A stretch of DNA of 64,000 nucleotides, taken from an uncultured bacterium. GTDB lineage: Bacteria > Patescibacteriota > Patescibacteriia > SG8-24 > DYFX01. Location of the stretch: contig CALCDZ010000004.1 of assembly GCA_937900255.1 (NCBI GenBank), positions 198,391 to 262,390 of the forward strand. The letters run 5' to 3'. The position numbers were made by a program, and so were the translations under genes. Below the pieces are notes generated by a model that saw only the letters and a program-made list of their open reading frames with translations, was not told where the DNA came from and ran no database searches. Numbering within the stretch: position 1 is the stretch's first letter; each line of letters starts with the position of its first letter. Shown piece by piece: positions 1 to 64,000 of the stretch.

Positions 1-346
1 CGATCGTGCCGTCGAACGGGTCGTCGACGTTGCGGACGGTCGTCGTGACGGTGAAATCGATGCCGTCGCGCGTGAGGGTCTGGACATGGGGAATCGAGCC
101 GTCCGGCAAGCCCGAGACGATGCCGACGTTCGCGTACGGAAGGTTACGCACGATCTCGACCTGTTCTTCCGCCAACGCGGTCGCCGTGAGCTTCAGGCGG
201 TTGGATTGCACGGCCCGGAACAGGGCGACGAACGTCTGGTAGATGCTGAAGGCGACGACGGCGAAAACGGCCACGCCGACGACGGTCTCCATGAGGCTGA
301 AGGCGTGGGATGGACGGCGCGCTGGAACGCGGGCGGGAAAGGTCAT
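1..346 (-). CDS. Prepilin-type N-terminal cleavage/methylation domain protein (pseudopilin or minor pilin); the C-terminal end runs off the window start
   Basis: Minus-strand translation from the ATG at 346..344 reads MTFPARVPARRPSHAFSLMETVVGVAVFAVVAFSIYQTF... This is an FSLME-type prepilin methylation motif followed by a hydrophobic helix. It sits directly downstream of the pilMNO genes. Confidence 0.6.
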   Translation of the reverse strand, partial: MTFPARVPARRPSHAFSLMETVVGVAVFAVVAFSIYQTFVALFRAVQSNRLKLTATALAEEQVEIVRNLPYANVGIVSGLPDGSIPHVQTLTRDGIDFTVTTTVRNVDDPFDGTI

Positions 347-350
347 GGGT

Positions 351-641
351 TTACGGCGCGAGGCGGGCGCCCGCAGCCGCGTCGATGGCGAAAGGATTGC
401 GCGAGAGCGCGTCATGGTCAGGCAGCGCGCGGCGTTTTTCGAGGCGCTGGGTCGCGTGGGCGTAGCTCCCTTGGTTGAACGTGATGAGGAGCGCGCCCGT
501 TGGGAGCGTCTTGACCTCGCCGATCAGCAGCGCGCTGAAGGAGAAGTGCATGTATGCCAGGAATCCTGCGAGCAGCGCGAAAAGCAGCGCCGTGAGGACG
601 CGGGCCGTCCCGTGGAGGTCCTTGATGGTCATTTTCCTCAT
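351..641 (-). CDS. Small single-TM membrane protein in the pilus cluster (hypothetical)
   Basis: 96-aa ORF whose ATG overlaps the pilO stop (ATGA overlap at 638-641). It has one hydrophobic helix, VLTALLFALLAGFLAY, and no recognisable motif. Confidence 0.35.
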   Translation of the reverse strand: MRKMTIKDLHGTARVLTALLFALLAGFLAYMHFSFSALLIGEVKTLPTGALLITFNQGSYAHATQRLEKRRALPDHDALSRNPFAIDAAAGARLAP

Positions 642-1189
642 AGGCCGCGTGGCGGGCGCGCGAAAGCGCCGTGAAGGACGATCGAGACGGGCGTGTCCGG
701 GCCGGATGAGGCGCCCGGCCGCACCGTGAGGTCCGTGAAGACGATGAGGGTCGGAGCGCGCTCAAGTTCGACGATCGTCTGCATCACCTTATGGTAGGGC
801 CCATCCAGGTTCAGTTCGAAGCCGGTGCGGATCTCGCCGGCTCCCGGCAGGGAGGCTTCGGTCAGGCGCAGGCGTTCGGCGACGGCGTTCCGGCCCGCGA
901 TGCCTTCGATCTCGGTGATGAAATCCAGCTCCTTGCCTTCGGGGACGAACTGCGATCCGAGTGTCGCCAAGGTCTTGCGGACCTTTTCGGCGTCGGAGGC
1001 GCTCGAAAGCAGCTTCTTCCTGTTTTCGTACTGCGCCTGGAGATCGGTCTGGGCCCGGGCGGTCTTTTCTCCGAGAGCGCGGAGTTCCGAGAGCGTCGGC
1101 GCGATCAGGAAACCGATCACGGCGCCGACCGCTACGAGGCCGGCGAACGTCAGGCCGAAGACGGCGATGGATGCGTGTCGTATCGTCAT
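638..1189 (-). CDS. pilO: Type IV pilus assembly protein PilO-like
   Basis: 183 aa with an N-terminal TM helix followed by a coiled-coil periplasmic region. Its position after pilN, with start/stop overlaps typical of the pilMNO operon, supports the call. Confidence 0.55.
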   Translation of the reverse strand: MTIRHASIAVFGLTFAGLVAVGAVIGFLIAPTLSELRALGEKTARAQTDLQAQYENRKKLLSSASDAEKVRKTLATLGSQFVPEGKELDFITEIEGIAGRNAVAERLRLTEASLPGAGEIRTGFELNLDGPYHKVMQTIVELERAPTLIVFTDLTVRPGASSGPDTPVSIVLHGAFARPPRGL

Positions 1190-1743
1190 GGGGTTTGCGG
1201 CTGAAGGGTGGCGCGGACCGCGTTGCCGTCGACCACCGCCTCGAAGCGGAAGGAGATGTCCGTCTTCTGGAAAAGGTTCGAGATGGGGGAATCGAAGCTC
1301 TTCACGTACGGAGAGCCGCGGAAGATCCCCTCGTACGCCAAGAGGGCCTTCCGGTCCACGGCGCTTCCGCCGATCTGCAACGCGCCGGTCTTCGCGTTCA
1401 AGTTGAAGCTGGTCACGATGATGCCGTTCGGCGCACCCGCGGCCAGCGCTTCGACGACGGTCGAGACCGGATACGCCATCTTCTCGAGCGCCTCGATGCG
1501 GACGATCGCGTCGTTCTGCTGGCGCGTACGCTCGTTGATGGCCGCGTACTGGGAGGACAGCAGCTGTCGGGAGAGCACGTCGGCAAGGTTCTTCTTCATC
1601 TGGATCTTCACCAGGTACGTCAAAGCGCCGCTCGCAAGCGTCATGGCGATGAGGCTGATCATCAGGCGCTCCAGGACCGCATGGCGCACCCTGGCGAGCA
1701 GGGCCTCCTTTTGGGCGGGCGCGAGCAGGTTCAGGCTGATCAT
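1186..1743 (-). CDS. pilN: Type IV pilus assembly protein PilN
   Basis: Starts at MISLNLLAPAQKEAL (ATG 1743..1741, overlapping the pilM stop in an ATGA arrangement). It has a short cytoplasmic N-terminus, one TM helix and a coiled-coil, matching PilN/fimbrial assembly architecture. The longer annotated ORF that extends to 2091 is a GC-driven upstream extension. Confidence 0.6.
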   Translation of the reverse strand: MISLNLLAPAQKEALLARVRHAVLERLMISLIAMTLASGALTYLVKIQMKKNLADVLSRQLLSSQYAAINERTRQQNDAIVRIEALEKMAYPVSTVVEALAAGAPNGIIVTSFNLNAKTGALQIGGSAVDRKALLAYEGIFRGSPYVKSFDSPISNLFQKTDISFRFEAVVDGNAVRATLQPQTP

Positions 1744-2840
1744 GGTTTCTTTTTGACGGCGCGTTTGTCGATTTTCTGGCGGAGGGCCAGACCGATCGCC
1801 GTCGTCGAGCTCAGGATGATTTCCGGAGGCAGCGGGAACGCGCCGGCCTCGACGTTGGCCCATGGATCGGCCCGGCGCACGGTGACCTTGGTGAGTTCGG
1901 AAAGCAGCTCGTCCATGCGCTCCATGTTCGCGCCGCCGCCGCACAGCACGATCTCGTCGAGCGGCCTTCCTTCCCGGAAGTGGTCGCGATAGAACGCCAC
2001 CGCGTCGAGGATGCGCCCGGACATTTCGCTCAGGAACGGTTCCATGACGGTCCAGAGGGCCGTGCCGCACTTGTGCGCGTCGACTCCGCATTCGCGTTTC
2101 GTGCGCTCGGCTTCCTGCAGGTCGACCTTCAGCGCTTCGGCGATGCGGCGCGTCACGGCATCTCCTGAAACGGGGATGCTGACGGTGAATTGGATCGTGC
2201 CGCGGTCGTAGACGATCAGGCTCGAACGGGTCGCGCCGAAGTCGACGATGCCGACGGCTTTCCCGCCATCTCCGCCTGCCGGCACCACGCTGCGGACGAT
2301 CGCCTGGGCTTCTATCTCGTAGGCCACGGGCACGAACCCGGTCGTTTCCAGGGTCGCGGAATAGCCGTCGACGATGGATTTCGGCGCGGCGGCGATCGTC
2401 ACGGCCATCGGCTTGCCGACCGGGACCGCGTCAGCCCCATCCAACGCCTGCCAGTCGATGTACAGCTCGCTCAGAGGCATCGGGATGTGCAGCTCGGCCT
2501 CCGTCAGGACCGCTTTGGCGGTCATTTCCGGCTTTTCAGGCTTCGCGATGCTGATCACCTTGATGAACGTCCGGGTTTCGGGCAGGGAGATGACCGCGCC
2601 GCGCGTGGTCGATCGCCCGAACGCTTTCTTCATCAGGGCACGGAGCCGTTCGGCGATCAGGTCGGGCTTCTTGAACTCTCCCGCGACGATCAGGCCGTCC
2701 GGGATGCGCTCTTCGGTATACCGATGCAGCCGCAACGTGCGGCGCATGAAGCCGCTGCGCCGGATCTCCACCAATCGGAAGACATGCTCCGAAAGGTCGA
2801 GTCCGACGACATGGTTTGTGGGGTCGTTGAAGAGGAGCAT
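1740..2840 (-). CDS. pilM: Type IV pilus assembly protein PilM (actin/FtsA-like ATPase fold)
   Basis: 366 aa with an FtsA/PilM-like sequence (GLDLSEHVFRLVEI..., VDFGATRSSLIVYD). Operon context also supports the call. Confidence 0.8.
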   Translation of the reverse strand: MLLFNDPTNHVVGLDLSEHVFRLVEIRRSGFMRRTLRLHRYTEERIPDGLIVAGEFKKPDLIAERLRALMKKAFGRSTTRGAVISLPETRTFIKVISIAKPEKPEMTAKAVLTEAELHIPMPLSELYIDWQALDGADAVPVGKPMAVTIAAAPKSIVDGYSATLETTGFVPVAYEIEAQAIVRSVVPAGGDGGKAVGIVDFGATRSSLIVYDRGTIQFTVSIPVSGDAVTRRIAEALKVDLQEAERTKRECGVDAHKCGTALWTVMEPFLSEMSGRILDAVAFYRDHFREGRPLDEIVLCGGGANMERMDELLSELTKVTVRRADPWANVEAGAFPLPPEIILSSTTAIGLALRQKIDKRAVKKKP

Positions 2841-2907
2841 GATGGCTTGAACGTCTTCTTCGCTGCCCCTATTTTATCCTATCCGTGCCGGATGCGCCAA
2901 CCGGACG

Positions 2908-4002
2908 TCACTGGCCGAACTTCGTGGTCAGCGCGTAGATCGGCGTGATGATGGCGAGGGCGATGCCTCCGACCGCCGCTCCGAGGAAGATGATCAGGAT
3001 CGGCTCGATGATCGAGGAAAGGTTGCCCATGATCTGGTCGACCTGCTTCTCGTAGAAATCGGCGATCTCCTCGAGCATCTCGTCGATGGTGCCCGCGCGC
3101 TCGCCGACGGCGATCATCTGCACGACCAGCGGAGGGAAGAGCTTGGGAGAACGGTCGAGCACCTGCGAGATCGTCTCGCCCTTCTTGATGGATTCGGCCA
3201 TCCCCATGCAGGCGTCGTGATAGTGGACGTTCCGGACGATGTCGGAGGTGATGGTCAGGGCCTGGACGATGGCGATGTCGGTGCGGAGCAGGGCGGAAAG
3301 GGTGCGCGTGAAGCGCGCGAGGTTGATCTTCTTGACGATCGGTCCGATGATCGGCATCCCGAGGACGATCCGGTGCCAGAGATCCTTGCCGAAAGGGCGC
3401 TTGATGAACCAGAGGAATCCGGAAATCAGGCCGAAGGCGCCGATCAGGGCGAACGGCCAGTCGTGCTTGAAGAAGTCGGTGACGGCGATCAGGATCCTGG
3501 TCGGCAGCGGCAAGTCTTGGGAACCCATCTCGTCGAAGATCGAGAGGATCTGCGGGACGACGAAGATCATCATGCCGATGCCGATCAGGACCGTCGCCGA
3601 AAGGATGACCAGCGGGTACGTCATCGCGCCCTTGACTTTCGAGACCAGGTCGTAATCCTTCCGCATCTGCACGGTGAGCTGCTCGAGCGTCCTCTCGAGC
3701 GTGCCGGAGACCTCTCCGGCGGAAATCATGTTGATGAAGATCGGTTCGAACAATCGGTCATGCTTGGCGAGCGCCTGCGAGAGGCTCAATCCTTTCTCGA
3801 CGTCGGCTCGGAGCTCCTCGATGACGGCCTTGAAGCCTTTCTGCTCCGTCTGCAAGGCGAGCGTCCGCAGCGCTTCGGTCAGCGACAAGCCGGCCTTGAT
3901 CATCACGCGCAAGTTCTCGGTGAAGAAGATCTTCTGCGGGAGCTTGACCCGAAGGAAACGTCGGGAGAGGCCGTTCAGGGTTTCTTTGAGGTCTTGGGAC
4001 AT
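2908..4002 (-). CDS. pilC: Type IV pilus inner-membrane platform protein PilC (GspF family)
   Basis: 364 aa containing two GspF-type repeats and three TM segments. It lies adjacent to pilB. Confidence 0.85.
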   Translation of the reverse strand: MSQDLKETLNGLSRRFLRVKLPQKIFFTENLRVMIKAGLSLTEALRTLALQTEQKGFKAVIEELRADVEKGLSLSQALAKHDRLFEPIFINMISAGEVSGTLERTLEQLTVQMRKDYDLVSKVKGAMTYPLVILSATVLIGIGMMIFVVPQILSIFDEMGSQDLPLPTRILIAVTDFFKHDWPFALIGAFGLISGFLWFIKRPFGKDLWHRIVLGMPIIGPIVKKINLARFTRTLSALLRTDIAIVQALTITSDIVRNVHYHDACMGMAESIKKGETISQVLDRSPKLFPPLVVQMIAVGERAGTIDEMLEEIADFYEKQVDQIMGNLSSIIEPILIIFLGAAVGGIALAIITPIYALTTKFGQ

Positions 4003-4006
4003 GTGA

Positions 4007-5728
4007 TCATTCTTTGGTGACGCGCATGATCTCTTCGAGCGTGGTGACGCCTTGGACGGCCTTGGCGAAACCGTCCACCACGATCGAGATCATGCCGTCC
4101 TTTTCCGCCGCCGCCATGATGTCCGCGCTGGGGGCATCCTTGTTGATCAGCTCCTGGATCGGCCTCGTGATCTCCAGCACTTCATAGATGCCCTGCCGCC
4201 CCTTGTACCCCTCGTTATTGCACTGCTTGCAGCCGGTGCCGTGGTAAAAATCGACCTTGTCGAGCGTCTGCCCTTTGGGGATGAACCCGTTGCGGGAAAG
4301 GTCGTCGGTCAGCTTGTCCAGGTCGTAGAGCTCTCCCAGCTCCTTGAGCTGCTGTTTCGCCAGCTTGTACGGCTGCGGGCAGTTCTTGCAGATCTTCCGG
4401 ACCAGGCGCTGCGCGACGATCATGTTGGCCGTGAAGGCCACGAGGAAGCGCGGCACGCCCATGTCGATCAGGCGGGGGAGAGACGTGACCGCGTCGTTGG
4501 TGTGGAGCGTGGCGAAGACCAGGTGGCCGGTCATGGCGGCATTGGTGGCGATCTCGGCCGTCTCGCCGTCGCGGATCTCTCCGACCATGATGATGTTCGG
4601 GTCCTGCCGCAGCAGGGTGCGGAGGCCGATGGCGAAAGTGAAGCCGATCTTGGAATTGACCTGCGACTGGTTCACGCCGTTCATGCGGTATTCGACCGGA
4701 TCCTCGATCGTCGAGATGTTGACGCCGGGGGTGTTGCGCAGCGAGAGCACCGAGTAGAGCGTCGTGGTCTTGCCCGAGCCGGTCGGTCCCGTCACGAAGA
4801 CGATGCCGTGCGGCTTCATGATGTTGCGCTTCACCACCTCGAGGTCTTGGGCGTTGAAGCCGAGCTGTTCGAGCGTGAGCGCCGAGGCGGTCTCGGAAAG
4901 GAGGCGCATGACGATCTTTTCTCCGTCCATGACGGGCAGCGTCGAGACGCGGACGGAATACTTGTAGCTCGGGCCGCTGATCTTCATGCGGCCGTCCTGC
5001 GGCAGGCGGTGCTCGTCGAGTTTCAGATTGGAGAGCACCTTGATGCGGGCGGTCACGCCGGCCTGCGCGTTCTTCGGCAGCGTCATCACGTTGCGCAGGA
5101 TGCCGTCCACGCGGTACCGCACGGCCAGGTCCTGTTCGGTCGGTTCGATGTGGATGTCCGAAGCGCCTTCGAACACGGCGTGCTCGAGCAGCGATTCGAC
5201 GATGCGGACGACCGGCAGGTCCTGGGCCAGTTCGCGCAGCTTCTGCTGGTCGGTCTCTTCGCCGACGCCGGTGGATTTGGCGATGTCCTCGAACTCGGCC
5301 TTGAGCGACCGCTTGTACTGCTTGATGATCTCGTGGAGCGAGGCTGGCGTCGTGACATGGACATCGACCTCAAGCCCGGTCTTGTGCCTGAGGAACTCGA
5401 CGGTCTGAAGGTCTTCCGGGTCGAGCGCGGCGACTTTGAGGATCCCGTCGCCTTTGTCGAAGGGCACGATCTCGTGCGTCGTCGCGATCGGTTCCGGCAC
5501 CAGGTCGAGGAAGTCCTTCCGTACCTGGACGCCCTTGAGGTCGACGAACTGCACCTTGAAATAGTCCGCCGCGAGGCGATAGAGCGTCTCTTCGGGCATC
5601 TTCTCGAGCAGATGCTCTTCAAGCGCGGTCTTCTTCGTCTTGGCTTCGGCCGCAAGGTCCTTGATCTCCGCGGGCTTCAGGGTGCCTGCCGCCAGGAGGA
5701 TTTTCTGCAGAAGGGCGTCGCTGTACAT
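4007..5728 (-). CDS. pilB: Type IV pilus assembly ATPase PilB (GspE family)
   Basis: Walker A GPTGSGKTTT, a CxxC tetracysteine region (CKNC...CKQCNNEG) and an N-terminal GspE-N domain. The start is placed at MYSDALLQKIL (ATG 5728); the ORF stays open upstream to 5788, so the true start is ambiguous. Confidence 0.85.
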   Translation of the reverse strand: MYSDALLQKILLAAGTLKPAEIKDLAAEAKTKKTALEEHLLEKMPEETLYRLAADYFKVQFVDLKGVQVRKDFLDLVPEPIATTHEIVPFDKGDGILKVAALDPEDLQTVEFLRHKTGLEVDVHVTTPASLHEIIKQYKRSLKAEFEDIAKSTGVGEETDQQKLRELAQDLPVVRIVESLLEHAVFEGASDIHIEPTEQDLAVRYRVDGILRNVMTLPKNAQAGVTARIKVLSNLKLDEHRLPQDGRMKISGPSYKYSVRVSTLPVMDGEKIVMRLLSETASALTLEQLGFNAQDLEVVKRNIMKPHGIVFVTGPTGSGKTTTLYSVLSLRNTPGVNISTIEDPVEYRMNGVNQSQVNSKIGFTFAIGLRTLLRQDPNIIMVGEIRDGETAEIATNAAMTGHLVFATLHTNDAVTSLPRLIDMGVPRFLVAFTANMIVAQRLVRKICKNCPQPYKLAKQQLKELGELYDLDKLTDDLSRNGFIPKGQTLDKVDFYHGTGCKQCNNEGYKGRQGIYEVLEITRPIQELINKDAPSADIMAAAEKDGMISIVVDGFAKAVQGVTTLEEIMRVTKE

Positions 5729-5808
5729 ACGTCCGGAAGTATACCGCATCCGGGACGATGACGGCAGGGCGGCGCGCTTGCCCGACACGGCGGTCGGGGT
5801 TACACTGG

Positions 5809-6192
5809 ATGCCTATGTTCGAACGCTTCTTCGGGCGCTATCGTCTGCTGGCACGTGAGGCGCGTTTCGTCCGCGTCTCCCTGCTCTTGTCAGCCGGACT
5901 GAACCTGCTCGCTTGGGTCCTGGCGGCCTGGTTCGCGCTGCCGCGCCTCAAGACCAGCCCGTTCTTCGCTCTCCATTACACCGTCTACTTCGGCGTCGAC
6001 CAGATCGGCGCGCCGTGGCGGCTGCTGTTCCTGCCGTTGCTTGGATCTCTGGTCCTGGGAGCTAACGCCGCTTTGGCCATGCGCCTGCACCGCGGCGAAC
6101 GGCTCGCGTCCGCCTTTCTCGGCGCGGTGACCTTGCTGCTCGAGGCGTTGCTGCTCCTCGTCACGTTCCTGACGGTCTTGCTGAACATCTAG
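5809..6192 (+). CDS. Hypothetical small polytopic membrane protein
   Basis: Starts MPMFERFF and has three or four hydrophobic helices. No recognisable motif. Confidence 0.35.
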   Translation: MPMFERFFGRYRLLAREARFVRVSLLLSAGLNLLAWVLAAWFALPRLKTSPFFALHYTVYFGVDQIGAPWRLLFLPLLGSLVLGANAALAMRLHRGERLASAFLGAVTLLLEALLLLVTFLTVLLNI

Positions 6193-6200
6193 CGTCTCCC

Positions 6201-7235
6201 ATGAATCCCGCCATCGCCGTCCTCATCGCCGCCGCCTCCGCGTTCGGCGTCGCCATGTTCGCGACTCCGGCCGTCACGCGGTTGCTCAAGTTCCTGAAGC
6301 TCGGCAAGCAGATCCGCAGCGAATCGAGCGCCCCTATCTTCTCCAAACTGCATGCCGCCAAGAGCGGGACGCCGACCATGGGCGGGATCCTGATCTGGGG
6401 CGCGGTCTTGGCCGTCGCGTTCGGGTTTTCCCTCGCTGCCAACGTGCTCCGCGTCGATCCGTGGGTCTCGCTCAATTTCATTTCGCGGCGCGAGACGCTC
6501 CTGCCGATGGCGGCCCTCTTCTTTTCGGCCATCGTCGGCCTGGTCGACGATTACCTGAACGTCCGCAAGATCGGCGCGCATGGCGGGGGACTGAAGGTCT
6601 GGCATCGCCTGTTGTCGTACTCGGTGATCGCCGTGGCGGCGGCGTGGTGGTTCTACGTGCGCCTGGAATGGGACGTCCTGCGCGTGCCGTTCTTCGGTAC
6701 GGTCCACGTCGGCCCGTGGATGATCCCGATCTTCATCTTCATCATCATCGCCACCGCATTTTCGGTGAACGAGACCGACGGGCTCGATGGCCTGGCCGCC
6801 GGAACGCTGCTCACGGCCTTCAGCATCTACGGAGCCATCGCGTTCTTCCAAGGCAAGACGGACCTGACGGCGTTCTGCGGCGCGATCGTCGGCGCGCTCC
6901 TGGCGTTCCTGTGGTTCAACATCAATCCCGCGCGTTTCTTCATGGGCGATACGGGCGCCATGTCGCTCGGCGTGACGCTCGGGATCGTCGCCATGCTGAC
7001 GAACAGCCTGCTGCTCCTGCCGATCGTCGGTTCGGTCTTCATGCTCGAATCCGTCTCCGTCATCATCCAGGTCGCGTCCAAGAAGATCCGCAAGAAAAAA
7101 GTCTTCCTATCGGCGCCCATCCATCACCACTTCGAGGCCAAGGGCTGGAGCGAAGCCACGATCGTGATGCGCCTGTGGGTCATCTCGGCCGTGAGCGGCG
7201 TGCTAGGCCTCATCATCGCGCTGCTCGACCGATGA
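6201..7235 (+). CDS. mraY: Phospho-N-acetylmuramoyl-pentapeptide transferase MraY
   Basis: Motifs DDYLNV, NETDGLDGLA and HHHFE in a 10-TM polytopic architecture. Confidence 0.9.
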   Translation: MNPAIAVLIAAASAFGVAMFATPAVTRLLKFLKLGKQIRSESSAPIFSKLHAAKSGTPTMGGILIWGAVLAVAFGFSLAANVLRVDPWVSLNFISRRETLLPMAALFFSAIVGLVDDYLNVRKIGAHGGGLKVWHRLLSYSVIAVAAAWWFYVRLEWDVLRVPFFGTVHVGPWMIPIFIFIIIATAFSVNETDGLDGLAAGTLLTAFSIYGAIAFFQGKTDLTAFCGAIVGALLAFLWFNINPARFFMGDTGAMSLGVTLGIVAMLTNSLLLLPIVGSVFMLESVSVIIQVASKKIRKKKVFLSAPIHHHFEAKGWSEATIVMRLWVISAVSGVLGLIIALLDR

Positions 7236-7310
7236 ATGGTCCGGTCCCGCGTGGGCCGGTTTTCGTTTCCCCGAATCTGTTACAATAATCGGGAAGTAAC
7301 CCCCCACCTT

Positions 7311-9653
7311 ATGGCTGATCCGATCCTGGACTCCCCGCACCCGCCCGAAATGAAGACGCTTCCCGTCATCCCGCTGAAGGACATGGTGGTCTTTCCAGGC
7401 ATCGCGGCGCCTTTGGCCGTACGCCGGGTCCGTTCGATGCGGGCACTGGAAGCCGCTCTCGCGGGAGACCGGCTCGTGCTGTTCGTACCGCAGAAGGATC
7501 AGGCTTCGGGCGATCCTGCGCCGAAAGACCTTTTCGAGATGGGGACGATCGCCCGCGTGCGGGACGCCTCCAAACAGAAGGGGATGACGCGGCTCACGGT
7601 CGAAGGCGTGACGCGCGCCCGCGTCGCCCGGACGTTGTCGGTCGATCCGTACATCAGGGCCGAGGCCGAGGTCGTCCCGAACCCGAAGTTCGAGAAGACG
7701 GAGCGCATCGATGCCGAGGCGGTCAGCCTGCTGAACGCCTTCCGCGAGTGCGCGAACCTCGGCGCCAACGTGCCGTTCGACGTGCTCCTGGTCGTGATGA
7801 ACGTGACGGATCCCTGGCAGCTGTCCGACCTGGTGGCGGTCAACTTGGATTTCAACCTCGAGGAGCGTTACGGCGTGCTGTCCGCGCGCACCATCGAGGA
7901 AAAGCTGGAACGGGCGCGCGCCGGCGTGCAGCGGCAGCTCAAGGTCATGCGGATGGCCCGCGACCTGCAGGCCGAGACCGGAAAGGAGATCGACAAGATG
8001 CAGAAGGAGATGTTCCTGCGCGAGCAGATGAAGACCATCGAGAAGGAACTCGGCCAGATGGCGGGCGGAGGCGCGTCGGAGGCGGAGACGCTCCGCAAGA
8101 GGATCGCGGAGGCCGGCATGCCGGACGAGATCCGCGAGAAGGCGCTCAAGGAGCTGGCGCGCATGCAGGCCATGCCCAGCTTCTCTCCGGAGCTCTCCTA
8201 CATCCGCGGTTATATCGACTGGCTGATCGCCATGCCCTGGTCCGTGCGCGACACCGACGAGATCGGCTTGCGCAAGGCCAAACGCGTGCTCGACGAGGAC
8301 CATTTCGGCTTGGAGAAGGTGAAGGAGCGCATCCTGGATTTCCTCGCCGTCCAGAAGCTGGCCGGCAAGACCCGCGGTTCGATCCTGTGCTTCGTCGGCC
8401 CGCCGGGCACCGGCAAGACCTCCATCGGCAAGTCCATCGCGCGCGCCATGGGCCGCAAGTTCTACCGCATGTCGCTCGGCGGCCTCCGCGACGAGTCCGA
8501 GATCCGCGGACACCGCCGCACCTACGTCGGCGCGCTGCCGGGCCGCATCCTTCAAGGCATCGCTCAGGCGAAGACGCGCAATCCGGTCTTCATGCTCGAC
8601 GAGATCGACAAGGTCGGGAACGACTTCCGCGGCGACCCGACGGCCGCCCTGCTCGAAGCGCTCGATCCGGAACAGAACAACGCCTTCGGCGATCATTACC
8701 TTGAAGCGCCGTTCGACCTGTCGGACGTCTTCTTCATCACGACCGCCAACATGCTCGACACGGTGCCGCCGGCGCTGCGCGACCGCATGGAAGTGATCGA
8801 ATACGCCGGCTACACCGAAGACGAGAAAGTCCGCATCGCGGCCGAATACCTGGTGCCCAAGGCGCAGAAGGAACATGGGCTGGCGGATGTCCGCGTGGAG
8901 ATTCCGGAACAGGCACTGCGCCGCATCGTCCGCGAATACACGCGCGAGGCGGGCGTGCGCGGTTTGGAGCGCTGCGTCACGCAGGTCTTCCGCAAGATCG
9001 CGCGCAAGGTGGCCGAGAGCGGCAGCAAGAGATCCTGGAGCGTCCGTCCGAACGGCGTGCCGACCTATTTGGGCGTGCCGAAATACCGCCAGCAGAGCGC
9101 GGAGAAGAAGGATGCCGTCGGCGTCGTGACCGGCTTGGCGTGGACCGAAGCCGGCGGCGAGATCCTGCCGATCGAGGCGACCCGCATGCCGGGCAAGGGC
9201 CAGCTCATCCTGACCGGTCAGCTCGGCAAGGTCATGCAGGAATCGGCCCAGGCGGCCTATTCCTATGCGCGCGCCAATGCCGGGCGTTTCGGTATCACGG
9301 GCGGCTTCTATAAGGATGAAGACATCCATATCCACGTGCCGCAGGGCGCCATCCCCAAGGACGGGCCGTCGGCCGGCATCGCCATGGCGGCGGCGCTCGT
9401 ATCGCTTTTGACCGGCACGCCGGTCCGGCGGTCGGTGGCCGTGACCGGGGAAGTCACCTTGCGCGGTCATGCCCTGGAGATCGGCGGCGTCAAGGAGAAG
9501 GTGCTGGGCGCCCATCGCGCCGGCATCCGGACGGTCGTGCTGCCCAAGGACAACGAAAAAGATTTGGAGGACATCCCCGCCAACGTGCGCAAGGCGATGA
9601 AGTTCGTCTTCGTCGGCACGGTCGAGCAGGCCCTGCGGGCGTTGTTCTCCTGA
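7311..9653 (+). CDS. lon: ATP-dependent Lon protease
   Basis: N-terminal LON domain (IPLKDMVVFPG), AAA+ Walker A GPPGTGKTS, LDEIDK, and the protease Ser-Lys dyad region DGPSAGIAMAAALVSLLTG. The start is placed at MADPILD; the ORF is open upstream from 7236. Confidence 0.9.
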   Translation: MADPILDSPHPPEMKTLPVIPLKDMVVFPGIAAPLAVRRVRSMRALEAALAGDRLVLFVPQKDQASGDPAPKDLFEMGTIARVRDASKQKGMTRLTVEGVTRARVARTLSVDPYIRAEAEVVPNPKFEKTERIDAEAVSLLNAFRECANLGANVPFDVLLVVMNVTDPWQLSDLVAVNLDFNLEERYGVLSARTIEEKLERARAGVQRQLKVMRMARDLQAETGKEIDKMQKEMFLREQMKTIEKELGQMAGGGASEAETLRKRIAEAGMPDEIREKALKELARMQAMPSFSPELSYIRGYIDWLIAMPWSVRDTDEIGLRKAKRVLDEDHFGLEKVKERILDFLAVQKLAGKTRGSILCFVGPPGTGKTSIGKSIARAMGRKFYRMSLGGLRDESEIRGHRRTYVGALPGRILQGIAQAKTRNPVFMLDEIDKVGNDFRGDPTAALLEALDPEQNNAFGDHYLEAPFDLSDVFFITTANMLDTVPPALRDRMEVIEYAGYTEDEKVRIAAEYLVPKAQKEHGLADVRVEIPEQALRRIVREYTREAGVRGLERCVTQVFRKIARKVAESGSKRSWSVRPNGVPTYLGVPKYRQQSAEKKDAVGVVTGLAWTEAGGEILPIEATRMPGKGQLILTGQLGKVMQESAQAAYSYARANAGRFGITGGFYKDEDIHIHVPQGAIPKDGPSAGIAMAAALVSLLTGTPVRRSVAVTGEVTLRGHALEIGGVKEKVLGAHRAGIRTVVLPKDNEKDLEDIPANVRKAMKFVFVGTVEQALRALFS

Positions 9654-9663
9654 CATCGATCGT

Positions 9664-10788
9664 ATGCGCAAGCGGACCGTCGATTACTTCCTGTTGGCCC
9701 TGACGGCCGGCCTCACGGCCTTCGGCCTGGTCATGCTGAATTCCGCCACGTCATACGTGGCGTTCCAGAAGTACGGCGACAGCTATTTCTTCTTCAAGCG
9801 GCAATTGCTGTATGGCGTGCTGCCCGGCTTCGTCCTGCTGTTCCTCGTTTCGCGCGTTTCCGTCGACCGCCTGAAGAGTCTCGCGCCTTACATGCTCCCG
9901 TCCGCCGCGGCGCTGCTCCTGCTCGGGTTCATCCCCGGGCTGCGCGCCGGATACGGCACCGGCTCCTGGCTGAACGTCTTTGGCGCTTCGCTGCAGCCTT
10001 CGGAACCTGCCAAGCTGTTCCTGATCCTGTACTTCGCCTGGTGGCTGGCGCGCCGCGACGAGGCGGTTATCAAAGGCTTCTGGACCGGGTTCGTGCCGTT
10101 CACGATCTCGGTCGGCGTCGTGATCGCCCTCATGATGGCGCAGCGCGACCTCGGCACCACGGCCGTCATCGTGGCGTTCCTCTTCACCATGTACATCTCG
10201 GCGGGCGCGCCTCTCAGGCATCTGGCGATCCTCTTCGGCGCCGGGTTCGCCATGTTCCTCGTCTTCATCAAGATCGCGCCATACCGCGCCGACCGCCTCA
10301 AGATCTTCCTGCACCCGGAACTCGATCCTCAAGGCGTCGGTTATCACATCAACCAGGCGATGTTGGCGATCGGCTCGGGCGGCTGGTTCGGTTTGGGCTT
10401 GGGGAACTCGCTGCAGAAGCATCAGTACCTGCCGGAAGTCGCCGGCGATTCCATCTTCGCCATCATCGCCGAGGAACTCGGGTTCCTCTTCTCGGCGCTG
10501 CTCATCATCGGTTTCATGCTTCTCATCCGCCACGGCCTCAAGATCGCCGAACGGACGAGCGATCCGTTCTCTCGTTATGCCGCCGTCGGCATCACGGCCT
10601 GGATCGGCTTCCAGGCCATCCTGAACATCTCGGCCATGGTCGGCCTGACGCCGCTCACCGGCGTGCCGCTGCCTTTCATCAGTCATGGCGGCTCCGCCAT
10701 GCTCGCGAACCTCGCCTCCATCGGGGTCCTGGCCGCCATCTCCGCCGACGGCAACGGCATCGCTCGCCCGCGACGCCGTTTCGCCTGA
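9664..10788 (+). CDS. ftsW: SEDS-family peptidoglycan glycosyltransferase FtsW/RodA
   Basis: 374 aa with a 10-TM SEDS topology and conserved FtsW/RodA blocks. It sits immediately upstream of murG. Confidence 0.8.
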   Translation: MRKRTVDYFLLALTAGLTAFGLVMLNSATSYVAFQKYGDSYFFFKRQLLYGVLPGFVLLFLVSRVSVDRLKSLAPYMLPSAAALLLLGFIPGLRAGYGTGSWLNVFGASLQPSEPAKLFLILYFAWWLARRDEAVIKGFWTGFVPFTISVGVVIALMMAQRDLGTTAVIVAFLFTMYISAGAPLRHLAILFGAGFAMFLVFIKIAPYRADRLKIFLHPELDPQGVGYHINQAMLAIGSGGWFGLGLGNSLQKHQYLPEVAGDSIFAIIAEELGFLFSALLIIGFMLLIRHGLKIAERTSDPFSRYAAVGITAWIGFQAILNISAMVGLTPLTGVPLPFISHGGSAMLANLASIGVLAAISADGNGIARPRRRFA

Positions 10789-10835
10789 GAGGCGATCCTT
10801 GTTCCGCCGCCGGAGAACCGCTAAGCTGGAAGCCT

Positions 10836-11909
10836 ATGAAGATCCTGTTCGCCGGGGGAGGTACGCTCGGTCCGGTCACGCCGCTTTTGGCGGTGGCCGA
10901 CGAGATCCGCCGAGACCGGCCTGATATCGAATGCGTCTTCGTCGGCACGCCCGAAGGGCCGGAGCGCAGGTTGGTCGAAGAGGCGGGATTCCGGTTCCTC
11001 GCGCTCGCTTCGCCTAAGTTCCGGAGGTATTTCGATCTCAAGACGTTAGCCTTGCCGATCGAGTTCGGTGCGGCGCTTTGGAACGCCGGGCGGATCGTCG
11101 CGCGGGAAAAGCCCGCCCTGGTCGTCGGGGCAGGCGGGTACGTGCAGGTGGCGCTCGGCTATGCCGCCAAGCTCGCCGGGAAGAAGCTGCTGCTGCATCA
11201 GCAGGATGTCGTGCCGTCGCTCAGCAATCGGCTGCTCGCGCCGTTCGCCGATGCCATCACGACCGTCTTCAAGATTTCCGAGAACGATTTCCCGGCGGCG
11301 AAGACCGAGACCGTCGGGAATCCGGTGCGGAGATCGATCGAGGAGGGGAGCCGCGAGAAGGGGTTGAAGTCGCTCGGCTTCACCGGCGAACGGCCCGTCG
11401 TCCTGGCGTTCGGCGGCGGCACCGGTTCCGCGTTCCTCAACGAGATGATCGCGCTCGCGTCGGCGCACTGGACGGGGTTCGCCGACTTGGTCCACATCAC
11501 AGGCCTTGAGAAAGCGCCCGGCCGGCTGCCTCCGCTCGAACATCCCGAACGTTATCGCCGGGTGGAATTCGTCGGCGCCGACATCGCGCATCTCATGGCC
11601 GCCGCCGATGCGGTCATCGGGCGCTCCGGCATGGGCACGCTGACCGAGCTGGCCGCCTTGGCCAAGCCGGTCATCCTGGTGCCGATCGCCGGCTCGCATC
11701 AGGAGAAGAACGCCGAGTACGTCGTCGAACACGGCGGTGCGCGCATGTTCCGCGAGCTTGACCTGACGCCGGAGCAGCTCGTCACCTTCACCCATGAGCT
11801 GCTCAAGAAGCCGGAGGAGGCGCGGCATCTCGGGATGCGCCTCCAGGCGATCTTCCGGCCCGGTGCCAGGCGCGCGCTGGCCGACAAGGCGCTCTCCTTG
11901 CTATCATGA
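10836..11909 (+). CDS. murG: UDP-GlcNAc:undecaprenyl-PP-MurNAc-pentapeptide GlcNAc transferase MurG
   Basis: MKILFAGGGTLGPVTPLLAVADE... is a glycine-rich GT28 N-terminal loop. The C-terminal region has the typical MurG UDP-GlcNAc binding sequence. The 622-aa track ORF from 10041 is an artefactual upstream extension across ftsW. Confidence 0.85.
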   Translation: MKILFAGGGTLGPVTPLLAVADEIRRDRPDIECVFVGTPEGPERRLVEEAGFRFLALASPKFRRYFDLKTLALPIEFGAALWNAGRIVAREKPALVVGAGGYVQVALGYAAKLAGKKLLLHQQDVVPSLSNRLLAPFADAITTVFKISENDFPAAKTETVGNPVRRSIEEGSREKGLKSLGFTGERPVVLAFGGGTGSAFLNEMIALASAHWTGFADLVHITGLEKAPGRLPPLEHPERYRRVEFVGADIAHLMAAADAVIGRSGMGTLTELAALAKPVILVPIAGSHQEKNAEYVVEHGGARMFRELDLTPEQLVTFTHELLKKPEEARHLGMRLQAIFRPGARRALADKALSLLS

Positions 11910-12011
11910 CGCCCATATGAAGCCAAACCGCATCATCTTCTTGGCCGCCGGGTTGCTGCTCGTCGGCGCCGGTTGCGCCGCGCCCACCCCCTCCGTACCG
12001 GAAACGCCGGC

Positions 12012-12569
12012 ATGTCAGCGCCGGCCTCCACCCCTCCGGCCGCCCCGATGGAACCGCCAATCATCCAGAATAAACCAAAATCCACCGCTATGCAGAAGAC
12101 ATGGACATTCCCCGGCGTCCTGCCGGAGAACCAGATCGCGAACCGGGAGATCCGCATCAAGACCGCGAAGGGCGACATCGTCTTCGAGCTGTTCGACAAG
12201 GAGGCTCCCAAGACCGTCTCGAACTTCGTCTATCTGGCCAAAGGCGGCTTCTATGACGGCTTGACGTTCCATCGTCGCGAAGAGGGTTTCGTCATCCAGG
12301 GCGGCGACCCGAACGGCAACGGCACGGGCGGTCCCGGTTATCGCTTCGAGGACGAGAAGGCCACTCGCCCGTATACGCGCGGCATCGTCGCCATGGCCAA
12401 CGCCGGTCCGGACACGAACGGCAGCCAATTCTTCGTCATGCTGGCCGACGTGCCCCTGCCGCCCAACTACACGATTTTCGGCCAAGTCACGAAAGGCATG
12501 GATGTGGTCGATGCCATCAAGGTCGGTGACGTCATGACGAACGTGATGGTCGAGGCTAGGTCCAAATAG
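12012..12569 (+). CDS. ppiB: Peptidyl-prolyl cis-trans isomerase, cyclophilin type; the N-terminus is uncertain (see the frameshift finding)
   Basis: Cyclophilin core FHRREEGFVIQGGDPNGNGTGGPGYRFEDE and QFFVMLADVPLPPNYTIFGQV. The nearest in-frame ATG is at 12012. A lipoprotein signal peptide ORF starting at 11917 lies in the -1 frame. Confidence 0.75.
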   Translation: MSAPASTPPAAPMEPPIIQNKPKSTAMQKTWTFPGVLPENQIANREIRIKTAKGDIVFELFDKEAPKTVSNFVYLAKGGFYDGLTFHRREEGFVIQGGDPNGNGTGGPGYRFEDEKATRPYTRGIVAMANAGPDTNGSQFFVMLADVPLPPNYTIFGQVTKGMDVVDAIKVGDVMTNVMVEARSK

Positions 12570-12570
12570 C

Positions 12571-12984
12571 ATGTCGGGGAACCGGAAACCCGTCGCGCAC
12601 TCGGTCGCGCTTTGGGTCCTTTGCGGGCTCGTCGTATCGATGCTCCTCGCCGCATGGGGCTACTTTTCCGTCCTCGCGCGGCTCCGGCGGGACGTGGTGC
12701 AGGCGAAAGCTCCGAAGAGCGCGTCTTCCATGCAGGAACGGCAGCCTTCCTTGTTCGGCATGATTTCCGGCATCCAAGGCCGCCGCCTGAAAGTCGAATC
12801 GAAACAGGGGTATACCGAAATCCTTTTCGACGAGGATACGGCCATCTCGTCCGGTGCGGGTAAGGCCCTCTCGGACTCGCAGCTTTCCGTGGGCGCGGTC
12901 ATCACCGCGACCGGCAAGGATTTGGGTGGCGGACGGATGGGCGCAGCTGCCATCGTCGTCCTGGACGACTCCGCGCAGCCGTGA
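12571..12984 (+). CDS. Hypothetical membrane-anchored protein
   Basis: 137 aa with an N-terminal TM helix. No recognisable motif. Confidence 0.4.
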   Translation: MSGNRKPVAHSVALWVLCGLVVSMLLAAWGYFSVLARLRRDVVQAKAPKSASSMQERQPSLFGMISGIQGRRLKVESKQGYTEILFDEDTAISSGAGKALSDSQLSVGAVITATGKDLGGGRMGAAAIVVLDDSAQP

Positions 12985-14429
12985 CGCACCCTGTGGGCCC
13001 GCTGCCGCCGCTCACGCCCGAGGTCTTTTATGCGTACGCAAAGTGCCCCAACTGGGCGTATTGGGATCTTTTCGGCGACCCGGCCAAGAAGGGTTCGGTC
13101 CCGCCCATGCTCCAGAGGCTGCGCGAGGACGGCGTGCTGCATGAGAAGGAAGTGATCGCGCGGCTCGGCGCGTTCGAAGAAGCGCCGTCGCGCATGGCCG
13201 TTTCCGACGCGGCGACCGAGACTCTGGAGCTGATGCGTCGGGGCTCCGCGCTCATCTATCAAGGCACGCTCGCGGACGGTGACTGGGCGGGACGCCCGGA
13301 CCTGCTCCGTCGCGTCCCGGGATCGTCGAAGTTCGGCGACTGGATGTATGAGGCGGTCGACATCAAGTCGTCCCGCCAGGTGAGCGACGTCCACAAGCTG
13401 CAGCTGGTCTTTTACGCGCTGCTGCTCAAGAAGGTCCAAGGCGTGAAACCGGACGAAGGCAGGATCATCAACATCGACGGCGACGAGCTTTCGTTCCCGA
13501 TCGACGAAGCCGAGCCGGATTTCTTCGAGGCGCTCGACCGTATCCTGGCGATCCGGGCGGGGGAGAAGCCGCAGGCGCTCTTCACGTCGTCCTGCAAGGA
13601 TTCGCCGTGGTACGAGGAGTGCAAGCGCGAAGCCGAGGAGGCCGACGACATCGGGCTGCTCTATAAGATCTATAAGAGCGAATACCGGCGGCTGCGCGAG
13701 GCCGGGTATCGCACGCTGGCGCAGCTCGCTGCCGCCGACCTCGCGACGCTGCAGGAATCGGTGAGGGGCGTTTCCGGCCATCGGCTGGAACGGTTGCGGC
13801 TCCAGGCGCAGTCGCTGCACGAGAAGAAGGATATCCGCATCGAGGACCCGGGCCTGCCGGTTTCGGACGTCGAGCTGTTCTTCGACATCGAAGGCGATCC
13901 GATGATCGGCCTCGAGTACCTGCACGGCCTCCTGATCCGCGAGAACGGCACGGAGCGCTACCGGGCTTTCACCGCCGAAGCGCCCGAGGACGAAGGCGCA
14001 GCGTGGCTGTCCTTCTGCGATTTCATCGAGGGCTATGCCGGCGCGCCGATCTATCATTACGGCTGGTACGAGCTCGACGCCATCAGGCGACTGGGCGCCA
14101 AGCACGGCATCTCCCGCAAGGCCGCCATCGCGCTCGATCCCTCCAACATGATCGACCTCAACCGCGTGGCTCAGCGCTCCGTCATCTTCCCGCTCTATTT
14201 CTACTCGCTGAAGGACGTGGCGCGCCACCTCGGCTTCCGCTGGCGCGCCGCCGACGCTTCCGGCGCCAACTCGGTGCTTTGGTTCCAGGAATGGCGCGAA
14301 AAAGGCGACCGCGCGCTCTTGCGGAAGATCACCGACTATAACGAAGACGACGTACGGGCCACGGCCGTCCTCAAGGATTGGCTGGCGTTCCAGTCGCCGC
14401 CAGGATGCGGAACGCCCGATGTTCGCTGA
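12981..14429 (+). CDS. RecB-family nuclease, TM0106-type (PD-(D/E)xK N-domain plus RNase H-like C-domain)
   Basis: N-terminal Cas4/RecB-like YAKCPNWAYW and YEAVDIKS (D-x-K). C-terminal FFDIEGDP and YNEDDV exonuclease-like motifs. 482 aa. Confidence 0.6.
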   Translation: MTHPVGPLPPLTPEVFYAYAKCPNWAYWDLFGDPAKKGSVPPMLQRLREDGVLHEKEVIARLGAFEEAPSRMAVSDAATETLELMRRGSALIYQGTLADGDWAGRPDLLRRVPGSSKFGDWMYEAVDIKSSRQVSDVHKLQLVFYALLLKKVQGVKPDEGRIINIDGDELSFPIDEAEPDFFEALDRILAIRAGEKPQALFTSSCKDSPWYEECKREAEEADDIGLLYKIYKSEYRRLREAGYRTLAQLAAADLATLQESVRGVSGHRLERLRLQAQSLHEKKDIRIEDPGLPVSDVELFFDIEGDPMIGLEYLHGLLIRENGTERYRAFTAEAPEDEGAAWLSFCDFIEGYAGAPIYHYGWYELDAIRRLGAKHGISRKAAIALDPSNMIDLNRVAQRSVIFPLYFYSLKDVARHLGFRWRAADASGANSVLWFQEWREKGDRALLRKITDYNEDDVRATAVLKDWLAFQSPPGCGTPDVR

Positions 14430-15249
14430 AGTTCTGCACGAAGCCATTTTCGAGCGAGGCACGGACGGAAAGGTCGTAATCGCCGGGGACGGCGGTGAAG
14501 GGTGCCGTCCAGAGACCGGCCGTATCGGCAGGGGAGGCTTCCAATCTTCGGAGATCGCCCGCAGCATCCTTGATTTCGAAGATCATGCCGACGGCCGTGG
14601 CGTTCCCGATACGGACGGAAACGTCGAAGGGATCGTCTTGAACCGCTTCGGCGGCAGGGAAGAGGATCGCGAGCGTCGGAGCGACGTCGGGCGCCGGCGG
14701 CTCCAGCCGGTTTGCGGCCGGTGAGACGTCGACCCGTCGCGTCGGGGAACTGACGCTTCGCCCGTCCCTCGAGAACGCGTCCAGACGTACATCGTAGGTC
14801 TGTCCGGGCGGGACATTGAAGACGGCTTGCCATGCGCCGTCCGGCGCGCGCGTCGCGGAGAAGTCCCGATCGAATCCCGTGCGGGATTCGACATGGAAGT
14901 CCGCGACGAGGACGGGGAAGCCGATGACGGTTCCGGAGGCGCTGATCACGTTGCTTTCCTGGTGCGCGAGGCCGGCCATGATCGTCAGGAACGGAGCGGC
15001 GGAGACGTCCGGCTGGACGGCGATTTCCGGTGCCGGTTCCGGCTCAACACTGGAGGCGGCGCGCCGGAGCGTCAATCGCCTGATCCCGTCGGCGGATGTC
15101 TCGATGACCGTACCGGCGACGCGCAGGACCTCAGGGCCCGCGAGCAGCGACAGGAAAAGCGCCATCGCTCCGAGGGCGACGTGTCGGCGCGTCCTATGGT
15201 CGTCGAGGCGCGCGAGCTTCTCTTGGAACCGATGACGGAATCCTTTCAT
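14371..15249 (-). CDS. Hypothetical secreted or membrane-anchored protein
   Basis: 292 aa with an N-terminal hydrophobic signal/anchor (ALGAMALFLSLLAG). A TGgTAAAAT extended -10 lies 12 nt upstream. It overlaps the 3' end of the nuclease gene by 59 nt in convergent orientation. Confidence 0.45.
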   Translation of the reverse strand: MKGFRHRFQEKLARLDDHRTRRHVALGAMALFLSLLAGPEVLRVAGTVIETSADGIRRLTLRRAASSVEPEPAPEIAVQPDVSAAPFLTIMAGLAHQESNVISASGTVIGFPVLVADFHVESRTGFDRDFSATRAPDGAWQAVFNVPPGQTYDVRLDAFSRDGRSVSSPTRRVDVSPAANRLEPPAPDVAPTLAILFPAAEAVQDDPFDVSVRIGNATAVGMIFEIKDAAGDLRRLEASPADTAGLWTAPFTAVPGDYDLSVRASLENGFVQNFSEHRAFRILAATGTPANP

Positions 15250-15280
15250 GGCTCGGGGTGCTACGCGGGCATTTTACCAC

Positions 15281-15312
15281 GAAAAGCAAAGAACCGGGGT
15301 CACCGGTTCTCG
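15281..15312 (-). terminator. Rho-independent terminator of the Cys-rich gene
   Basis: On the minus strand, GAACCGG-tgacc-CCGGTTC is followed by TTTGCTTTTCG. The stop codon sits in the loop. Confidence 0.5.
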
Positions 15313-15479
15313 CATCCGCAGGCGTCGCCTTTGCAGCAGCCTGCCGTTTCGTTCTGGGCGGAGCAGTCGCATCCGTCGCAGCCCTTGTCCGGGCACTCGG
15401 AGCAGCACCCGTCCTTGCCCTTTTCGTCCGTCATCCCTTCCTCTTTCGGCTCGCCGTGATTCTTGCAGCATTCTTCCAT
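15300..15479 (-). CDS. Cys-rich metallothionein-like small protein (59 aa, 12 Cys); it falls below the 60-aa cutoff of the ORF track
   Basis: Reverse complement reads MEECCKNHGEPKEEGMTDEKGKDGCCSECPDKGCDGCDCSAQNETAGCCKGDACGCENR*. It has its own sigma70-like promoter (TTTACA-17-TATCCT) and an intrinsic terminator immediately after the stop. Confidence 0.5.
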   Translation of the reverse strand: MEECCKNHGEPKEEGMTDEKGKDGCCSECPDKGCDGCDCSAQNETAGCCKGDACGCENR

Positions 15480-15496
15480 AAGATTGGTTCGCGTCC

Positions 15497-15545
15497 AGGA
15501 TACGCTTTGCCGGAGGTTTTGTAAAGGTTTTTCCTGTGGTATGAT
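15497..15545. promoter_or_regulatory. Face-to-face divergent promoters
   Basis: Minus strand: TTTACA (15525..15520), 17-nt spacer, TATCCT (15502..15497). Plus strand: TTGTAA (15518-15523), 16-nt spacer, extended -10 TGgTATGAT (15537-15545). The two -35 regions overlap. Confidence 0.4.
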
Positions 15546-15556
15546 CGGTCCATCTT

Positions 15557-15754
15557 ATGGATACTTCTCCCATGCCGCAGCGGGACCGTCTCGATACCGC
15601 CATCAAGGCGCTGACCATTGTCAAGCTGCTCTTCCAGCTGGCGTGGTACGGCCTGCTGGTGGGCAGCACCATCTGGATCCTGATCGACAATCCCTTGCCG
15701 AGGGTGATCCGCGGCATCCAGGAGCAGGTGGTCAGTTCCTTCATCGGCAAGTGA
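15557..15754 (+). CDS. Hypothetical small membrane protein (65 aa)
   Basis: Hydrophobic core LTIVKLLFQLAWYGLLVGSTIWILI. It lies downstream of the extended -10 promoter. Confidence 0.4.
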   Translation: MDTSPMPQRDRLDTAIKALTIVKLLFQLAWYGLLVGSTIWILIDNPLPRVIRGIQEQVVSSFIGK

Positions 15755-15755
15755 C

Positions 15756-16100
15756 ATGAAGGCCGGCGCTTCCATGCTGTGCCTGCTGTGGTTCGCCGCC
15801 GCGGCTGTCGTCGGCTTCCGCCTGACGGCCCGCGATTTCCGCTGGGTCGATCGGCCTGGGTTCGGTTTCCCGCCGCTTCGATCGGCGGCAGGTTCCGTGA
15901 ATCCTTCCAAGCTCCCGCTGCTTCACTTGGATGTCCCTGGTTACCAGGTCCCCCAAGCCTTGAAGGACCGTCTCAAACAAGTCACGCCGCAGCAGTTCGC
16001 CTGCCTGCGCGTGGCCGTGAAGCCCGACCGCATCCAATCCGCGCTCCAAGGCAGGCTTACCGCCGAGGAAGCCGCCGCCGTCGAAGCATGCTTCAAATAA
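15756..16100 (+). CDS. Hypothetical secreted protein
   Basis: 114 aa with the signal peptide MKAGASMLCLLWFAAAAVVG. Its ATG overlaps the stop of the upstream gene. Confidence 0.4.
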   Translation: MKAGASMLCLLWFAAAAVVGFRLTARDFRWVDRPGFGFPPLRSAAGSVNPSKLPLLHLDVPGYQVPQALKDRLKQVTPQQFACLRVAVKPDRIQSALQGRLTAEEAAAVEACFK

Positions 16101-16105
16101 GCCGT

Positions 16106-16660
16106 ATGATCAAACGACCGAGACGTCTCCATCTTCTCATCATCGCGGCAAGCCTCGCGCTCCTGGCGGCCGGTGCCTGGTTCTATTCGAACGCCAGCGA
16201 CCCGGTCCCCGGAATCCCGGCGCGCACGGCGGGGCTCTCCGCTCCAGCTGTCGCAGCCAAGTCGGACATGGACGTCACGCTGTACTTCCCGAACGCCAAA
16301 CTCGGATCCGACCTGGATTGCGGCAAGGTCTTTCCGGTGCGCCGTTCGATCGCCGATACGGTCAATGACGGAGCGTTGCAGCAGCTGCTCAAGGGTCCGA
16401 CGTCGGACGAGCGGAAGCTCGGTTACGTCACGTCGATCCCTTCCGGCGTGAAGGTCGGCTCCGTCACTCGCCGCAAGATCGCCGCCGGCACGCAGGTCCT
16501 CGTCGACCTCAGCGCCGAGATGAGGACGGTCTCCGGTTCCTGCCGCGTCGCGTCGGCGCGCGCGCAGATCGAACAGACGCTCCTTCACGCGCAGCCCGAC
16601 CCGCCCGCGTCCGTCGTCATCTCGGTCGAAGGAGAGACTTCATCCGCCTTGCAACCCTGA
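16106..16660 (+). CDS. GerMN-domain (sporulation/germination-like) membrane-anchored protein
   Basis: Starts MIKRPRRLHLLIIAASLALLAAG. The domain region DVTLYFPNAKLGSD...VNDGALQQLLKGPTSDERKLGYVTSIP resembles GerM/LpqB GerMN. The call is a judgement from resemblance. Confidence 0.45.
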   Translation: MIKRPRRLHLLIIAASLALLAAGAWFYSNASDPVPGIPARTAGLSAPAVAAKSDMDVTLYFPNAKLGSDLDCGKVFPVRRSIADTVNDGALQQLLKGPTSDERKLGYVTSIPSGVKVGSVTRRKIAAGTQVLVDLSAEMRTVSGSCRVASARAQIEQTLLHAQPDPPASVVISVEGETSSALQP

Positions 16661-16662
16661 CC

Positions 16663-17127
16663 ATGCCTACCACGCCCGCGCTTCCCCAACCCGAGATCGA
16701 ACACCTCTACGCCGCCGGCTGGGCCGCGCTCCAAGCCGAAATGCTGAGCGAAGCTGAAGAGGCCTTTTTGGGCGTCCTCGCCAGCGATCCCTGGCATGCC
16801 GATGCCTTGAACGGGCTCGGGACGGTCTATTTCCATGAGAAGCGCCTGGATGAGGCTGAAGCGATGTATGCGAGCGGCAAGAAATCCGTCCTGAAGTTCT
16901 TCAAGGACAAGATGCCGGATCATGTCGATTGGGCCGCCCCGCATGACCGTACCCTCATCCGTTCGCTGCACGGATTGGCGCTGGTCGAGTACCGGCGCGG
17001 CAAGACCGCCACGGCCGAGAAGATGTTCGAAGAGATCGTCAGGCTCAACCCGAAGGACAACACCGGCGCGCGCTTCCTGGCCATGGACATCCGCAAGGGC
17101 AAGAAGACCTGGGATCAGAAATCATGA
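16663..17127 (+). CDS. TPR-repeat protein
   Basis: TPR-like helical repeats (AEEAFLGVLASDPWHADALNGLGTVYF...). Confidence 0.55.
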   Translation: MPTTPALPQPEIEHLYAAGWAALQAEMLSEAEEAFLGVLASDPWHADALNGLGTVYFHEKRLDEAEAMYASGKKSVLKFFKDKMPDHVDWAAPHDRTLIRSLHGLALVEYRRGKTATAEKMFEEIVRLNPKDNTGARFLAMDIRKGKKTWDQKS

Positions 17128-18182
17128 GGAAGCTCTTCGGCGCGATCCTCCTGCTCGCCGCCGTCGGCGGCTATCTGCACTACGTGCAGGGTTGGGATTG
17201 GGCGCGCTTGAAGCGCACGCGCGCCGTCGCGCTCGTCTTGCGCGAGGACGCTTCTGCTACGACCACGCCGATCGGCGCGCGCGGCACAGGCACGCATTGG
17301 GAAACGGCCGCCCCGATGCCGGGCGCCCGCACGGAATTCGGCGCCGTGACCGTCGGCGATCGCATCTACGCGATCGGAGGGATCGACGGCTACATGCGGA
17401 CGCTCGACGCGGTCCAATCCTACGACGTCGTCTCCGATACATGGCGGGACGAGCCCAAGCTGCCGATGCCGATCCATCATCCGGCCGTGGCGACCGACGG
17501 CGCGAACGTGTACGTGCTCGGAGGCTTCACCGGCCTGGCCTCGCGCCCGCTCGACAGCGCTTATGCCTACGATCCGAAGACGCGCTCCTGGCGGGAGATC
17601 GGGCGACTGAACGATTTTCGGGGAGGAGCGGCCGCGGCGTTCTTGGGCGACCGCCTTTATGTCATGGCGGGCCGGACCGGCGGAGGCGTCGATGGCGCGC
17701 TCGAGTACTATGACGCCGCCCGGGGCGGATGGAACGGGTTGAAAGGGTTGTCCGTCCCTCGGACCCTGTTCCAAGCCGCCGCCCTTGATGGGAAGCTCTA
17801 CGCGATCGGCGGGAACAGAGGCTCGGTCTCGACGAGCTTGTCGGACGTCGAGTCTTACGATCCCGTAGCGAACGAGTGGAAGGGAGTCGGCGCGATGTCC
17901 GCTGCACGAAGCGGGTTCGCTTCGGTCGTCGTCGACGGTTCCGTTTACGCGATCGGCGGCGAAGGCAAGGCCGGCGTGCTGGGGCTCGTGGAAGCCTTCG
18001 ATCCCAAGAAGGGCGTTTGGTCGAAGCTCAGTCCCGGACTGCCGGATCCCCGGCGTGGACTCGCGGCCGCCGCTTGGAAGAACCGCATCTACGTCTTGGG
18101 CGGCGGGCGCCGCTCCGGACTCTCGGTCACCGACCTCAACAGCGTGCTGATCCTCGACGGTTCGGCCGCGAAAAAACGCTGA
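17124..18182 (+). CDS. Kelch-repeat beta-propeller protein
   Basis: Six repeats of the type (D/G)RIYAIGG...W with the periodicity of a Kelch motif. N-terminal signal/anchor. Confidence 0.65.
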   Translation: MRKLFGAILLLAAVGGYLHYVQGWDWARLKRTRAVALVLREDASATTTPIGARGTGTHWETAAPMPGARTEFGAVTVGDRIYAIGGIDGYMRTLDAVQSYDVVSDTWRDEPKLPMPIHHPAVATDGANVYVLGGFTGLASRPLDSAYAYDPKTRSWREIGRLNDFRGGAAAAFLGDRLYVMAGRTGGGVDGALEYYDAARGGWNGLKGLSVPRTLFQAAALDGKLYAIGGNRGSVSTSLSDVESYDPVANEWKGVGAMSAARSGFASVVVDGSVYAIGGEGKAGVLGLVEAFDPKKGVWSKLSPGLPDPRRGLAAAAWKNRIYVLGGGRRSGLSVTDLNSVLILDGSAAKKR

Positions 18183-18191
18183 CGACTTCCA

Positions 18192-19381
18192 TGCAGGCAC
18201 CTCAGGCGCTTTCCGTCTCGCAATTCATCGACTCGCTGAACTCGGCGTTCGCCGAGGCGATTTTCCCGTATGGCGTCCATGTGGAAGGCGAGGTCGCGCA
18301 ATATAAGCTGAGCCAGGGCAAGTGGATCTGGTTCGACCTGAAGGATGAGACCGGACTGGTCTCGTGCTTCGCCACCGTTTGGCAGATAAAGCAGCCTCTC
18401 GAGGACGGCATGAAGGTCCGCGTCCACGGTGTGCCCAAGCTCTACGCGAAGAACGGGCGTTTTTCGCTGACGGTCGATCGCGTCGAGATGGTGGGGGAGG
18501 GGGCGCTTCGCCGCGCCTTCGAGCTGCTCAAGAAAAAGCTGGAATCCGACGGCCTTTTCGCGCCAGGCCGCAAGCGCGCGCTGCCGCCGTTCCCAGAGCG
18601 CATCGGGCTGATCGCTTCGACCGAATCGGCCGCATATTCCGACTTCCTGCGCATCCTCGGCGATCGCTGGGGCGGCATGCAGGTGGCGGCGGCCCATGTG
18701 CAGGTCCAGGGGCGCGATGCCGTGCGCGACATCGTCGGCGCTTTCGATCATTTCAACCGTCATCCGGAGCTGGCGGAGGTGCTGGTGCTGACGCGCGGCG
18801 GCGGATCGCTCGAAGACCTGCACGCCTTCAACTCCGAAGAGGTCGCCCGCGCGATCTTCGCTTCCAGGGTGCCGGTCGTGGTCGGCGTCGGCCATGAGCG
18901 GGACGAATCGCTCGCCGACTACGTGGCGGACGTGCGCGCCTCCACGCCGTCGAACGCCGCCGAACGCCTGGTACCCGACCGCAGGGACATCGGCCGGAGG
19001 ATCGATACTTTCCTGCGCGTGATGGACGATGGCCTCGCGCGCGAAAGCGCCCATTACGCGCACCGGCTTTCGGACCTCGAACATCGGTTGCAGGAGCAGG
19101 TGCGTTCCGCGCGCGCCGAGTTCGACGCCGTGATGTCCGATCTCGAACGCTGCCTGCTCGGTTTCGAAGGGCGTGTGCAGCGTCTCTCCGGCGCGATCGA
19201 TCGGGACGAGCGCCTGCTCAGGTCGTTCGATCCGCAGGGCGTCCTGCGCCGCGGCTACGCCATCGTCCGCGGGCCGGACGGGCGCGTCCTTCGCGAAGCG
19301 GCATCCGTGGACAAGGGGCAGCCCGTTGCCGTACAATTGGCGAAAGGATCGATCGAAGCGACCGTCACTGAAACCCGCTGA
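18192..19381 (+). CDS. xseA: Exodeoxyribonuclease VII large subunit
   Basis: OB-fold N-terminus followed by a catalytic region (LIASTESAAYSDFLRIL, RGGGSLEDLHAFNSEEVARAI). It is followed by xseB. The start is placed at MQAPQALS; the track ORF extends upstream to 17876. Confidence 0.85.
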
Positions 19382-19382
19382 T

Positions 19383-19643
19383 ATGGCGCCAAAAGAATCC
19401 AAGAAAGCCAATTTCGCAGAGGCGTTCAAGGAACTGGAGGATATCGTCCGTTGGTTCGAATCGACCGAGGTCGATCTCGAGGAAGGGCTGAAGAAATTCG
19501 AGCGCGGGCTCGAGCTCGCCAAGAAGTGCCGCGAGCGCCTGGCGGACGTCGAGAGCAAGGTGACCCGCATCAAGGAGAAGTTCACGGACTCCGAGACGCT
19601 CGCCGTCCCGGAAGAGGAAGACGACCAGCCGCGCCTGCTCTGA
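19383..19643 (+). CDS. xseB: Exodeoxyribonuclease VII small subunit
   Basis: 86 aa, FAEAFKELEDIVRWFESTEVDLEEGLKKFERGLELAKKCRERL. It directly follows xseA. Confidence 0.8.
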   Translation: MAPKESKKANFAEAFKELEDIVRWFESTEVDLEEGLKKFERGLELAKKCRERLADVESKVTRIKEKFTDSETLAVPEEEDDQPRLL

Positions 19644-19660
19644 CCCATCATGCGGAAAGC

Positions 19661-20380
19661 ATGTCGATGACGAAACGCCTCCTCACCCTCTTCGTCGCCT
19701 CGTGCGTTTTGGCGTTCCTCGCCCCGGTCCAGGCCGGTTCGGCCCCGTTGGCTGCGGCCGTCATCCTGGCCGCCGTCTTCACGCTCGGTCTCGTGGTCCG
19801 GCGCGCATGGCGGAGGCGCGATGATCTGCGGTCTTCAGTGGCGGTCGAGCTCAACAAGATCCGCCGCATCTATCACCTGGGAAGGAATCTCGGGACGGAG
19901 ACGCATCATCGCCAGTGGTTCACCGAACTGCACGGGTCCGTCTACGCATACCTCTCGGAGTTCGACAAGAAGCCGTTCTCCCGTTTCCGGGAGACGGACG
20001 CGGGGTTCCGGAAGCTCAGCTACCACCTGTATCAGGTTTCCGGCCTCGAGACGGAGAAGGAGCGGGCCTTATACCGCGAGCTGCTCGGAGCGGCCGGGGC
20101 CGCTGCCGAGGCGCGCCAACGCACGTGGGAGCTGTGGAACGGAGGACTGCCGTCAGGCGCGTGGACCGCATTGACCGTCCTGGCGCTCGCCTCCGGCGCC
20201 GCCGCGTTGGGTGCCATGGGCCCGTCCGATCGTTGGACCGCGGCTTTTGCCATCACGGCGGTCGGGACCTGCTTCTTCTTGGCGCGCGAGGCCGATGACC
20301 TGCGTCATTCGGCGGGGGAGGAGCTTGCCAAGAGCTACGCCGAGAACGTCGCGCGCCTTGAGATGCGGCGCGAAGCCTGA
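19661..20380 (+). CDS. Hypothetical polytopic membrane protein
   Basis: 239 aa with several TM helices. No recognisable motif. Confidence 0.45.
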   Translation: MSMTKRLLTLFVASCVLAFLAPVQAGSAPLAAAVILAAVFTLGLVVRRAWRRRDDLRSSVAVELNKIRRIYHLGRNLGTETHHRQWFTELHGSVYAYLSEFDKKPFSRFRETDAGFRKLSYHLYQVSGLETEKERALYRELLGAAGAAAEARQRTWELWNGGLPSGAWTALTVLALASGAAALGAMGPSDRWTAAFAITAVGTCFFLAREADDLRHSAGEELAKSYAENVARLEMRREA

Positions 20381-20384
20381 AACC

Positions 20385-20513
20385 ATGTCCAAGAACAACG
20401 CCCGCAGCTTCGGCGGAAACCGCAAGGGTCCCGGATACCGGACGCCGAGCTCTTTCCGCGGCCAAATCTCCATCAAGCGCAAGAACCTCCCGAAGGATTT
20501 CAACCGAAAATGA
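20385..20513 (+). CDS. Possible small basic peptide (42 aa) translationally coupled to pyrH
   Basis: MSKNNARSFGGNRKGPGYRTPSSFRGQISIKRKNLPKDFNRK. Its stop overlaps the pyrH ATG (ATGA arrangement). No Shine-Dalgarno was seen, so the call is weak. Confidence 0.2.
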   Translation: MSKNNARSFGGNRKGPGYRTPSSFRGQISIKRKNLPKDFNRK

Positions 20514-21196
20514 AGAAAGCGCCCGTCATCATCTCGCTCGGCGGCTCCCTGATCGTTCCTGCGTCAGGGATCGATGTGGCGTTCCTTAAGCGTTTCAAGG
20601 CCTTCATCACGAAGCGCGTCTCCAGGGGAGAGCGCTTCGTCCTGATCTGCGGCGGCGGCTCCACGGCGCGGCAGTACCAGAAGGCCGCCAAGGCGGTCGG
20701 GCAGCTTTCGCGGGAAGACGTCGACTGGATCGGCATCCATTCGACGCGCCTGAACGCGCATCTGCTGCGTACCGTCTTCCAGAAGCTTGCACACCCGACC
20801 GTCGTCAAGAATCCGCTCTCGCCCCCGGCCTTCCGCGAACCCGTCCTGATCGCCGCCGGTTGGAAGCCCGGCTGGTCCACCGATTACTGCGCCACGCTCC
20901 TGGCCTCCAGCCTGGGCGCGACGACTGTCCTCAACCTTTCGGACGTCGATCGCGTCTACAGCGCCGACCCCAAGAAAGATCCGGGGGCCAAGCCGCTTTC
21001 CGCCATCGATTGGAAAGCCTTCCGGAAGATCGTCGGGAACCGCTGGGATCCGGGCGCGAACGTGCCGTTCGATCCGGTCGCGGCCGCGCTCGCAGAACGC
21101 ATCGGAGTGAAAGTCAAGATGATCGCCGGACGTTCGTTCGCGGAGATCGCCAAGGCGCTCGACGGCAAGAGGTTCAGGGGTACCGTGATCGGATGA
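20510..21196 (+). CDS. pyrH: UMP kinase (amino-acid kinase family)
   Basis: PVIISLGGSLIVP...LICGGGSTARQY, typical of the amino-acid kinase fold. The length (228 aa) fits UMP kinase. Confidence 0.6.
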   Translation: MKKAPVIISLGGSLIVPASGIDVAFLKRFKAFITKRVSRGERFVLICGGGSTARQYQKAAKAVGQLSREDVDWIGIHSTRLNAHLLRTVFQKLAHPTVVKNPLSPPAFREPVLIAAGWKPGWSTDYCATLLASSLGATTVLNLSDVDRVYSADPKKDPGAKPLSAIDWKAFRKIVGNRWDPGANVPFDPVAAALAERIGVKVKMIAGRSFAEIAKALDGKRFRGTVIG

Positions 21197-21213
21197 ACGG
21201 AATCGGCCGGCAA

Positions 21214-21244
21214 CCCGCGATTGACGCTTTCGCGGGTTTCCTTA
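21214..21244 (+). terminator. Hairpin plus T-tract after pyrH, with an embedded TTGACG box
   Basis: CCCGCG-attgacgcttt-CGCGGG followed by TTTCCTTAT. Confidence 0.4.
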
Positions 21245-21278
21245 TAGGCTGGACCCGGTCCCCAACAAGGAGCAGAGG

Positions 21279-21881
21279 ATGCTGAAGATCATCGTCGCTT
21301 TCGCGGTCCTTTCCATGGCGGCTTGCGGGTCCGCCTCCCAGGCCGGTCCCAAACCCGCCGCCCCCGCGCCCACCGTCCAGCAACAGCCGCCATCGCCCGA
21401 AGCGGTCCAGGGTCCGGTGGATCTCAGCGGCAAGCTGCTCATGATCAGCGGCGAGGGCTTGGCCGGTTTCCGCATGCGGTTGACGCCATCGCCGTGGAGA
21501 GGGCAGTTTTCTCCGCCCCAGCCGAACGGCGTGCGCATGCTGCTGCTCGAACGGACCGATCTCCATGCGCTCCTGGCCATCATGCCGTATGCCGATGACG
21601 GTACCGACGCCAGACGTCTGGCGGTCCAGGCCCGTACGGCGCTGATCGCCGAAGGGGCGATCGACATCACGGAGATCGAGAGCGAACCGTTCGGCCGCTA
21701 CGCCTTCATGGCTGACGGCATGGCCAACGGCCAGCCGGCGCGCGTCTACATCGCCATCGTCCCGCACCCGACCTCCGGCGGCATCTACCTGATCTTCAAG
21801 GCCATCTCCTCCACGGCCGTTTCGGACGAATTCCTCAAGGACGTCCGTTCCATCGCCGACAGCATCGGCCCCCTCAAATAG
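21279..21881 (+). CDS. Hypothetical lipoprotein
   Basis: Signal peptide plus lipobox MLKIIVAFAVLSMAAC. Shine-Dalgarno AAGGAG 7 nt upstream. Confidence 0.45.
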   Translation: MLKIIVAFAVLSMAACGSASQAGPKPAAPAPTVQQQPPSPEAVQGPVDLSGKLLMISGEGLAGFRMRLTPSPWRGQFSPPQPNGVRMLLLERTDLHALLAIMPYADDGTDARRLAVQARTALIAEGAIDITEIESEPFGRYAFMADGMANGQPARVYIAIVPHPTSGGIYLIFKAISSTAVSDEFLKDVRSIADSIGPLK

Positions 21882-21895
21882 GAGGGCTTTTTTAT
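21871..21895 (+). terminator. Rho-independent terminator
   Basis: CCCTC-aaatag-GAGGG followed by CTTTTTTAT. Confidence 0.45.
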
Positions 21896-21978
21896 CATGA
21901 AAAGATGACAATTCCCATGATTTCCAAGAAAAATACTCTATTTAGAGCTGGCGTGATGGCAATTCATGTCACCGACTA

Positions 21979-22007
21979 TTGACAAAATAGAGGGAACGTG
22001 CTATCAT
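21979..22007 (+). promoter_or_regulatory. Sigma70-like promoter in an AT-rich island
   Basis: TTGACA (21979-84), 17-nt spacer, TATCAT (22002-07). The -10 overlaps the first ATG of the annotated ORF. Confidence 0.5.
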
Positions 22008-22482
22008 GGCACTATCGTTGAATGGCAAGTCGTACCTGACGAGCCATTTTACCCAAAAAAACTGGAACTCCGGAGGCATCACCTACATGCGCACCTTCGA
22101 TAACGACAAGCCCCGCCCCGTGGCCTTTGCGACCCCGACCGGTGGATTCAAGGTCGCCCGCGCCTACCGCTGGATTCCCGAGGGCGAGCTCCGCTGGATT
22201 GAGATGATCGAGGAGGACTTCCGCGAGAACATCGCGGAGGAGCGCCGGGAGCAGGAGCGCCGGCGGCTCGAGGCCCAGCCCTTCCAGGGCTCCGGCCAGC
22301 ACCCGGTGACGCTCGGCTCGCGACGCGCGAGCATGCTCGCGCGCAACCTGCCGGACGGCTCCATCCGAAAGTTCCGGCGCGGCCGCGACTCCAGCAGGTC
22401 CCGTACCCACAGCCGTAACCGTGACATGATCCAGCGCCGCCAGTGCCGCCTCAATCACCCCCGCTGGCGCTTTGCCGCCTAG
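22006..22482 (+). CDS. Hypothetical protein with an Arg/Ser-rich C-terminus; the true start may be the internal ATG at 22087
   Basis: 158-aa ORF. The promoter -10 overlaps ATG 22006, so the transcript likely begins downstream. GGAGG lies 12 nt before ATG 22087. Confidence 0.4.
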   Translation: MALSLNGKSYLTSHFTQKNWNSGGITYMRTFDNDKPRPVAFATPTGGFKVARAYRWIPEGELRWIEMIEEDFRENIAEERREQERRRLEAQPFQGSGQHPVTLGSRRASMLARNLPDGSIRKFRRGRDSSRSRTHSRNRDMIQRRQCRLNHPRWRFAA

Positions 22483-22548
22483 CGACGTCTCGTCGTCGCA
22501 GGCCCCCGCCCACTCTCATGTGGCGGGGTCGTTGTTTTTTAAGGCGGC

Positions 22549-22577
22549 TTGACGCCTTTTCCGGTTTCCGGTATCCT
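22549..22577 (+). promoter_or_regulatory. Promoter of the rplJ-rplL operon
   Basis: TTGACG (22549-54), 17-nt spacer, TATCCT (22572-77). Confidence 0.55.
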
Positions 22578-22583
22578 GGCGTC

Positions 22584-22768
22584 AACAACTTCTCGTTTAC
22601 CGAAGACCATAGGTCGCCCCCGGCTGGGGGCCTGAAACCGGATCTGCCGATCCGATCCTATCGAGGCGAACGCCCATGACGGATTTTCCGTCATCCTGCG
22701 TCCGCGGTCTACACGCGGACGTTGTTATTTGAAAGGTCGATCGTGCACTCAGTCACGCAACCCGTCAC
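22584..22768 (+). promoter_or_regulatory. Structured 5' leader of rplJ (ribosomal protein L10 leader-like, putative autoregulatory RNA)
   Basis: About 185 nt of untranslated leader with several hairpins: GCCCCC-ggct-GGGGGC (22615-30), GACGG-atttt-CCGTC (22678-92), and TCCGCG-gtctaca-CGCGGA (22701-18). Confidence 0.45.
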
Positions 22769-23299
22769 ATGGCAAAATCCCGCAAACAGAAAGAACTCAC
22801 GCTCGGCGACCTGACCGAGCAGCTCGGAAAGGCCAAGTCCGTGGTCTTCGCCGACATGAAAGGCCTGACCGTCAAGGACGCCACCGCCTTCCGCAACAAG
22901 GCACGCAAGGAGAACGTCGGCGTGCTCGTCGCCAAGAAGACCTTGATGCGCCTGGCGTTCAAGGAAGCCGGCTACGACGGCGTCGACCCGAGCGCCCTCC
23001 AGGGCTCGCTCGTGCTGGTCACCGGCTTCGACGACGAAGTCGCTCCCGCCAAGCTCGCCGCCGAGTTCGCCAAGGATCACGAAGCGCTCAAGATCGTCGC
23101 CGGCGTGCTCGAACGCAAGCTCGTCGATGCCGCTTCGATCACCGCGCTCTCCAAGCTTCCGAGCAAGCAGGAACTCATCGCCAAGCTGGTCGGTTCCATC
23201 AACGCTCCGCTCTCCGGCTTCGTCAACGTCCTGGCCGGCAACCTCCGCGGCCTCGTGAACGTCATGAACGCCATCAAGGACCAGAAAGCGTCCGTTTAA
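22769..23299 (+). CDS. rplJ: 50S ribosomal protein L10
   Basis: [63 protein letters not shown]... matches L10 family sequence. Confidence 0.9.
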
Positions 23300-23321
23300 G
23301 AAAACGATTCACATCAACACT

Positions 23322-23723
23322 ATGTCGGAAGAAAAGAACGTCGTGGTGCCGGAGAAGTTCCAGGCCCTCGTCTCGTCCATCGAGAAGCTGTCCGTGCTTG
23401 ACCTGGCCGAGCTGGTCAAGGTCCTCGAAGAGAAGTTCGGCGTCTCCGCCGCCGCCCCGATGATGGCCATGGCCGCCGCCCCGGCCGCCGCCGGCGCCGC
23501 CGCCGAAGAGCAGACCTCCTTCACCGTCGAGTTGACCGCCTCCGGCGACAACAAGATCGGCGTCATCAAGGCCGTCCGCGCCCTCACCAACCTCGGCCTC
23601 AAGGAAGCCAAGGACATGGTCGACGGCGCCCCGAAGGTCGTCAAGGAAGGCGTCTCGAAGGACGAAGCTGCCGCCGCCAAGAAGGAGCTCGAAGCCGCCG
23701 GCGCGAAGGTCACCGTCAAGTAA
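23322..23723 (+). CDS. rplL: 50S ribosomal protein L7/L12
   Basis: N-terminal dimerisation helix, an Ala/Pro-rich hinge ([19 protein letters not shown]), and the C-terminal domain [37 protein letters not shown]. Confidence 0.9.
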
Positions 23724-23740
23724 GGACGTACGGAACGGAA

Positions 23741-23767
23741 ACCCCCGACGCGAGTCGGGGGTTTTTC
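23741..23767. terminator. Bidirectional Rho-independent terminator
   Basis: AAACCCCCGAC-gcga-GTCGGGGGTTTTT sits between the convergent rplL gene and the large minus-strand gene. Confidence 0.7.
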
Positions 23768-25862
23768 ATTTGATCGGCACGGCGTAGATCTTGCCGTCTC
23801 CGGCGAGCAGGTAGACGGTCGCGCCCTTGGCATCGACGGCTGAAGCGCGCAAGTCCTTGAACTCCGGAGCGGTCAGTTGCGAGAGGAGCCGCCCGGTCGT
23901 CTTGTCGACGACGTAGGCGCGGTCGCCGCCTATGTCGGCGAAGACGAGCTTGTTGGAGCCGGCCGAGACCCAAGGGGTCGCGGCACCGGACGGGGCCGGG
24001 TCGATGGTCGAGGCCGCATATTCCTGGACGACCGCTCCCTTGAGATACTTGCGTGTCGTACCGTCGCGATACAGCAGGTAAATGGCGCCATCGGCCGCCA
24101 AGCCGCTGGGAGACGGCGGAGCTCCGCGAAGGACATCCGCCGGCGTTCCCAGCTTGCTGGTCATGACGGATCTCCGGTTGACCGTGCCATCGGCGGTCGC
24201 TCCATAGAGGCGGCCCTGATAGAAGATGAATGGGGTCTCCGCGGCGAATGGTCCCGGGTAGGTCCTCGTTTCCCCGGTCTCCGGGTTCCAATAGGCGAGC
24301 GTCCCGGAAGCGTCTTCGAGCAGGAACCCTGTCTGCGCGGCGGCTGCGGCCGTCACCCCGCCCTTCGCGCCTTGGATCATCGTCTCGGCGGAAACGGTCC
24401 CGTCCTTTGAGATGATATGCGCCTTTGGAGCGGCGGGGGAGAAGACATAGAGCTTATCGCCGAACCAGGCCATGTTGGTCCCGGAGGTCGCCGCATCGCC
24501 CACGGTCGCGAAGATCGACGGTTTTTCCACGACGACGACGCGCCTCAGCTTCGTACGTTCCGCATCGATGCCGCTGCGCGCTTCGGTCTTGGTCTTCTGC
24601 TGCGCCGCCGTCTTTTCCGGCAATGCGTCCGCGAGCGCCGTCATGCGCGCCAGCCGTTCCCGGCTGCGGTCTTCGCTGTCGTAAATCATCCCGGCTTCGA
24701 AGTCGCTCTCTGCCTGCTGCAGTTCGGCCAAGGTCGCTTCATAGGTCTTGGTTTCCCTGAGGACGATTTCCCGTCTGACGGAAAAACCCAGCCCGTGAAG
24801 GAAGACGGCGCCGACCGCCAAGAGCAGCAGGAAGCGTTTGCGGCTTTGGAGCGGCAAGGCATTGAAGCGATCGATGGCCGCGGAAAGGGCGTGATCCGGC
24901 GCCGAAATCAAGGCTTGGATGATCTTGGTCCTGGATTCGTGCCGGACCAGCAACGAGATGGCGCGCGGAAGACGGAACGGAAGCGATGCCAGCCATTTGG
25001 CGGCGCGCCAAGCGAGAGCGGCGAGACGGCGCATCGCGGTACCGAGGAAGATCAGCGCATGGCGGGCGGCGCGAGCGATCAGCTCTCCGATATCCGGCCC
25101 GACGATCGGCGGAGCGGCCCGACGCGGCGCGGCGGGAATCGCCGCCGCGTTCCGTACGGGGTTCGCGGAAACCTTCCGTTCCGGTCCCGTCGCTTCTCCG
25201 GACGGGGCGGAGTTCAGGCAGAGGATCGAGACGGGCAGGCGCGCATTGCGCAGCGCCGACCTGATGTCGCGCGATGCCTTGGCGAAATCCCGCTGGCCGA
25301 AGGTGTCCCGTACGAACTGATCGTCCAGCGAACGGAACAGTTCCGAGGTCGCGATCACCAGGCGCCCGGATTCCGGAAAGGCGCCCGTCTGAAGCGACGT
25401 GAAGAATTTCGGTTCGCCGTTACGCTCCGGCGTCTCGTCGAACAGGGCATATGGCGCGAGCGCGCCGGCGTTCGGTACGTAGAGGATGCCGCGGACGGCT
25501 CCGTGGGAAGAAAGCATCAGCTGCCCTTCGGAGAAGGCGGCGGCCGCTCCGCGCAGCTTGATGCCGGGCATCGAGAGGTCGTGTTCGTAAAGGAAGGCCA
25601 GGACGGCCTTGTTGACCTGCTTCAAGGCCGCCTCGAAGCGCGCCTCGACCGGCCCTTTCTGGAAGAAGATCGGGCGCACTTCTTCGGCCAGCCTTTCGGA
25701 CAGTCTCTCCACCACGCGTTTCGGCGCTTCCGCGGCGATCAGCGCAAAAAAAATCTCCAAATCTCCTCCGGCTTGCGGCGGGGAGGTCAGGGTGAGGCAG
25801 CGGGCGGCGACGAGCCCGGAGCCGCCCGGAACGTGGATTTCGCCGATGCTGATAGGAGTCAT
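23766..25862 (-). CDS. Large hypothetical protein with an N-terminal cytoplasmic domain, one TM helix, a coiled-coil, and a C-terminal beta-propeller-like repeat region
   Basis: 698 aa. TM helix FLLLLAVGAVFLHGLGF. Coiled-coil ATLAELQQAESDFEAG. C-terminal repeated YLL(Y/A)xDG(T/K) blades ending in KIYAVPIK. Confidence 0.5.
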   Translation of the reverse strand: MTPISIGEIHVPGGSGLVAARCLTLTSPPQAGGDLEIFFALIAAEAPKRVVERLSERLAEEVRPIFFQKGPVEARFEAALKQVNKAVLAFLYEHDLSMPGIKLRGAAAAFSEGQLMLSSHGAVRGILYVPNAGALAPYALFDETPERNGEPKFFTSLQTGAFPESGRLVIATSELFRSLDDQFVRDTFGQRDFAKASRDIRSALRNARLPVSILCLNSAPSGEATGPERKVSANPVRNAAAIPAAPRRAAPPIVGPDIGELIARAARHALIFLGTAMRRLAALAWRAAKWLASLPFRLPRAISLLVRHESRTKIIQALISAPDHALSAAIDRFNALPLQSRKRFLLLLAVGAVFLHGLGFSVRREIVLRETKTYEATLAELQQAESDFEAGMIYDSEDRSRERLARMTALADALPEKTAAQQKTKTEARSGIDAERTKLRRVVVVEKPSIFATVGDAATSGTNMAWFGDKLYVFSPAAPKAHIISKDGTVSAETMIQGAKGGVTAAAAAQTGFLLEDASGTLAYWNPETGETRTYPGPFAAETPFIFYQGRLYGATADGTVNRRSVMTSKLGTPADVLRGAPPSPSGLAADGAIYLLYRDGTTRKYLKGAVVQEYAASTIDPAPSGAATPWVSAGSNKLVFADIGGDRAYVVDKTTGRLLSQLTAPEFKDLRASAVDAKGATVYLLAGDGKIYAVPIK

Positions 25863-25863
25863 T

Positions 25864-25892
25864 TTGACCTGTCTTCGGCATCAGTATACAAT
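25864..25892 (+). promoter_or_regulatory. Sigma70-like promoter
   Basis: TTGACC (25864-69), 17-nt spacer, TACAAT (25887-92). It diverges from the start of the large minus-strand gene. Confidence 0.45.
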
Positions 25893-25913
25893 ACTCCCTG
25901 TTCGACGGCCACT

Positions 25914-26510
25914 ATGCTTGAACAATTATTTGGTTCAAAGACGCGGACGCAGCTTCTCCGGACGTTCCTGCAGAACCCGGAGACGAGTTTTTTCGTCCGT
26001 GAATTGACCCGCAGGCTCGACGTGCAGATCAACGCGGTGCGTCATGAGCTCAAGAACCTCGAATCGCTCGGCTTGATCGAGACGGTGTCGGCGGAAGGCA
26101 AGGCCGTCCAGAAGAAGCATTTCCGTCTTAGGCACAATTCCATCCTGATTCCCGATCTCCGCGCCTTGTTCGTGAAATCCCGCGTATTGCTCGAAAAGGA
26201 CCTGGCCCGCCGCCTGCAGGCCGTCGGGCGCGTTTCGTACTTCGCGCTTACGGGCCGTTTCGTGGATCGCCAGGAAGCCCCGACCGACGTCTTCATCGTG
26301 GGCAAGGTGGATCGGCGCAAGCTTTCGGACCTCATCCGCAAGTTCGAGATCGAGTTCGGCCATGAGATCAACTTCACGGTGTTGGACGAAGAAGAGATGC
26401 GTTACCGCATGGATGTCATGGACCGCTTCCTCTACAGCGTGCTCGATCAGCCGAAGCTCGTCTTCGTCGACGAGTTCTTCCATTCGGTCACGGTCTCGCC
26501 GTCGGTATGA
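25914..26510 (+). CDS. Putative winged-helix transcriptional regulator
   Basis: Starts MLEQLFGSKTRTQLLRTFLQNPETSFFVRELTRRLDVQINAVRHELKNLESLGLIE, an ArsR/PadR-like wHTH. The C-terminal about 100 aa has unknown function. The track ORF from 24417 is an artefactual extension. Confidence 0.5.
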   Translation: MLEQLFGSKTRTQLLRTFLQNPETSFFVRELTRRLDVQINAVRHELKNLESLGLIETVSAEGKAVQKKHFRLRHNSILIPDLRALFVKSRVLLEKDLARRLQAVGRVSYFALTGRFVDRQEAPTDVFIVGKVDRRKLSDLIRKFEIEFGHEINFTVLDEEEMRYRMDVMDRFLYSVLDQPKLVFVDEFFHSVTVSPSV

Positions 26511-26908
26511 GGGCCGCTTTCTGCGCCGCTCCCCAAGGCGGTTCCGACGTCTCTCTCTCCAGAGGCGGGAACGTGCTCGCGTTCCGGGTGGGGGATGCCT
26601 CTTCGGACCTGCTCGCCTTGCTTGAAGACGCCCTGGAGTCCGTCGCGTCGGATCGAGGCGACCTCCATGAGATCGCCATCGATCGCGGGCCGGACGGTTT
26701 TTCGACGGTGCGCCGGCGCGTGGCGGCCGCTTCCGGGCTCGCGAGATCGCTTGATGCCGCTCTTGCGGCCGTCTCCGGACTGTCTCGGGAGGAAGCGGCG
26801 GCGCTGCCGTCCTCGGAGTTCCGGCCGCGGGCTTCCTGCGTCCCGCTCTATGCCGCCCTGCCTAACATCACGGCCAGCAAGAAGAAAAAGACATGGACCA
26901 CGCGTTGA
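26507..26908 (+). CDS. Short TsaB/YeaZ-like protein (t6A biosynthesis, inactive Kae1-family homolog), lacking the usual C-terminal half
   Basis: LHEIAIDRGPDGFSTVRRRVAAASGLARSLDAALAAVSGL resembles the TsaB core [40 protein letters not shown]. Only 133 aa. ATGA overlap with the upstream gene. Confidence 0.4.
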   Translation: MRAAFCAAPQGGSDVSLSRGGNVLAFRVGDASSDLLALLEDALESVASDRGDLHEIAIDRGPDGFSTVRRRVAAASGLARSLDAALAAVSGLSREEAAALPSSEFRPRASCVPLYAALPNITASKKKKTWTTR

Positions 26909-28413
26909 CGGAGACGGATTATACCGATCGCCAGAAACGGCTTCGTCGCCGCCTTGAGTTCGTGCCGGCCGCCTTCGTCTGGCTGACGCTGCTCGGCGCG
27001 GTGGCCTTGTCGCTGCTGAATCCGATCTGGGCGGTCTATTTCATCATCGCGTTCGACCTCTACTGGTTTTTCCGCGTGCTGTATTTCGTGATCTTCCTGA
27101 GCATCTCATGGGGCAGGCATAGGGGGGCGCTGCAGGTCGATTGGGAAGCGGAGCTGAAGCGTACGCCCGGCTGGGAACGCCTGCGGCATCTGGTCTTCCT
27201 TCCGACGTATAAGGAGGACGTCGAGATCATCCGCGCGACCTGCCGGAGCCTGCTCGATGCCAAGGTCGATCCGAAGACCATGCTGGTCGTCCTGGCCGGG
27301 GAGGAACGTGCCGGCCGCGATGAGTTCCTCGCGCGCGCCGAGGCGATCCGACAGGAATTCGGGAGCCGCTTCCTGAAGTTCGTCGTCACGGTCCATCCCT
27401 CCGACACCGTCGGGGAGATCGCCGGCAAGGGATCGAACCTCCACTACGCCGGCCCGTTCGCGCGCCAGGCGATCGACGACCTCGGCGCGGCATATGAGGA
27501 CGTCATCGTCTCGACGTTCGATGTCGACACGATCGCCCATCCGCAGTACTTCGCGCACCTCGCCAAGACCTATCTCGACGCGCCTGATCGGACGCGCGCC
27601 TCCTACCAGCCGGTCGTCCTCTATTCCAACAACATCTGGGACGCGCCCGCCATCATCCGCATCGCCGCCTTCGGGACGACCTTCTGGCTGCTTTCGGAAC
27701 TGGTCCGCCCGGATCGGCTCTTCACCTTCTCGTCGCACAGCATGCCGTTCAAGGCGTTGGTCGATGTCGGGTATTGGCAGCGCGACGTGGTCTCGGAGGA
27801 CTCCCGCATCTTCCTGCAGTGCCTCCTCCGCTACGACGGAGCCTACAGGGTCATCCCGCTGTACGTGCCGGTCTCGATGGACGCCGTGATGGCGCCGAGC
27901 TGGACCGGCAGTCTCGTCAACCTTTACAAGCAGCAGCGACGCTGGGCATGGGGCGTGGAACATTTCCCATACCTGGTGCTGAACTTCCTGGCGAACAAGG
28001 AGATTCCGCTCCGCAAGCGCCTTACCACGCTTTGGGTGCTGTTCGAAGGCATGTACACCTGGGCCACCGCTCCGGTCCTGATCTTCATCCTCGGCTGGCT
28101 GCCGCTCAACGTCGCGCGCTTGACCGGACGGCCGGAGGCCGTCTTCCAGAACGCCCCGCACACCCTGCAGTGGATCATGTCGTTCGCGATGCTCGGCGTC
28201 CTCGTTTCGGCGGTCCTTTCGCTGCCGCTCCTTCCGAGCCGCCCTGCCCACAAGAACCCCTACATGTTCGTCGTTATGCTGCTGCAGTGGATGCTCCTGC
28301 CGGTCACCTTCATCCTGTTCGGCGCGACTCCGGCCATCGAGGCGCAGACGCGCCTCATGATCGGGAAACGCCTGGGGTTCTGGGTCACTCCGAAAGAACT
28401 CAAGAAGACCTGA
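26893..28413 (+). CDS. Membrane-embedded processive family-2 glycosyltransferase (cellulose/chitin-synthase-like)
   Basis: Motifs DVD (STFDVDTIAHP), ED (VSEDSRIF) and QQRRWAWG (Q-x-x-R-W). Multiple TM helices flank the catalytic domain. Confidence 0.7.
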   Translation: MDHALTETDYTDRQKRLRRRLEFVPAAFVWLTLLGAVALSLLNPIWAVYFIIAFDLYWFFRVLYFVIFLSISWGRHRGALQVDWEAELKRTPGWERLRHLVFLPTYKEDVEIIRATCRSLLDAKVDPKTMLVVLAGEERAGRDEFLARAEAIRQEFGSRFLKFVVTVHPSDTVGEIAGKGSNLHYAGPFARQAIDDLGAAYEDVIVSTFDVDTIAHPQYFAHLAKTYLDAPDRTRASYQPVVLYSNNIWDAPAIIRIAAFGTTFWLLSELVRPDRLFTFSSHSMPFKALVDVGYWQRDVVSEDSRIFLQCLLRYDGAYRVIPLYVPVSMDAVMAPSWTGSLVNLYKQQRRWAWGVEHFPYLVLNFLANKEIPLRKRLTTLWVLFEGMYTWATAPVLIFILGWLPLNVARLTGRPEAVFQNAPHTLQWIMSFAMLGVLVSAVLSLPLLPSRPAHKNPYMFVVMLLQWMLLPVTFILFGATPAIEAQTRLMIGKRLGFWVTPKELKKT

Positions 28414-28416
28414 AGT

Positions 28417-29463
28417 ATGGCCAGGATCTCCGTCCACATCGTGAGTTGGAACAGCGCGCGTTTTTTGGGGGACGCCGTCGATTCCTTGCGCGCGCAGACG
28501 TTCAAGGACTTCACCCTCACCTTGGTCGATAACGCATCGACCGACGGTTCCGTCGATGTCGTCCGTGAGCGGTTTCCCGAGGCGACGGTCCTCCGGAACT
28601 TCAAGAATCTCGGATTCAGCCACGGGCATAATCAGGCCATCGAGTTGGCGCGCAACCGCTGGGAAGCCGATGACGCGCGCGGGCGCAGCTCCGTCGACCG
28701 CTATGTCCTTGTCATGAACCCGGACGTCATCCTGACGCCGAACTTCCTCGAGAACCTGGTGAAAGGGATCGATGGTCGCTTTGAGGTCGGGAGCGCTTGC
28801 GGGCGGCTTCTCCGGGTACGGCGCGGCGTCGACGAGCCTGAGTTCACCGACATCGTCGATTCGGCCGGGCTTGTTTTGCGCAAGAACCGCGGGGCCGTGG
28901 ATCGCGGGGCGGGGGAGCATGACGGCCCTCCGTATGACGTCCCATCCGAAGTCTTCGGCGTGTCCGGAGCACTGGCGCTCGTGCGCGCGGAGGCGGTCGA
29001 GCGGCTTCGGGAAATCGACGGACAGGTCTTCGATGAGGATTTTTTCGCGTATAAGGAGGACGTCGATCTCGCCTGGAGGCTGCGCCTGCTCGGCTGGAAA
29101 GCGTCCTACGTGAACGCGGCGGTCGCGTATCACTATCGCGGGACCGGCGGCGACGAGAAGGCCGGTTTCTGGGAACGTTTCACCCGTCGCCGCAGGCGTT
29201 CGGCGCTGGTGAATCGCCTCTCGACCCGCAACCAGCTGCTGCTCACGGCCAAGAACGACGATGCGGTCAACCGCCTGCTGCATCTGCCTTGGATCTGCCC
29301 GCACGTCATCGGCACTTTCCTTTCCACGCTGCTCCTTACGCCGCGCGCGCTCGGCGCCTATGCTGAAGCGGTAGCGCTCCTGCCGAAGATGTGGAAGAAG
29401 CGTCGCGCCGTTTTCCGCATGCGCAAGGTTTCCGCGAAAGAGATCCGCGCCTGGTTCCGGTGA
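28417..29463 (+). CDS. Family-2 glycosyltransferase
   Basis: ISVHIVSWNSARFLGDAVDSLRAQTFKDFTLTLVDNASTDGS, a GT-A fold N-terminus with the DxD region. Confidence 0.75.
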   Translation: MARISVHIVSWNSARFLGDAVDSLRAQTFKDFTLTLVDNASTDGSVDVVRERFPEATVLRNFKNLGFSHGHNQAIELARNRWEADDARGRSSVDRYVLVMNPDVILTPNFLENLVKGIDGRFEVGSACGRLLRVRRGVDEPEFTDIVDSAGLVLRKNRGAVDRGAGEHDGPPYDVPSEVFGVSGALALVRAEAVERLREIDGQVFDEDFFAYKEDVDLAWRLRLLGWKASYVNAAVAYHYRGTGGDEKAGFWERFTRRRRRSALVNRLSTRNQLLLTAKNDDAVNRLLHLPWICPHVIGTFLSTLLLTPRALGAYAEAVALLPKMWKKRRAVFRMRKVSAKEIRAWFR

Positions 29464-29464
29464 T

Positions 29465-30274
29465 ATGGACGTCAGCATCGTCATCGTCAACTACAAGACG
29501 CGCGGCATGGTCAAACAGGGCCTCAAGAGCCTGCGTGCGGCGCGCATCCGCTTGGATTACGAGATCTTCGTCGTGGATAACGCCTCGGACGACGGCCTGC
29601 CGGAACTGGTGCGCGAGCGTTTCCCGGAAGTCCGCTTGATCGCGCTCAAGAAGAACGTCGGCTTCGCCGCAGGCAACAACCTCGCGTTCCGCAAGGCGAA
29701 AGGGAAGTACGTGTTCGTCCTGAATCCGGACGCCATGGTCGACGCCGGCGCCGTCGAGGCGATGTTCGCGTACATGGAGACGCACCCGGAGGTCGGCGTG
29801 CTCGGCCCGAAGCTCGTGCGTCCCGACGGCGCGCGCCAGGAGTCCGTACATCGGTTCCCGACGCCGTGGATCCCGATCTACAGGCGCACGCCGCTCGGCC
29901 GCTTGGCGCGCGCCAGGGCGGCACTCGACCGCTACGCCATGCGCGGAGAGATCGGCGATGCCCCGATGGAGGTCGATTGGATGGAAGGCGCGGCGCTGTT
30001 CGTGCGTCGCAAGGCGATCGATGAAGTCGGCATGTTCGACGAGCGGTTTTTCGTCTATTTCGAGGATGCCGACTGGTGCCGCCGTTTCTGGGGCGCAGGC
30101 TGGAAGGTCGTCTACGATCCCGCAGTCCGGATCATCCACTATCACCGCCGCGAATCGGCAGACGCGCTCTGGTTCCTCGCGCCGATCATCAACAAGGTTT
30201 CCCGCATCCACATCGGAAGCGCCTGGAAGTATTTCATGAAATGGAGGGGCCTGCCGTCGCCTAGGCCGAGGTGA
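29465..30274 (+). CDS. Family-2 glycosyltransferase
   Basis: VSIVIVNYKTRGMVKQGLKSL...FVVDNASDDG...NVGFAAGNN. Confidence 0.75.
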   Translation: MDVSIVIVNYKTRGMVKQGLKSLRAARIRLDYEIFVVDNASDDGLPELVRERFPEVRLIALKKNVGFAAGNNLAFRKAKGKYVFVLNPDAMVDAGAVEAMFAYMETHPEVGVLGPKLVRPDGARQESVHRFPTPWIPIYRRTPLGRLARARAALDRYAMRGEIGDAPMEVDWMEGAALFVRRKAIDEVGMFDERFFVYFEDADWCRRFWGAGWKVVYDPAVRIIHYHRRESADALWFLAPIINKVSRIHIGSAWKYFMKWRGLPSPRPR

Positions 30275-32322
30275 TCGCGGAGGCCTCCCTTGCGCGGCCG
30301 CGTGCTATACTGGAGACCGTGGAGACGTATCGTCACAACCTGCTCGGGCATCACGAACTTCCGCACGTGCGACGGCGGAAGGTTCTTCGGCGATACGCGC
30401 TGCATGCGTCGCTCGGATTGCTCGCCTTGACGGTCATCGTGGGCGCGGCTATCGCGTTGCCCGCCTTGTCGGCGGCCCGCGTGCTGTATGCCCAGGCCAG
30501 CGCCGCGCGGGACGACCTGTTCGCCGCCAAGGACGCGGCGGAAAAACTCGACTTCAAGGGAGCTTCCTCGGATCTCGACGATGCCGTCGATCGTTTCGCG
30601 GCCGCGCGGGAAGCGCAGGCGAAACTCCGGCTCGCCGGAAGGCTGCCGTTTTTCCGTAAGGAGATCGAGGCCGCAGGCGACCTGGTGGAGGGGGGGTATG
30701 AAGCCTCCGTCGCGCTCAGGGAAACGATCGACGTCGGCGCCGATCTCGTGGCCGTCCTGAAAGGCGGCGCCTCGGCCGCCGGAACGGTGGCAGGCGTCTC
30801 AAGCGACCAGAGGCCCGTCTCGCAACTCACTGCGGAGGAGAAGCGGGCGCTCCTGCAGCAGCTGTCGCAGGCGCCGGATCGGCTCGGCCTGGCGCGCGCC
30901 TCGCTTGACCGCGCCTTGGCGGCCTGGGGGCGCGTCCCGCGCACCCCGCTCACTTCGGGCATCCTGGATTCGATCGCGCCCTACGAGACCCAGCTTACCG
31001 AATTGCGGGAAGCGCTCAGCCAGGACCTCTCGTCCCTGGCGGTCCTGCCGTCCGTATTGGGCTACCCGGAACCGAAGACGTACCTGTTCCTGATGCTCAA
31101 TAACACCGAACTGCGTCCCGGCGGGGGGTTCATCGGCACCTACGGCGTATTGAAGGTCGCGGACGGAGAGATCCGCTCCTTCTTCACCGATGACGTCTAC
31201 GCGCTCGACGGCCCTTCGGAGCCGTACATGCGCGAGACCCCGCCCGATCCGCTCAAGAAGTACTTGCGCGTGCCGAGCTGGTATTTGCGCGACGCCAACT
31301 GGTCGCCGGATTTCGTCGTTTCTGCCATGCAAGCGGAACGCCTGTACCGTCTCGAGGGCGGCAAGGAGACGTTCGACGGCGTGATCGGCGTGACGCCGAC
31401 CGTCGTCTCGAAGCTCCTGGCGCTGACCGGTCCGATCCAGATCGACGGCTCGACGTTCACCAAAGACAACGTGACCGATGAGCTCGAATATCAGGTGGAG
31501 AAAGCTTTCGCGGCCAACGGCATCCCGGCGGCGCAGCGCAAAGACGTGGTCGGGAAACTCGGCCAGGAACTGGTGCGGAGGCTGCTCGGTACCCGGCTTT
31601 CGGAACTCCCGTCCCTGGCGGAAGTCGCTCAGGAATCGGTTTCCGAAAAGCACCTGCTCGTCTCGTTCAGCGACCAGGCCTTGCAGGAGTTCGCCGACGC
31701 GCGCGGGTGGACCGGTCGCTTCCGGACGGCGGATGGCGACCGTCTCGCGGTCGTGAGCGCCAACCTGGCTTCGCTCAAGAGCGATGCCGTCGTCGACAAG
31801 TCGGTCAGTTATACCCTGAGGCCCGACAAGGGATCATGGATCGCTGCCGCGGCCGTAACGTACAGGAACAAAGGCCGCTTCACCTGGAAGACGACGCGCT
31901 ATCGCACCTACACCCGCTTCTACGCCCCGATCGGAAGCGCTTTCATCAAGGGGGAGGGGATGATGCAGGATGACAAGCTCAACGATCCCGGACGGCATGC
32001 GGGGACGATCGATGTCGGCACGGAGCTCGGGTCGGCCGTCTTCGGCGGCTTCATCTCGGTCGAGCCGGGCGAGACGCGCACGCTCAAGGTGGAATATCGC
32101 GTCTCCGATGCCGTGGCGGACATGATCCGGTCCGGCCGATACCGGCTCGGCGTCAGGAAGCAGCTCGGTACCCTGGCCGACAGTTTGACGCTCGACCTCG
32201 ATTTTGGTAAGAACGTAGCGCGCGCGACGCCGCCCGAAGACGCCAGTCAATGGGGCGACGCCCGCTATCGCCTTTCTTCCGACCTGCGCACCGACCGCGA
32301 ATTTTCGGTCGATTTCCGGTAA
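30271..32322 (+). CDS. Membrane-anchored DUF4012-like protein
   Basis: 683 aa with an N-terminal TM, a long coiled region, and the block FLMLNNTELRPGGGFIGTYG, which resembles the DUF4012 signature. The family assignment is from memory. Confidence 0.45.
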   Translation: MIAEASLARPRAILETVETYRHNLLGHHELPHVRRRKVLRRYALHASLGLLALTVIVGAAIALPALSAARVLYAQASAARDDLFAAKDAAEKLDFKGASSDLDDAVDRFAAAREAQAKLRLAGRLPFFRKEIEAAGDLVEGGYEASVALRETIDVGADLVAVLKGGASAAGTVAGVSSDQRPVSQLTAEEKRALLQQLSQAPDRLGLARASLDRALAAWGRVPRTPLTSGILDSIAPYETQLTELREALSQDLSSLAVLPSVLGYPEPKTYLFLMLNNTELRPGGGFIGTYGVLKVADGEIRSFFTDDVYALDGPSEPYMRETPPDPLKKYLRVPSWYLRDANWSPDFVVSAMQAERLYRLEGGKETFDGVIGVTPTVVSKLLALTGPIQIDGSTFTKDNVTDELEYQVEKAFAANGIPAAQRKDVVGKLGQELVRRLLGTRLSELPSLAEVAQESVSEKHLLVSFSDQALQEFADARGWTGRFRTADGDRLAVVSANLASLKSDAVVDKSVSYTLRPDKGSWIAAAAVTYRNKGRFTWKTTRYRTYTRFYAPIGSAFIKGEGMMQDDKLNDPGRHAGTIDVGTELGSAVFGGFISVEPGETRTLKVEYRVSDAVADMIRSGRYRLGVRKQLGTLADSLTLDLDFGKNVARATPPEDASQWGDARYRLSSDLRTDREFSVDFR

Positions 32323-32328
32323 TACCCA

Positions 32329-33336
32329 ATGCTTATCAAGAAAATCGGCATCGACCTGGGCACCACCAGCGTCCTGGTCTATGCGCCCAAGCGCGGCATC
32401 ATCATGAACGAACCGTCGGTCGTCGCCATCTCGACGGTCGATAAGAGGATTTTGGCCGTCGGCAAGGAGGCCAAGGAGATGCTCGGCCGCACGCCCGACA
32501 CCATCGTGGCGGTGCGTCCGCTCAAGGAAGGCGTGATCGCCGACTACAAGACGACCGAAGCGATGCTCCGGTATTTCATCAACAAGGCCGTCGGCGGCAT
32601 GCGCGTCTTCCGTCCAGAAGTCATGGTGGCCGTGCCGGGCGGCATTACGTCGGTGGAGCGCCGCGCCGTCATCGACGCGACCATCGCCGCAGGCGCCCGC
32701 GCCGCCTACATCATCAAGGAGCCGGTCGTGGCTGCCATCGGCGCCGACATCCCGATCGGATCGCCTTCGGGTCACATGATCATCGACATCGGCGGCGGCA
32801 CCGCCGAGATGGCCGTCATCTCGCTGGGCGGCATCGTCGCCTCGGATTCCGTGCGCGTGGGCGGCAACAAGCTCGACGCCGCCATCGCCGAGCACATCCG
32901 CCGCAAGTACGGCATGTCGATCGGAGAGCGCACTGCCGAGGAGATCAAGATCCAGATCGGGTCCGCGCTCTACCTCGACGAGAAGCTCACGATGGAGTGC
33001 AAGGGCCGCGACATGATCACGGGCCTGCCGCGCATCATCACCGTCACCTCCGACGACGTGACCGACGCCATCCAGGCCGAACTCGAGGAACTCGTGGCCA
33101 AGCTGAAGGAAGTCCTGCGCCGCACGCCGCCGGAGCTTTCCGCTGACGTGATGGAAAAGGGGATGATCCTCTCCGGCGGTTCCTCGCAGCTCCGCAACCT
33201 CGACCGTCTCCTGGCCAAAGCCACCGGCGTCCCGGCCTACGTCGCCGACGAACCCCAGCTCTGCGTCGCCAAAGGCACCGGCGTAGCCCTCGAGAACCTG
33301 GAATCCTACAAGCGCTCGATCCTGGCGATGCGGTGA
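32329..33336 (+). CDS. mreB: Rod shape-determining protein MreB
   Basis: IGIDLGTTSVLVY..., the actin-fold phosphate loops DIGGGTAEMAVISLGG, and the C-terminal GGSSQLRNLDRLL. Confidence 0.9.
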   Translation: MLIKKIGIDLGTTSVLVYAPKRGIIMNEPSVVAISTVDKRILAVGKEAKEMLGRTPDTIVAVRPLKEGVIADYKTTEAMLRYFINKAVGGMRVFRPEVMVAVPGGITSVERRAVIDATIAAGARAAYIIKEPVVAAIGADIPIGSPSGHMIIDIGGGTAEMAVISLGGIVASDSVRVGGNKLDAAIAEHIRRKYGMSIGERTAEEIKIQIGSALYLDEKLTMECKGRDMITGLPRIITVTSDDVTDAIQAELEELVAKLKEVLRRTPPELSADVMEKGMILSGGSSQLRNLDRLLAKATGVPAYVADEPQLCVAKGTGVALENLESYKRSILAMR

Positions 33337-33365
33337 CGCGGGGCGGTTCTCCGCCTCCATCCTCG

Positions 33366-33389
33366 AAAAATCCCCGTAAGGGGATTTTT
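33366..33389. terminator. Rho-independent terminator after mreB
   Basis: AAAAATCCCC-gtaa-GGGGATTTTT is a perfect symmetric hairpin with A and T flanks. Confidence 0.7.
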
Positions 33390-33401
33390 CGGTCGCGACA
33401 T

Positions 33402-34394
33402 ATGCTACACTTCTCCCATATGAAACTCCGTTGGCAGTGGAAACGTTGGCCGGTCGCGCTTGCGGTCTTCCTTTTTGCGGGCGCGGACGCCTTGGCGCAT
33501 GAGAAGTGGTACGTCGACGCGCATGCCGTCCCGCCGGGGCCGCCGGCCTTCCTGCGGGTCGATCCGGTGTTCGCCGGCGTGTCCGTCGCCATCGCGATCG
33601 CTTTGTTCCTCCTCGCCACCTGGGTCGACCGTCGGATGGACGGCTCGCGGCTGATGCGGGCGTTCGACGAGCGCATGGCGCGGGCGCGCATCAGCCCGCA
33701 CGCGGTGCTCGGCGCGCTCCTCGGCGCATCGCTCATGGGCGCCGGACTTCAGCAGACGCTCTTCTCGCCGAACTTGGCGCTGCCGGCCACGACGTGGGGG
33801 GCGGTCCTGGGTATCGTCGAAATCGGTCTCGGCACGCTGATGCTGTTCCTCGAACCGTTCTATCCGGAGCTCAGTGTCGTCCTCATTCTGCTCTTCCTCT
33901 CCGGTTTTACCGTCCTGCCGTTCTGGGACCAGATGGAGGAGCTGCTGATCGTCGGCGCGGCCATCTTCTTCATCTGCAACGAGACCATCCGTTCTCCCTG
34001 GAAGGCGTGGAACACGCCGGAGCGCAGGCGTCTCGGCTATCAGGCCTTCCGCGTCCTCGTCGGATTGAATTTCCTGGTGCTGTCGACCGTGAAATGGCTG
34101 CGGCCGGAGCTCGGCCTGGCGGTGGTCGCGCGCTACCACATCAATTTCCTCGCGTGGCTGCACGTCAGTGATCCGCAGTTCGTCTTCCTCGCCGCCATCG
34201 TCGAGACGATGGTCGCGCTCTGCATCCTGCTGCGCGTCGCTTTCCGTCCGGCACTCATGGCGGCGTTCGTCTTCTTCACCCTCTCGATCTTCTTCCTGGG
34301 CTTCAGGGAACTGCTGGGGCACCTGCCGATCAAGGCGGCCATCTTCCTGTTCTTCGTCTACGGCCATTGGCACAAGGACGAAGCCAAGCCATAA
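33402..34394 (+). CDS. Hypothetical polytopic membrane protein
   Basis: About 330 aa with 8 or more TM helices. Start placed at MLHFSHMKLRW. Confidence 0.45.
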   Translation: MLHFSHMKLRWQWKRWPVALAVFLFAGADALAHEKWYVDAHAVPPGPPAFLRVDPVFAGVSVAIAIALFLLATWVDRRMDGSRLMRAFDERMARARISPHAVLGALLGASLMGAGLQQTLFSPNLALPATTWGAVLGIVEIGLGTLMLFLEPFYPELSVVLILLFLSGFTVLPFWDQMEELLIVGAAIFFICNETIRSPWKAWNTPERRRLGYQAFRVLVGLNFLVLSTVKWLRPELGLAVVARYHINFLAWLHVSDPQFVFLAAIVETMVALCILLRVAFRPALMAAFVFFTLSIFFLGFRELLGHLPIKAAIFLFFVYGHWHKDEAKP

Positions 34395-34403
34395 GCGCGA
34401 CGC

Positions 34404-35549
34404 ATGGCACTCATCGGCATCGACGCCAGCCGCGCCAACGCGCGCGAACGCACCGGCACCGAGTGGTATTCCTACTACTTGATCCAGGCCCTGAAGCGGC
34501 TTCAGGTGCCGGGATTGGAATACGTCCTGTACTCCAAGAAAATCCTTCAGGACGGCCTGGAGGCGTTTCCGCCGGGCTGGAGCGGGAAGGTCCTCCATTG
34601 GCGCAGCCAGCGGTTCTGGAACCAGTTCCGGTTGTCCTGGGAGCTCTCTCGCCATCCGGTCGACCTGTTCTTCCAGCCGACGCACACCCTGCCCCTCTTC
34701 GCGCCGAAGCGTTCGGTCACCACCTTGCATGACATCGGGTTCGAGCGGATGCCGAAGCTCTATCGTCCGGCCGAACTGCGGTACCATCGCTATTCGGCGC
34801 AGCTGGCGGTGAAGCGCGCCGACCGCATCCTGACCGTCTCGGAATTCTCCAAACGCGAGATCGTGGACCGCTATCGGTTGCCGCCCGGACGCGTGACCGT
34901 CACGCCGCTCGCCGTCGATCCGGCGCGCTACCACCCGGGCATCGCCGAGGAAGCGAAGGAAGCCGTGCTCGCGAAGTATCGCCTGACGCTCCCGTTCATG
35001 ATTTACGTCGGGCGCGTCGAGGAGAAGAAGAACATCGTCAATCTCGTCCATGCCTTTTCGCTCTTCAAGGAACGGCGCGGCGTCGGCGATCCGGTGAAGC
35101 TGTTGCTCGTGGGCAGCCCCGGCTTCGGCATCGAGCGGATCCGGAGGGAGATCGCCGCGCGGAAGCTCGAGTCGGCGGTCCTTATGCCCGGTTACGTGCC
35201 GGAAACGGAAGTGCCGGCCCTCATCGCCGCCGCCAAGCTCCTGCTCCTGCCTTCCTGGTACGAAGGGTTCGGCCTGCCGATCATCCAGGCGCAGGCTTGC
35301 GGGACGCCGGTCATCGCTTCCGACGTCGCATCGATGCCTGAGGTCGGCGGCGACGCGGCGCTCTATGCGGGACCGGACGAGCCGGAACGTCTGGCGGAAG
35401 CCATGCGGTCCCTGATGGATGATTACGCTGCCTGGGAGCGTTGCCGCTCCCTCGGTTTTGAGAACGCCAGACGTTTTTCCTGGGAGAAGACGGCCCGCTT
35501 GACGATGGACGCGTTCCTTGAGGTACTGGGGGTCCAAGGCCCCGTATGA
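34404..35549 (+). CDS. GT-B glycosyltransferase (family 1/4)
   Basis: C-terminal [35 protein letters not shown] is the classic GT4 E-x7-E region. Confidence 0.75.
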
Positions 35550-36451
35550 ACGACGTCTTCTCTTCCATCATCGGGCACGAGCGCGCCGTCGAACGTCTCC
35601 GCATCATGCTGGCGAACGGCGTCTTTCCGCATGCGCTCGTCCTGCATGGACCCCGCCGGCTCGGAAAGATGACGATCGCGCTGGCCGCCGCCGCCGGGCT
35701 GCTCGGCACGGATGCGCCCGGGCGGCATCCGGACTTCCGGCTGATCGCCCGTCCGCGCGACGAAAAGACCGACAAGCTCAAGCAGCGGATACCGATCGAT
35801 GCCGTCCGCGCCCTCCAGGAGCATCTGCGGATGAGCGCGTTCCTGGGCGGAGCGAAGGTCGCTGTCGTCGACGAGGCTGAAACCCTGAGCGAGGAGGCGG
35901 CCAACGCGTTCCTGAAGACGCTGGAAGAACCGTCGCCCCGCACGAGCATCATCATGTGCGTCGAAAGCGCGGACCGGCTGCCGGGAACGATCTTGAGCCG
36001 TTCGGCGCTCGTGGAGCTGCGCCGCGTCTCCCAAAGCGCGCTTGCGACTGCCCTGGAAGCGCGCGGGCTGGCCCCGAAAGCCGCCGCGCGCGCCGCATCC
36101 CGCAGCGACGGGCGTCCGGGGCAAGCGCTCGGATTCCTGGAGGGGGGCGATATGGTAGACTGGTACGAGACCGAGGAACGGCGTTGGCGCTCGCTGCGCG
36201 GCGCGCCGGACCACCGGCGCTTCGCCGCATTGTCCGACCTGGCGCCGCCGCGCGCCGACCGCGAGGAGGCCGTGCTCCGGATCCGCGGCGTCATCGACCT
36301 TTGGCGCTCCTTCCTGCGCCAGGAACTCCTGGCGGGGGAGCCGTCGGCCGCCGCCAACCTTCGCCGCCTCCAGACGCTTCAACGCGCGCTCGACGTCAAC
36401 GTCCAGCCGCGCGCCCTCCTTGAACGCTTCGCCTTAACGCTCGACCGATGA
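35546..36451 (+). CDS. holB: DNA polymerase III delta-prime subunit
   Basis: IIGHERAVERLRIMLANGVFPHALVLHGPRRLGKMTIALAAAAGLL; NAFLKTLEEPSPRTSIIMCVESADRLPGTILSRS (SRC motif). Confidence 0.7.
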   Translation: MNDVFSSIIGHERAVERLRIMLANGVFPHALVLHGPRRLGKMTIALAAAAGLLGTDAPGRHPDFRLIARPRDEKTDKLKQRIPIDAVRALQEHLRMSAFLGGAKVAVVDEAETLSEEAANAFLKTLEEPSPRTSIIMCVESADRLPGTILSRSALVELRRVSQSALATALEARGLAPKAAARAASRSDGRPGQALGFLEGGDMVDWYETEERRWRSLRGAPDHRRFAALSDLAPPRADREEAVLRIRGVIDLWRSFLRQELLAGEPSAAANLRRLQTLQRALDVNVQPRALLERFALTLDR

Positions 36452-37524
36452 CTATGCGCCTGAACAAGAATCTCGCCCTGCTGGCGGCCGCCCTGCTGCT
36501 CGTCGGACAGGGCTGCATCCAGATCACCGGCGCCGGCGGATCCTCCAGCTCCGCGGGGGGGATCTTCCGTTCGTCCGACCGCGGCGCGTCCTGGCAGCAG
36601 AAATCGTCGATCGCGACGGTCGGCGCGTCGCGCGGCTTCGGCACCCTCAACATCACGACGCTTGCGTTCGATCCGTCCGACCGCAAGGCGCTGTATGCCG
36701 GCACGGAAGGCGGCCTCTTCTACTCCTATGACGGAGGCGATGCCTGGCAGGGGGCGGGCGCGCTCGGAGCCGTGCCGGTGACGTCCGTGGCCGTGAGCCC
36801 TTCCGACAAGTGCGTCGTCTTCGTCGGCACCGGCAACAAGGTCATGCGCAGCGACGACTGTTCCCGCAGCTGGACGAACGTCTACTTCGACCCGCGTTCC
36901 GGCACGCGCATCACGAGCGTCAAGATCGATTTCTTCAATCCTTCCAACATCTACGCGGCGACGAGCCAGGGAGACTTCCTGAAAAGCTCGGACTCCGGCG
37001 CCTCCTGGAGCCCGATCCACCGCTTCGACAACGAGATCCGGCAAGTCCTGATGACGGCGGCCGATTCCCGCGTGATGTACGCGGTCACCCGCAGCAAGGG
37101 GCTCTGGAAATCGACGGACGCCGGCCTCACATGGGCGGATCTCAGCTCCGGGATGGGCGCCTATGCCGGCGCGCTCGACAACATGATGGCGGTCGAGGAC
37201 GTGGCGAAGGGCAACAGTCTCGTCGTCGCTTCCAACTACGGCCTGCTGCGCAGCGTCGACGGCGGTTCGAGCTGGAAGCCGGTCACGCTCCTGACGCCTC
37301 CCGGCTCCACCGTGATCTATTCGCTCGCGCTCGATCCCAAGAACTCCAGCTTCATCGCGTACGGCACGCTCAGCACGCTGTATCGCAGCGTCGACGGCGG
37401 CTCCAAATGGACCACCTCCAAACTTCCGTCGACGCGCGCGGCGACGCTGTTGCTGATGGATCCGTCGGGTTCCGGCACGATCTACATGGGCACCTCGCTT
37501 ATCAAACAAAATAGCGCCTTCTGA
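36448..37524 (+). CDS. BNR/Ycf48-like beta-propeller lipoprotein
   Basis: Lipobox LLLVGQGC. Repeated S-x-D-x-G-x-SW motifs (SSDRGASW, SYDGGDAW, SSDSGASW, STDAGLTW, SVDGGSSW, SVDGGSKW). Confidence 0.55.
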   Translation: MTMRLNKNLALLAAALLLVGQGCIQITGAGGSSSSAGGIFRSSDRGASWQQKSSIATVGASRGFGTLNITTLAFDPSDRKALYAGTEGGLFYSYDGGDAWQGAGALGAVPVTSVAVSPSDKCVVFVGTGNKVMRSDDCSRSWTNVYFDPRSGTRITSVKIDFFNPSNIYAATSQGDFLKSSDSGASWSPIHRFDNEIRQVLMTAADSRVMYAVTRSKGLWKSTDAGLTWADLSSGMGAYAGALDNMMAVEDVAKGNSLVVASNYGLLRSVDGGSSWKPVTLLTPPGSTVIYSLALDPKNSSFIAYGTLSTLYRSVDGGSKWTTSKLPSTRAATLLLMDPSGSGTIYMGTSLIKQNSAF

Positions 37525-37528
37525 ACGT

Positions 37529-38083
37529 ATGCATACCGTCATCGAGGATTTCCGTTCCGAGTTCGAGCAGGTCGTCGAGTTCTTCAGGTCGGACCTGAAC
37601 GGGTTGCGCACCGGGCGCGCCAACGCCGCCATGGTCGAAGACATCCCGGTCGAGGCCTACGGCGGCATGATGACCGTGAAGGGCGTCGGGTCGATCCTGG
37701 TCCCGGACGCCAAGACCATCATCGTCGAGCCTTGGGACAAGGCGCTCACCAAGGAAATCGAAAAAGCCCTCCGCCAGGCGCCGATTGGCGTGAATCCGGT
37801 GGTCGACGGCGCCCGCATCCGTCTGAGCCTCCCGCCGATGACCGAAGAAGGCCGCCGGGAGATGGTCAAGATCGTCGGTAAAAAGGCTGAAGAGGCGCAT
37901 ATCGGCGTCCGCGGCGTCCGCGAGCGCGCCAAGGACGAGCTCAACCGGATGGAAAAAGAGAAGGAGATCACCGAAGACGAGCGTTTCCGCCTCCAGGAGA
38001 CCCTTGAGACCATCGTCAAGATCTGGAACGACAAGATCCGCGACATCTCGGCCGAAAAGGAACAGGAAATCCTGACGATCTGA
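37529..38083 (+). CDS. frr: Ribosome recycling factor
   Basis: 184 aa, with VEDIPVEAYGGMMTVKGVGSILVPDAKTIIVEPWDKALTKEIEKAL and C-terminal helices. Confidence 0.9.
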   Translation: MHTVIEDFRSEFEQVVEFFRSDLNGLRTGRANAAMVEDIPVEAYGGMMTVKGVGSILVPDAKTIIVEPWDKALTKEIEKALRQAPIGVNPVVDGARIRLSLPPMTEEGRREMVKIVGKKAEEAHIGVRGVRERAKDELNRMEKEKEITEDERFRLQETLETIVKIWNDKIRDISAEKEQEILTI

Positions 38084-38099
38084 TGTCCATGCCCGGAAG

Positions 38100-38130
38100 C
38101 GTCCGCACCCTTGAAGGGTGCGGTTTCGTA
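38100..38130 (+). terminator. Hairpin plus U-rich tract between frr and glyQS (terminator or attenuator)
   Basis: CCGCACCC-ttgaa-GGGTGCGG followed by TTTCGTAT. Confidence 0.45.
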
Positions 38131-38146
38131 TGATAGCCTGGCCCAT

Positions 38147-39469
38147 ATGACTGACATGGAAAAACTGGTTTCCCTGGCGAAACGGCGCGGTTTCGTTTTT
38201 CCCGGCTCCGACATCTACGGCGGATTGGCGAACTCCTGGGATTACGGGCCGCTCGGCACCGAACTCAAGCGCAACATCATGGACGCCTGGTGGAAGCGCT
38301 TCGTGACGCGTCGCGACGACATGGTCGGCATCGACGCCGCCATCATCATGAATCCAAAGGTCTGGGAAGCCTCCGGTCACCTGGAAGCCTTCACCGACCC
38401 GCTCGTCGAGTGCAGGAAGTGCCACACGCGCTTCCGTGCCGACCAGATCGACGTGGCCAAGCCCTGCGCCCACTGCGGCGCCAAGGACGGCTTCACCGAA
38501 CCGAAGAACTTCAACCTGATGTTCAAGACGTTCCTCGGCTCCACCGAGAGCGCCGCCGACACCGCCTACCTGCGCGGCGAGTTGGCCCAGGCCATGTTCG
38601 TCGACTTCAAGCTCGTCGTCGATACCATGCGCAAGCGCGTGCCGTTCGGCATCGCCCAGCAGGGGAAGTGCTTCAGGAACGAGATCACGCCGGGCAACTT
38701 CATCTTCCGCACCCGCGAATTCAACCTGATGGAGTTCGAGTACTTCGTGCATCCCGACGAATGGCAGAAGCATTTCGAATACTGGCTCCAGGAGATGAAG
38801 GACTGGCTGGATTTCTGCGGCGTGAAGCGCGAGCACCTGGTCTTCCATGAGATCGAGGACGGCGAGCGGGCGCACTACTCCGCGCGGACGGTCGATATCG
38901 AATACCAATATCCCTTCGGCATCAAGGAACTCTACGGCATCGCGTACCGCGGCGATTATGACCTCAAGAAGCACATCGAGAAATCGGGCGAGGACCTTTC
39001 CTTCACCGATCCGGCGACCGGGCAGAAATACGTCCCGCACGTGGTCGAACCGACCTTCGGCATCGACCGCACCGTCCTGCTCGTGATGCTCGAAGCTTAC
39101 GCCGAAGAGCAGGCCGCGACCTCCGAAGAAGGCGAGACCGATCTGCGCGTCGTCATGCGCTTCCCGAAGGCACTCGCGCCGTTCAAGGTCGCCGTGCTGC
39201 CGCTCTCAAAAAAGGAAGAGCTCTCCGTTCCGGCTCGCGAACTGGCCGCCAAGCTCCGCCAGCATTGGGCGACCGACTACGACGAGACGCAGTCGATCGG
39301 CAAGCGCTATCGCCGCCAGGACGAGGTCGGCACGCCGTACTGCATCACCTACGACTTCGAGACGCTGAACGACCAGGCCGTGACCGTCCGCGACCGCGAC
39401 AGCATGAAACAGGAGCGCGTGAAGATATCGGAGCTCGAGGCGCATCTCACTCAACAGCTTGGCTTCTAG
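38147..39469 (+). CDS. glyQS: Glycine--tRNA ligase (class II, single-chain dimeric type)
   Basis: VFPGSDIYGGLANSWDYGPLGTELKRNI; class II motifs FRNEITPGNFIFRTREFNLME; a C-terminal anticodon-binding domain. The start is placed at ATG 38147; the track uses a TTG at 38111. Confidence 0.85.
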   Translation: MTDMEKLVSLAKRRGFVFPGSDIYGGLANSWDYGPLGTELKRNIMDAWWKRFVTRRDDMVGIDAAIIMNPKVWEASGHLEAFTDPLVECRKCHTRFRADQIDVAKPCAHCGAKDGFTEPKNFNLMFKTFLGSTESAADTAYLRGELAQAMFVDFKLVVDTMRKRVPFGIAQQGKCFRNEITPGNFIFRTREFNLMEFEYFVHPDEWQKHFEYWLQEMKDWLDFCGVKREHLVFHEIEDGERAHYSARTVDIEYQYPFGIKELYGIAYRGDYDLKKHIEKSGEDLSFTDPATGQKYVPHVVEPTFGIDRTVLLVMLEAYAEEQAATSEEGETDLRVVMRFPKALAPFKVAVLPLSKKEELSVPARELAAKLRQHWATDYDETQSIGKRYRRQDEVGTPYCITYDFETLNDQAVTVRDRDSMKQERVKISELEAHLTQQLGF

Positions 39470-39470
39470 G

Positions 39471-40751
39471 ATGGCGCTTTACCGGAAGACGACCCTCAAG
39501 AACGGCACCCGCGTCATCCTCGTGCCGTCCCACGACACGCAAGCCTGCACCGTGCTGGTGCTCTTCGAGGTCGGCAGCCGCTACGAACCCCCGGCGCTGG
39601 CCGGCGCCTCGCATTACGTGGAACACATGATGTTCAAGGGCACGAAGAAGCGCCCGACCACCATGGCGATCAGCCGCGACCTCGATTCGGTCGGCGCGGA
39701 TTACAACGCGTTCACCGGAAAGGACTACACCGGCTATTACATCAAGCTGAACGCCGAGAAGACGCCGCTCGCGGTCGACATGCTCCACGACATGCTCTTC
39801 CGTTCGACGTATCGCGCCGAGGAATGCAAGCGCGAGCGCGAGGTCATCAAGGAGGAGATCAACATGTACGAGGATAACCCGATCATGCAGGCCGAGGAAC
39901 TCCTGGAGGAACTCGTCTACCAAGGCGCACTGGCACGTCCCATCGCCGGCACGCACGCGACGATGGACGGCATCGGGCGCGAGGCGCTCATCCGGTACCG
40001 CGACGAATATTACGTGCCGTCCCGGATGATCGTCTCGGTGGCCGGCAAGATCGGCGACGACGTCCTGGGCCTGCTTGAGGCGACCTTCGGCCGCGTGAAG
40101 GAACCCAGGAAGAAAGCCCGTACGTTCGCCCCGTCCGCCCTTTCGGCAGGCGGACCTCGATTGGCCTTGAAATACAAGGATACCGAGCAGATCCAGTTCG
40201 CGCTCGGGTTTCCCGGCTACCCGTACGGCCACCCCAAGATGGCGGCGCTCAGCGTGCTCTCCACCATCCTGGGCGGCGGCATGTCCTCGCGCCTGTTCAC
40301 CGAAGTGCGCGAACGGCGCGGCTTGGCGTATTCGGTCCGCTCGGGCCTCAACCCGTATCAGGACGTCGGGAATTTCGCGATCCAGGCGGGGCTCACCAAG
40401 GCCAAGATCGAGGAAGGCATCACGGTCATCCTCAAGGAAATCGGCAAGCTGGTGAAGTCGGGCGTGACGGCCGAAGAATTGACGCGCGGCAAGGAATACA
40501 TCAAAGGAAAGACGGTGCTGGGCCTCGAAGAGTCGAGTGCCCTGGCCGAATTCTTCGCCAAGCAGGAGCTCCTGCAGCGCGCGATGGAGACGCCGGAAGA
40601 GAAACTCGCCAAGATCGAGGCCGTCACGCGCGAGGAGATCCGCGACGTCGCCAGAGAGATCTTCCGCACGTCATCCCTTTCGGCGGCGCTGATCGGTCCC
40701 TATAAGGACAAGGCGCCGTTCATGAAGCTCCTGCGTGTCCCGAACGCCTGA
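39471..40751 (+). CDS. M16-family zinc peptidase (insulinase-like)
   Basis: HYVEHMMFKGT is the inverted HxxEH zinc motif. About 426 aa. Confidence 0.7.
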   Translation: MALYRKTTLKNGTRVILVPSHDTQACTVLVLFEVGSRYEPPALAGASHYVEHMMFKGTKKRPTTMAISRDLDSVGADYNAFTGKDYTGYYIKLNAEKTPLAVDMLHDMLFRSTYRAEECKREREVIKEEINMYEDNPIMQAEELLEELVYQGALARPIAGTHATMDGIGREALIRYRDEYYVPSRMIVSVAGKIGDDVLGLLEATFGRVKEPRKKARTFAPSALSAGGPRLALKYKDTEQIQFALGFPGYPYGHPKMAALSVLSTILGGGMSSRLFTEVRERRGLAYSVRSGLNPYQDVGNFAIQAGLTKAKIEEGITVILKEIGKLVKSGVTAEELTRGKEYIKGKTVLGLEESSALAEFFAKQELLQRAMETPEEKLAKIEAVTREEIRDVAREIFRTSSLSAALIGPYKDKAPFMKLLRVPNA

Positions 40752-40756
40752 AACCT

Positions 40757-41509
40757 ATGCATAAGCTTTTCTTGGCCAACTGGAAGATGTACCTGAGCGA
40801 CGCCGACGCCGAAGCGCTGGCGCGGGTGTTCCTCGAAAGCGCGCTGGCGACGCCGGCGGACGTGGCCGTGGCCCCTTCATTCACCGCGCTCGACCGCGTG
40901 GCGCGGGTCCTGCATGGTTCTCCGGTCTCGCTCGGCGCTCAGGACGTCTTCTGGACCGATGGCGGAGCGTATACGGGCGAAGTCTCGCCACGGCAGCTTC
41001 TTGACCTGGGAGCCCGCTATGCCATCATCGGCCACTCCGAACGCCGCGCGTATCTCGGGGAGACGGATGCCATGGTCGCGAAGAAGGCTTCCGCCGCGCA
41101 GTCGGCCGGGTTGACGCCGGTCATCTGCGTCGGTGAAACCATGGAGGAGCGCGAGAGCGGCAGGCATGAAGCCAGGGTCTCTTCACAGGTGCTTTCGGCA
41201 TGCGAAGGACTGCCCGTCTCTCCGGACCGCCCGCTGGTCGTTGCGTATGAACCGCGCTGGGCGATCGGCAGCGGAACGCCCTGCCGCGTTGAGGACGTCG
41301 TCCTGATGCATGGCGTGATCCGCGCCACTTTGGCCGGTCTTGCGGGCGAGGACGCGGCACGGAGCGTCCGAGTGCTCTATGGCGGCTCCGTCGACCGGTC
41401 GAACGTCGCGGAGTATCTGGCTTCGCCGGCCGTCGATGGCGCCCTCGTCGGGGGTGCGAGCACTCGGCCGGACGAAGTCCGCGCCCTCATTTCGGCCTTC
41501 GCCCGCTGA
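40757..41509 (+). CDS. tpiA: Triosephosphate isomerase
   Basis: ANWKMY, AIIGHSERR, the VAYEPRWAIGSG loop, and YGGSV. Confidence 0.9.
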   Translation: MHKLFLANWKMYLSDADAEALARVFLESALATPADVAVAPSFTALDRVARVLHGSPVSLGAQDVFWTDGGAYTGEVSPRQLLDLGARYAIIGHSERRAYLGETDAMVAKKASAAQSAGLTPVICVGETMEERESGRHEARVSSQVLSACEGLPVSPDRPLVVAYEPRWAIGSGTPCRVEDVVLMHGVIRATLAGLAGEDAARSVRVLYGGSVDRSNVAEYLASPAVDGALVGGASTRPDEVRALISAFAR

Positions 41510-41511
41510 GT

Positions 41512-42432
41512 ATGTGGAACCTCATCGGTTTCATCCTCCTCGCGACCGGCGCCTGGCTCGTCTACGGCGTCCTGGTCAAGAAATTCCCCCAGCTCAAGCT
41601 GATCGATCTTTCGACGTTGGCCAAAGAGCGCCATGCCGAGGTGAAGGCGCGCATCATGCGCACGCGCTTCGATCGCGGCCTCGGCGAGGTCCGTGACAAG
41701 ACGGCTACGGCCGTCGGCAGGGCCGCGTCCGGCATCCGCGGCGTCTTCGAGCGTGCCTACGGCTCGCTTCGCCGCATGGAGTCGAAGATGGAAGCGAGGG
41801 CCGTGATGGAAGCGAGGACCGTCCCTGCAGCGAAGATTGTGCCGAAGACGCCTGCGGCGACGGCGGACATCCCGACGGATTTGGAGTCGGCCGAGCGCGC
41901 GCGCAGGGAAGCGCGTTACGAGGAGGCCGAACGCGCGTACATCGCCGCGCTCAAGGAGGACGCCAAGAACATCGATGCCTATCGCGGCTTGTCGGATCTG
42001 TATATCGACCAGAAGCTTTACGATCAGGCCGCCGAGACGCTGGAGTTCCTCCTGCGCCTCACCGGGGACGACGACCGGGCGCTCGGGCGCCTCGGGCTGG
42101 TCGAAGTTTCGCGCGGCAACTTCGAACGGGCGGAGGCCCGCTACTTGCGTTCGATCGAGATTTCGGCCAACGCCACGAGTTATCGGGCCGAGCTCGGGAA
42201 GGTCTATCTGGCGGCGGGGGATGTCCCTCGGGCCTACGAGCAGTTCCGGGCCGTCCTCCAAGAGGAACCGCACAACCCCAAGTACCTTGATTATTTTTTG
42301 GAAGCGAGTATACTCGTAAGCGACCCGGACGCGGCCCGTGGAGCCCTGGGGGCTCTTGAGGAGGTCAACCCCGAGAACGCCAAGCTCGAGGAGTTCCGCA
42401 AGCGGGTGGAGGAGATGCCGGAAAAGGCTTGA
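41512..42432 (+). CDS. Membrane-anchored TPR-repeat protein
   Basis: N-terminal TM helix, then TPR-like repeats (YEEAERAYIAALKEDAKNIDAYRGLSDLYIDQKLYDQAAETLEF...). Confidence 0.5.
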   Translation: MWNLIGFILLATGAWLVYGVLVKKFPQLKLIDLSTLAKERHAEVKARIMRTRFDRGLGEVRDKTATAVGRAASGIRGVFERAYGSLRRMESKMEARAVMEARTVPAAKIVPKTPAATADIPTDLESAERARREARYEEAERAYIAALKEDAKNIDAYRGLSDLYIDQKLYDQAAETLEFLLRLTGDDDRALGRLGLVEVSRGNFERAEARYLRSIEISANATSYRAELGKVYLAAGDVPRAYEQFRAVLQEEPHNPKYLDYFLEASILVSDPDAARGALGALEEVNPENAKLEEFRKRVEEMPEKA

Positions 42433-42439
42433 AGATGAT

Positions 42440-42515
42440 GCCGACGTAGCTCAGTTGGTAGAGCGTGTCCATGGTAAGGACAAGGTCACCGGTTCGATCC
42501 CGGTCGTCGGCTCCA
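42440..42515 (+). tRNA. tRNA-Thr (anticodon GGT)
   Basis: Cloverleaf GCCGACG / GCTC-AGTTGGTA-GAGC / TGTCC-ATGGTAA-GGACA / ACCGG-TTCGATC-CCGGT / CGTCGGC-T-CCA. U33 and A37 are present. Confidence 0.8.
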
Positions 42516-42599
42516 GGGCAGTTACTCAAGCGGTCAACGAGGGCAGACTGTAAATCTGCTGGCCTTGTGCCTTCCAAGGTTCGAATCCTTGACTGCCCA
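42516..42599 (+). tRNA. tRNA-Tyr (anticodon GTA), type II with a long variable arm
   Basis: GGGCAGT...GCAGA-CTGTAAA-TCTGC, a long variable arm, CAAGG-TTCGAAT-CCTTG, ACTGCCC-A. It directly abuts the preceding tRNA. Confidence 0.75.
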
Positions 42600-42605
42600 C
42601 CAGGC

Positions 42606-42681
42606 CACCTTAGCTCAGCCGGTAGAGCACCAGTTTTGTAAACTGGTTGTCCCGGGTTCAATCCCCGGAGGTGGCTCCAGC
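42606..42681 (+). tRNA. tRNA-Thr (anticodon TGT)
   Basis: GCCACCT / GCTC-AGCCGGTA-GAGC / CCAGT-TTTGTAA-ACTGG / CCGGG-TTCAATC-CCCGG / AGGTGGC-T-CCA. Confidence 0.8.
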
Positions 42682-42761
42682 GACGATCATCCAGGTCCGC
42701 AAGGGACTTGACGAAAAACCCGCCCAAGGGCATACTTGCCCAGTCAATTTCAACGAATACT

Positions 42762-42923
42762 ATGTCCCAGGACAACCTCATCAAGCTGGAGTGCACCGTG
42801 CTTGGGTGCAAGAACGCCAACTACCACTCGCACAAGAACAAGAAGAAGCTCAAGGTCCGCCTTGAGATGAGCAAGTATTGCAAGAACTGCAAGAAACACA
42901 CGGTCCACAAGGAGACCAAGTGA
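42762..42923 (+). CDS. rpmG: 50S ribosomal protein L33
   Basis: [53 protein letters not shown]. This is the L33 pattern with a zinc-ribbon CxxC...CxxC and the KNKK, RLEL, KYC and HKETK blocks. Confidence 0.8.
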
Positions 42924-42935
42924 GGATGCGATCTT

Positions 42936-42963
42936 GGCCGCCCGAAAGGGCGGTCTTGATTTT
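42936..42963 (+). terminator. Rho-independent terminator after rpmG
   Basis: GGCCGCCC-gaaa-GGGCGGTC followed by TTGATTTTCAC. Confidence 0.55.
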
Positions 42964-43763
42964 CACCTGAGAAGTTCGAATCGGTACCCGTGCTTCCGGA
43001 GCTTGGGAATCAGGACTTTGAGAGCCGCGCCGGTCGCCGGGGCGTTCGGTCCGCCGAGGTGCATGAGGATCACCCCGCCCGGGCGCGCCGCGGACATGAC
43101 GGAACGCGCGATCGCGTCAGGGTTCCGATTGAAGGCGTCTCCCGAGAAGACGCTGCCGTCGTCGATCCGCAGTCCTGCGGATGCGACGAGCGCGTCGTCA
43201 TGGGCAGAGCGGCAAAGGCCCGGGTAGCGGAAAAGGGTCGGGGCGCGACCGGTCAGGCCTTCCAGGATGCGCTGGGTCTTGGAGATCTCCTCGAGCTTGG
43301 CGGCGTCGGTGGAGACCGTCGGCAGCCCGTAGCAGGGACTCTCGAAGCCGGCGTGGTCGTAGCTGTGGTTGCCGAAAGCGTAGGACCCTTCGGACGCGAG
43401 CTTCCCGATCAGTTCTGGGTACGCTTCCGCGAACAGGCCGGTCACGAAGATGGTGGCCGGCACGCGCTCCGCGTCGAGCGTCTCGATGATGGAGGGATCA
43501 TACCAGGAAGCGACGCGGCCCGAGCGCAAGCGCTTCAGCATGCCGGGCGTCATGTCGGCATCAAAGGTGAGGTAGATCGGCCTGCCCTCCTCAGGCGTCC
43601 CCGTCGCCGCTGGACCGGCTTCGGGAGCCGTGGTCGCGGCGGGCGCAAGGCGGCGTGGGAGGGAAGCGGCCTTTTCCGGGCTGCCTGTCCGCACGCAACC
43701 TGCCCCGATCGACGCGATGAGGGAGACGGCCAGCAGCAGCTTCATTCCGGAATCGTTTTTCAT
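42963..43763 (-). CDS. Polysaccharide deacetylase (NodB/CE4) lipoprotein
   Basis: Lipobox LIASIGAGC. NodB motifs: TFDADM (TFDD-like), GNHSYDHAGF (H-S-x-x-H) and ILMHLG. The start is placed at MKNDSGMKLLL; the ORF is open to 43799. Confidence 0.7.
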   Translation of the reverse strand: MKNDSGMKLLLAVSLIASIGAGCVRTGSPEKAASLPRRLAPAATTAPEAGPAATGTPEEGRPIYLTFDADMTPGMLKRLRSGRVASWYDPSIIETLDAERVPATIFVTGLFAEAYPELIGKLASEGSYAFGNHSYDHAGFESPCYGLPTVSTDAAKLEEISKTQRILEGLTGRAPTLFRYPGLCRSAHDDALVASAGLRIDDGSVFSGDAFNRNPDAIARSVMSAARPGGVILMHLGGPNAPATGAALKVLIPKLRKHGYRFELLR

Positions 43764-43807
43764 GGCGGCAGTATAGCGGGACCCCCGTGTTCCCGTCACG
43801 TCCGGCC

Positions 43808-43836
43808 TTGCCAGGGGTGCGCCGCTGGGCTATCAT
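43808..43836 (+). promoter_or_regulatory. Promoter of tRNA-Trp
   Basis: TTGCCA (43808-13), 17-nt spacer, TATCAT (43831-36), about 28 nt upstream of the tRNA. Confidence 0.45.
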
Positions 43837-43864
43837 GCGTTCGTGCTTTCCGGCCGAAAAACAC

Positions 43865-43938
43865 GGGGGCGTGGTGAAATGGTATCACAAGGGTCTCCAA
43901 AACCCTTGTCGTGGGTTCGATTCCTACCGCCCCTGCCA
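43865..43938 (+). tRNA. tRNA-Trp (anticodon CCA)
   Basis: GGGGGCG / GTGA-AATGGTA-TCAC / AGGGT-CTCCAAA-ACCCT / GTGGG-TTCGATT-CCTAC / CGCCCCT-G-CCA. Confidence 0.8.
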
Positions 43939-44015
43939 AGAGCTGGCTTGTACCTGAGACTTCCTAGCGAAGTCGAGCCCCAGTTCCCAAGACCGAGTCC
44001 CACAAGCCAGTTGCT

Positions 44016-44048
44016 GAAAAACCGCCATCTCAGGATGGTGGTTTTTCA
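44016..44048. terminator. Strong bidirectional Rho-independent terminator
   Basis: AAAAACCGCCATC-tcag-GATGGTGGTTTTT is a 9-bp stem with A and T flanks. Confidence 0.65.
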
Positions 44049-44125
44049 GTCATTCCGATGTGCAACATCGTCTTAAAGCCCTGGAACATGTCTGATTCAT
44101 CATCGCTTGCTGTCGTACGTCCCGC

Positions 44126-44154
44126 TTTACAAATATCCGGTCTTCCATTATGAT
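44126..44154 (+). promoter_or_regulatory. Promoter of precursor-peptide gene 1
   Basis: TTTACA (44126-31), 17-nt spacer, TATGAT (44149-54). Confidence 0.5.
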
Positions 44155-44161
44155 TCGGCCT

Positions 44162-44226
44162 GTCGAGAAACGGTCAGGGGCATCCATGCCGGATGCCCGG
44201 CCGGTTTCACGGCATATACGGAAGGA
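44162..44226 (+). promoter_or_regulatory. Conserved structured 5' leader, copy 1 (hairpin or dyad operator)
   Basis: GTCGAGAAACGGTCAGG, then the hairpin GGCATCC-atgcc-GGATGCC (44179-97), then CGGCCGGTTTCACGGCAT and the Shine-Dalgarno GGAAGGA. About 85% identical to copy 2. Confidence 0.45.
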
Positions 44227-44232
44227 AAAACA

Positions 44233-44409
44233 GTGAAAAGACAGAAAGCGAAATTGCAACTGGGCCGCGAGACGTTGAGGGCGCTGACCGAGGCGGACGC
44301 CCGCGAGGTCCTCGGCGGCCAAGGTCCTCGGACCTCGTCGCAGTTTGGTAGCTGCAACAGCTGCGATCTGAGCTGCCCGCCCGGATGCTCGCCGAGCATC
44401 ACCTGCTAG
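44233..44409 (+). CDS. Double-glycine-leader peptide precursor 1 with a Cys/Ser/Thr-rich core (58 aa; RiPP or bacteriocin-like)
   Basis: GTG start 6 nt after GGAAGGA. Product: MKRQKAKLQLGRETLRALTEADAREVLGG | QGPRTSSQFGSCNSCDLSCPPGCSPSITC. The leader ends in GG, with L at -12, D at -8 and V at -4. The core has 5 Cys, 7 Ser and 2 Thr. Confidence 0.55.
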   Translation: MKRQKAKLQLGRETLRALTEADAREVLGGQGPRTSSQFGSCNSCDLSCPPGCSPSITC

Positions 44410-44424
44410 GCAGGCTGGCATCAC

Positions 44425-44453
44425 GCCGCTCCTGATGGAGCGGCTTTATTTAT
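44425..44453 (+). terminator. Rho-independent terminator
   Basis: GCCGCTCC-tgat-GGAGCGGC followed by TTTATTTAT. Confidence 0.6.
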
Positions 44454-44476
44454 GCTTCATATGGACCATGTGCCTC

Positions 44477-44505
44477 TTGACAGGGTTTTTGATCTTCTGT
44501 ACACT
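44477..44505 (+). promoter_or_regulatory. Promoter of precursor-peptide gene 2
   Basis: TTGACA (44477-82), 17-nt spacer, TACACT (44500-05). Confidence 0.55.
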
Positions 44506-44512
44506 CCGGCAA

Positions 44513-44583
44513 GTCGAGGGACGGTCACGGACATTCATTCCGGATGTCTGGCCGGTTTCACGACATGTACACAGGAAGGAAGA
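44513..44583 (+). promoter_or_regulatory. Conserved structured 5' leader, copy 2
   Basis: GTCGAGGGACGGTCACGG, then the hairpin GACATTC-attcc-GGATGTC (44530-48), then TGGCCGGTTTCACGACAT and the Shine-Dalgarno GGAAGGAAG. Confidence 0.45.
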
Positions 44584-44586
44584 AGG

Positions 44587-44790
44587 ATGAAGCAATTGCA
44601 TCGGAAGAGACTGGTGCTCGGAAGCGAGACCGTGCGAGTCCTGGCCGACACGGACCTCACCGTGATCGCCGGCGGCATGATCAGCAACAGCAATCTGACG
44701 TGCACTCCGCAGTGCGAGACCCGAATCGGCTGCCCGAGCCAGATCGTCACTTGCGGGCGCTGCACCTCGCAGGGTGAGGCGGGCTGCTGA
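44587..44790 (+). CDS. Double-glycine-leader peptide precursor 2 with a Cys/Ser/Thr-rich core (67 aa)
   Basis: MKQLHRKRLVLGSETVRVLADTDLTVIAGG | MISNSNLTCTPQCETRIGCPSQIVTCGRCTSQGEAGC. L at -12, D at -8, L at -7, I at -4, and GG at -2 and -1 fit the double-glycine leader consensus. The core has 6 Cys, 4 Ser and 5 Thr. Confidence 0.6.
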   Translation: MKQLHRKRLVLGSETVRVLADTDLTVIAGGMISNSNLTCTPQCETRIGCPSQIVTCGRCTSQGEAGC

Positions 44791-44809
44791 TCGGCAGCAC
44801 GAGCCCGTA

Positions 44810-44840
44810 CCGCCGCTCGTTGTAGTGGCGGTTTTTTCTT
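44810..44840 (+). terminator. Rho-independent terminator
   Basis: CCGCCGC-tcgttgta-GTGGCGG followed by TTTTTTCTT. Confidence 0.6.
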
Positions 44841-44874
44841 AAAGACTTTTTGTCCCGAGGATTTGCTATGCTGT

Positions 44875-45123
44875 ATGCCTATGCCTTGGTATGCCTATCT
44901 CTTGCGCTGCGGCGACGGGACGCTGTATGCGGGCGCGACTAATGACGTGGAGGTCCGTTTTAAGGCCCACGAGGAAGGGCGCGGCGCGAAATATACGCGA
45001 GGGCGCGGTCCGCTCACGCTCGTCTGGAAGAAAAAGACGGCGGGACGGAGCGCGGCGCTCAGGCTGGAGGCGCGAATCAAGAGGATGACGCGCCAGGCCA
45101 AGCTGGATTTGCTGAAGGGCTGA
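44875..45123 (+). CDS. GIY-YIG nuclease superfamily protein (YhbQ/UPF0213-like)
   Basis: MPMPWYAYLLRCGDGTLYAGATNDVEVRFKAHEEGRGAKYTRGRGPLTLVW matches the GIY-YIG pattern of YhbQ-type proteins. The start is 44875 or 44881. Confidence 0.7.
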   Translation: MPMPWYAYLLRCGDGTLYAGATNDVEVRFKAHEEGRGAKYTRGRGPLTLVWKKKTAGRSAALRLEARIKRMTRQAKLDLLKG

Positions 45124-45164
45124 CGCTTCCAAAAAAGCGCCATTGTTGCTAGCGTAGACGCGTT

Positions 45165-45872
45165 ATGGATATCCGCCTGGAAGCCTCGTGGAAAGCGCAG
45201 CTCAAGGAAGCGTTCGCCGCGCCTTCATTCAAGCGCCTGGCGGAATTCGTGCGCGAAGCGTACGGCAGCCGGTCCGTCTATCCGCCGCCGAAGCGCATCT
45301 TCGCCGCGCTCGATGCCGTGCCCTTCGAGAAGGTCCGCGTCGTCATCCTGGGACAGGATCCGTACCATGGTCCCGGTCAGGCGCACGGCCTGTGTTTTTC
45401 GGTCCCGGAGGGCGTTCCGAAGCCGCCGTCGCTCCAGAACATCTTCAAGGAGATCCATCAGGATCTCGGGTTGCCGATTCCCGCGAGCGGAAACCTCCAG
45501 CACTGGGCCGATCAGGGCGTGCTGCTGCTCAACGCGACCTTGACGGTCGAAGCCGGGCAGGCAGGTTCGCATCAGGGACGGGGCTGGGAGGAATTCACCG
45601 ATGCCGTCATCAAGAGGCTTTCGGATGACCGTGTCGGCCTGGTCTTCCTGCTCTGGGGCGCCTACGCCCAGAAGAAGGGGGCGCACATCGACCGCGCCAA
45701 GCATCTGGTGCTGACCGCGCCGCATCCGTCGCCCCTCTCGGTCCATAACGGTTTTTTCGGCTGCCGCCATTTCAGCAGGACGAACGGATATCTTGCTGCG
45801 AAAGGGGAACGGCCGGTCGAATGGGTGAAGGACGCGCCGGGCGAGGTGGACGTGCGGGCCGTCAACTGGTAA
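45165..45872 (+). CDS. ung: Uracil-DNA glycosylase (family 1)
   Basis: VVILGQDPYHGPGQAHGLCFSV (water-activating loop), GVLLLNATLTV, HPSPLS. Confidence 0.9.
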   Translation: MDIRLEASWKAQLKEAFAAPSFKRLAEFVREAYGSRSVYPPPKRIFAALDAVPFEKVRVVILGQDPYHGPGQAHGLCFSVPEGVPKPPSLQNIFKEIHQDLGLPIPASGNLQHWADQGVLLLNATLTVEAGQAGSHQGRGWEEFTDAVIKRLSDDRVGLVFLLWGAYAQKKGAHIDRAKHLVLTAPHPSPLSVHNGFFGCRHFSRTNGYLAAKGERPVEWVKDAPGEVDVRAVNW

Positions 45873-45881
45873 AACGGAGGC

Positions 45882-46394
45882 ATGGAACTCCCATTCACCA
45901 AAAACGAGCTGGAACGCCTGTTGGAACTCGCGACGCTCGGCGAAGAGATGCTGAACGGCCACCGTCCGGAGGGCGAGGCTTCGGCTCCGCACGGCGCAGC
46001 GCTGCAAAAGCTCTACGCGCTGGCCGATGACGAAGGACTCGGGTATCTGGTCGCGGTCGATGAGAAAGCCGACATCCTCGCGCCTTCCGAAGCGCTCCTT
46101 TCGAGGATCGACGACGAGGTCCGCGACTATGACGAATGCGTCTTTTGGGACGAGCTTTCGATCCGTCTGGCCGAACGCGACGTGCGCGAGGAATTAGGTG
46201 CGGCCGTCTTCGATGCGTTGCCGCCCGACGAGCGGCGCGGCAAGGTGGACGCCGCCGTACGCGCCTACGATCTGGAGTTCGACCGCCAAGGGCTCAAGGA
46301 CCTCCGGCTCGGCCGCCAGAAGCGCCAGCGCCGCGCGCCGGACGCGCTGACCGAGCGCCTCAAGAAGCTTTTCGAGGATAACGGACACGCATGA
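45882..46394 (+). CDS. Hypothetical protein
   Basis: 170-aa acidic ORF. No recognisable motif. Confidence 0.4.
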   Translation: MELPFTKNELERLLELATLGEEMLNGHRPEGEASAPHGAALQKLYALADDEGLGYLVAVDEKADILAPSEALLSRIDDEVRDYDECVFWDELSIRLAERDVREELGAAVFDALPPDERRGKVDAAVRAYDLEFDRQGLKDLRLGRQKRQRRAPDALTERLKKLFEDNGHA

Positions 46395-46978
46395 AACTCA
46401 TCGAATTCGTCGGCATGCCGCGGAGCGGCAAGACCACGCAGGCTGAACTTCTCAAGAGGGCGCTCGAGACGCACGGCAAGTCCGTGCTGATGCTGACCGA
46501 TCGCGAGCGCATGGCCAAGCTTTCGACGCCGCCGCAGGAATCGTTGGCGTTCGCATTGGCGTTCTATGGCCAGCTCTTGGATGCCTACTACCGGTATAAG
46601 GACCAGGCGGAAATCCTGATCGTCGACCGCGGCTGGAGCGACGTCGCCGTCTGGGCCGAGGTCTATCGTGGGATGAAGACCGTGAGCGACGCCGAGGCTG
46701 ACGCCTTGACCGCCTGTTTCGCCCGGTACGCTGGCCTCTCCACGGCGGTCGTCTGCATGTCGGTTCCCGTCGAAGTCTCCCTTTCCCGTCATGGCGGCAC
46801 TTTGCATGAGCAGGTCGACGAGGTGGCCATGAATCCGGAATGGCTCTCCGCGCTGGCGGCCGCGTACGGCAAAAGGGAGAAGGGTTTCACCAACCATCTT
46901 GAGATCGACGGCACCCGACCGCCGGAAGAGTCGCACGCGCGCATCCTCGCCTTTTTGGAGAAGACCGGGTCGGTTTGA
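46391..46978 (+). CDS. P-loop nucleotide/nucleoside kinase (thymidylate-kinase-like fold)
   Basis: IEFVGMPRSGKTTQAELL (P-loop), a DRxxxD lid-like region, 195 aa. Confidence 0.5.
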   Translation: MKLIEFVGMPRSGKTTQAELLKRALETHGKSVLMLTDRERMAKLSTPPQESLAFALAFYGQLLDAYYRYKDQAEILIVDRGWSDVAVWAEVYRGMKTVSDAEADALTACFARYAGLSTAVVCMSVPVEVSLSRHGGTLHEQVDEVAMNPEWLSALAAAYGKREKGFTNHLEIDGTRPPEESHARILAFLEKTGSV

Positions 46979-46989
46979 GGTCGAGAAAA

Positions 46990-47016
46990 AAACGACCGCC
47001 TTTTCAGGCGGTCTTG
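46990..47016. terminator. Hairpin between convergent genes
   Basis: AAAAAAACGACCGCC-ttttca-GGCGGTCTTGTCG. Confidence 0.45.
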
Positions 47017-47381
47017 TCGTAGAACCAGGGTTCGTTGCCGCCAGGGAACTCCGCGAAGACGCTTTCGGCAATGCGTGGCAGGTAGTGTGGGTCCGCGCAC
47101 GCGCGCCATCGATGGAGCAAGTCCTGCCATCCCGCGTCGGCATCCGACCGCGAACGGAACTCCCAACAGCGCGATCCGACGTCATTCCTGAACAGGTGGA
47201 TGACGATCGGATGGCGGCCGGGTGGCGGATCCTTGATTTCCAGGATTTCCTGATACCCCTGTACGTCATCCTCGCAGCCGGTGGACCCATAGCGGTGTTG
47301 GGTCAGCGTATAGGGCGTGTGACGCCCGTATGATCCGTGCCGGACGATCCTTTTGCCTGTCGTTTCTTCCGTGGCGTCCAA
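47004..47381 (-). CDS. Hypothetical protein
   Basis: 125-aa ORF. No recognisable motif. Confidence 0.35.
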   Translation of the reverse strand: MDATEETTGKRIVRHGSYGRHTPYTLTQHRYGSTGCEDDVQGYQEILEIKDPPPGRHPIVIHLFRNDVGSRCWEFRSRSDADAGWQDLLHRWRACADPHYLPRIAESVFAEFPGGNEPWFYDKTA

Positions 47382-47411
47382 AGTGCACCTCCGAAGGCTA
47401 ACCTACATCAG

Positions 47412-48194
47412 TCATTTCTTACGCGCAACCAGCGCCAGGAACATCGGGATTTCCGTGCGGGAGGCGTTTTCGGCGCGGGCCTTCGGACCGGAATCGCTGA
47501 CGCGATGGGAAGACCACTCTTCGAGATCGGCGAGGACGAAACCGCTCGCGGAGAGGGCTTTCACGTAGGCCTGCAAGGGACGGTGGAAGGAATGCGTGAC
47601 GACGTCGGGCGCGGAACCCGGGTGCGCCTGGATCGGCACGTCGTAGGCGCCGAGGTACTTGTCGACGCGCCGGTACTGCAGTTTCCGCCCCTCGTCCCAG
47701 CCCCAGCCGCTCTGGCGCGGCTGGCGGAAGCTCGGATGGTTCATGACGAGCACGAAGGCCGAACCGGGCTTCAGGACCCTGGCGGCGTCGCGGAAGACCG
47801 GTCCGATCTCGTCGATGTTCTGGATCGCGAGGATGCAGGAGGCGCCATCGAAGGCGGCAGGCGGATAGCGGTCGGCGAAGGCTTTGGCATCGGCGACGAG
47901 GTAGTCGGCGTTCTTGGGCGCCAGTCTCTTGGCGCGGGCGATGAGCGAAGGCGCCGCGTCGAAACCGGAGACGCGGATGCCTGGACGCCGGGCGATCTGG
48001 CGGCTGAAGGCGCCTTCTCCGCAGGCGATGTCCAGATACCGCTTGCCAGGAACGGGGGAGAGCAGGCGCTCGGCGCCCGGGAATACGACGGCTTCCTGAA
48101 AGGTGCCGTCCTTTTCGAGATGTCGGCCGTACCAGCCGGCGACGCCCTCCCAGCTCGTTTTCGGTCCGCGCGCGGCGGCGCTCTTCATGCGCAT
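47412..48194 (-). CDS. Class I SAM-dependent methyltransferase
   Basis: Starts MRMKSAAARG. Motif I is YLDIACGEGAFSRQI (the DxGxGxG type); post-I D/E is VSGFDAAPSL. 260 aa. The 1020-aa track ORF extending upstream is an artefact antisense to the TPR gene. Confidence 0.65.
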   Translation of the reverse strand: MRMKSAAARGPKTSWEGVAGWYGRHLEKDGTFQEAVVFPGAERLLSPVPGKRYLDIACGEGAFSRQIARRPGIRVSGFDAAPSLIARAKRLAPKNADYLVADAKAFADRYPPAAFDGASCILAIQNIDEIGPVFRDAARVLKPGSAFVLVMNHPSFRQPRQSGWGWDEGRKLQYRRVDKYLGAYDVPIQAHPGSAPDVVTHSFHRPLQAYVKALSASGFVLADLEEWSSHRVSDSGPKARAENASRTEIPMFLALVARKK

Positions 48195-48237
48195 ATGCAA
48201 CGAGCCTACCGCATCCTGGCGATGGCGTGAAGCGCGA

Positions 48238-48266
48238 TTGACAACCGGGCCGATTCCAGGTAGACC
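48238..48266 (+). promoter_or_regulatory. Sigma70-like promoter
   Basis: TTGACA (48238-43), 17-nt spacer, TAGACC (48261-66). The Shine-Dalgarno GGGAGGA precedes ATG 48285. Confidence 0.4.
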
Positions 48267-48284
48267 ACGTGTGGGAGGATACCC

Positions 48285-50462
48285 ATGAAATCGTTCCTTT
48301 TCTTCCTGTTCGCGTGTCTTTCCGTCGTCCATCGGGCGGAAGCGGCACCGGCCGCCAAGAAGACGATGCGCCTGTTCGTGGCCCCTTTCGAAAGCGAGAT
48401 GAGGGGTAAGGAACTCGATGCCTTGTCCCTGGGTCTGGCGAGCTTCCTGACCGAGCGGTTCGAGGAGGGCTTCGCCGGACAGGCCGGAAACGTTTCGGTC
48501 GCGAGCGGGCCGCTCATCCTGACGTCCCGCCAAGCCTCGCTCCGTGAAGGTCCCCGCGCCCCGCTCGATCCCGAGGCCGCGCGTGCGGTCGCCGTAGATG
48601 CGGGCGCGACGCATGTCATGACGGGGACGTACTCCGGCAACGTGAGCGCGTTCACGCTGACGGTCAGCCTGTACGAGCTCGATCCGGTCAAGGGGCTCAG
48701 ACCTCTGGCCGAGCTGTCGGCCGGCCCCGTCTCGGTCTATGCCAAGAAGCCTCCAAGGCCCGGCATCCAGATCGGTGACGTGCAGTCCATGGCGTCCACG
48801 CTCGCCGCCCAGGCCCTTGCCCGAGCCGGCATCGATCTGCGTCCGGCGGATATCGAACGGCTGAAAGTCCCGCAGACGCCTGACGCCGTCTCGTTCATCG
48901 AGTACGCGCGGGCGCTCGATCGGCACTTCCATCCGACGGACTTCTCCAAGCACCGCACGGCGCTCGAACTCGTCGAGCATGCGGTACGCATCTGGCCGGA
49001 CTTTCATGCGGCACGGCGGCTGTACGGCTACCTGCTCTGGCAGTCCGGCGAGCTCGGCAAGGCCCGGATCCACCTCGGAGAGATCCTGAACCCCACCCAG
49101 CCCGCCGAACCTTCGAAGCCGAGGCGGGTCGGGCTTCCTGACGATGTGCGCGCGCTCACGATGCTCGCGCGCATCGAGATCGAAAGCCGGCAGTATCGCA
49201 CGGCGATCGGCTACCTGGAACGGGCCGTGAGCCGCGCTCCGGAAGACGCCCAGATCCGCTTCCTGTTCGGCGAGGCCTTCGTGGCTGCCGGAGAAAGACT
49301 CAAGGCGCTGGCCCAGTATGAGTCGGGCCGGAAACTCGATCCGAACGACTTGGGGACGCGACGCGCCCTCTCGGGCCTGTATGCCGGTCTCAAGCGTTAT
49401 GACGAAGCGTCCGAAGAGCTCCAAGTCGTCATCGCTCGGGAGCCACATGACCTTCAAGCTCTTTTCCTGCTCGCCGCCTGCCATCGGGCCGGCAATCATC
49501 CGGAAAAAGCGCTGGCCGACTACGAGGCCGGTATGGAACGGTTTCCTGACGATGCACGGCTGCAGAAGTTCCGGGCGGACATGCTCACCGCGCTCGGACG
49601 CGCGAGCGAAGCGCAGGATGCCTTGGCATGGGCTCGTAAGCTCGCGCCGAAGGATGGACGTTTTTCCGGAAAGCCGGCGCTCTTCGGCACGGTACTGATC
49701 GCCACGCTCGCCGCGGACGCGGTCCTGCGGGACGGCATGGAGAGGTATCGGGCTGAAGCGCAGCTGGCGGCTTCGGTCGCCACCTGGGACTTGTCCTGGA
49801 ACGGCCAGGAAGCCTGCAAGGACGGACGCGCCGGTTCGTATCTCTTGCTCGCGCAGGCTTCGGCCGGCACGTATGACCGCGACGGCTCCTCCTTGGGGTC
49901 GGACGCGGAACGTATCGCGGCCGCGCTCAAGAATGGGGAGGGATTCGCCCTCACGCCGGACGAGCAGGAACGGGCCGATGGCTTGTTGGCGTATGCCGAT
50001 GCCTCGGTCAGGGACTTGCGCGAACTGGCGACGGCATACGAAGTCGCTCGCAGTTCGTTCGCGCGCCTCGGTTGCGGTTTCGACGGCATGCACGCCGCCA
50101 CGATCGAACAGGTACGCGAACGGAACCGGCATCTGCACGTCGAGATGCTGACTCCGCCGCCCCGCGCCGCTTCGGCCCTGATGCCGGTCATTCCCGGCGA
50201 CGTCGACAACGTGACCTTCGAGGTCCTGAACGGGACGGCATCCGAAATGGCGATCGTCTTCCCTCCGGACGGTAAGGCGCTCGAACCGCCCGTGCCTCCC
50301 GGGTCCCCTGGGAAGGGTCCCGGCAGGCGTTCCTATACGGTCAAGCGCGGTCATCACGGCTTCTGCGTCTTGCCGCGGGAGAAAGTCGCGGATTGCGGGA
50401 AGCCGGGGACGGTCCGGACCGACTATTTCCATGAGGGCTGGACCATCTCTGTGCGTCAGTAG
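48285..50462 (+). CDS. Secreted TPR-repeat protein
   Basis: Signal peptide MKSFLFFLFACLSVVHRAEA. Multiple TPR-like repeats in the central region (AIGYLERAVSRAPEDAQIRFLFGEAFVAAGERLKALAQYE...). Confidence 0.6.
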   Translation: MKSFLFFLFACLSVVHRAEAAPAAKKTMRLFVAPFESEMRGKELDALSLGLASFLTERFEEGFAGQAGNVSVASGPLILTSRQASLREGPRAPLDPEAARAVAVDAGATHVMTGTYSGNVSAFTLTVSLYELDPVKGLRPLAELSAGPVSVYAKKPPRPGIQIGDVQSMASTLAAQALARAGIDLRPADIERLKVPQTPDAVSFIEYARALDRHFHPTDFSKHRTALELVEHAVRIWPDFHAARRLYGYLLWQSGELGKARIHLGEILNPTQPAEPSKPRRVGLPDDVRALTMLARIEIESRQYRTAIGYLERAVSRAPEDAQIRFLFGEAFVAAGERLKALAQYESGRKLDPNDLGTRRALSGLYAGLKRYDEASEELQVVIAREPHDLQALFLLAACHRAGNHPEKALADYEAGMERFPDDARLQKFRADMLTALGRASEAQDALAWARKLAPKDGRFSGKPALFGTVLIATLAADAVLRDGMERYRAEAQLAASVATWDLSWNGQEACKDGRAGSYLLLAQASAGTYDRDGSSLGSDAERIAAALKNGEGFALTPDEQERADGLLAYADASVRDLRELATAYEVARSSFARLGCGFDGMHAATIEQVRERNRHLHVEMLTPPPRAASALMPVIPGDVDNVTFEVLNGTASEMAIVFPPDGKALEPPVPPGSPGKGPGRRSYTVKRGHHGFCVLPREKVADCGKPGTVRTDYFHEGWTISVRQ

Positions 50463-50465
50463 CGA

Positions 50466-50489
50466 CCCCTGCATCTGCAGGGGTTTTTC
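50466..50489 (+). terminator. Rho-independent terminator
   Basis: CCCCTGC-atct-GCAGGGG followed by TTTTTC. Confidence 0.7.
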
Positions 50490-50490
50490 A

Positions 50491-50519
50491 TTGACAAGAA
50501 GGGGGCGCGGGCGTATACC
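50491..50519 (+). promoter_or_regulatory. Sigma70-like promoter of the PBP gene
   Basis: TTGACA (50491-96), 17-nt spacer, TATACC (50514-19). Confidence 0.5.
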
Positions 50520-50587
50520 GATGGCATGTTTTTCGGGTCATCCGACCTTGAAAAATAGGTCTTTGACCATCAAAAAAGAGAGGCCCC

Positions 50588-53500
50588 ATGTTGAAACGGC
50601 TGCAACGGATCTTCTTGCGCATGTGGTTCGTGTCGCGCGTCATCGTGGCATACGTGCTGATCATGGCGCTGCCGATCGGAGCCCTGGCGGCCGCTCGGCA
50701 ATCGGATCTCGGATGGAGGGGTTCCATCGGTCTGGCGGTCGCGGTCTGGCCGTTCGTCATCCTTTCGTGGATGGCGATCCGTCTCCTCGGGAAAGCGCTG
50801 CGCTCTCTCTGGAGATACTGGCCGTTCCGGCTGGCGGCATGGTGCTGTTGGGGTTTCGCCGTTTACGAGCTGGCGGAATGGAATATCCGCACCTCGGAAG
50901 AGTACGCACTGTACGCCATCGCCGCCGAAGCGGTCGCCACCATGGCGCTCGGGTTCGCATCGTTCATCGATGCGCCCTCGGGAGCGGTGGAACGCTTCTT
51001 CATCCGGTTGCGGCTCCTGGTGCCGGAGAAGATGGATGTCGCCCTGCGCGTCTTGCACTGGGTGTCATGGCTTTCCTGCATCGCGCTCATCGACCGCTGG
51101 CTGTACCAGGCCGTCGACCGATGGCTCTGGAACAATTGGCTGACGATCCCGTGGGGACCGTTCCAGGCGTATCGCATCCCTCTCGCCAGCCTGCCGTCCG
51201 CGGCCTTCACGGTCGCGGCGATCCTGGCGCGTCCGCCCCAGTTCCGTCGGGGCCGTCCGCGCCGGGTCCTGCGCCTCAGGAAGGTGCCGATGGATCTCGG
51301 GGAATTCGGGTTCTGGATTTTCGGTCAGTGGGCGCTGTACGTGCTGGTGCGGGAACGTCTCTTCGTGCCGGAAACCCTTCCGGATGGCCGGAGGGTGGAG
51401 GCCGGCGAACGTTTCGCCTTCGGCCGCGCGTTCTGGACCGGAGCGGCGCTTGCGGTGCTGCTTTCGGTCTCGGTCGTTTCGGGCATGACGGAGCGTTTCG
51501 CCTCCGGATTGCCGGGAGACCTGTCCGCCGTCGAGAGATGGCAGCCGGTCGTCTCCACGAACGTCTACGACCGCACGGGTCAGCTGATGTGCGTCTTCAC
51601 GCTCGAAGACCGCAAATACGCGCCGCTCTCCGGGATCCCCAAGCATGTCCAGGCCGCTTTCACGGCGGCCGAGGACAAGGACTTCGATGGCCACTATGGC
51701 ATCGACGTGGCAGGTATCGTGCGCGCGGGAGTCATCAACGTCTCGAGCGGCCGTACGCGTCAAGGCGCCTCGACCATCACCCAGCAGGTCATCAAGCTGC
51801 TGGTCCTGAAGGATACGCGCAGGAGCTACACGCGGAAGCTCGCCGAGATCCTTCTGGCCGTAGAGCTCGAAAGGCGCATGACGCGCACGTACGGGCGGGA
51901 AGGGGCCAAGGACATGATCCGCGGCATCTACCTGAACTACGTCTACCTCGGCGGGAACGCCGCCGGCGTCGAAGCCGCCTCCCGGCGTTACTTCGACAAG
52001 GGCGTCAAGGATATCACGATCGCCGAAGCGGCGATGCTGGCCGGCCTTCCGAAGGCGCCGTCCCGGGATTCCCCCGAGACGCACTTCGATCGGGCCAAGG
52101 TGCGCCAGCGGTACGTGCTGGGCCGCATGTTCGAGCGCGGCGACATCAGCCGAGCCGAACGCGACGCCGCCTTGGCGGAAAAGATCGCCGTCGTCCATCG
52201 CATCTACCCGCTCAACGAGACCGCGGCGCCCTACGCCTGCGAACACGTCAGGAAGTGGGCGAAGGCGGCTTATGGCAACGACGCGATCTACAAGCATGGC
52301 TACGAGATCCGGACGACGTTCGATCTCGTCATGCAGCAGGAAGCTCAAAAAGCCGTCCGCTACGGACTGCTCGACCTCGAGCGCAGGATCGGATTCTCCG
52401 GTCCGGAGGGGCACGACGGGACTGCCGGCGAACGTTGCGACGCGCCTGCGGAAACGGTCATCGATGAGATGGTCGAAGCCAATGCGCGCGTCATCAGGCG
52501 CGCGGGCGAGAACGTCACGCTCTGCGTGCGCGGCAATGTCGTCCCGCTCGATCCCGAAGATGCCGCTCGCGTCATCAGGTGGGAGCGAGCCGACCATGGC
52601 CGCGCGCTCGCCGTCGGGGATCTGCTGACGGTCCGACTCGTGACCCGCATGGTCGCCAAAGGCGTCGCGAAGCGCTTCGCGCTGACCGCACGCCGCACCG
52701 GCGACCCGGATGCCGACGGCAAGGGCCGCGACGGGCGCCCCGTCAATCCGCTCCAGGCCGCTCTCGTGGCCATCGATCTGCCGAACGGAGAGGTGCGGGC
52801 GATCGTCGGAGGATACGATTGGCATGAGAGCCGGTTCGACTTCGCCACGCAGGCGCGGCGACAGGTCGGGTCGTCCGTCAAGCCGTATGTCTATGGGACA
52901 GGCTTGATGGCGCTGCCTGACTTGACCGTCCTCTCCCGCGTGCACGACGGTCCGATCTGCGTCTCGACGGCGACGGGGCAGTGGTGCCCGAAGAATTACA
53001 CCAACGGGCACATGCAGTCCTACTACGGCGATGTCGATCTGGGGACCGCCCTGGCGCTGTCGCTGAATTCCGTCTCCGTCCGCCTGGTCCTCAAGACCGG
53101 CATCGGTCCCGTCGTCGACACGATGAGGCGGCTCGGGATCCGGTCGAAGATCGTGCCGGTCTTTCCGTTGGCCGTCGGTACGCCCGAGCTCACGCTGCTC
53201 GAGCATGGCGCCGGCATCGCGTCGATCCTTTCCAATGGACGCGCGCTCACGAGCCAGACCGAGGACGGCGTACCGGGGCGTTTCATCGCGCGCGTGACGG
53301 AGCAGGTCGTCGGTCCCGACGGCAAGCTCGTTTCGCGCGTCGTGTATGCGCAACCGCCGCCGGACGAGGCGCAAGCCATGCCTTCAGGGGATGCCTACGC
53401 CGTGACCTACCTCATGAAGGGGGTCGTGGAGTCCGGTACGGGCGGGCTGGCCAAGACGCTGCTGCGGCCGTTCGCCGGCAAGACCGGGACGACCAACGAC

Positions 53501-53824
53501 TTCCGGGACGCCTGGTTCATGGGCGGTTCGGCGGACCTCGGCGTCTTCGTCCATGTCGGCCGCGATCGCCCGAACCGGATCGCGAACGAAGCGACCGGCG
53601 GCGCCATCGCGCTGCCGATCGCCGTCGCATTCATGCGGGCCGTCGCACCGGTCACGGAAGACGCGCCTGCAAGGGACTTCCCGATTCCCGATGACGTGAC
53701 GCTCGTCTATCGAGGCGAGCGCCGCGGGGGAGTGCCTGCGCTGATCCCGTTCCAACGGGGAAAGGTGCCGGCAAGCTACCTGCACGACCGCAAGCTCTCA
53801 TTCGGGAATGGACGCTTCGAATAG
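50588..53824 (+). CDS. Class A penicillin-binding protein (GT51 transglycosylase plus transpeptidase) with a long polytopic N-terminal extension
   Basis: GT51 motifs: EDKDFDGHYGID, RQGASTITQQ, RKLAEILLAVELE. Transpeptidase motifs: SSVKP (SxxK), SLN (SxN), KTGTT (KTG). The first 300 aa or so contain 5 to 6 hydrophobic helices before the canonical anchor helix. Confidence 0.8.
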   Translation: MLKRLQRIFLRMWFVSRVIVAYVLIMALPIGALAAARQSDLGWRGSIGLAVAVWPFVILSWMAIRLLGKALRSLWRYWPFRLAAWCCWGFAVYELAEWNIRTSEEYALYAIAAEAVATMALGFASFIDAPSGAVERFFIRLRLLVPEKMDVALRVLHWVSWLSCIALIDRWLYQAVDRWLWNNWLTIPWGPFQAYRIPLASLPSAAFTVAAILARPPQFRRGRPRRVLRLRKVPMDLGEFGFWIFGQWALYVLVRERLFVPETLPDGRRVEAGERFAFGRAFWTGAALAVLLSVSVVSGMTERFASGLPGDLSAVERWQPVVSTNVYDRTGQLMCVFTLEDRKYAPLSGIPKHVQAAFTAAEDKDFDGHYGIDVAGIVRAGVINVSSGRTRQGASTITQQVIKLLVLKDTRRSYTRKLAEILLAVELERRMTRTYGREGAKDMIRGIYLNYVYLGGNAAGVEAASRRYFDKGVKDITIAEAAMLAGLPKAPSRDSPETHFDRAKVRQRYVLGRMFERGDISRAERDAALAEKIAVVHRIYPLNETAAPYACEHVRKWAKAAYGNDAIYKHGYEIRTTFDLVMQQEAQKAVRYGLLDLERRIGFSGPEGHDGTAGERCDAPAETVIDEMVEANARVIRRAGENVTLCVRGNVVPLDPEDAARVIRWERADHGRALAVGDLLTVRLVTRMVAKGVAKRFALTARRTGDPDADGKGRDGRPVNPLQAALVAIDLPNGEVRAIVGGYDWHESRFDFATQARRQVGSSVKPYVYGTGLMALPDLTVLSRVHDGPICVSTATGQWCPKNYTNGHMQSYYGDVDLGTALALSLNSVSVRLVLKTGIGPVVDTMRRLGIRSKIVPVFPLAVGTPELTLLEHGAGIASILSNGRALTSQTEDGVPGRFIARVTEQVVGPDGKLVSRVVYAQPPPDEAQAMPSGDAYAVTYLMKGVVESGTGGLAKTLLRPFAGKTGTTNDFRDAWFMGGSADLGVFVHVGRDRPNRIANEATGGAIALPIAVAFMRAVAPVTEDAPARDFPIPDDVTLVYRGERRGGVPALIPFQRGKVPASYLHDRKLSFGNGRFE

Positions 53825-53856
53825 CCCTCCGACGCCTGTCGGGGGGCCTTTTCTTT
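53825..53856 (+). terminator. Rho-independent terminator
   Basis: CCCTCCGAC-gcct-GTCGGGGGG followed by CCTTTTCTTT. Confidence 0.6.
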
Positions 53857-53933
53857 ACCTTGACAAAAGCGTCTTTTCCTGGTAGCGTCGGATGTCCGGA
53901 AGTTCCTTATATCCACCAAAGAAAGGAGGACCC

Positions 53934-55004
53934 GTGCCCCGTTCACGCACCGATATATCCCTGGTACTCGCCGTCTTCGCGGTCGTGGCCGCTTGTACCG
54001 TGGCGGCCTCCCGCTACGGCCATCGCGCTCCGCCGTCGCACGTCTGTCCGCCTCCGGTGCGCAAGGCTCCGGTCGAATCCCGACGCGTGATCATCGTCAG
54101 CGTCGATGGCTTGTCAAGCGATCTCGCCCGCGCGATGCCGCATCTGATGCGGATGGCGGCCGACGGTGCCAGTACCCTCGCCGCATTGGTCCCGGCTGGT
54201 CACACGACCGCCATCTCGCACGCCGCGCTCTTCACCGGTGCTGATCCGTCGGTGAACGGCGTCGTCTGCGAACCGGATGAAGGCGTCTGCAAAGGGTTCC
54301 CGATGCCGCGACGTTCCGGGTTCCATAGCCCGACGTTCCGTTGGACGCCGCTCAAGGTCCACGAGACGCTGTTCACGGCCGTGGAAGGAGCGGGTTTCCG
54401 GGCGCTTGCCGCCGTCCAGAAGGGGAAGCTCGTCGGCCTGCTCCGCCCGAACGGCGATGAGACGGGCATCATCAGCGTCAACGATGCGGAAGAGGTCGTC
54501 CGGACCGGCTGCGACGCCGTGACGGACGGCCGCACGCGCCTCGAGGTGCTGCACTTCAAGATGATCGATGATGCCGGTCACCGTCGCGGCTGGCTCTCGA
54601 AGAGCCAGTACCGGCAAGCAGGCATCGTCGACGCGCAACTGCAGCGGATTCGCGATTGCATCGATGCCGCGAATCGCGTGCTCGGCGCCGTACAGACGGT
54701 GCTGATCGTGACCTCCGACCACGGCGGCACGCCTGGAGGCGGCCACTGCGGACGAGCGTTCGACAACGACGAGACGTGGCTCGTGCCATGGATCGCCGTC
54801 GGTCCCGGCATCAAGCGAGGATACGCCATCGCCCCGCGTTCCGGTCTCAAGCCGGCGAGGGGCGGGCGCGCTACGCCCGCGATGCTTCTCATCGACACCG
54901 CCCCCACTGTCCTTCGTCTGCTCGGCATCCCGGAAACGTCGATCAAGACGCTTTCGAAGGACGCCGTGCCGATCGAAGGCATCCTCAGTCCAGCGGCGCA
55001 GTGA
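53934..55004 (+). CDS. Alkaline-phosphatase-superfamily phosphodiesterase (nucleotide pyrophosphatase/phosphodiesterase-like)
   Basis: VIIVSVDGLSSD (metal-binding D), GHTTAISHAALFTG, and VTSDHGG near the C-terminus. N-terminal signal/anchor. Start placed at GTG 53934, 5 nt after the Shine-Dalgarno AAAGGAGGA; an in-frame ATG lies at 53892. Confidence 0.55.
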   Translation: MPRSRTDISLVLAVFAVVAACTVAASRYGHRAPPSHVCPPPVRKAPVESRRVIIVSVDGLSSDLARAMPHLMRMAADGASTLAALVPAGHTTAISHAALFTGADPSVNGVVCEPDEGVCKGFPMPRRSGFHSPTFRWTPLKVHETLFTAVEGAGFRALAAVQKGKLVGLLRPNGDETGIISVNDAEEVVRTGCDAVTDGRTRLEVLHFKMIDDAGHRRGWLSKSQYRQAGIVDAQLQRIRDCIDAANRVLGAVQTVLIVTSDHGGTPGGGHCGRAFDNDETWLVPWIAVGPGIKRGYAIAPRSGLKPARGGRATPAMLLIDTAPTVLRLLGIPETSIKTLSKDAVPIEGILSPAAQ

Positions 55005-55022
55005 CCCTGCCCCGCTTTTTTG
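54993..55022 (+). terminator. Imperfect hairpin plus T-tract
   Basis: GCGGCGC-agtgaccct-GCCCCGC followed by TTTTTTG. It is followed by a TATACT -10 box at 55024-29. Confidence 0.35.
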
Positions 55023-55074
55023 TTATACTGTCTTTCGAACGCAAGCCACCGCTGCGAAATGTCTCAAACGATCC

Positions 55075-55374
55075 ATGCTGCCGCTCCCGTCGCTCGATGA
55101 ACTCGACGCCCTGTTGTTCCTGGCCGAAGCAGGCGCCGAAGTGCCGGAGATCGACGTGCATGGCGAGCGGATCGATCAGGCGCTCATCGAGGCCGAACGC
55201 CTGGTGCAATCCTCCTTCATCAAAGGGGAACGGGTCCTGCGCCTGATCCACGGGAAAGGGGAGGGGCGTCTGCGCGATGCGTTGCATCGCTGGCTCGGGA
55301 CGCATCGGCTCGTCGCCCGTTATCAGGAAGCGGCCATGGGCGGCGCGACGCTGGTCGCGTTGGTCGAACGTTGA
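55075..55374 (+). CDS. Smr-domain protein
   Basis: EIDVHGERIDQALIEAERLVQ...LRLIHGKGEGRLRDALHRWL is the Smr pattern (LDLHG...IIHGKG). Confidence 0.55.
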   Translation: MLPLPSLDELDALLFLAEAGAEVPEIDVHGERIDQALIEAERLVQSSFIKGERVLRLIHGKGEGRLRDALHRWLGTHRLVARYQEAAMGGATLVALVER

Positions 55375-56729
55375 ACCATCCTAAAGATATGGCCGATCGC
55401 CATTTCCGGAAAGCCTGGGTCGTGACCGTCGACATGGGGTACGGGCATGAACGCGCGTCACATGCGCTGAACGATTTGGCGTACTCCGACGTCATCGTCG
55501 CCAATAATTACCCGGGCATCCCCGAGGCCGACAAGAGGCTTTGGAAAGAGAGCCGCATCCTGTATGAAGCCTTTTCGCGTTTCAAATCGGTGCCGATCGT
55601 CGGTCCGGTCGTCTGGGACGTCTTCGACAGCTTCCAGGAGATCAAGCCGTTCTATCCGCGCCGCGATCTCTCGAAGCCGAGCCTGCAGGTACTGCAGCTC
55701 TACCATCTCATCGAGAAGAAAGGGCTCGGACGCGACCTGATCGAGACGTTGCGCAACAAGCGCAAGCTCCCGCTCGTCTGCACGTTCTTCCTCCCGGCCT
55801 TCGCTGCCGACTATTTCGATTACCCCGAGGACATCTACCTCGTGACGACCGATGCGGACGTCAGCCGCGCCTGGGTCGCCAAGGATCCGAAGCGCAGCCG
55901 CATCAAGTATTTCGCTTCGAACGGGCGGGTGGTCGAGCGCCTCAAGCTCTACGGCGTGCCGCCTGAAAACATCTTCCTGACGGGGTTCCCGCTCTCGAAG
56001 GACCTGATCGGCGGAGCCGCCTACGGGACGATCAAGCGCGATCTCGGAGAGCGCATCTGCCACCTGGATCCGAACGCGGTCTTTTACGCGAAATACGAGG
56101 ACACCATCAGGAAAGAGATCGGAGCGATGAATTGCCGTCGCGAGCCGACTCATCCATTGACGCTGACGTTCAGCGTCGGCGGCGCCGGCGCGCAGCGCGA
56201 GCTCGGGCTCCAGATCGCGGAGAGCCTTCGGGAGAAGATCCGGAGCGGCAAGATCCTCCTGAATCTCGTGGCCGGCACCAAGAAGGATGCTGCCGCTTAT
56301 TTCAAGAGGGGCCTGATGGAGCTGGGACTCGGTTCGGACCTTGGGGAAGGGGTGCATATCCAATATTTTCCCGATCGCTCCAGCTATTTCCGGAAGTTCG
56401 ACCAGCTGGTGCGGCACTCGGACATCCTCTGGACCAAGCCGAGCGAACTTTCGTTCTACACCGGCATCGGACTGCCGATCATCGTCGCGCCGCCGATCGG
56501 ATCGCAGGAGAAGTTCAACGAGCTTTGGCTGCGCACGGTCGGCGGAGGCACGCCGCAGCACGACCCTCGTTACGCGGACGAGTGGCTGTTCGACTGGGTC
56601 GAATCCGGCGGGTTGGCCCGCATGGCCTGGAACGGGTTCATCGAGGCGCCCACGCACGGCGCCTATCGGATAGAGGAAATCATCACCGGATTGCCGGTCG
56701 AACTGGAAAAGCTTCCGCTCATCGTCTGA
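55371..56729 (+). CDS. Putative GT-B glycosyltransferase (MGDG-synthase/UgtP-like, GT28-related)
   Basis: N-terminal VVTVDMGYGHERASHAL resembles the glycine-rich start of GT28 enzymes. The C-terminal half could be read as a GT-B fold, but I see no clear motif. Weak call. Confidence 0.3.
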   Translation: MNHPKDMADRHFRKAWVVTVDMGYGHERASHALNDLAYSDVIVANNYPGIPEADKRLWKESRILYEAFSRFKSVPIVGPVVWDVFDSFQEIKPFYPRRDLSKPSLQVLQLYHLIEKKGLGRDLIETLRNKRKLPLVCTFFLPAFAADYFDYPEDIYLVTTDADVSRAWVAKDPKRSRIKYFASNGRVVERLKLYGVPPENIFLTGFPLSKDLIGGAAYGTIKRDLGERICHLDPNAVFYAKYEDTIRKEIGAMNCRREPTHPLTLTFSVGGAGAQRELGLQIAESLREKIRSGKILLNLVAGTKKDAAAYFKRGLMELGLGSDLGEGVHIQYFPDRSSYFRKFDQLVRHSDILWTKPSELSFYTGIGLPIIVAPPIGSQEKFNELWLRTVGGGTPQHDPRYADEWLFDWVESGGLARMAWNGFIEAPTHGAYRIEEIITGLPVELEKLPLIV

Positions 56730-56730
56730 C

Positions 56731-57714
56731 ATGGTCCTGCGCAAGCGCGTCATCGTCCTGGCACTCATCGCGCTGGTCATCGCCGGACTCGGCTTTTGGT
56801 ACGGGCGCGACGCGCTCAGGCGCGACCCGCGACCTGCCTATGGCGTGACGTTCTCGACCCAGTACGCACGCTCGTTGGGATTGGATTGGCGGAAGGCCTT
56901 TCTCGCGACGCTGGACGATCTCCGGGTGCGCAAGTTCCGCATCCCAGTCTATTGGGACGACGTGGAAGGCGAACGCGGAAACGTCGATTGGTCCGAGGTC
57001 GATTGGATGTTGGAGCAAGCCGCTTCGCGCAAGGCGGAGGTCATCTTGGCAGTCGGGCGCAAGACGCCGCGTTGGCCGGAGTGCCACGTCCCGGCCTGGG
57101 CCGAAAGGATGGACGAAACCGCGCAACGCAAGGAAGTCCTGCGTTTCCTGAAAGAGGAGATCGGCCATTTCAAGGGGGTGGCGACCGTAAAGGTATGGCA
57201 GGTCGAGAACGAACCGCTTTTCCAATTCGGGAAATGCCCGCCGCCTGACCGTGCCTTCCTCAAGCAGGAAATCGAAATGGTGCGGAGCCTGGATACGCGG
57301 CCCATCATGGTCACCGACAGCGGGGAGCTTTCGACTTGGATCCGCACCGGGACGCTGGGGGACATCCTGGGCATCAGCATGTATAGGCTGGTCTGGAACA
57401 AGTATCTCGGCGAGCTCTACTGGCCGCTCTCGCCGATTTATTACACCGATCGGATGAACCTGATCGGACCGGTGGTCAAGAAGGTGATCATCAGCGAATT
57501 GCAGGCCGAGCCCTGGTTCCGCAAGGCTCCTGACCGGACGCCGATCGACGAGCAGCTTTCCCAGATGGATGCCTCGCGCTTGCGCTCGAACGCCGATTTC
57601 GCCGCCTCTACCGGAGCCTCGGAGATTTATCTCTGGGGCGTCGAATGGTGGTTCTGGCTCAAGTCTCAAGGGCATGCCGAACTTTGGGAAGCCGCACGCG
57701 GGCTCTATACGTGA
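56731..57714 (+). CDS. Membrane-anchored TIM-barrel glycoside-hydrolase-like protein
   Basis: N-terminal TM. VKVWQVENEP (an NEP catalytic-acid motif typical of clan GH-A) and a later ISEL. Family undetermined. Confidence 0.35.
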   Translation: MVLRKRVIVLALIALVIAGLGFWYGRDALRRDPRPAYGVTFSTQYARSLGLDWRKAFLATLDDLRVRKFRIPVYWDDVEGERGNVDWSEVDWMLEQAASRKAEVILAVGRKTPRWPECHVPAWAERMDETAQRKEVLRFLKEEIGHFKGVATVKVWQVENEPLFQFGKCPPPDRAFLKQEIEMVRSLDTRPIMVTDSGELSTWIRTGTLGDILGISMYRLVWNKYLGELYWPLSPIYYTDRMNLIGPVVKKVIISELQAEPWFRKAPDRTPIDEQLSQMDASRLRSNADFAASTGASEIYLWGVEWWFWLKSQGHAELWEAARGLYT

Positions 57715-57726
57715 TACCATGTCCGC

Positions 57727-58866
57727 ATGGAGACGATGATCGGCCATGTCGCTCAGCCCGCGCGCTACAAGGATCTGTTCGAGCCGTTGCTCGACGCCGT
57801 CCCTTGCGCGCTCTTCTACGTGGATGCCGCAGGAGTCGTGCAGGCGGCCAACGGCCTTTTCGGCGTTTTTTTCGGCCTGGATCCCGTCGAGGCGGTCGGC
57901 CGCCCCGTCTCGTCGTTGGCCGATGCCTGGTCACGGGCGATGGCGGAACCGATGAGCTATCATGAGGTCGTCGCTCATCCTTTCGAGGAACGGTCTTCCG
58001 ATTTCGTCCGCGACGTCGAGGTCATCGCGCCGGAACATCGTTACCTTGAGGTCGCCAGTTCGCCGGTCCGCGGTTCCGGCGCGTATCTCGGCCGGCTTTG
58101 GACGATCCGAGACGTCACGCGCGACCGCGAGATCACGGAACTCAAGATCCGTTACGGCGGCCTGCGGAACGCCGACGAGATCAAGTCGAAGTTCCTGACG
58201 GTCGCTTCGCATCAGCTCCGGACGCCGATGAACTCGATGCGCTGGAACCTCGAGCTGATGCTTTCTGACGACAAGGCGATTTCCGCGCAGTCGCGCGGCA
58301 TGTTGCACGAGGTATATCAAAGCGTGCTTGCCGGACTCTCGATCATCGATGACATGCTGCTGGCGGTGGATATCGAGCAGCGGACGCTGCGGCTTGAAAA
58401 AGCCTCGGTCGACATCGCAGAAACGGTCAGCAAGGTCATCCGTGACCACGCGCGCAGCGCCTCGCTTCGTTCGGTGGCGCTGTCGCTCACGGTGGCGAAG
58501 GGATTGCCGCCGCTGTTCATCGACGGCGGGAAGATGGAAAAGGCCCTGGGAAGGTTGGTCGATAACGCCATCAGGTATACGCCGCCGGGAGGACACGTCG
58601 ACGTCGGGGTCTTTGCCGGTAAGGATGACGTCTCGGTTTCCATCCGGGATACGGGTATCGGCATCACCGAAGAGGACCAGGCGCGCCTTTTCGGACGCTT
58701 CTACCGTTCCGAACGCTCCATCAAGCTGAATCCCGACGCGTCGGGTCTCGGCCTGTATATCGCCAAATACATCATCGACGCGCACGATGGGAAGATCGGT
58801 TTCCGTTCAAAGGAGGGGAGAGGATCCACATTCACCGTCTCGTTGCCGCGTAGGGCGGCCAAATGA
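57727..58866 (+). CDS. Cytoplasmic PAS sensor histidine kinase
   Basis: PAS-like N-terminus. H-box ASHQLRTPMNSMRWNLELM, N-box LVDNAIRYT, and the G-boxes DTGIGI and GLGLYIAK. Confidence 0.75.
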   Translation: METMIGHVAQPARYKDLFEPLLDAVPCALFYVDAAGVVQAANGLFGVFFGLDPVEAVGRPVSSLADAWSRAMAEPMSYHEVVAHPFEERSSDFVRDVEVIAPEHRYLEVASSPVRGSGAYLGRLWTIRDVTRDREITELKIRYGGLRNADEIKSKFLTVASHQLRTPMNSMRWNLELMLSDDKAISAQSRGMLHEVYQSVLAGLSIIDDMLLAVDIEQRTLRLEKASVDIAETVSKVIRDHARSASLRSVALSLTVAKGLPPLFIDGGKMEKALGRLVDNAIRYTPPGGHVDVGVFAGKDDVSVSIRDTGIGITEEDQARLFGRFYRSERSIKLNPDASGLGLYIAKYIIDAHDGKIGFRSKEGRGSTFTVSLPRRAAK

Positions 58867-60002
58867 ATCCTATGCGAAAAGAAGATCGCGTGACATCGAG
58901 GTTCGGGCAGGGTTCCGAGGCGGCCGGTTGGGCGCTGGTCGCCGCCCTCCTCTCGTCCTCTTTCTTGCTGCCCGTGCCCGCGTTCCGTTGGCAGCAGGCG
59001 TGGCAATACGCCGTCATCGCCATGATGGGCGCCATGAACCTGCTGGCGCGCGGCGCAAGGATCGGGGCGGAAGACGGCCCATCGGCCTCCCGCCGGGAAG
59101 AGACGCTATCGGCCCTCATCGGCATCGGGATGATCGCGCTGCTGACTTCGTATCTGCTCGCGTCTCCCGCATCCGCGTCCCTCGCGCCGCTCTACCTGCT
59201 GCCGATCGCCGGCGCCGCGCTGACGTTGCGGGAGAGGGTCGTCATAGGCGAGGCGGCGGCTTCCGTCATCTCGCTGCTCTTGCTGCAGGCGGTCGAAGTC
59301 GGGCCCGGCCCGTTCTGGACGACGGGGTTCCTCGTCCGCGCGGGCGTCTTCTGCTGCGTTTCCGCCTGTCTGGCGGCCGCAGCGGGCTTGCTGCGTCGCG
59401 CATGGGTCGAGGCGGATGAGGCCGCTTCCGACCTTTCATTTCAGCTCAGCCATGTCCAGGCGCTCGGTGCGCTGGCGCGGCAAGGTGCGCTGTCATCGGA
59501 GCCGGACCGGCTGGCCGATCGCGCCGGTGAAATCGTCGCCCAGGCTGCCGGTGCCGACCGGCACGTCGTTTACCTGTGCGAAAACGGGCCGCGGGCGGGA
59601 TTCCGCCGCATCGGCGGATCCAAAGCCGATGGCCGTCAGGAGAGTGACTTCCTGGCCGCAGAAGCTGAAAAAGGCGTTCTCGGCGGCGTCCTCGAGACCG
59701 GCGTGCCGCGGGAAATCGACGGGCCTCCTGGGACCCAGCGCATGTTGGTGCTTCCGCTCGGCGACCGCCAAGCGCCGATCGGGGTCATTTGCCTGTTGAA
59801 CCAGGATGGCGGACGTTTTCCGGAGGATGCTCTTCCGCGATGCGAACGGCTGGTCGGTTTCACGTCGGATCTCCTGGCAGGGGCCTTGCGGCTCAGACGT
59901 ATCGGCGACGAGCGGCGGGAAGTCGAACGGATGGCGAGGTTGCTCGCTGGCCGTTCCGGAGGAAAGAAGAAAAAGGTCCCCAAGCCCGGAAGCGGCCTAT
60001 GA
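58863..60002 (+). CDS. Polytopic membrane protein with a C-terminal GAF-like domain
   Basis: Five to six TM helices, then a soluble domain that could be GAF-like (judged from its position and length). ATGA-type overlaps with both neighbouring kinase genes. Confidence 0.4.
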   Translation: MNPMRKEDRVTSRFGQGSEAAGWALVAALLSSSFLLPVPAFRWQQAWQYAVIAMMGAMNLLARGARIGAEDGPSASRREETLSALIGIGMIALLTSYLLASPASASLAPLYLLPIAGAALTLRERVVIGEAAASVISLLLLQAVEVGPGPFWTTGFLVRAGVFCCVSACLAAAAGLLRRAWVEADEAASDLSFQLSHVQALGALARQGALSSEPDRLADRAGEIVAQAAGADRHVVYLCENGPRAGFRRIGGSKADGRQESDFLAAEAEKGVLGGVLETGVPREIDGPPGTQRMLVLPLGDRQAPIGVICLLNQDGGRFPEDALPRCERLVGFTSDLLAGALRLRRIGDERREVERMARLLAGRSGGKKKKVPKPGSGL

Positions 60003-62506
60003 AGTTGCGCATGCGGATGGCGTGGTTCGAAATCGCCACCGGGTTCCTGACGCTCTTCGCCGCGGGCGTGGCGTTCACCGCGCCAGGAGGAGGGACGCCC
60101 GGCATCGCCGCTTCTTGGGCGGCGCGCATCGTCGCGACCGGACTCTTCTTAGCTTTTTGCGCGATCTTCCTTTCACATGGACTGGGGCGCTACCGGCTCG
60201 CCCGCGCCCTATGCTTTTCCTTTTTCTCCGCCGTCAGCATCGCTTGTTCCGCATGGTTCGCTTTCGGCGGGCGATATGAAACGGCGGTCTTGCAGGGGTT
60301 CCTGGGCGTGTGGTACGGAGCCGTCGCTTTTTTCCAATCGGCGTTTCCTTCGCCGGGAACCCATGAGGCTTCGCGTTTCCAGGCGCTCAACCTGTACGTC
60401 GCTCCCGCCTACGCCGCCCTGTCCGTGCTGCGGATGGGTCTCCATTCGCTCGTCTCCCTCTTCGGAGCCGGTTCGCTCATGTGCACTGCGTTCTTGCTGG
60501 TCTGGGCGGAGCTTCGCGGCAAGCCGCGGACGCGTACCATCGCCGCTTCCCTCGCGTCGGCGGCCGCGCTCATCGCCGCCATCGGCGACATGGTCGCTGG
60601 CTCCGATGAAAGGGCGACGGGCGCGCTTCTCGTCCTTTTTTCCGTCATGGCGATGTCGGTGGCCCGCCGGGAAGACTCGCCGGAATCTGCCGACGATCTG
60701 ACGGGCCTCACGCGACGTCAGCAGGAATTGCATGTCCAAGAAAGGGCGGCGGAGACGGCGCTCTGGGCCATCGTGGCCTCATCGGCGCTCTACGTGAATT
60801 TTATCGACCGTTTCGACGCCCGGCTTTATTTCGCCGCCGCGTTCCTTTTTGCCGCCGCGATGACGCTCGGGTTCAGGCTCAAATCAGCGAGGGATTTGGA
60901 TGAGCGGAAGTACCCGCCGATCCTTTCCCTGATCGTCCTCGCCTCGGTCCTGTTCATCTCGGCGACCGGAGGCGCGTCCGGCCCGTTCGTCTTCCTGGCC
61001 TATCTGGTGATTTACGTCGGCGCCGCCATCGCGGCTCCGGCCTGGTCGGTCGTCGCATCCGCGGCTTTCGCCGCCTATGTGATGCTGGAATTCCTCGCCT
61101 GGCGGCTTTCACCGGAAGCGGGAGCGGCCTCGTTGTCCGAAATAAGCCGTCATGCGGCGGAGGCCGTTTCCTGTTCAGCGACGCTCGTCCTGACGGGCTT
61201 CTATGCCGTCTGGACGAGGCGACGTCGCGCGAAGATCGAGCGATCGCTTCTCGACGCCAACCATCGGCTGGCGGAGGTCTTGAAGACCGCCGTGCATGAA
61301 CGCGAGCAATCGCGGAAGCAATCCGAGGAGCAGCGCCGCCTCAACGACGACCTGGTCAGGATGCGCTCCGCGCTCATGAACGTCCTGGAAGATGTCGAGG
61401 AGTCCAAACGACAGATCCAGCTGGACCGACGTCGTCAGACCGCGAGCCTCAACGCCCTCGGCGAGGGAGTCATCGCTGCGGAAAAGGACGGCAAGATCTT
61501 CCTCTGCAACCCTGCGGGAGCGCATCTTCTCGGCCTTGAACCGGAAGCGGTGATCGGGAAACCCTTCGACCAGACCATCCGTCTTTTCCTGGAAGACAGC
61601 GATGTCCTTCAGACCGCGGCATTCGAGGCGGCGTTCGCCGGACGCGGCGCGGAGCTCGGGAGGCGGTTGATGCTGTTGCGTTCGGATGGCCGGCGGCTCG
61701 CGGTCTCAGGCACCGTCGCTCCGTATTTCGACGAGACGAACCGGCTCTCCGGCATCGTGCTGGCGTTCCGCGACGTCACGCTCGAGCGGGACATCGACCG
61801 TCAGAAGTCGGATTTCATCTCGATCGCCTCCCATCAGCTGCGCACGCCCCTGTCGGCGCTGCGCTGGTTCCTGGACCTGCTGCTCGCGGGGGACGCGGGC
61901 CCGCTGCAACCGACCCAAAAGGAGTACCTGACGGACATGTCGGTCTCGACCGCTCGCATGATCAAGCTGGTCGGCGATCTGCTGGACGTCACGCGCATCG
62001 AATCCGGGCGATTGAAAGCCTCTCCTGAACGCGTGGAGGTCGCGGGATTCCTTGCGGGGCTGCTTCGCGAGTACGCGCCGCTCATCAAGTCGCGGGACAT
62101 CCGGTTCACGTCCGATATCGCGCCGGAAGCCCGGACGTTCCATGCCGATCCGAACCTCGTCTATCAGGCGATCTCCAACATCCTCTCGAATGCCGTCAAG
62201 TACACGCCCGATGGCGGGACCGTGACCCTTTCCGTGAGGGTCGTGGGTTCGGAATGCGTCTTCGCGGTCAGGGATACCGGCGTCGGCATCCCCAAAAACC
62301 AGCAATACCGCGTCTATGACAAGTTCTTCCGCGGGGAGAACGTCGTCGCCAAGGAAACGGTCGGGAGCGGCATCGGCCTGTACGTGACGCATCTCATCGT
62401 CGAGCTTTCCGGAGGCCGGACCTGGTTCGAATCGCGCGAAGGGAAGGGGACGGTCTTTTACGTGGCCTTGCCCGTCAAGCCGCCCGAAGGTACACTGGCA
62501 TCATAA
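59999..62506 (+). CDS. Large polytopic-membrane PAS sensor histidine kinase
   Basis: About 12 TM helices N-terminally, then a coiled-coil and PAS region (GEGVIAAEKDGKIFLCNPA). H-box ASHQLRTPLSALRWFLDLL, N-box ILSNAVKYTPDGG, and the G-boxes DTGVGI and GSGIGLYV. The track ORF from 59789 is an upstream extension. Confidence 0.75.
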   Translation: MKLRMRMAWFEIATGFLTLFAAGVAFTAPGGGTPGIAASWAARIVATGLFLAFCAIFLSHGLGRYRLARALCFSFFSAVSIACSAWFAFGGRYETAVLQGFLGVWYGAVAFFQSAFPSPGTHEASRFQALNLYVAPAYAALSVLRMGLHSLVSLFGAGSLMCTAFLLVWAELRGKPRTRTIAASLASAAALIAAIGDMVAGSDERATGALLVLFSVMAMSVARREDSPESADDLTGLTRRQQELHVQERAAETALWAIVASSALYVNFIDRFDARLYFAAAFLFAAAMTLGFRLKSARDLDERKYPPILSLIVLASVLFISATGGASGPFVFLAYLVIYVGAAIAAPAWSVVASAAFAAYVMLEFLAWRLSPEAGAASLSEISRHAAEAVSCSATLVLTGFYAVWTRRRRAKIERSLLDANHRLAEVLKTAVHEREQSRKQSEEQRRLNDDLVRMRSALMNVLEDVEESKRQIQLDRRRQTASLNALGEGVIAAEKDGKIFLCNPAGAHLLGLEPEAVIGKPFDQTIRLFLEDSDVLQTAAFEAAFAGRGAELGRRLMLLRSDGRRLAVSGTVAPYFDETNRLSGIVLAFRDVTLERDIDRQKSDFISIASHQLRTPLSALRWFLDLLLAGDAGPLQPTQKEYLTDMSVSTARMIKLVGDLLDVTRIESGRLKASPERVEVAGFLAGLLREYAPLIKSRDIRFTSDIAPEARTFHADPNLVYQAISNILSNAVKYTPDGGTVTLSVRVVGSECVFAVRDTGVGIPKNQQYRVYDKFFRGENVVAKETVGSGIGLYVTHLIVELSGGRTWFESREGKGTVFYVALPVKPPEGTLAS

Positions 62507-62523
62507 GTCACTGCGTTCCCGTC

Positions 62524-62898
62524 ATGGCAAAAACCATCCTGATCGTCGAAGACGAGCTGAGCATGCAGCGGGCCCTCAAGAGCAAGCTGGAACATGCGGG
62601 TTACGTCGTCCGTGCCGCCGTCGACGGCGAAGAGGCACTGGCGTCGTTGCGCGCCTCCAAGCCAGACCTGATGCTCCTGGACCTCATCATGCCGAAGATG
62701 GACGGGATCAGCGTGCTCCGCCAGGTCAAGTCCGACGAGGACCTGCGCGCGGTGCCCGTCGTGATCCTCACCAACCTGAGTTCCGGCGACAAGGTCGCCG
62801 AAGCGATGCAGCTCGGGACGTTCGATTTCCTTGTCAAGGCGAACTATTCGCTCGACGACGTCTTGAAGAAAGTCGTCGATCGCGTGGGTCAGCCGTGA
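62524..62898 (+). CDS. Stand-alone response-regulator receiver (CheY-like)
   Basis: ILIVEDE...LMLLDLIMPKMDGI...VVILT...K. The acidic pocket, phospho-Asp, T and K are all present. There is no output domain. Confidence 0.8.
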   Translation: MAKTILIVEDELSMQRALKSKLEHAGYVVRAAVDGEEALASLRASKPDLMLLDLIMPKMDGISVLRQVKSDEDLRAVPVVILTNLSSGDKVAEAMQLGTFDFLVKANYSLDDVLKKVVDRVGQP

Positions 62899-62911
62899 TC
62901 CACCGCTTGCT

Positions 62912-63295
62912 ATGCCGAAAAAAGCCCCCATCAAGATCCTGGTCGTCGAAGACGAGACGTTCCTCGTCAAGATCTATGCGGTGAAGCTGAAGAAGGAGGG
63001 GTTCGACGTGATGATCGCGAACGACGGAGAGGCGGCCGTCAGGTCGGCGGAAGAGTTCAAGCCCGACCTGATCCTCCTTGACCTGATCCTGCCCAAGATG
63101 AACGGATTCGAAGCGCTCGAGAAGATCCGCGCCGGCACCGTCAATCGCAAGACGCCCGTCATCGTGCTTTCGAACCTGGGGCAGGAAGAGGACATCAAGC
63201 GCGCCGCGGCCCTCGGCGCGGACGATTATCTCGTCAAGGCCAATTTCTCCATCCAGGACATCGTGGCCAAGATCCGTGAGACGCTCGATAAGTAA
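62912..63295 (+). CDS. Stand-alone response-regulator receiver (CheY-like)
   Basis: ILVVEDE...LILLDLILPKMNGF...VIVLSNLGQEED...K. Confidence 0.8.
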   Translation: MPKKAPIKILVVEDETFLVKIYAVKLKKEGFDVMIANDGEAAVRSAEEFKPDLILLDLILPKMNGFEALEKIRAGTVNRKTPVIVLSNLGQEEDIKRAAALGADDYLVKANFSIQDIVAKIRETLDK

Positions 63296-63332
63296 ACGCC
63301 GGCAGCCGGCGCCGTAAGGAAAGGGGGAGACC

Positions 63333-64000
63333 GTGACGATCCCGAACGAGAGATTGAGGCAAGCGTTAGCTGAACTGGAGCTGCTCCCGGCCGAAAGGCT
63401 TGAAGCCGCCTTTCAAGGCGCGACGGAACGGGGCGAGCCGTTGTCGGAGTATCTGGTCGAGCGCAACATCGTCACGGACGAGAACATGGGGCGATTGACG
63501 GCGGACGTCTACGGCCTGCCTTTCGTGAACCTGCGCAACGAGACCGTCGGCGAAGAGGTGCTCGGATTGCTGCCGGTCGAGATGGTCAAGCGCTCCTTGG
63601 TCTTCCCGTTCCGCAAGACGGCGACGGGGCTCGCGCTGGCGGTCAACGACCCGGACGACCTGGAAGCCATCGCGGCCGTCCGCAAGAAGGTCAACGACGT
63701 CCCGATCCAGCTGCATTTCGCCACGCGGGCCGACATCATCCTGGCGGCCGCGCGCTATCGCAAGGACATCCGGAACGTCTTCGAATCGATCGTCGCCGAT
63801 GCCGAGAGGCGACTCAGTGAAAAGCCGGACCTCTCGACGGACGAGGCGCTCAAGGAACTGCCGATCGTCGAGATCGTCGATACGCTCCTGCTGTACGCCT
63901 TCCAGTCTGACGCGTCCGACATGCATATCGAGCCGCGGGAGTCCGAAGCCTACGTCCGCTTCCGGATCGACGGCGTCATGCATGACGTCGTCCGTTATCC
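63333..64000 (+). CDS. Second type IV pilus/T2SS-type assembly ATPase (GspE/PilB family); the 3' end runs off the window
   Basis: GTG start 4 nt after the Shine-Dalgarno AAGGGGGAGA. The N-terminal GspE-N (MshEN-like) domain reads LLPAERLEAAFQGATERGEPLSEYLVERNIVTDENMGRLTADVYGLPFVNL..., continuing through IVEIVDTLLLYAFQSDASDMHIEPRESEAYVRFRIDGVMHDV. The ORF track lists only an antisense ORF here. Confidence 0.75.
   Translation, partial: MTIPNERLRQALAELELLPAERLEAAFQGATERGEPLSEYLVERNIVTDENMGRLTADVYGLPFVNLRNETVGEEVLGLLPVEMVKRSLVFPFRKTATGLALAVNDPDDLEAIAAVRKKVNDVPIQLHFATRADIILAAARYRKDIRNVFESIVADAERRLSEKPDLSTDEALKELPIVEIVDTLLLYAFQSDASDMHIEPRESEAYVRFRIDGVMHDVVRY

Follow-up and report, generated by a model that had tools for sequence, protein, structure and literature searches.

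Can a very short, cysteine-laden open reading frame (ORF) in GC-rich DNA be a gene, and if so, what would its product do? This question was raised by the minus strand of a 64,000-nt stretch from an uncultured Patescibacteriota bacterium (the window, i.e., the whole stretch of DNA that was analyzed), for which the original prediction had proposed an acidic 59-aa peptide with 12 Cys. The frame, referred to below as the Cys gene, is located as follows:

15479..15300, minus strand: coding sequence of the Cys-rich protein, 59 aa with 12 Cys, stop codon TGA at 15302..15300

The translation of this ORF, MEECCKNHGEPKEEGMTDEKGKDGCCSECPDKGCDGCDCSAQNETAGCCKGDACGCENR, matched the predicted peptide exactly. 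With 15 acidic and 7 basic residues, the protein carries a net charge of about -8. Its Cys fraction of 20.3% (12/59) was the highest of all 404 six-frame ORFs of at least 50 aa, the runner-up reaching 10.5%, and among the window ORFs of this length it was the sole case with zero L, I, V, F, W, and Y. The window has a GC content of 64%, and the outlying Cys fraction together with the missing hydrophobic residues shows that this composition is not a chance product of such DNA. As all six of these residues are missing, a signal peptide or hydrophobic segment can be ruled out. The chain starts with M-[DE]-x-C-C, continues with a variable K/E/D-rich linker, and ends in a core of the form GCCxxCPDKGCxGCxC[SA]xPxNxxG[CG]C(x2-4)CxCxN(G)R. 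The gene had also been described as unannotated, which has to be corrected: an identical protein is already called, without a name, in NCBI, ENA, and Logan records, and a 52-aa orthologue (locus L010, from the complete genome CP129476.1) is deposited as 'hypothetical protein QY323_02355'.

Relatives of the neighboring 482-aa nuclease gene (69-78% identity) supplied the loci for tblastn. The metagenome-assembled genomes (MAGs) concerned are labeled Patescibacteria, Minisyncoccota, or Candidatus Paceibacter, and some bear the third-party label 'uncultured Gammaproteobacteria'. Loci L004, L006, L009, L011, and others are titled 'uncultured Gammaproteobacteria bacterium' despite 69-78% identity and full synteny, and these titles on MAGs syntenic with Patescibacteria are probably a labeling error. 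Orthologues of the Cys gene were recovered by tblastn in L003, L005, L007, L010, and L011 and, partially, at the end of locus L008. A metagenome scan contributed the orthologue loci L039-L043, with L042 being the same contig as L007, and exact look-ups brought in loci L045 to L047, of which L045 and L047 hold further orthologues. Altogether, the gene was found at 13 loci besides the window, on contigs of metagenomes and in MAGs of related high-GC Patescibacteria. A homologue search by tblastn had been suggested along with the original prediction, and the orthologues it returned preserve the Cys pattern.

Across these orthologues, every indel in the Cys gene was a multiple of three, and the pairwise dN/dS ranged from 0.14 to 0.50. 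Variable columns were distributed over codon positions 1/2/3 as 21/17/35, and the Cys codons showed synonymous TGC to TGT changes. The Cys residues were conserved although the sequences are only about 50% identical. Codon usage and GC3, proposed at the outset as a check, matched the host genes: the values for GC1/2/3 were 0.53/0.53/0.80, resembling those of flanking and host genes, and the codon choice was host-like as well. The in-frame indels, the dN/dS, the third-position variability, and the GC3 indicate that the minus-strand frame is coding, and a genuine protein-coding gene under purifying selection is well supported by these comparisons. The contrary reading would be a frame that GC-rich DNA leaves open by chance, or a real gene on the opposite strand, namely an antisense 88-aa ORF (15258..15524, plus strand). 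It is true that DNA of 64% GC gives long ORFs in many frames, and that the 88-aa frame is open in all relatives examined. However, substitutions are most frequent at the third positions of sense-frame codons, the antisense frame has a GC distribution of 0.80/0.53/0.53 vs the sense values given above, all Cys are retained at the low overall identity, and both the promoter-like site and the terminator described below are oriented for the minus strand. We consider a chance or antisense origin extremely improbable. Based on GC by position and substitutions, the very hydrophobic antisense ORF was rejected as a mirror artefact of a GC3-rich gene.

The Cys family proved to be small. Two profile searches of a 5.8-billion-sequence collection yielded a complete family of 17 clusters, and an exhaustive HMMER search of 1.84 billion representatives found just two more true members of the family; the match P0004 was a repetitive false hit and was left out. 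A single-sequence word-index search returned the Cys protein itself only. Once over-long starts were corrected, all members measured 49-64 aa, and all are unnamed or 'hypothetical'. The family consensus reads M-[DE]-x-C-C-K, a K/E/D-rich linker of varying length, and G-C-C-x-x-C-P-D-K-G-C-x-G-C-x-C-S-K-P-E-N-x-x-G-C-C-(M-G)-G-x-C-x-C-x-N-(G)-R. In the alignment, the columns G24, C25, C26, C29, P30, C34, G36, C37, C39, C49, C56, and R59 were invariant, and C4, C5, and C54 (at least 90% conserved) as well as G33, P42, N44, and G47 were nearly so. C48 is replaced by Gly in several members, and P0018 is a divergent one with 14 Cys and a different C-terminus (...AAKDDDCCE). According to these searches, the family is narrow and confined to a small clade of high-GC groundwater Patescibacteria; groundwaters are the source of L003, L008, and L042.

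The surroundings of the Cys gene contain the following features:

15497..15525, minus strand: sigma-70-like promoter candidate of the Cys gene, -35 TTTACA at 15525..15520, 17-nt spacer, -10 TATCCT at 15502..15497

15280..15311, minus strand: intrinsic terminator, hairpin GAGAACCGG-TGACC-CCGGTTCTT (15311..15289), then TTGCTTTTCG

15271..15279, minus strand: extended -10-like element TGGTAAAAT, between the terminator and the next ATG (15249)

14371..15249, minus strand: downstream neighbor of 292 aa with an N-terminal membrane helix and repeated Ig/Fn3-like modules

15537..15545, plus strand: divergent extended -10, TGgTATGAT, 11 nt before the ATG of a 65-aa ORF

15557..15754, plus strand: small single-helix membrane protein of 65 aa (60 aa in public gene calls)

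The predicted terminator at the stop codon was recovered by a consensus scan, with the hairpin at 15311..15289 and a T-rich run after it. The codons for the terminal E-N-R of the Cys protein make up its 5' arm, and the TGA stop falls inside the loop. A hairpin and T-run at the end of the Cys gene were present at 13/13 loci examined, with a dG of about -13 to -25 kcal/mol. Two forms, differing in both arms, were found (AACCGG/CCGGTT and AACGGCCGC/GCGGCCGTT): the hairpin GAGAACCGG-loop-CCGGTTCT accompanies proteins ending in ...ENR, and GAACGGCCGC-TAA-GGCGGCCGTTT accompanies those ending in ...NGR. At L047, which encodes a protein with a different C-terminus, a hairpin of unrelated sequence (GGGTCCGGCG-catc-GCCGGACC) with a T-run lies wholly after the stop. 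The occurrence of differing hairpins at one and the same place, L047 included, indicates that the terminator function is conserved and its sequence is free. The hairpin probably accounts for part of the conservation seen in the C-terminal N(G)R.

Between the terminator and the next gene, an element of the form TGGTA[ACG][AG]AT was found at every locus, including L004, where the Cys gene is missing. In the window, TGGTAAAAT is likely a separate promoter of the 292-aa gene, and its retention even in L004 argues that this gene is independent of read-through. The 292-aa protein had no family assignment, the sole Pfam signal being a faint Fn3 match (E of 0.21). The number of its Ig/Fn3-like modules varies, with 292 aa here vs about 470-510 aa in relatives; counterparts of the gene lie at 11299..12834 in L007 and at 5248..6663 in L045. 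The 482-aa nuclease gene (RNase_H_2 / PD-(D/E)XK, Cas4-like; 12981..14429, plus strand) converges on the 292-aa gene, and the 3' ends of the two overlap by 59 nt (14371..14429), in agreement with public calls (L001, 7051..7109).

On the promoter side, the predicted TTTACA-17-TATCCT was indeed present on the minus strand, with a distance of 17 nt, not 16 nt, from the end of the -10 to the ATG of the Cys gene and with no Shine-Dalgarno-like (SD) sequence in between. Taken alone, this match is weak, as the consensus scan gave one site in 3 kb vs 0.4 expected. However, 7/12 loci have a TTTACA-17/18-TA[TG][CG][CA]T at 16-19 nt from the start codon of the Cys gene, and the other 5/12 loci show a weaker TTGCAT-17-TAGCCT in the equivalent position. 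From these motifs, we infer promoter activity upstream of the Cys gene. Inspection of the Cys promoter by eye revealed no convincing cop-box-like or other operator palindrome, and Rfam, searched at a permissive threshold over 14000..17000, gave no match, hence no riboswitch or known leader.

The TGgTATGAT predicted ahead of the ORF for the 65-aa membrane protein could be located as well, and the position expected for the -35 of this divergent promoter (15517..15522) overlaps the -35 of the Cys gene (15520..15525). The two promoters had been called face-to-face; their actual geometry is divergent, i.e., back-to-back. What the comparison shows is that this tight divergent arrangement is conserved; the mutually exclusive or co-regulated expression that the original prediction had suggested for it would be a possible consequence. 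The gene for the small membrane protein adjoins the Cys gene at most loci, being absent in L045. Orthologues of the small membrane protein in L003 and L007 have a TGGTAC[AG][AC]T 6-8 nt before their ATG. An element 6-11 nt ahead of this ATG suggests leaderless or near-leaderless mRNAs in the clade. Extended -10-like elements of the form TGGTAnnAT recur from a few bases to about 20 nt before starts lacking an SD (L003-L011, L039-L047). In one subclade (L003 9843..9890, L005 8552..8599, L010 9843..9890), just 46 nt separate the start codon of the Cys gene from that of the membrane-protein gene, and at this spacing, the promoter-like elements of each gene must overlap the promoter or first codons of the other.

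At 14/14 loci, the same order was observed: divergent small membrane protein (missing in L045), Cys gene, hairpin with T-run, TGGTA[ACG][AG]AT, and homologue of the 292-aa gene. The original prediction of a discrete unit was thereby borne out, as the promoter-like site, the coding sequence, the terminator, and the separate next extended -10 are conserved across loci. This strongly supports an independently transcribed unit, putatively running from promoter to terminator.

It had been proposed that absence of the ORF between conserved flanking genes in close relatives would speak against it. Such a case was found in L004 only, whereas orthologues exist at 13 other loci. In L004, about 62 nt separate the start of the membrane-protein gene from that of the 292-aa gene, and the Cys gene has left no remnant there. 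The same locus (7053..7115) is also without the 114-aa gene that otherwise comes after the one for the small membrane protein, its remaining synteny being intact. In the nuclease identity matrix, L004 falls inside a clade otherwise carrying the Cys gene, and the outgroup clade L007/L008/L011 carries it too; loss in L004 is therefore the parsimonious explanation. Given this clean loss in one relative, the gene is dispensable.

The gene context was annotated over about 5 to 45 kb of the window. Within 10 kb either side of the Cys gene, we found L10, L7/L12, UMP kinase, bestrophin-like, XseA/XseB, Kelch, TPR, GerMN, PPIase, MurG, FtsW, Lon, MraY, and T2SS ATPase genes, and the further stretch was likewise of a housekeeping nature. 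Genes for a metal sensor, a metal pump or efflux system, or a metal chaperone were found neither within these 10 kb nor in the further annotated stretch.

Comparison with known families gave no relative. None of 16 Cys-family members matched a Pfam family and none of 8 an NCBIfam family (both E <=10, the SCIFF model included in the latter), and PADLOC returned no match for the family. The PDB profile search (E <=10) retrieved no metallothionein, though 1JJD, 6GV6, 6GV7, and 6GRV are in the library; a cellobiose dehydrogenase with an E of 2.2 was dismissed as a chance match. Direct hhalign comparison of the family gave a probability of 0.4% with SmtA and 0.7% with MymT, the latter being a weak test. 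By these comparisons, the Cys protein is outside the BmtA/SmtA and MymT families. The literature searched contained nothing on the Cys family, on its CPDKGC motif, or on a metallothionein of Patescibacteria. AlphaFold2, supplied with a 16-sequence alignment, reached a pLDDT of 48.6 and thus no confident metal-free fold; structural matches to such a model would be meaningless. The lack of a confident predicted fold is compatible with folding only on metal, without being evidence for it.

What remains characteristic of the protein is its composition. As an operational class (Kagi/Binz-type), metallothioneins are smaller than about 10 kDa, rich in Cys, poor in aromatic and hydrophobic residues, and hold metal-thiolate clusters. 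The Cys protein has 59 aa (49-64 aa in the family), its Cys content of 20% lies within the usual range of about 15-30% and is arranged in conserved CC, CxC, and CxxC, and its content of aromatic and aliphatic residues is nil, as described above. The label 'metallothionein-like' given in the original prediction therefore fits in all these compositional respects, but it does not extend to a relation with known metallothionein families or to a metal gene nearby, so that it would have to be read as a compositional label. Since no hydrophobic core is possible and 11-12 conserved thiols are arranged in CC, CxC, and CxxC, a metal-thiolate cluster appears to be the most likely state. We give a somewhat better than even chance to a metallothionein-type metal-thiolate cluster protein that is cytoplasmic and lineage-restricted and acts in buffering or sequestration. 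Such a small, acidic, cytoplasmic protein, unable to fold around a hydrophobic core, would wrap its 11-12 conserved thiolates (CC, CxxC, Cx4C, CxxC, CxC, CC, CxC) around clustered metal ions. Judging by known clusters, the predicted load would be about four divalent ions (Zn/Cd) or 6-8 Cu(I), and the three vicinal CC pairs would be suitable for As(III) as well. The variable, charged, and probably disordered linker connects the N-terminal CC with the 10-Cys core. We infer metal binding, the identity and number of the metal ions, and the physiological role from the amino acid sequence. Against a metallothionein stand the missing similarity to known families, the neighborhood without a metal-related gene, and the conserved non-Cys residues (P-D-K-G, P42, N44), which exceed those of typical metallothioneins; this additional conservation may be explained by the narrow phylogenetic range of the family.

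The same Cys-rich composition is also compatible with Fe-S, redox, and structural zinc roles. A thiol redox buffer, an oxidant scavenger, a persulfide or sulfur carrier, or a small Fe-S carrier would draw on compositional evidence identical to that for a metal-thiolate cluster, and the neighborhood without a metal-homeostasis gene as well as the role in oxidative-stress protection that is reported for metallothioneins (PMC11237414, PMC10612145) would suit such a function. We rate a redox or Fe-S role as unlikely, albeit worth keeping in mind, as the Cys spacing in the alignment is unlike the ferredoxin-type CxxCxxCxxxCP, and no match to an Fe-S or thioredoxin-like family was obtained. Moreover, many thiols in a short chain without a hydrophobic core are the classic composition of metal-thiolate clusters, and here 12 of them are found in fewer than 60 residues. 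Less probable still is a structural zinc micro-protein in which a few zinc knuckles would mediate binding to a partner, for instance RNA polymerase, the ribosome, or the membrane proteins encoded next to it. The conserved non-Cys positions (CPDKGC, SKPEN, and G residues) would fit this, and so would the fixed place beside the 292-aa membrane/Ig-like gene at 14/14 loci. However, the whole region is syntenic in a narrow clade, so this adjacency says little; L004 has retained the 292-aa gene while missing the Cys gene, the two genes are set apart elsewhere by a terminator and a promoter-like element of the second gene's own, and no zinc-ribbon or zinc-finger family was matched.

Two further explanations concern a peptide that is processed or merely translated. 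With its small size and its charged N-terminal and Cys-rich C-terminal parts, the product superficially resembles the leader and core of a RiPP precursor, which would give rise to a Cys-rich modified peptide (SCIFF/ranthipeptide-like) or a thiol-rich metallophore. Against this, the Pfam list for 10 kb either side held no radical-SAM (Radical_SAM/SPASM) or other maturase, protease, or exporter, no maturase was found in the conserved syntenic loci of the relatives, NCBIfam gave no match even with its SCIFF model, and what would be the leader contains the conserved N-terminal CC, all of which makes a RiPP precursor very unlikely. Marginally less probable than this is a Cys-sensing attenuator, i.e., a regulatory leader controlling read-through into the 292-aa gene. 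It would find its basis in the position of the stop codon in the terminator loop and the coding 5' arm at 12/13 loci examined, an arrangement in which a terminating ribosome would mask the hairpin. However, purifying selection reaches well beyond the Cys codons (as seen in the dN/dS and in the invariant G24, P30, G36, and R59), and the coding sequence contains no stretch of 6 nt or more that could act as an antiterminator by pairing with the 5' arm. At 50-64 aa, the products are far longer than known leader peptides. The 292-aa gene has its own extended -10 at every locus, L004 without the ORF included, and lacks a link to cysteine metabolism, and the L047 terminator lies wholly downstream of the stop.

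Returning to the metal-thiolate protein as the preferred explanation, we consider the Cys protein a candidate for a new bacterial metallothionein-like family that is sequence-unrelated to any described. Bacterial metallothioneins are rare, and according to PMC7387436, MymT and SmtA were the only two whose biological function had been investigated. If metal binding holds true, the protein would represent a third, sequence-independent bacterial family, in a phylum with almost no experimentally characterized proteins. It would then be a further case of convergent evolution of metal-thiolate proteins and would open a way into how ultra-small groundwater bacteria deal with metals. Evenly balanced, in our estimate, is the more far-reaching proposal of a first metallothionein-type family of the Candidate Phyla Radiation, that is, an independent 12-Cys metal/metalloid sponge of one high-GC groundwater Paceibacteria-like clade, expressed from its own promoter-terminator cassette and buffering or hoarding Zn, Cu, Cd, or As(III) in ultra-small cells. 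As the peptide is short, synthetic or recombinant production is feasible, and the claim of metal binding is thus directly testable. The locus is, in addition, a clean small example of compact transcription units, with the last codons forming the terminator and the next extended -10 following within a few bases.

For better comparison, the Cys protein was set against four known systems. With SCIFF/ranthipeptide precursors, it shares the short length and the Cys-rich C-terminal half, but it has twice the Cys, CC pairs included, and is without a radical-SAM maturase in its vicinity (10 kb). Like the BmtA/SmtA proteins (PF02069; 1JJD, 6GV6, 6GV7, 6GRV), it would be a short bacterial protein (about 55 residues) that is Cys-rich, cytoplasmic, and specified by a single-gene unit. 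SmtA reportedly has a zinc-finger-like fold around a Zn4Cys9His2 cluster, with His ligands and aromatics, whereas the core of the Cys protein has neither conserved His ligands nor aromatic residues. In the classical arrangement, smtA adjoins smtB, and no SmtB-like repressor adjoins the Cys gene. The Cu(I)-binding MymT of Mycobacterium tuberculosis is similarly a small, lineage-restricted, Cys-rich bacterial protein that annotation missed or left unnamed; it has hydrophobic and aromatic residues and fewer Cys than the Cys protein. The metallothionein class at large, represented by vertebrate MT-1/2, yeast Cup1, and the Neurospora Cu-MT, offers the closest compositional parallel: a mass below 7 kDa, 20-23% Cys as CC, CxC, and CxxC, a lack of hydrophobic residues both aromatic and aliphatic, an abundance of Lys, Asp, Glu, Gly, and Ser, and the absence of a confident fold in the metal-free state. 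The Cys protein differs from this class in having no detectable sequence relationship to it and a metal binding that is putative, and it is set apart by the long charged linker between the N-terminal CC and the 10-Cys core as well as by the conserved CPDKGC.

Follow-up and report, generated by a model that had tools for sequence, protein, structure and literature searches.

Five consecutive genes near the end of the window, by which we mean the whole 64,000-nt stretch of DNA that was analysed, appear to encode an orthodox two-component module of a non-chemotaxis kind, and on balance we favour the reading that this module belongs to a second type IV pilus (T4P) cluster in a high-GC Patescibacteria genome and most likely regulates that cluster. 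Two histidine kinases, a membrane GAF protein and two stand-alone receivers are followed directly by pilB2, the gene of a second PilB-type ATPase that runs past the window end. The features are listed below.

57727..58866, + strand: HK1, soluble PAS-HisKA-HATPase_c histidine kinase, 379 aa (Pfam)
58863..60002, + strand: membrane GAF protein, 379 aa, about 5 TM segments and then GAF (Pfam, hydropathy)
59999..62506, + strand: HK2, polytopic membrane histidine kinase, 835 aa (Pfam, hydropathy)
62524..62898, + strand: REC1, stand-alone receiver, 124 aa (Pfam, Response_reg only)
62912..63295, + strand: REC2, stand-alone receiver, 127 aa (Pfam, Response_reg only)
63296..63332, + strand: REC2-pilB2 spacer, 37 nt (terminator/promoter scan, fold test)
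63333..64000, + strand: 5′ third of pilB2, 222 codons, GTG start at 63333 (Pfam, MshEN and the start of T2SSE)

Gene arrangement and the junction with pilB2

The five reading frames and the truncated ATPase gene were found at the positions given in an earlier note on this DNA, and the 4-nt start/stop overlaps that it described were both real ATGA junctions (58863-58866 and 59999-60002), where the GAF gene overlaps the kinase gene on either side. The remaining gaps from the cassette to pilB2 measured 17, 13 and 37 nt, and all genes were co-directional. Because the DNA from about position 44 kb to the window end forms a single co-directional array, co-directionality is weak evidence that the cassette and pilB2 are one unit. 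Long co-directional arrays occur in Patescibacteria genomes.

A scan of the + strand of the spacer (63296-63332) found no terminator or promoter consensus. The spacer contained a 6-bp GC hairpin at 63302-63316, which had no U-tract, folded no better than shuffled sequences (z = 0.89) and was not kept in the relatives, whose spacers of 29-52 nt carried GGAGG and a GTG start. A strong Shine-Dalgarno sequence, GGAAAGGGGGAG, stood ahead of the GTG start in the window. An operon boundary between REC2 and pilB2 was rejected on the lack of a terminator or promoter and on a hairpin that was both unexceptional and unconserved, and the spacing suggests that the cassette and pilB2 are co-transcribed. Together with its preservation across many Patescibacteria, described below, the short gap with its ribosome-binding sequence and without a terminator bears out the link between sensor module and ATPase that had been drawn earlier.

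Sensor proteins

Both HK1 and HK2 had the conserved histidine and the HATPase_c domain of HisKA-type kinases, and the H-box read ASHQLRTP in both. HK1 scored 92.6 bits for HATPase_c, 39.2 bits for HisKA and 35.1 bits for PAS_4 in Pfam, and its hydropathy profile showed no TM-type hydrophobic segment. The gene call for HK1 began 9 nt further downstream on L001, a locus that is 99.99% identical to window positions 53458-64000 and shows the DNA past 64000. HK2 was organized as about 12-14 TM segments in residues 1-430, a coiled linker, and PAS, HisKA (59.3 bits) and HATPase_c (88.2 bits) domains; the polytopic region of what had been called a 12-TM kinase was thus recovered, with a segment count that is approximate. 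The NCBIfam models nearest to the kinases were WalK, PnpS and PhoR, all of them under cut-off. The GAF protein matched GAF at 26.1 bits against a cut-off of 22.4, and Pfam found no output domain in it.

The sensor parts, namely the PAS domain of HK1, the GAF protein and the membrane domain of HK2, were conserved in four close relatives only. The N-terminal membrane domain of HK2 was kept only in L003-L006, and a database search retrieved no homolog of it. Orthologs of the GAF protein were confined to L003, L005 and L006, and orthologs of HK1 were found in L005 and L006 and were missing from L003.

Receivers without an output domain

REC1 and REC2 matched Response_reg at 92 and 89.9 bits, respectively, and Pfam found no second domain in either, be it DNA-binding or sigma-54 AAA+, in agreement with the first description of them as CheY-like proteins without a DNA-binding output. 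Since they have no output domain, they would act by binding a partner. The phospho-switch residues were read as E9, D10, D53 (the acceptor), T83, F102 and K105 in REC1 and as E13, D14, D57 (the acceptor), S87, Y106 and K109 in REC2. The six REC2 residues were invariant or nearly so in 19 orthologs, and E13, D57, N88, L89, D94, G102 and K109 were invariant in alignment A1. REC1 had orthologs scoring 202-206 bits in L003-L006. The REC2 family was Patescibacteria-wide with the signature (I/V)LSNLGQExDxxR..LGAxDYLVK, a family-specific beta4-alpha4 signature was conserved among REC2-type receivers, and the receiver adjoining pilB was of the REC2 type in most loci.

The nearest solved relatives of the two receivers were RR468, OmpR-family receivers and PleD D1, and not chemotaxis-type CheYs; PleD D1 was nearest to REC1, and Thermotoga RR468 was joint best for REC2 at 78.8 bits. 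The comparison with PilG/PilH made in the earlier note therefore stands for the receiver-only design and the predicted protein-protein output, but not for kinship in sequence.

Recurrence of the linkage among Patescibacteria

A receiver-only gene was found co-directional with pilB and at most 3.5 kb upstream of it in 25 of 39 Patescibacteria loci (64%), and 22 of the 39 had a histidine kinase. The background, taken from the other parts of these loci, was 7 receivers in 652 kb, or 0.04 per 3.5 kb (4%). No upstream receiver-only gene was found in the pilB loci of other phyla (0 of 24), and it was absent from 14 of the 39 Patescibacteria loci. The comparison loci were MAGs and metagenome contigs with taxonomic labels that are partly unreliable. 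GC content in the pilus-linked loci spanned 0.22-0.70, and L149, a contig of 36% GC, had the same HK-REC1-REC2-B-C-pilins order as here. The independent gene orders that preserved the linkage (B, pilB; C, pilC) comprised HK-REC(-REC)-B-C-minor pilins, HK-REC(n)-pilA-X-B-C, B-HK-REC-C-pilins (L112 and L131), B-REC-PilT-C (L110 and L153) and pilA-REC-pilA-pilA-B (L134). Many of the pilus-linked kinases were sensor-less cores of 240 aa without a membrane domain.

The reverse test, which gave a weaker result, started from the receivers, with a six-sequence alignment (A2) as the query for a metagenome search. Pilus genes lay directly downstream in 11 of the 52 REC2-like loci with enough downstream sequence. 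About 30 REC2-like loci had an HK-REC-REC cassette amid housekeeping genes, with neighbours that look like Fpg, HolA, S20, UvrB, RuvA and MurE when representative sequences are read rather than scanned with Pfam. On these two counts, the idea of a REC2 family reserved for pili was not upheld; it appears instead to be a family that is frequently and repeatedly pilus-linked.

The same counts bear on the possibility that the cassette is a general-purpose two-component system, for example for envelope or nutrient sensing, which acts on another target and stands beside pilB2 through inherited synteny without coupling. We consider this unlikely. It would agree with the 41 of 52 REC2-like loci that are not followed by pilus genes, with the well-sampled lineage in which HK-REC-REC sits among DNA-repair/replication-like genes, and with kinases whose nearest models are WalK, PnpS and PhoR; it would also agree with the long co-directional array, in which the genes 5′ of HK1 are syntenic in close relatives as well. 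However, the linkage outlasts rearrangement, as it was found in at least five gene orders, including those with a receiver between pilB and pilC or pilT, and it is far above background in Patescibacteria (64% against 4%) and missing outside the phylum (0 of 24). Moreover, the receivers of the loci without pilus genes fall into two tight clades, both from one lineage, and in several of these loci a short GspE-like ATPase is still encoded on the other strand at a distance of 4-7 kb.

Comparison with known regulators

A domain scan of most ORFs of the window found no CheA, CheW, MCP, Hpt, PilT or secretin domains, which confirmed the earlier statement that CheA/CheW components are missing, and CheR and CheB were likewise absent from the cluster and from those ORFs of the 64-kb window that were scanned. 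A Chp-like chemosensory system was rejected because there was no CheA, CheW or MCP in these ORFs. Neither an Hpt domain nor a fused REC domain was present in HK1, the GAF protein, HK2 or any scanned ORF of the window. The word phosphorelay, used for the module in the earlier note, thus fails in the strict sense, and a multistep phosphorelay was rejected for want of both Hpt and a hybrid kinase in these ORFs; one or two orthodox HisKA kinases would feed two stand-alone receivers.

Like the present cassette, the Pil-Chp systems of Pseudomonas, Xanthomonas and Acinetobacter have two CheY-like stand-alone receivers, PilG and PilH, which are possibly antagonistic. PilG and PilH act on T4P motors post-translationally. 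Pil-Chp differs in its kinase, ChpA, which is of the CheA type and carries Hpt domains, and in its use of CheW adaptors and an MCP; none of these components turned up in the cluster or among the window ORFs that were scanned. A stand-alone receiver with an adjacent orthodox HisKA kinase, as seen here, is also the arrangement of HK853-RR468 in Thermotoga maritima (PDB 3dge). The similarity between RR468 and REC2 is at the level of the generic receiver fold. As far as we know, no cellular target has been assigned to RR468, and it does not occur in a pilus context.

In the EmvR/ColS system of Xanthomonas oryzae, a single-domain receiver binds PilB and alters its ATPase activity (PMC11973254), and the tandem-receiver protein DrdR is a further precedent for receiver-only proteins that bind PilB and modulate it (PMC13507683). 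As here, EmvR/ColS has a HisKA-type kinase that feeds a single-domain receiver without a DNA-binding output, although binding to PilB is only proposed for the receivers of the window. EmvR is an orphan gene outside the pilus operon, and its host, a diderm proteobacterium, possesses Pil-Chp and PilSR as well. Kinase and receivers are here encoded inside the pilus cluster, and we saw no further regulator of pili; the likeness is one of proposed logic.

PilS-PilR also has a polytopic PAS-HisKA-HATPase membrane kinase encoded beside pilus genes, and an analogous control of expression would have HK2 sense unassembled pilins and the receivers use a DNA- or RNA polymerase-binding partner. The PilS-like layout of HK2, with many TM segments and then PAS-HisKA-HATPase, would fit such a scheme, as would the many loci in which the major pilin gene comes straight after the receiver gene. 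In contrast, PilR is an NtrC-type sigma-54 activator, while neither receiver here carries a DNA-binding or sigma-54 AAA+ domain and the cluster encodes no candidate partner. Membership of PilS-PilR was rejected because there was no NtrC-type regulator. Furthermore, PilS has 6 TM segments compared to about 12-14 in HK2, no PilS model was among the best NCBIfam matches listed for HK2, and the membrane domain of HK2 is lineage-specific. Many of the kinases linked to pili, being cores of 240 aa, lack a membrane domain altogether. We give expression-level control only a small probability.

The pilus machine downstream

The full pilB2 product on L001 was 564 aa long (L001 9876-11570), and it had an N-terminal MshEN/N1 domain, the Walker A motif GPNGSGKTT and a tetracysteine motif, CPRC...CALC, the last of these read from the sequence. 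PilB2 scored 510.8 bits for GspE and 506.2 bits for PilB, both under the equivalog cut-offs, and 158 bits for PilT. This clearly predicts an extension-type ATPase of the PilB/GspE class, with scores that do not separate the PilB from the GspE subtype; the best solved relatives were the PilB proteins of Myxococcus, Geobacter and Thermus. PilB2 was 40% identical over 572 aa to the window ATPase at 4007-5788 (- strand), both being full-length members of the PilB/GspE class, so that the second ATPase is distinct from the pilB near 4007, as had been claimed. The latter belongs to the other pilus set of the window, PilB1/PilC1/PilM at 1740-5788. For the c-di-GMP motif of MshEN, which we take to be RLGxx[LVI][LVI]xxG[LVI][LVI]xxxxLxxxLxxQ, the two copies in PilB2 looked degenerate by eye, with Gly positions lost, and on this visual comparison control by c-di-GMP via the PilB2 MshEN domain is unlikely.

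The earlier note had pointed to the DNA past 64000, and there L001 encoded PilC, three small proteins that resemble pilins and a giant of 1397 aa that is also pilin-like, to which the clusters of relatives add PilM and major pilins. PilC2 (L001 11576-12784) matched T2SSF at 194 bits with two repeats, and its best NCBIfam score was for GspF. The prepilin leaders GFTTLE, GQSTIE and GFTLVE were read from the L001 sequences. The 155-aa pilin-like protein was weakly GspH-like, and the 174-aa protein matched N_methyl at 21.3 bits against a cut-off of 21.2. The giant had a pilin-type leader (G|QSTIE) and nine W(N/D)GxxWS repeats with a period of about 39 aa, which were of the beta-propeller type and spread over most of its length; in BLASTP they had no match to the BNR/sortilin protein at 36448-37524. 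L001 ends before the position where the close relatives L003 and L006 carry, directly after the minor pilins, PilM (PF11104; PilM_2 at 128 bits) and N_methyl major pilins (33 bits).

No PilT was found in the window, where the only two T2SSE-family ORFs were both of PilB length, or on L001, and there was no secretin or GspC/L/M in the scanned ORFs of either. Judged by gene content, the cluster beyond REC2 is a type IV pilus cluster and not a type II secretion system (T2SS), which was rejected because no secretin was found in these ORFs. Of the two machines suggested earlier, the pilus thus stood, with PilC and the pilin-like genes, and the T2SS did not; the suggested control of extension and retraction is half addressed, with no PilT in the window or the cluster, although a PilT may be encoded in another part of the genome.

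Two separate T4P systems, T4P-1 and T4P-2, are also present in the Saccharibacteria member Nanosynbacter lyticus TM7x (PMC11623550). One of the two carries the beta-propeller pilin PilX2, which is used for host binding, and a separate set of PilB, PilC and PilM belongs to the second. The giant described here differs in its 1397 aa and in repeats over most of its length. The terms response regulator, histidine kinase and two-component are absent from the TM7x T4P paper (PMC11623550). It is very unlikely that the controlled machine is not an adhesive or motility pilus but a pseudopilus for competence (DNA uptake) or a secretion device of the T2SS type, since the marginally better score of PilB2 on GspE, the GspF match of PilC2, the weakly GspH-like first pilin-like gene and the tie of Patescibacteria T4P-type genes to DNA uptake (PMC9938205) are set against the lack of a secretin and GspC/L/M in the scanned ORFs of the window and L001, the solved PilB proteins closest to PilB2, the PilM and canonical major pilins in the relatives' clusters, and a beta-propeller-type giant that resembles host-binding PilX2/PilY1-type adhesins (PMC11623550).

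Discussion

By analogy with EmvR or PilG/PilH, we infer that the module is an orthodox kinase-to-receiver system that may act on the pilus machine by protein contact. HK2 and the soluble HK1 would autophosphorylate on the ASHQLRTP histidine, and the ATGA-coupled membrane GAF protein may tune HK1/HK2. Phosphate would pass from the kinases to D53 of REC1 and D57 of REC2, and the receivers would then bind a partner, most likely the PilB2 motor or PilC2/PilM at its base, and this binding would turn adhesive-pilus assembly on or off. The receivers may differ in role, with one as effector and the second as its antagonist or as a sink for phosphate. The pairing of kinases with receivers, the partner bound and the direction of control are predictions. 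As the linkage is found again and again in the phylum, in many gene orders, the module is probably a switch for attachment pili that is so far undescribed.

A broader reading is offered tentatively, and we hold it to be doubtful. A HisKA kinase and an 'SNLGQ' receiver could be an ancestral, phylum-wide part of the T4P operon, with the role that Pil-Chp, PilS-PilR and c-di-GMP have in other bacteria. The phosphorylated receiver would dock via its conserved beta4-alpha4-beta5 face on the PilB/PilC motor and gate host-adhesion pili, and the 240-aa sensor-less kinase cores would sense the state of the pilus machine itself. Sensors such as the 12-14-TM kinase, the GAF protein and the PAS kinase would be later plug-ins that couple piliation to cues from the host or environment.

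Patescibacteria (CPR) account for much of bacterial diversity. Those in culture are all episymbionts that need T4P to attach to hosts, to move and to compete (PMC11623550, PMC9894109), and nothing on the regulation of their pili was found in the searchable literature. If the coupling is not functional, the locus is an ordinary two-component system beside an ordinary pilus cluster. Conserved and built into the pilus operons, the cassette is a concrete candidate for the switch that sets the time at which an ultra-small cell puts out its attachment pilus, a defined receiver family with a conserved surface motif supplies candidate motor binders, and the ligands of the three sensor proteins of this genome could be host-derived cues.

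The sensor module and its junction with pilB2

The module consists of two histidine kinases (HK1, HK2), a GAF protein and two receiver-only proteins (REC1, REC2), and it is followed by the ATPase PilB2.

Sensor module and ATPase at the window end, with Pfam domains
57727-58866, +, HK1: PAS, HisKA and HATPase_c
58863-60002, +, GAF protein: GAF, 26 bits against a cut-off of 22.4
59999-62506, +, HK2: PAS, HisKA and HATPase_c
62524-62898, +, REC1: Response_reg and no other domain
62912-63295, +, REC2: Response_reg and no other domain
63333 (GTG) to window end, +, PilB2: MshEN and the start of T2SSE

All six ORFs claimed in the earlier note were found at its coordinates, and the 4-nt overlaps that it described among the first three genes were borne out as two ATGA junctions (HK1/GAF protein and GAF protein/HK2); the gaps after HK2 are 17, 13 and 37 nt. 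A terminator or promoter in the spacer at 63296-63332 had been named as a sign that the ATPase belongs to another operon. The scan of this spacer gave neither a terminator nor a promoter on the + strand, so that, unless a promoter lies within the REC2 coding sequence, the linkage stands. The spacer contains a 6-bp GC hairpin without a U-tract, which folded no better than shuffled sequence and was not conserved in relatives. In every relative the spacer measures 29-52 nt and retains both GGAGG and a start at GTG.

Hydropathy showed no membrane segment in HK1, ~5 membrane segments ahead of the GAF domain in the GAF protein, and roughly 12-14 within the first 430 residues of HK2. The H-box ASHQLRTP is found in both kinases, and both receivers have the acidic pocket, the acceptor Asp, Thr/Ser, the aromatic switch residue and Lys. 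A census of the whole window found two kinases, two receivers, two T2SSE-family ATPases and no more. The sensor domains of the module are lineage-specific, and a database search with the HK2 membrane domain retrieved no relatives. Directly upstream of HK1, at 56731-57714, a 327-aa protein with weak GH10/GH42-like TIM-barrel matches is encoded. Two distant Patescibacteria encode homologs longer than this protein close to their pilus loci (L008 15016-16956(-) and L022 5334-7148(-)), a proximity that may be coincidence.

The genes behind PilB2

The earlier note had advised a look for pilus genes past position 64000 and had offered a T2SS as one option for the controlled machine. An exact-protein look-up with REC2 gave the contig L001, which was 99.99% identical to window 53458-64000 and extended 8.1 kb beyond it. 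Behind the ATPase we found pilC and pilin-like genes without a secretin, so the T2SS option was not borne out.

PilB2 cluster on L001
9876-11570, PilB2 ATPase, 564 aa
11576-12784, PilC/GspF platform protein (T2SSF), 402 aa
12802-13269, pilin-like, leader GFTTLE, weak GspH, 155 aa
13241-17434, giant pilin-like protein, 1397 aa
17436-17960, N_methyl pilin, 174 aa
17963-18424, pilin-like, 153 aa

Every gap from PilB2 to the pilins is at most 17 nt. In L003 and L006, the closest relatives, these genes are followed by a 694-706-aa PilM-domain protein and 1-2 canonical major pilins. This gene content marks the cluster headed by PilB2 as that of a type IV pilus rather than a T2SS. Against the PilB and GspE models, PilB2 itself scored 506-511 bits, compared to 158 bits for PilT; it has a tetracysteine motif and, at its N-terminus, an MshEN/N1 domain, and its best solved relatives are PilB proteins. 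At the end of L001 (17963-18689), the final called gene (153 aa) diverges from its orthologs over the C-terminal half and is followed by an apparent coding region on the reverse strand, which may reflect a frameshift or an assembly join.

The 1397-aa protein, encoded ~3.4-7.6 kb past the window end, has a pilin-type (class III-type) leader, G|QSTIE, and no Pfam match. Its nine W(N/D)GxxWS repeats have a period of ~39 residues, as in beta-propeller blades, which suggests several beta-propeller modules. Orthologs occur in most PilB2-type clusters, and by analogy the protein is probably a tip adhesin comparable to PilX2 or PilY1. Two other predicted beta-propellers are encoded in the window, a 352-aa Kelch-repeat protein (17124-18182) and a 358-aa BNR/sortilin/Ycf48-like protein (36448-37524) with a hydrophobic N-terminus that, judged by eye, is a possible signal peptide; neither showed similarity to the giant pilin repeats.

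A separate first type IV pilus cluster occupies the minus strand at 1-5788, and its ATPase, PilB1, is 40% identical to PilB2.

PilB1 cluster
4007-5788 (or from ATG 5728), -, PilB1
2908-4002, -, PilC1
1740-2840, -, PilM
638-1189, -, 183-aa ORF
1-415, -, pilin-like ORF with leader HAFSLME, running off the window start

No kinase or receiver adjoins PilB1-PilC1-PilM; thus there are two pilus systems here, with the sensor module on one only. A Pfam map of most window ORFs gave housekeeping and envelope genes (among them MraY, Lon, FtsW, MurG, XseA, L10, L7/L12, MreB, HolB, RRF, TIM, PBP1 and glycosyltransferases) and none for CheA, CheW, MCP, Hpt, PilT or secretin, so the absence of CheA/CheW components noted earlier holds across this map. 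In a 482-aa protein at 12981-14429, a Cas4/RecB-like nuclease region occurs together with a helix-hairpin-helix and a domain of the RNase_H_2 superfamily. At 42440-43938, tRNAs Thr(GGT), Tyr(GTA) and Thr(TGT) are packed with 0-1 nt between them and are followed by ribosomal protein L33 (42708-42923) and tRNA-Trp (43865-43938). The GC content is 61-66% along the whole window (64% overall) and 64-68% in the closest relatives, which is unusually high for the mostly low-GC Patescibacteria. Two related MAGs titled 'uncultured Gammaproteobacteria' share identical synteny, and these titles look wrong.

Receiver genes upstream of pilB

The forward set comprised 80 genome loci seeded on PilB2, with genes labelled by phmmer; the closest pilB2 loci were 70-77% identical. 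Four close relatives retain the order (HK1)-GAF-HK2-REC1-REC2-PilB2-PilC2-pilins, with HK1 missing in L003. More distant Patescibacteria have a kinase and a REC2-type receiver immediately upstream of pilB, and many other lineages have HK-REC(1-3 copies)-major pilin-210-aa membrane protein-PilB-PilC. Among the 39 Patescibacteria loci with sufficient upstream sequence, 25 had a co-directional receiver-only gene at most 3.5 kb upstream of pilB. The remainder of these loci, 652 kb in total, contained 7 receiver-only genes (0.04 per 3.5 kb), and of 24 loci outside the phylum, Bdellovibrionota among them, none had such a gene. An HK-REC pair was upstream as well in two loci with an ATPase of PilB1 type (L012, L015).

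Many pilus-linked kinases of other Patescibacteria (L007-L011, L093, L112, L131) are 240-aa HisKA and HATPase cores without a sensor or membrane domain (e.g. L007 8736-9464); one possibility is that the pilus machine itself controls them. The conserved ~210-aa polytopic membrane protein encoded after the major pilin gene and ahead of pilB in many Patescibacteria (L013, L016-L048; e.g. L016 8845-9471) had no Pfam match; it may be a divergent prepilin peptidase or else a new pilus component. In L050, a clear PilB2-type locus, HK and REC are absent ahead of pilB. Their place (5668-7213) is taken by two proteins without a Pfam match, one a polytopic membrane protein of 349 aa and the other a soluble protein of 148 aa, and this pair may be an alternative input module.

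Location of REC2-type receivers in metagenomes

A reverse scan of metagenomes, with the REC2 signature as its seed, yielded 80 loci. Pilus genes were immediately downstream in only 11 of the 52 loci with at least 1.5 kb of downstream sequence, and in ~30 loci HK-REC-REC lay within a different, housekeeping neighbourhood, where representative sequences read by eye resembled TsaE, 5'-3' exonuclease, Fpg, HolA, S20, UvrB, RuvA and MurE. This receiver family is therefore not restricted to pili. In a neighbour-joining tree the housekeeping-locus receivers formed two tight clades, one for each of the two receiver positions in a single well-sampled lineage, and pilus-linked receivers filled the remaining tree. 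This low-GC lineage with its fixed neighbourhood (L084, L087, L092, L094, L095, L100, L109, L140, L148, L157 and others) has 1-7 tandem copies of a 200-aa protein (cluster c7, no Pfam match) upstream and, 4-7 kb off on the opposite strand, a short GspE-like ATPase of 435 aa that lacks the N1 domain.

The scan revealed new gene orders with the receiver inside the pilus operon, namely PilB-HK-REC-PilC-pilins (L112, L131), PilB-REC-PilT-PilC (L110, L153) and pilA-REC-pilA-pilA-PilB (L134). At 36% GC, L149 has HK-REC1-REC2-PilB-PilC-pilins-PilM, an order matching that of the 64% GC window. In all, at least 40 pilus-linked loci were found. Judged by gene order, the receiver-pilus linkage persists through many rearrangements, and persistence of this kind usually points to functional coupling.

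Proposed control of the pilus machine

Neither receiver has an output domain, and the genes nearby include no Hpt and no DNA-binding partner; direct protein-level control of the pilus machine is thus the most parsimonious reading. HK2, and probably HK1 too, would phosphorylate REC1 and REC2, with the ATGA-coupled membrane GAF protein serving as a putative accessory sensor, and a phosphorylated receiver would then dock on the pilus motor. Receivers usually reach their targets via the beta4-alpha4-beta5 face, and the REC2 family keeps the stretch (I/V)LSNLGQExDxxR..LGAxDYLVK in this region.

Within the ORFs scanned, the module differs from Pil-Chp in having no CheA, CheW or MCP, from PilS-PilR in having no NtrC-type regulator, and from multistep phosphorelays in having no Hpt, and membership in all three was rejected. 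The linkage to a pilus machine proposed in the earlier note is supported; its 'phosphorelay', like its T2SS, is not. Nor is kinship with PilG/PilH, since REC1 and REC2 are closest by sequence to Thermotoga RR468, OmpR-family receivers and PleD-D1.

The likeness to PilG/PilH and to EmvR/ColS lies in the proposed type of control. Single-domain receivers with experimentally documented binding to PilB and an effect on its ATPase activity are EmvR (PMC11973254), DrdR (PMC13507683) and PilG/PilH. The Saccharibacterium TM7x, like the genome here, has two pilus systems, and its PilX2 serves in host binding (PMC11623550). With its propeller-type repeats the giant pilin-like protein parallels PilX2, so the controlled output is plausibly an adhesion pilus.

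A full-text literature search found no paper tying two-component genes to Patescibacteria pilus loci, and the terms response regulator, histidine kinase and two-component are all absent from the TM7x pilus study (PMC11623550). On this basis, orthodox kinase-receiver cassettes sited inside pilus operons across the phylum appear new as an arrangement; the type of control that they would exert is already known.
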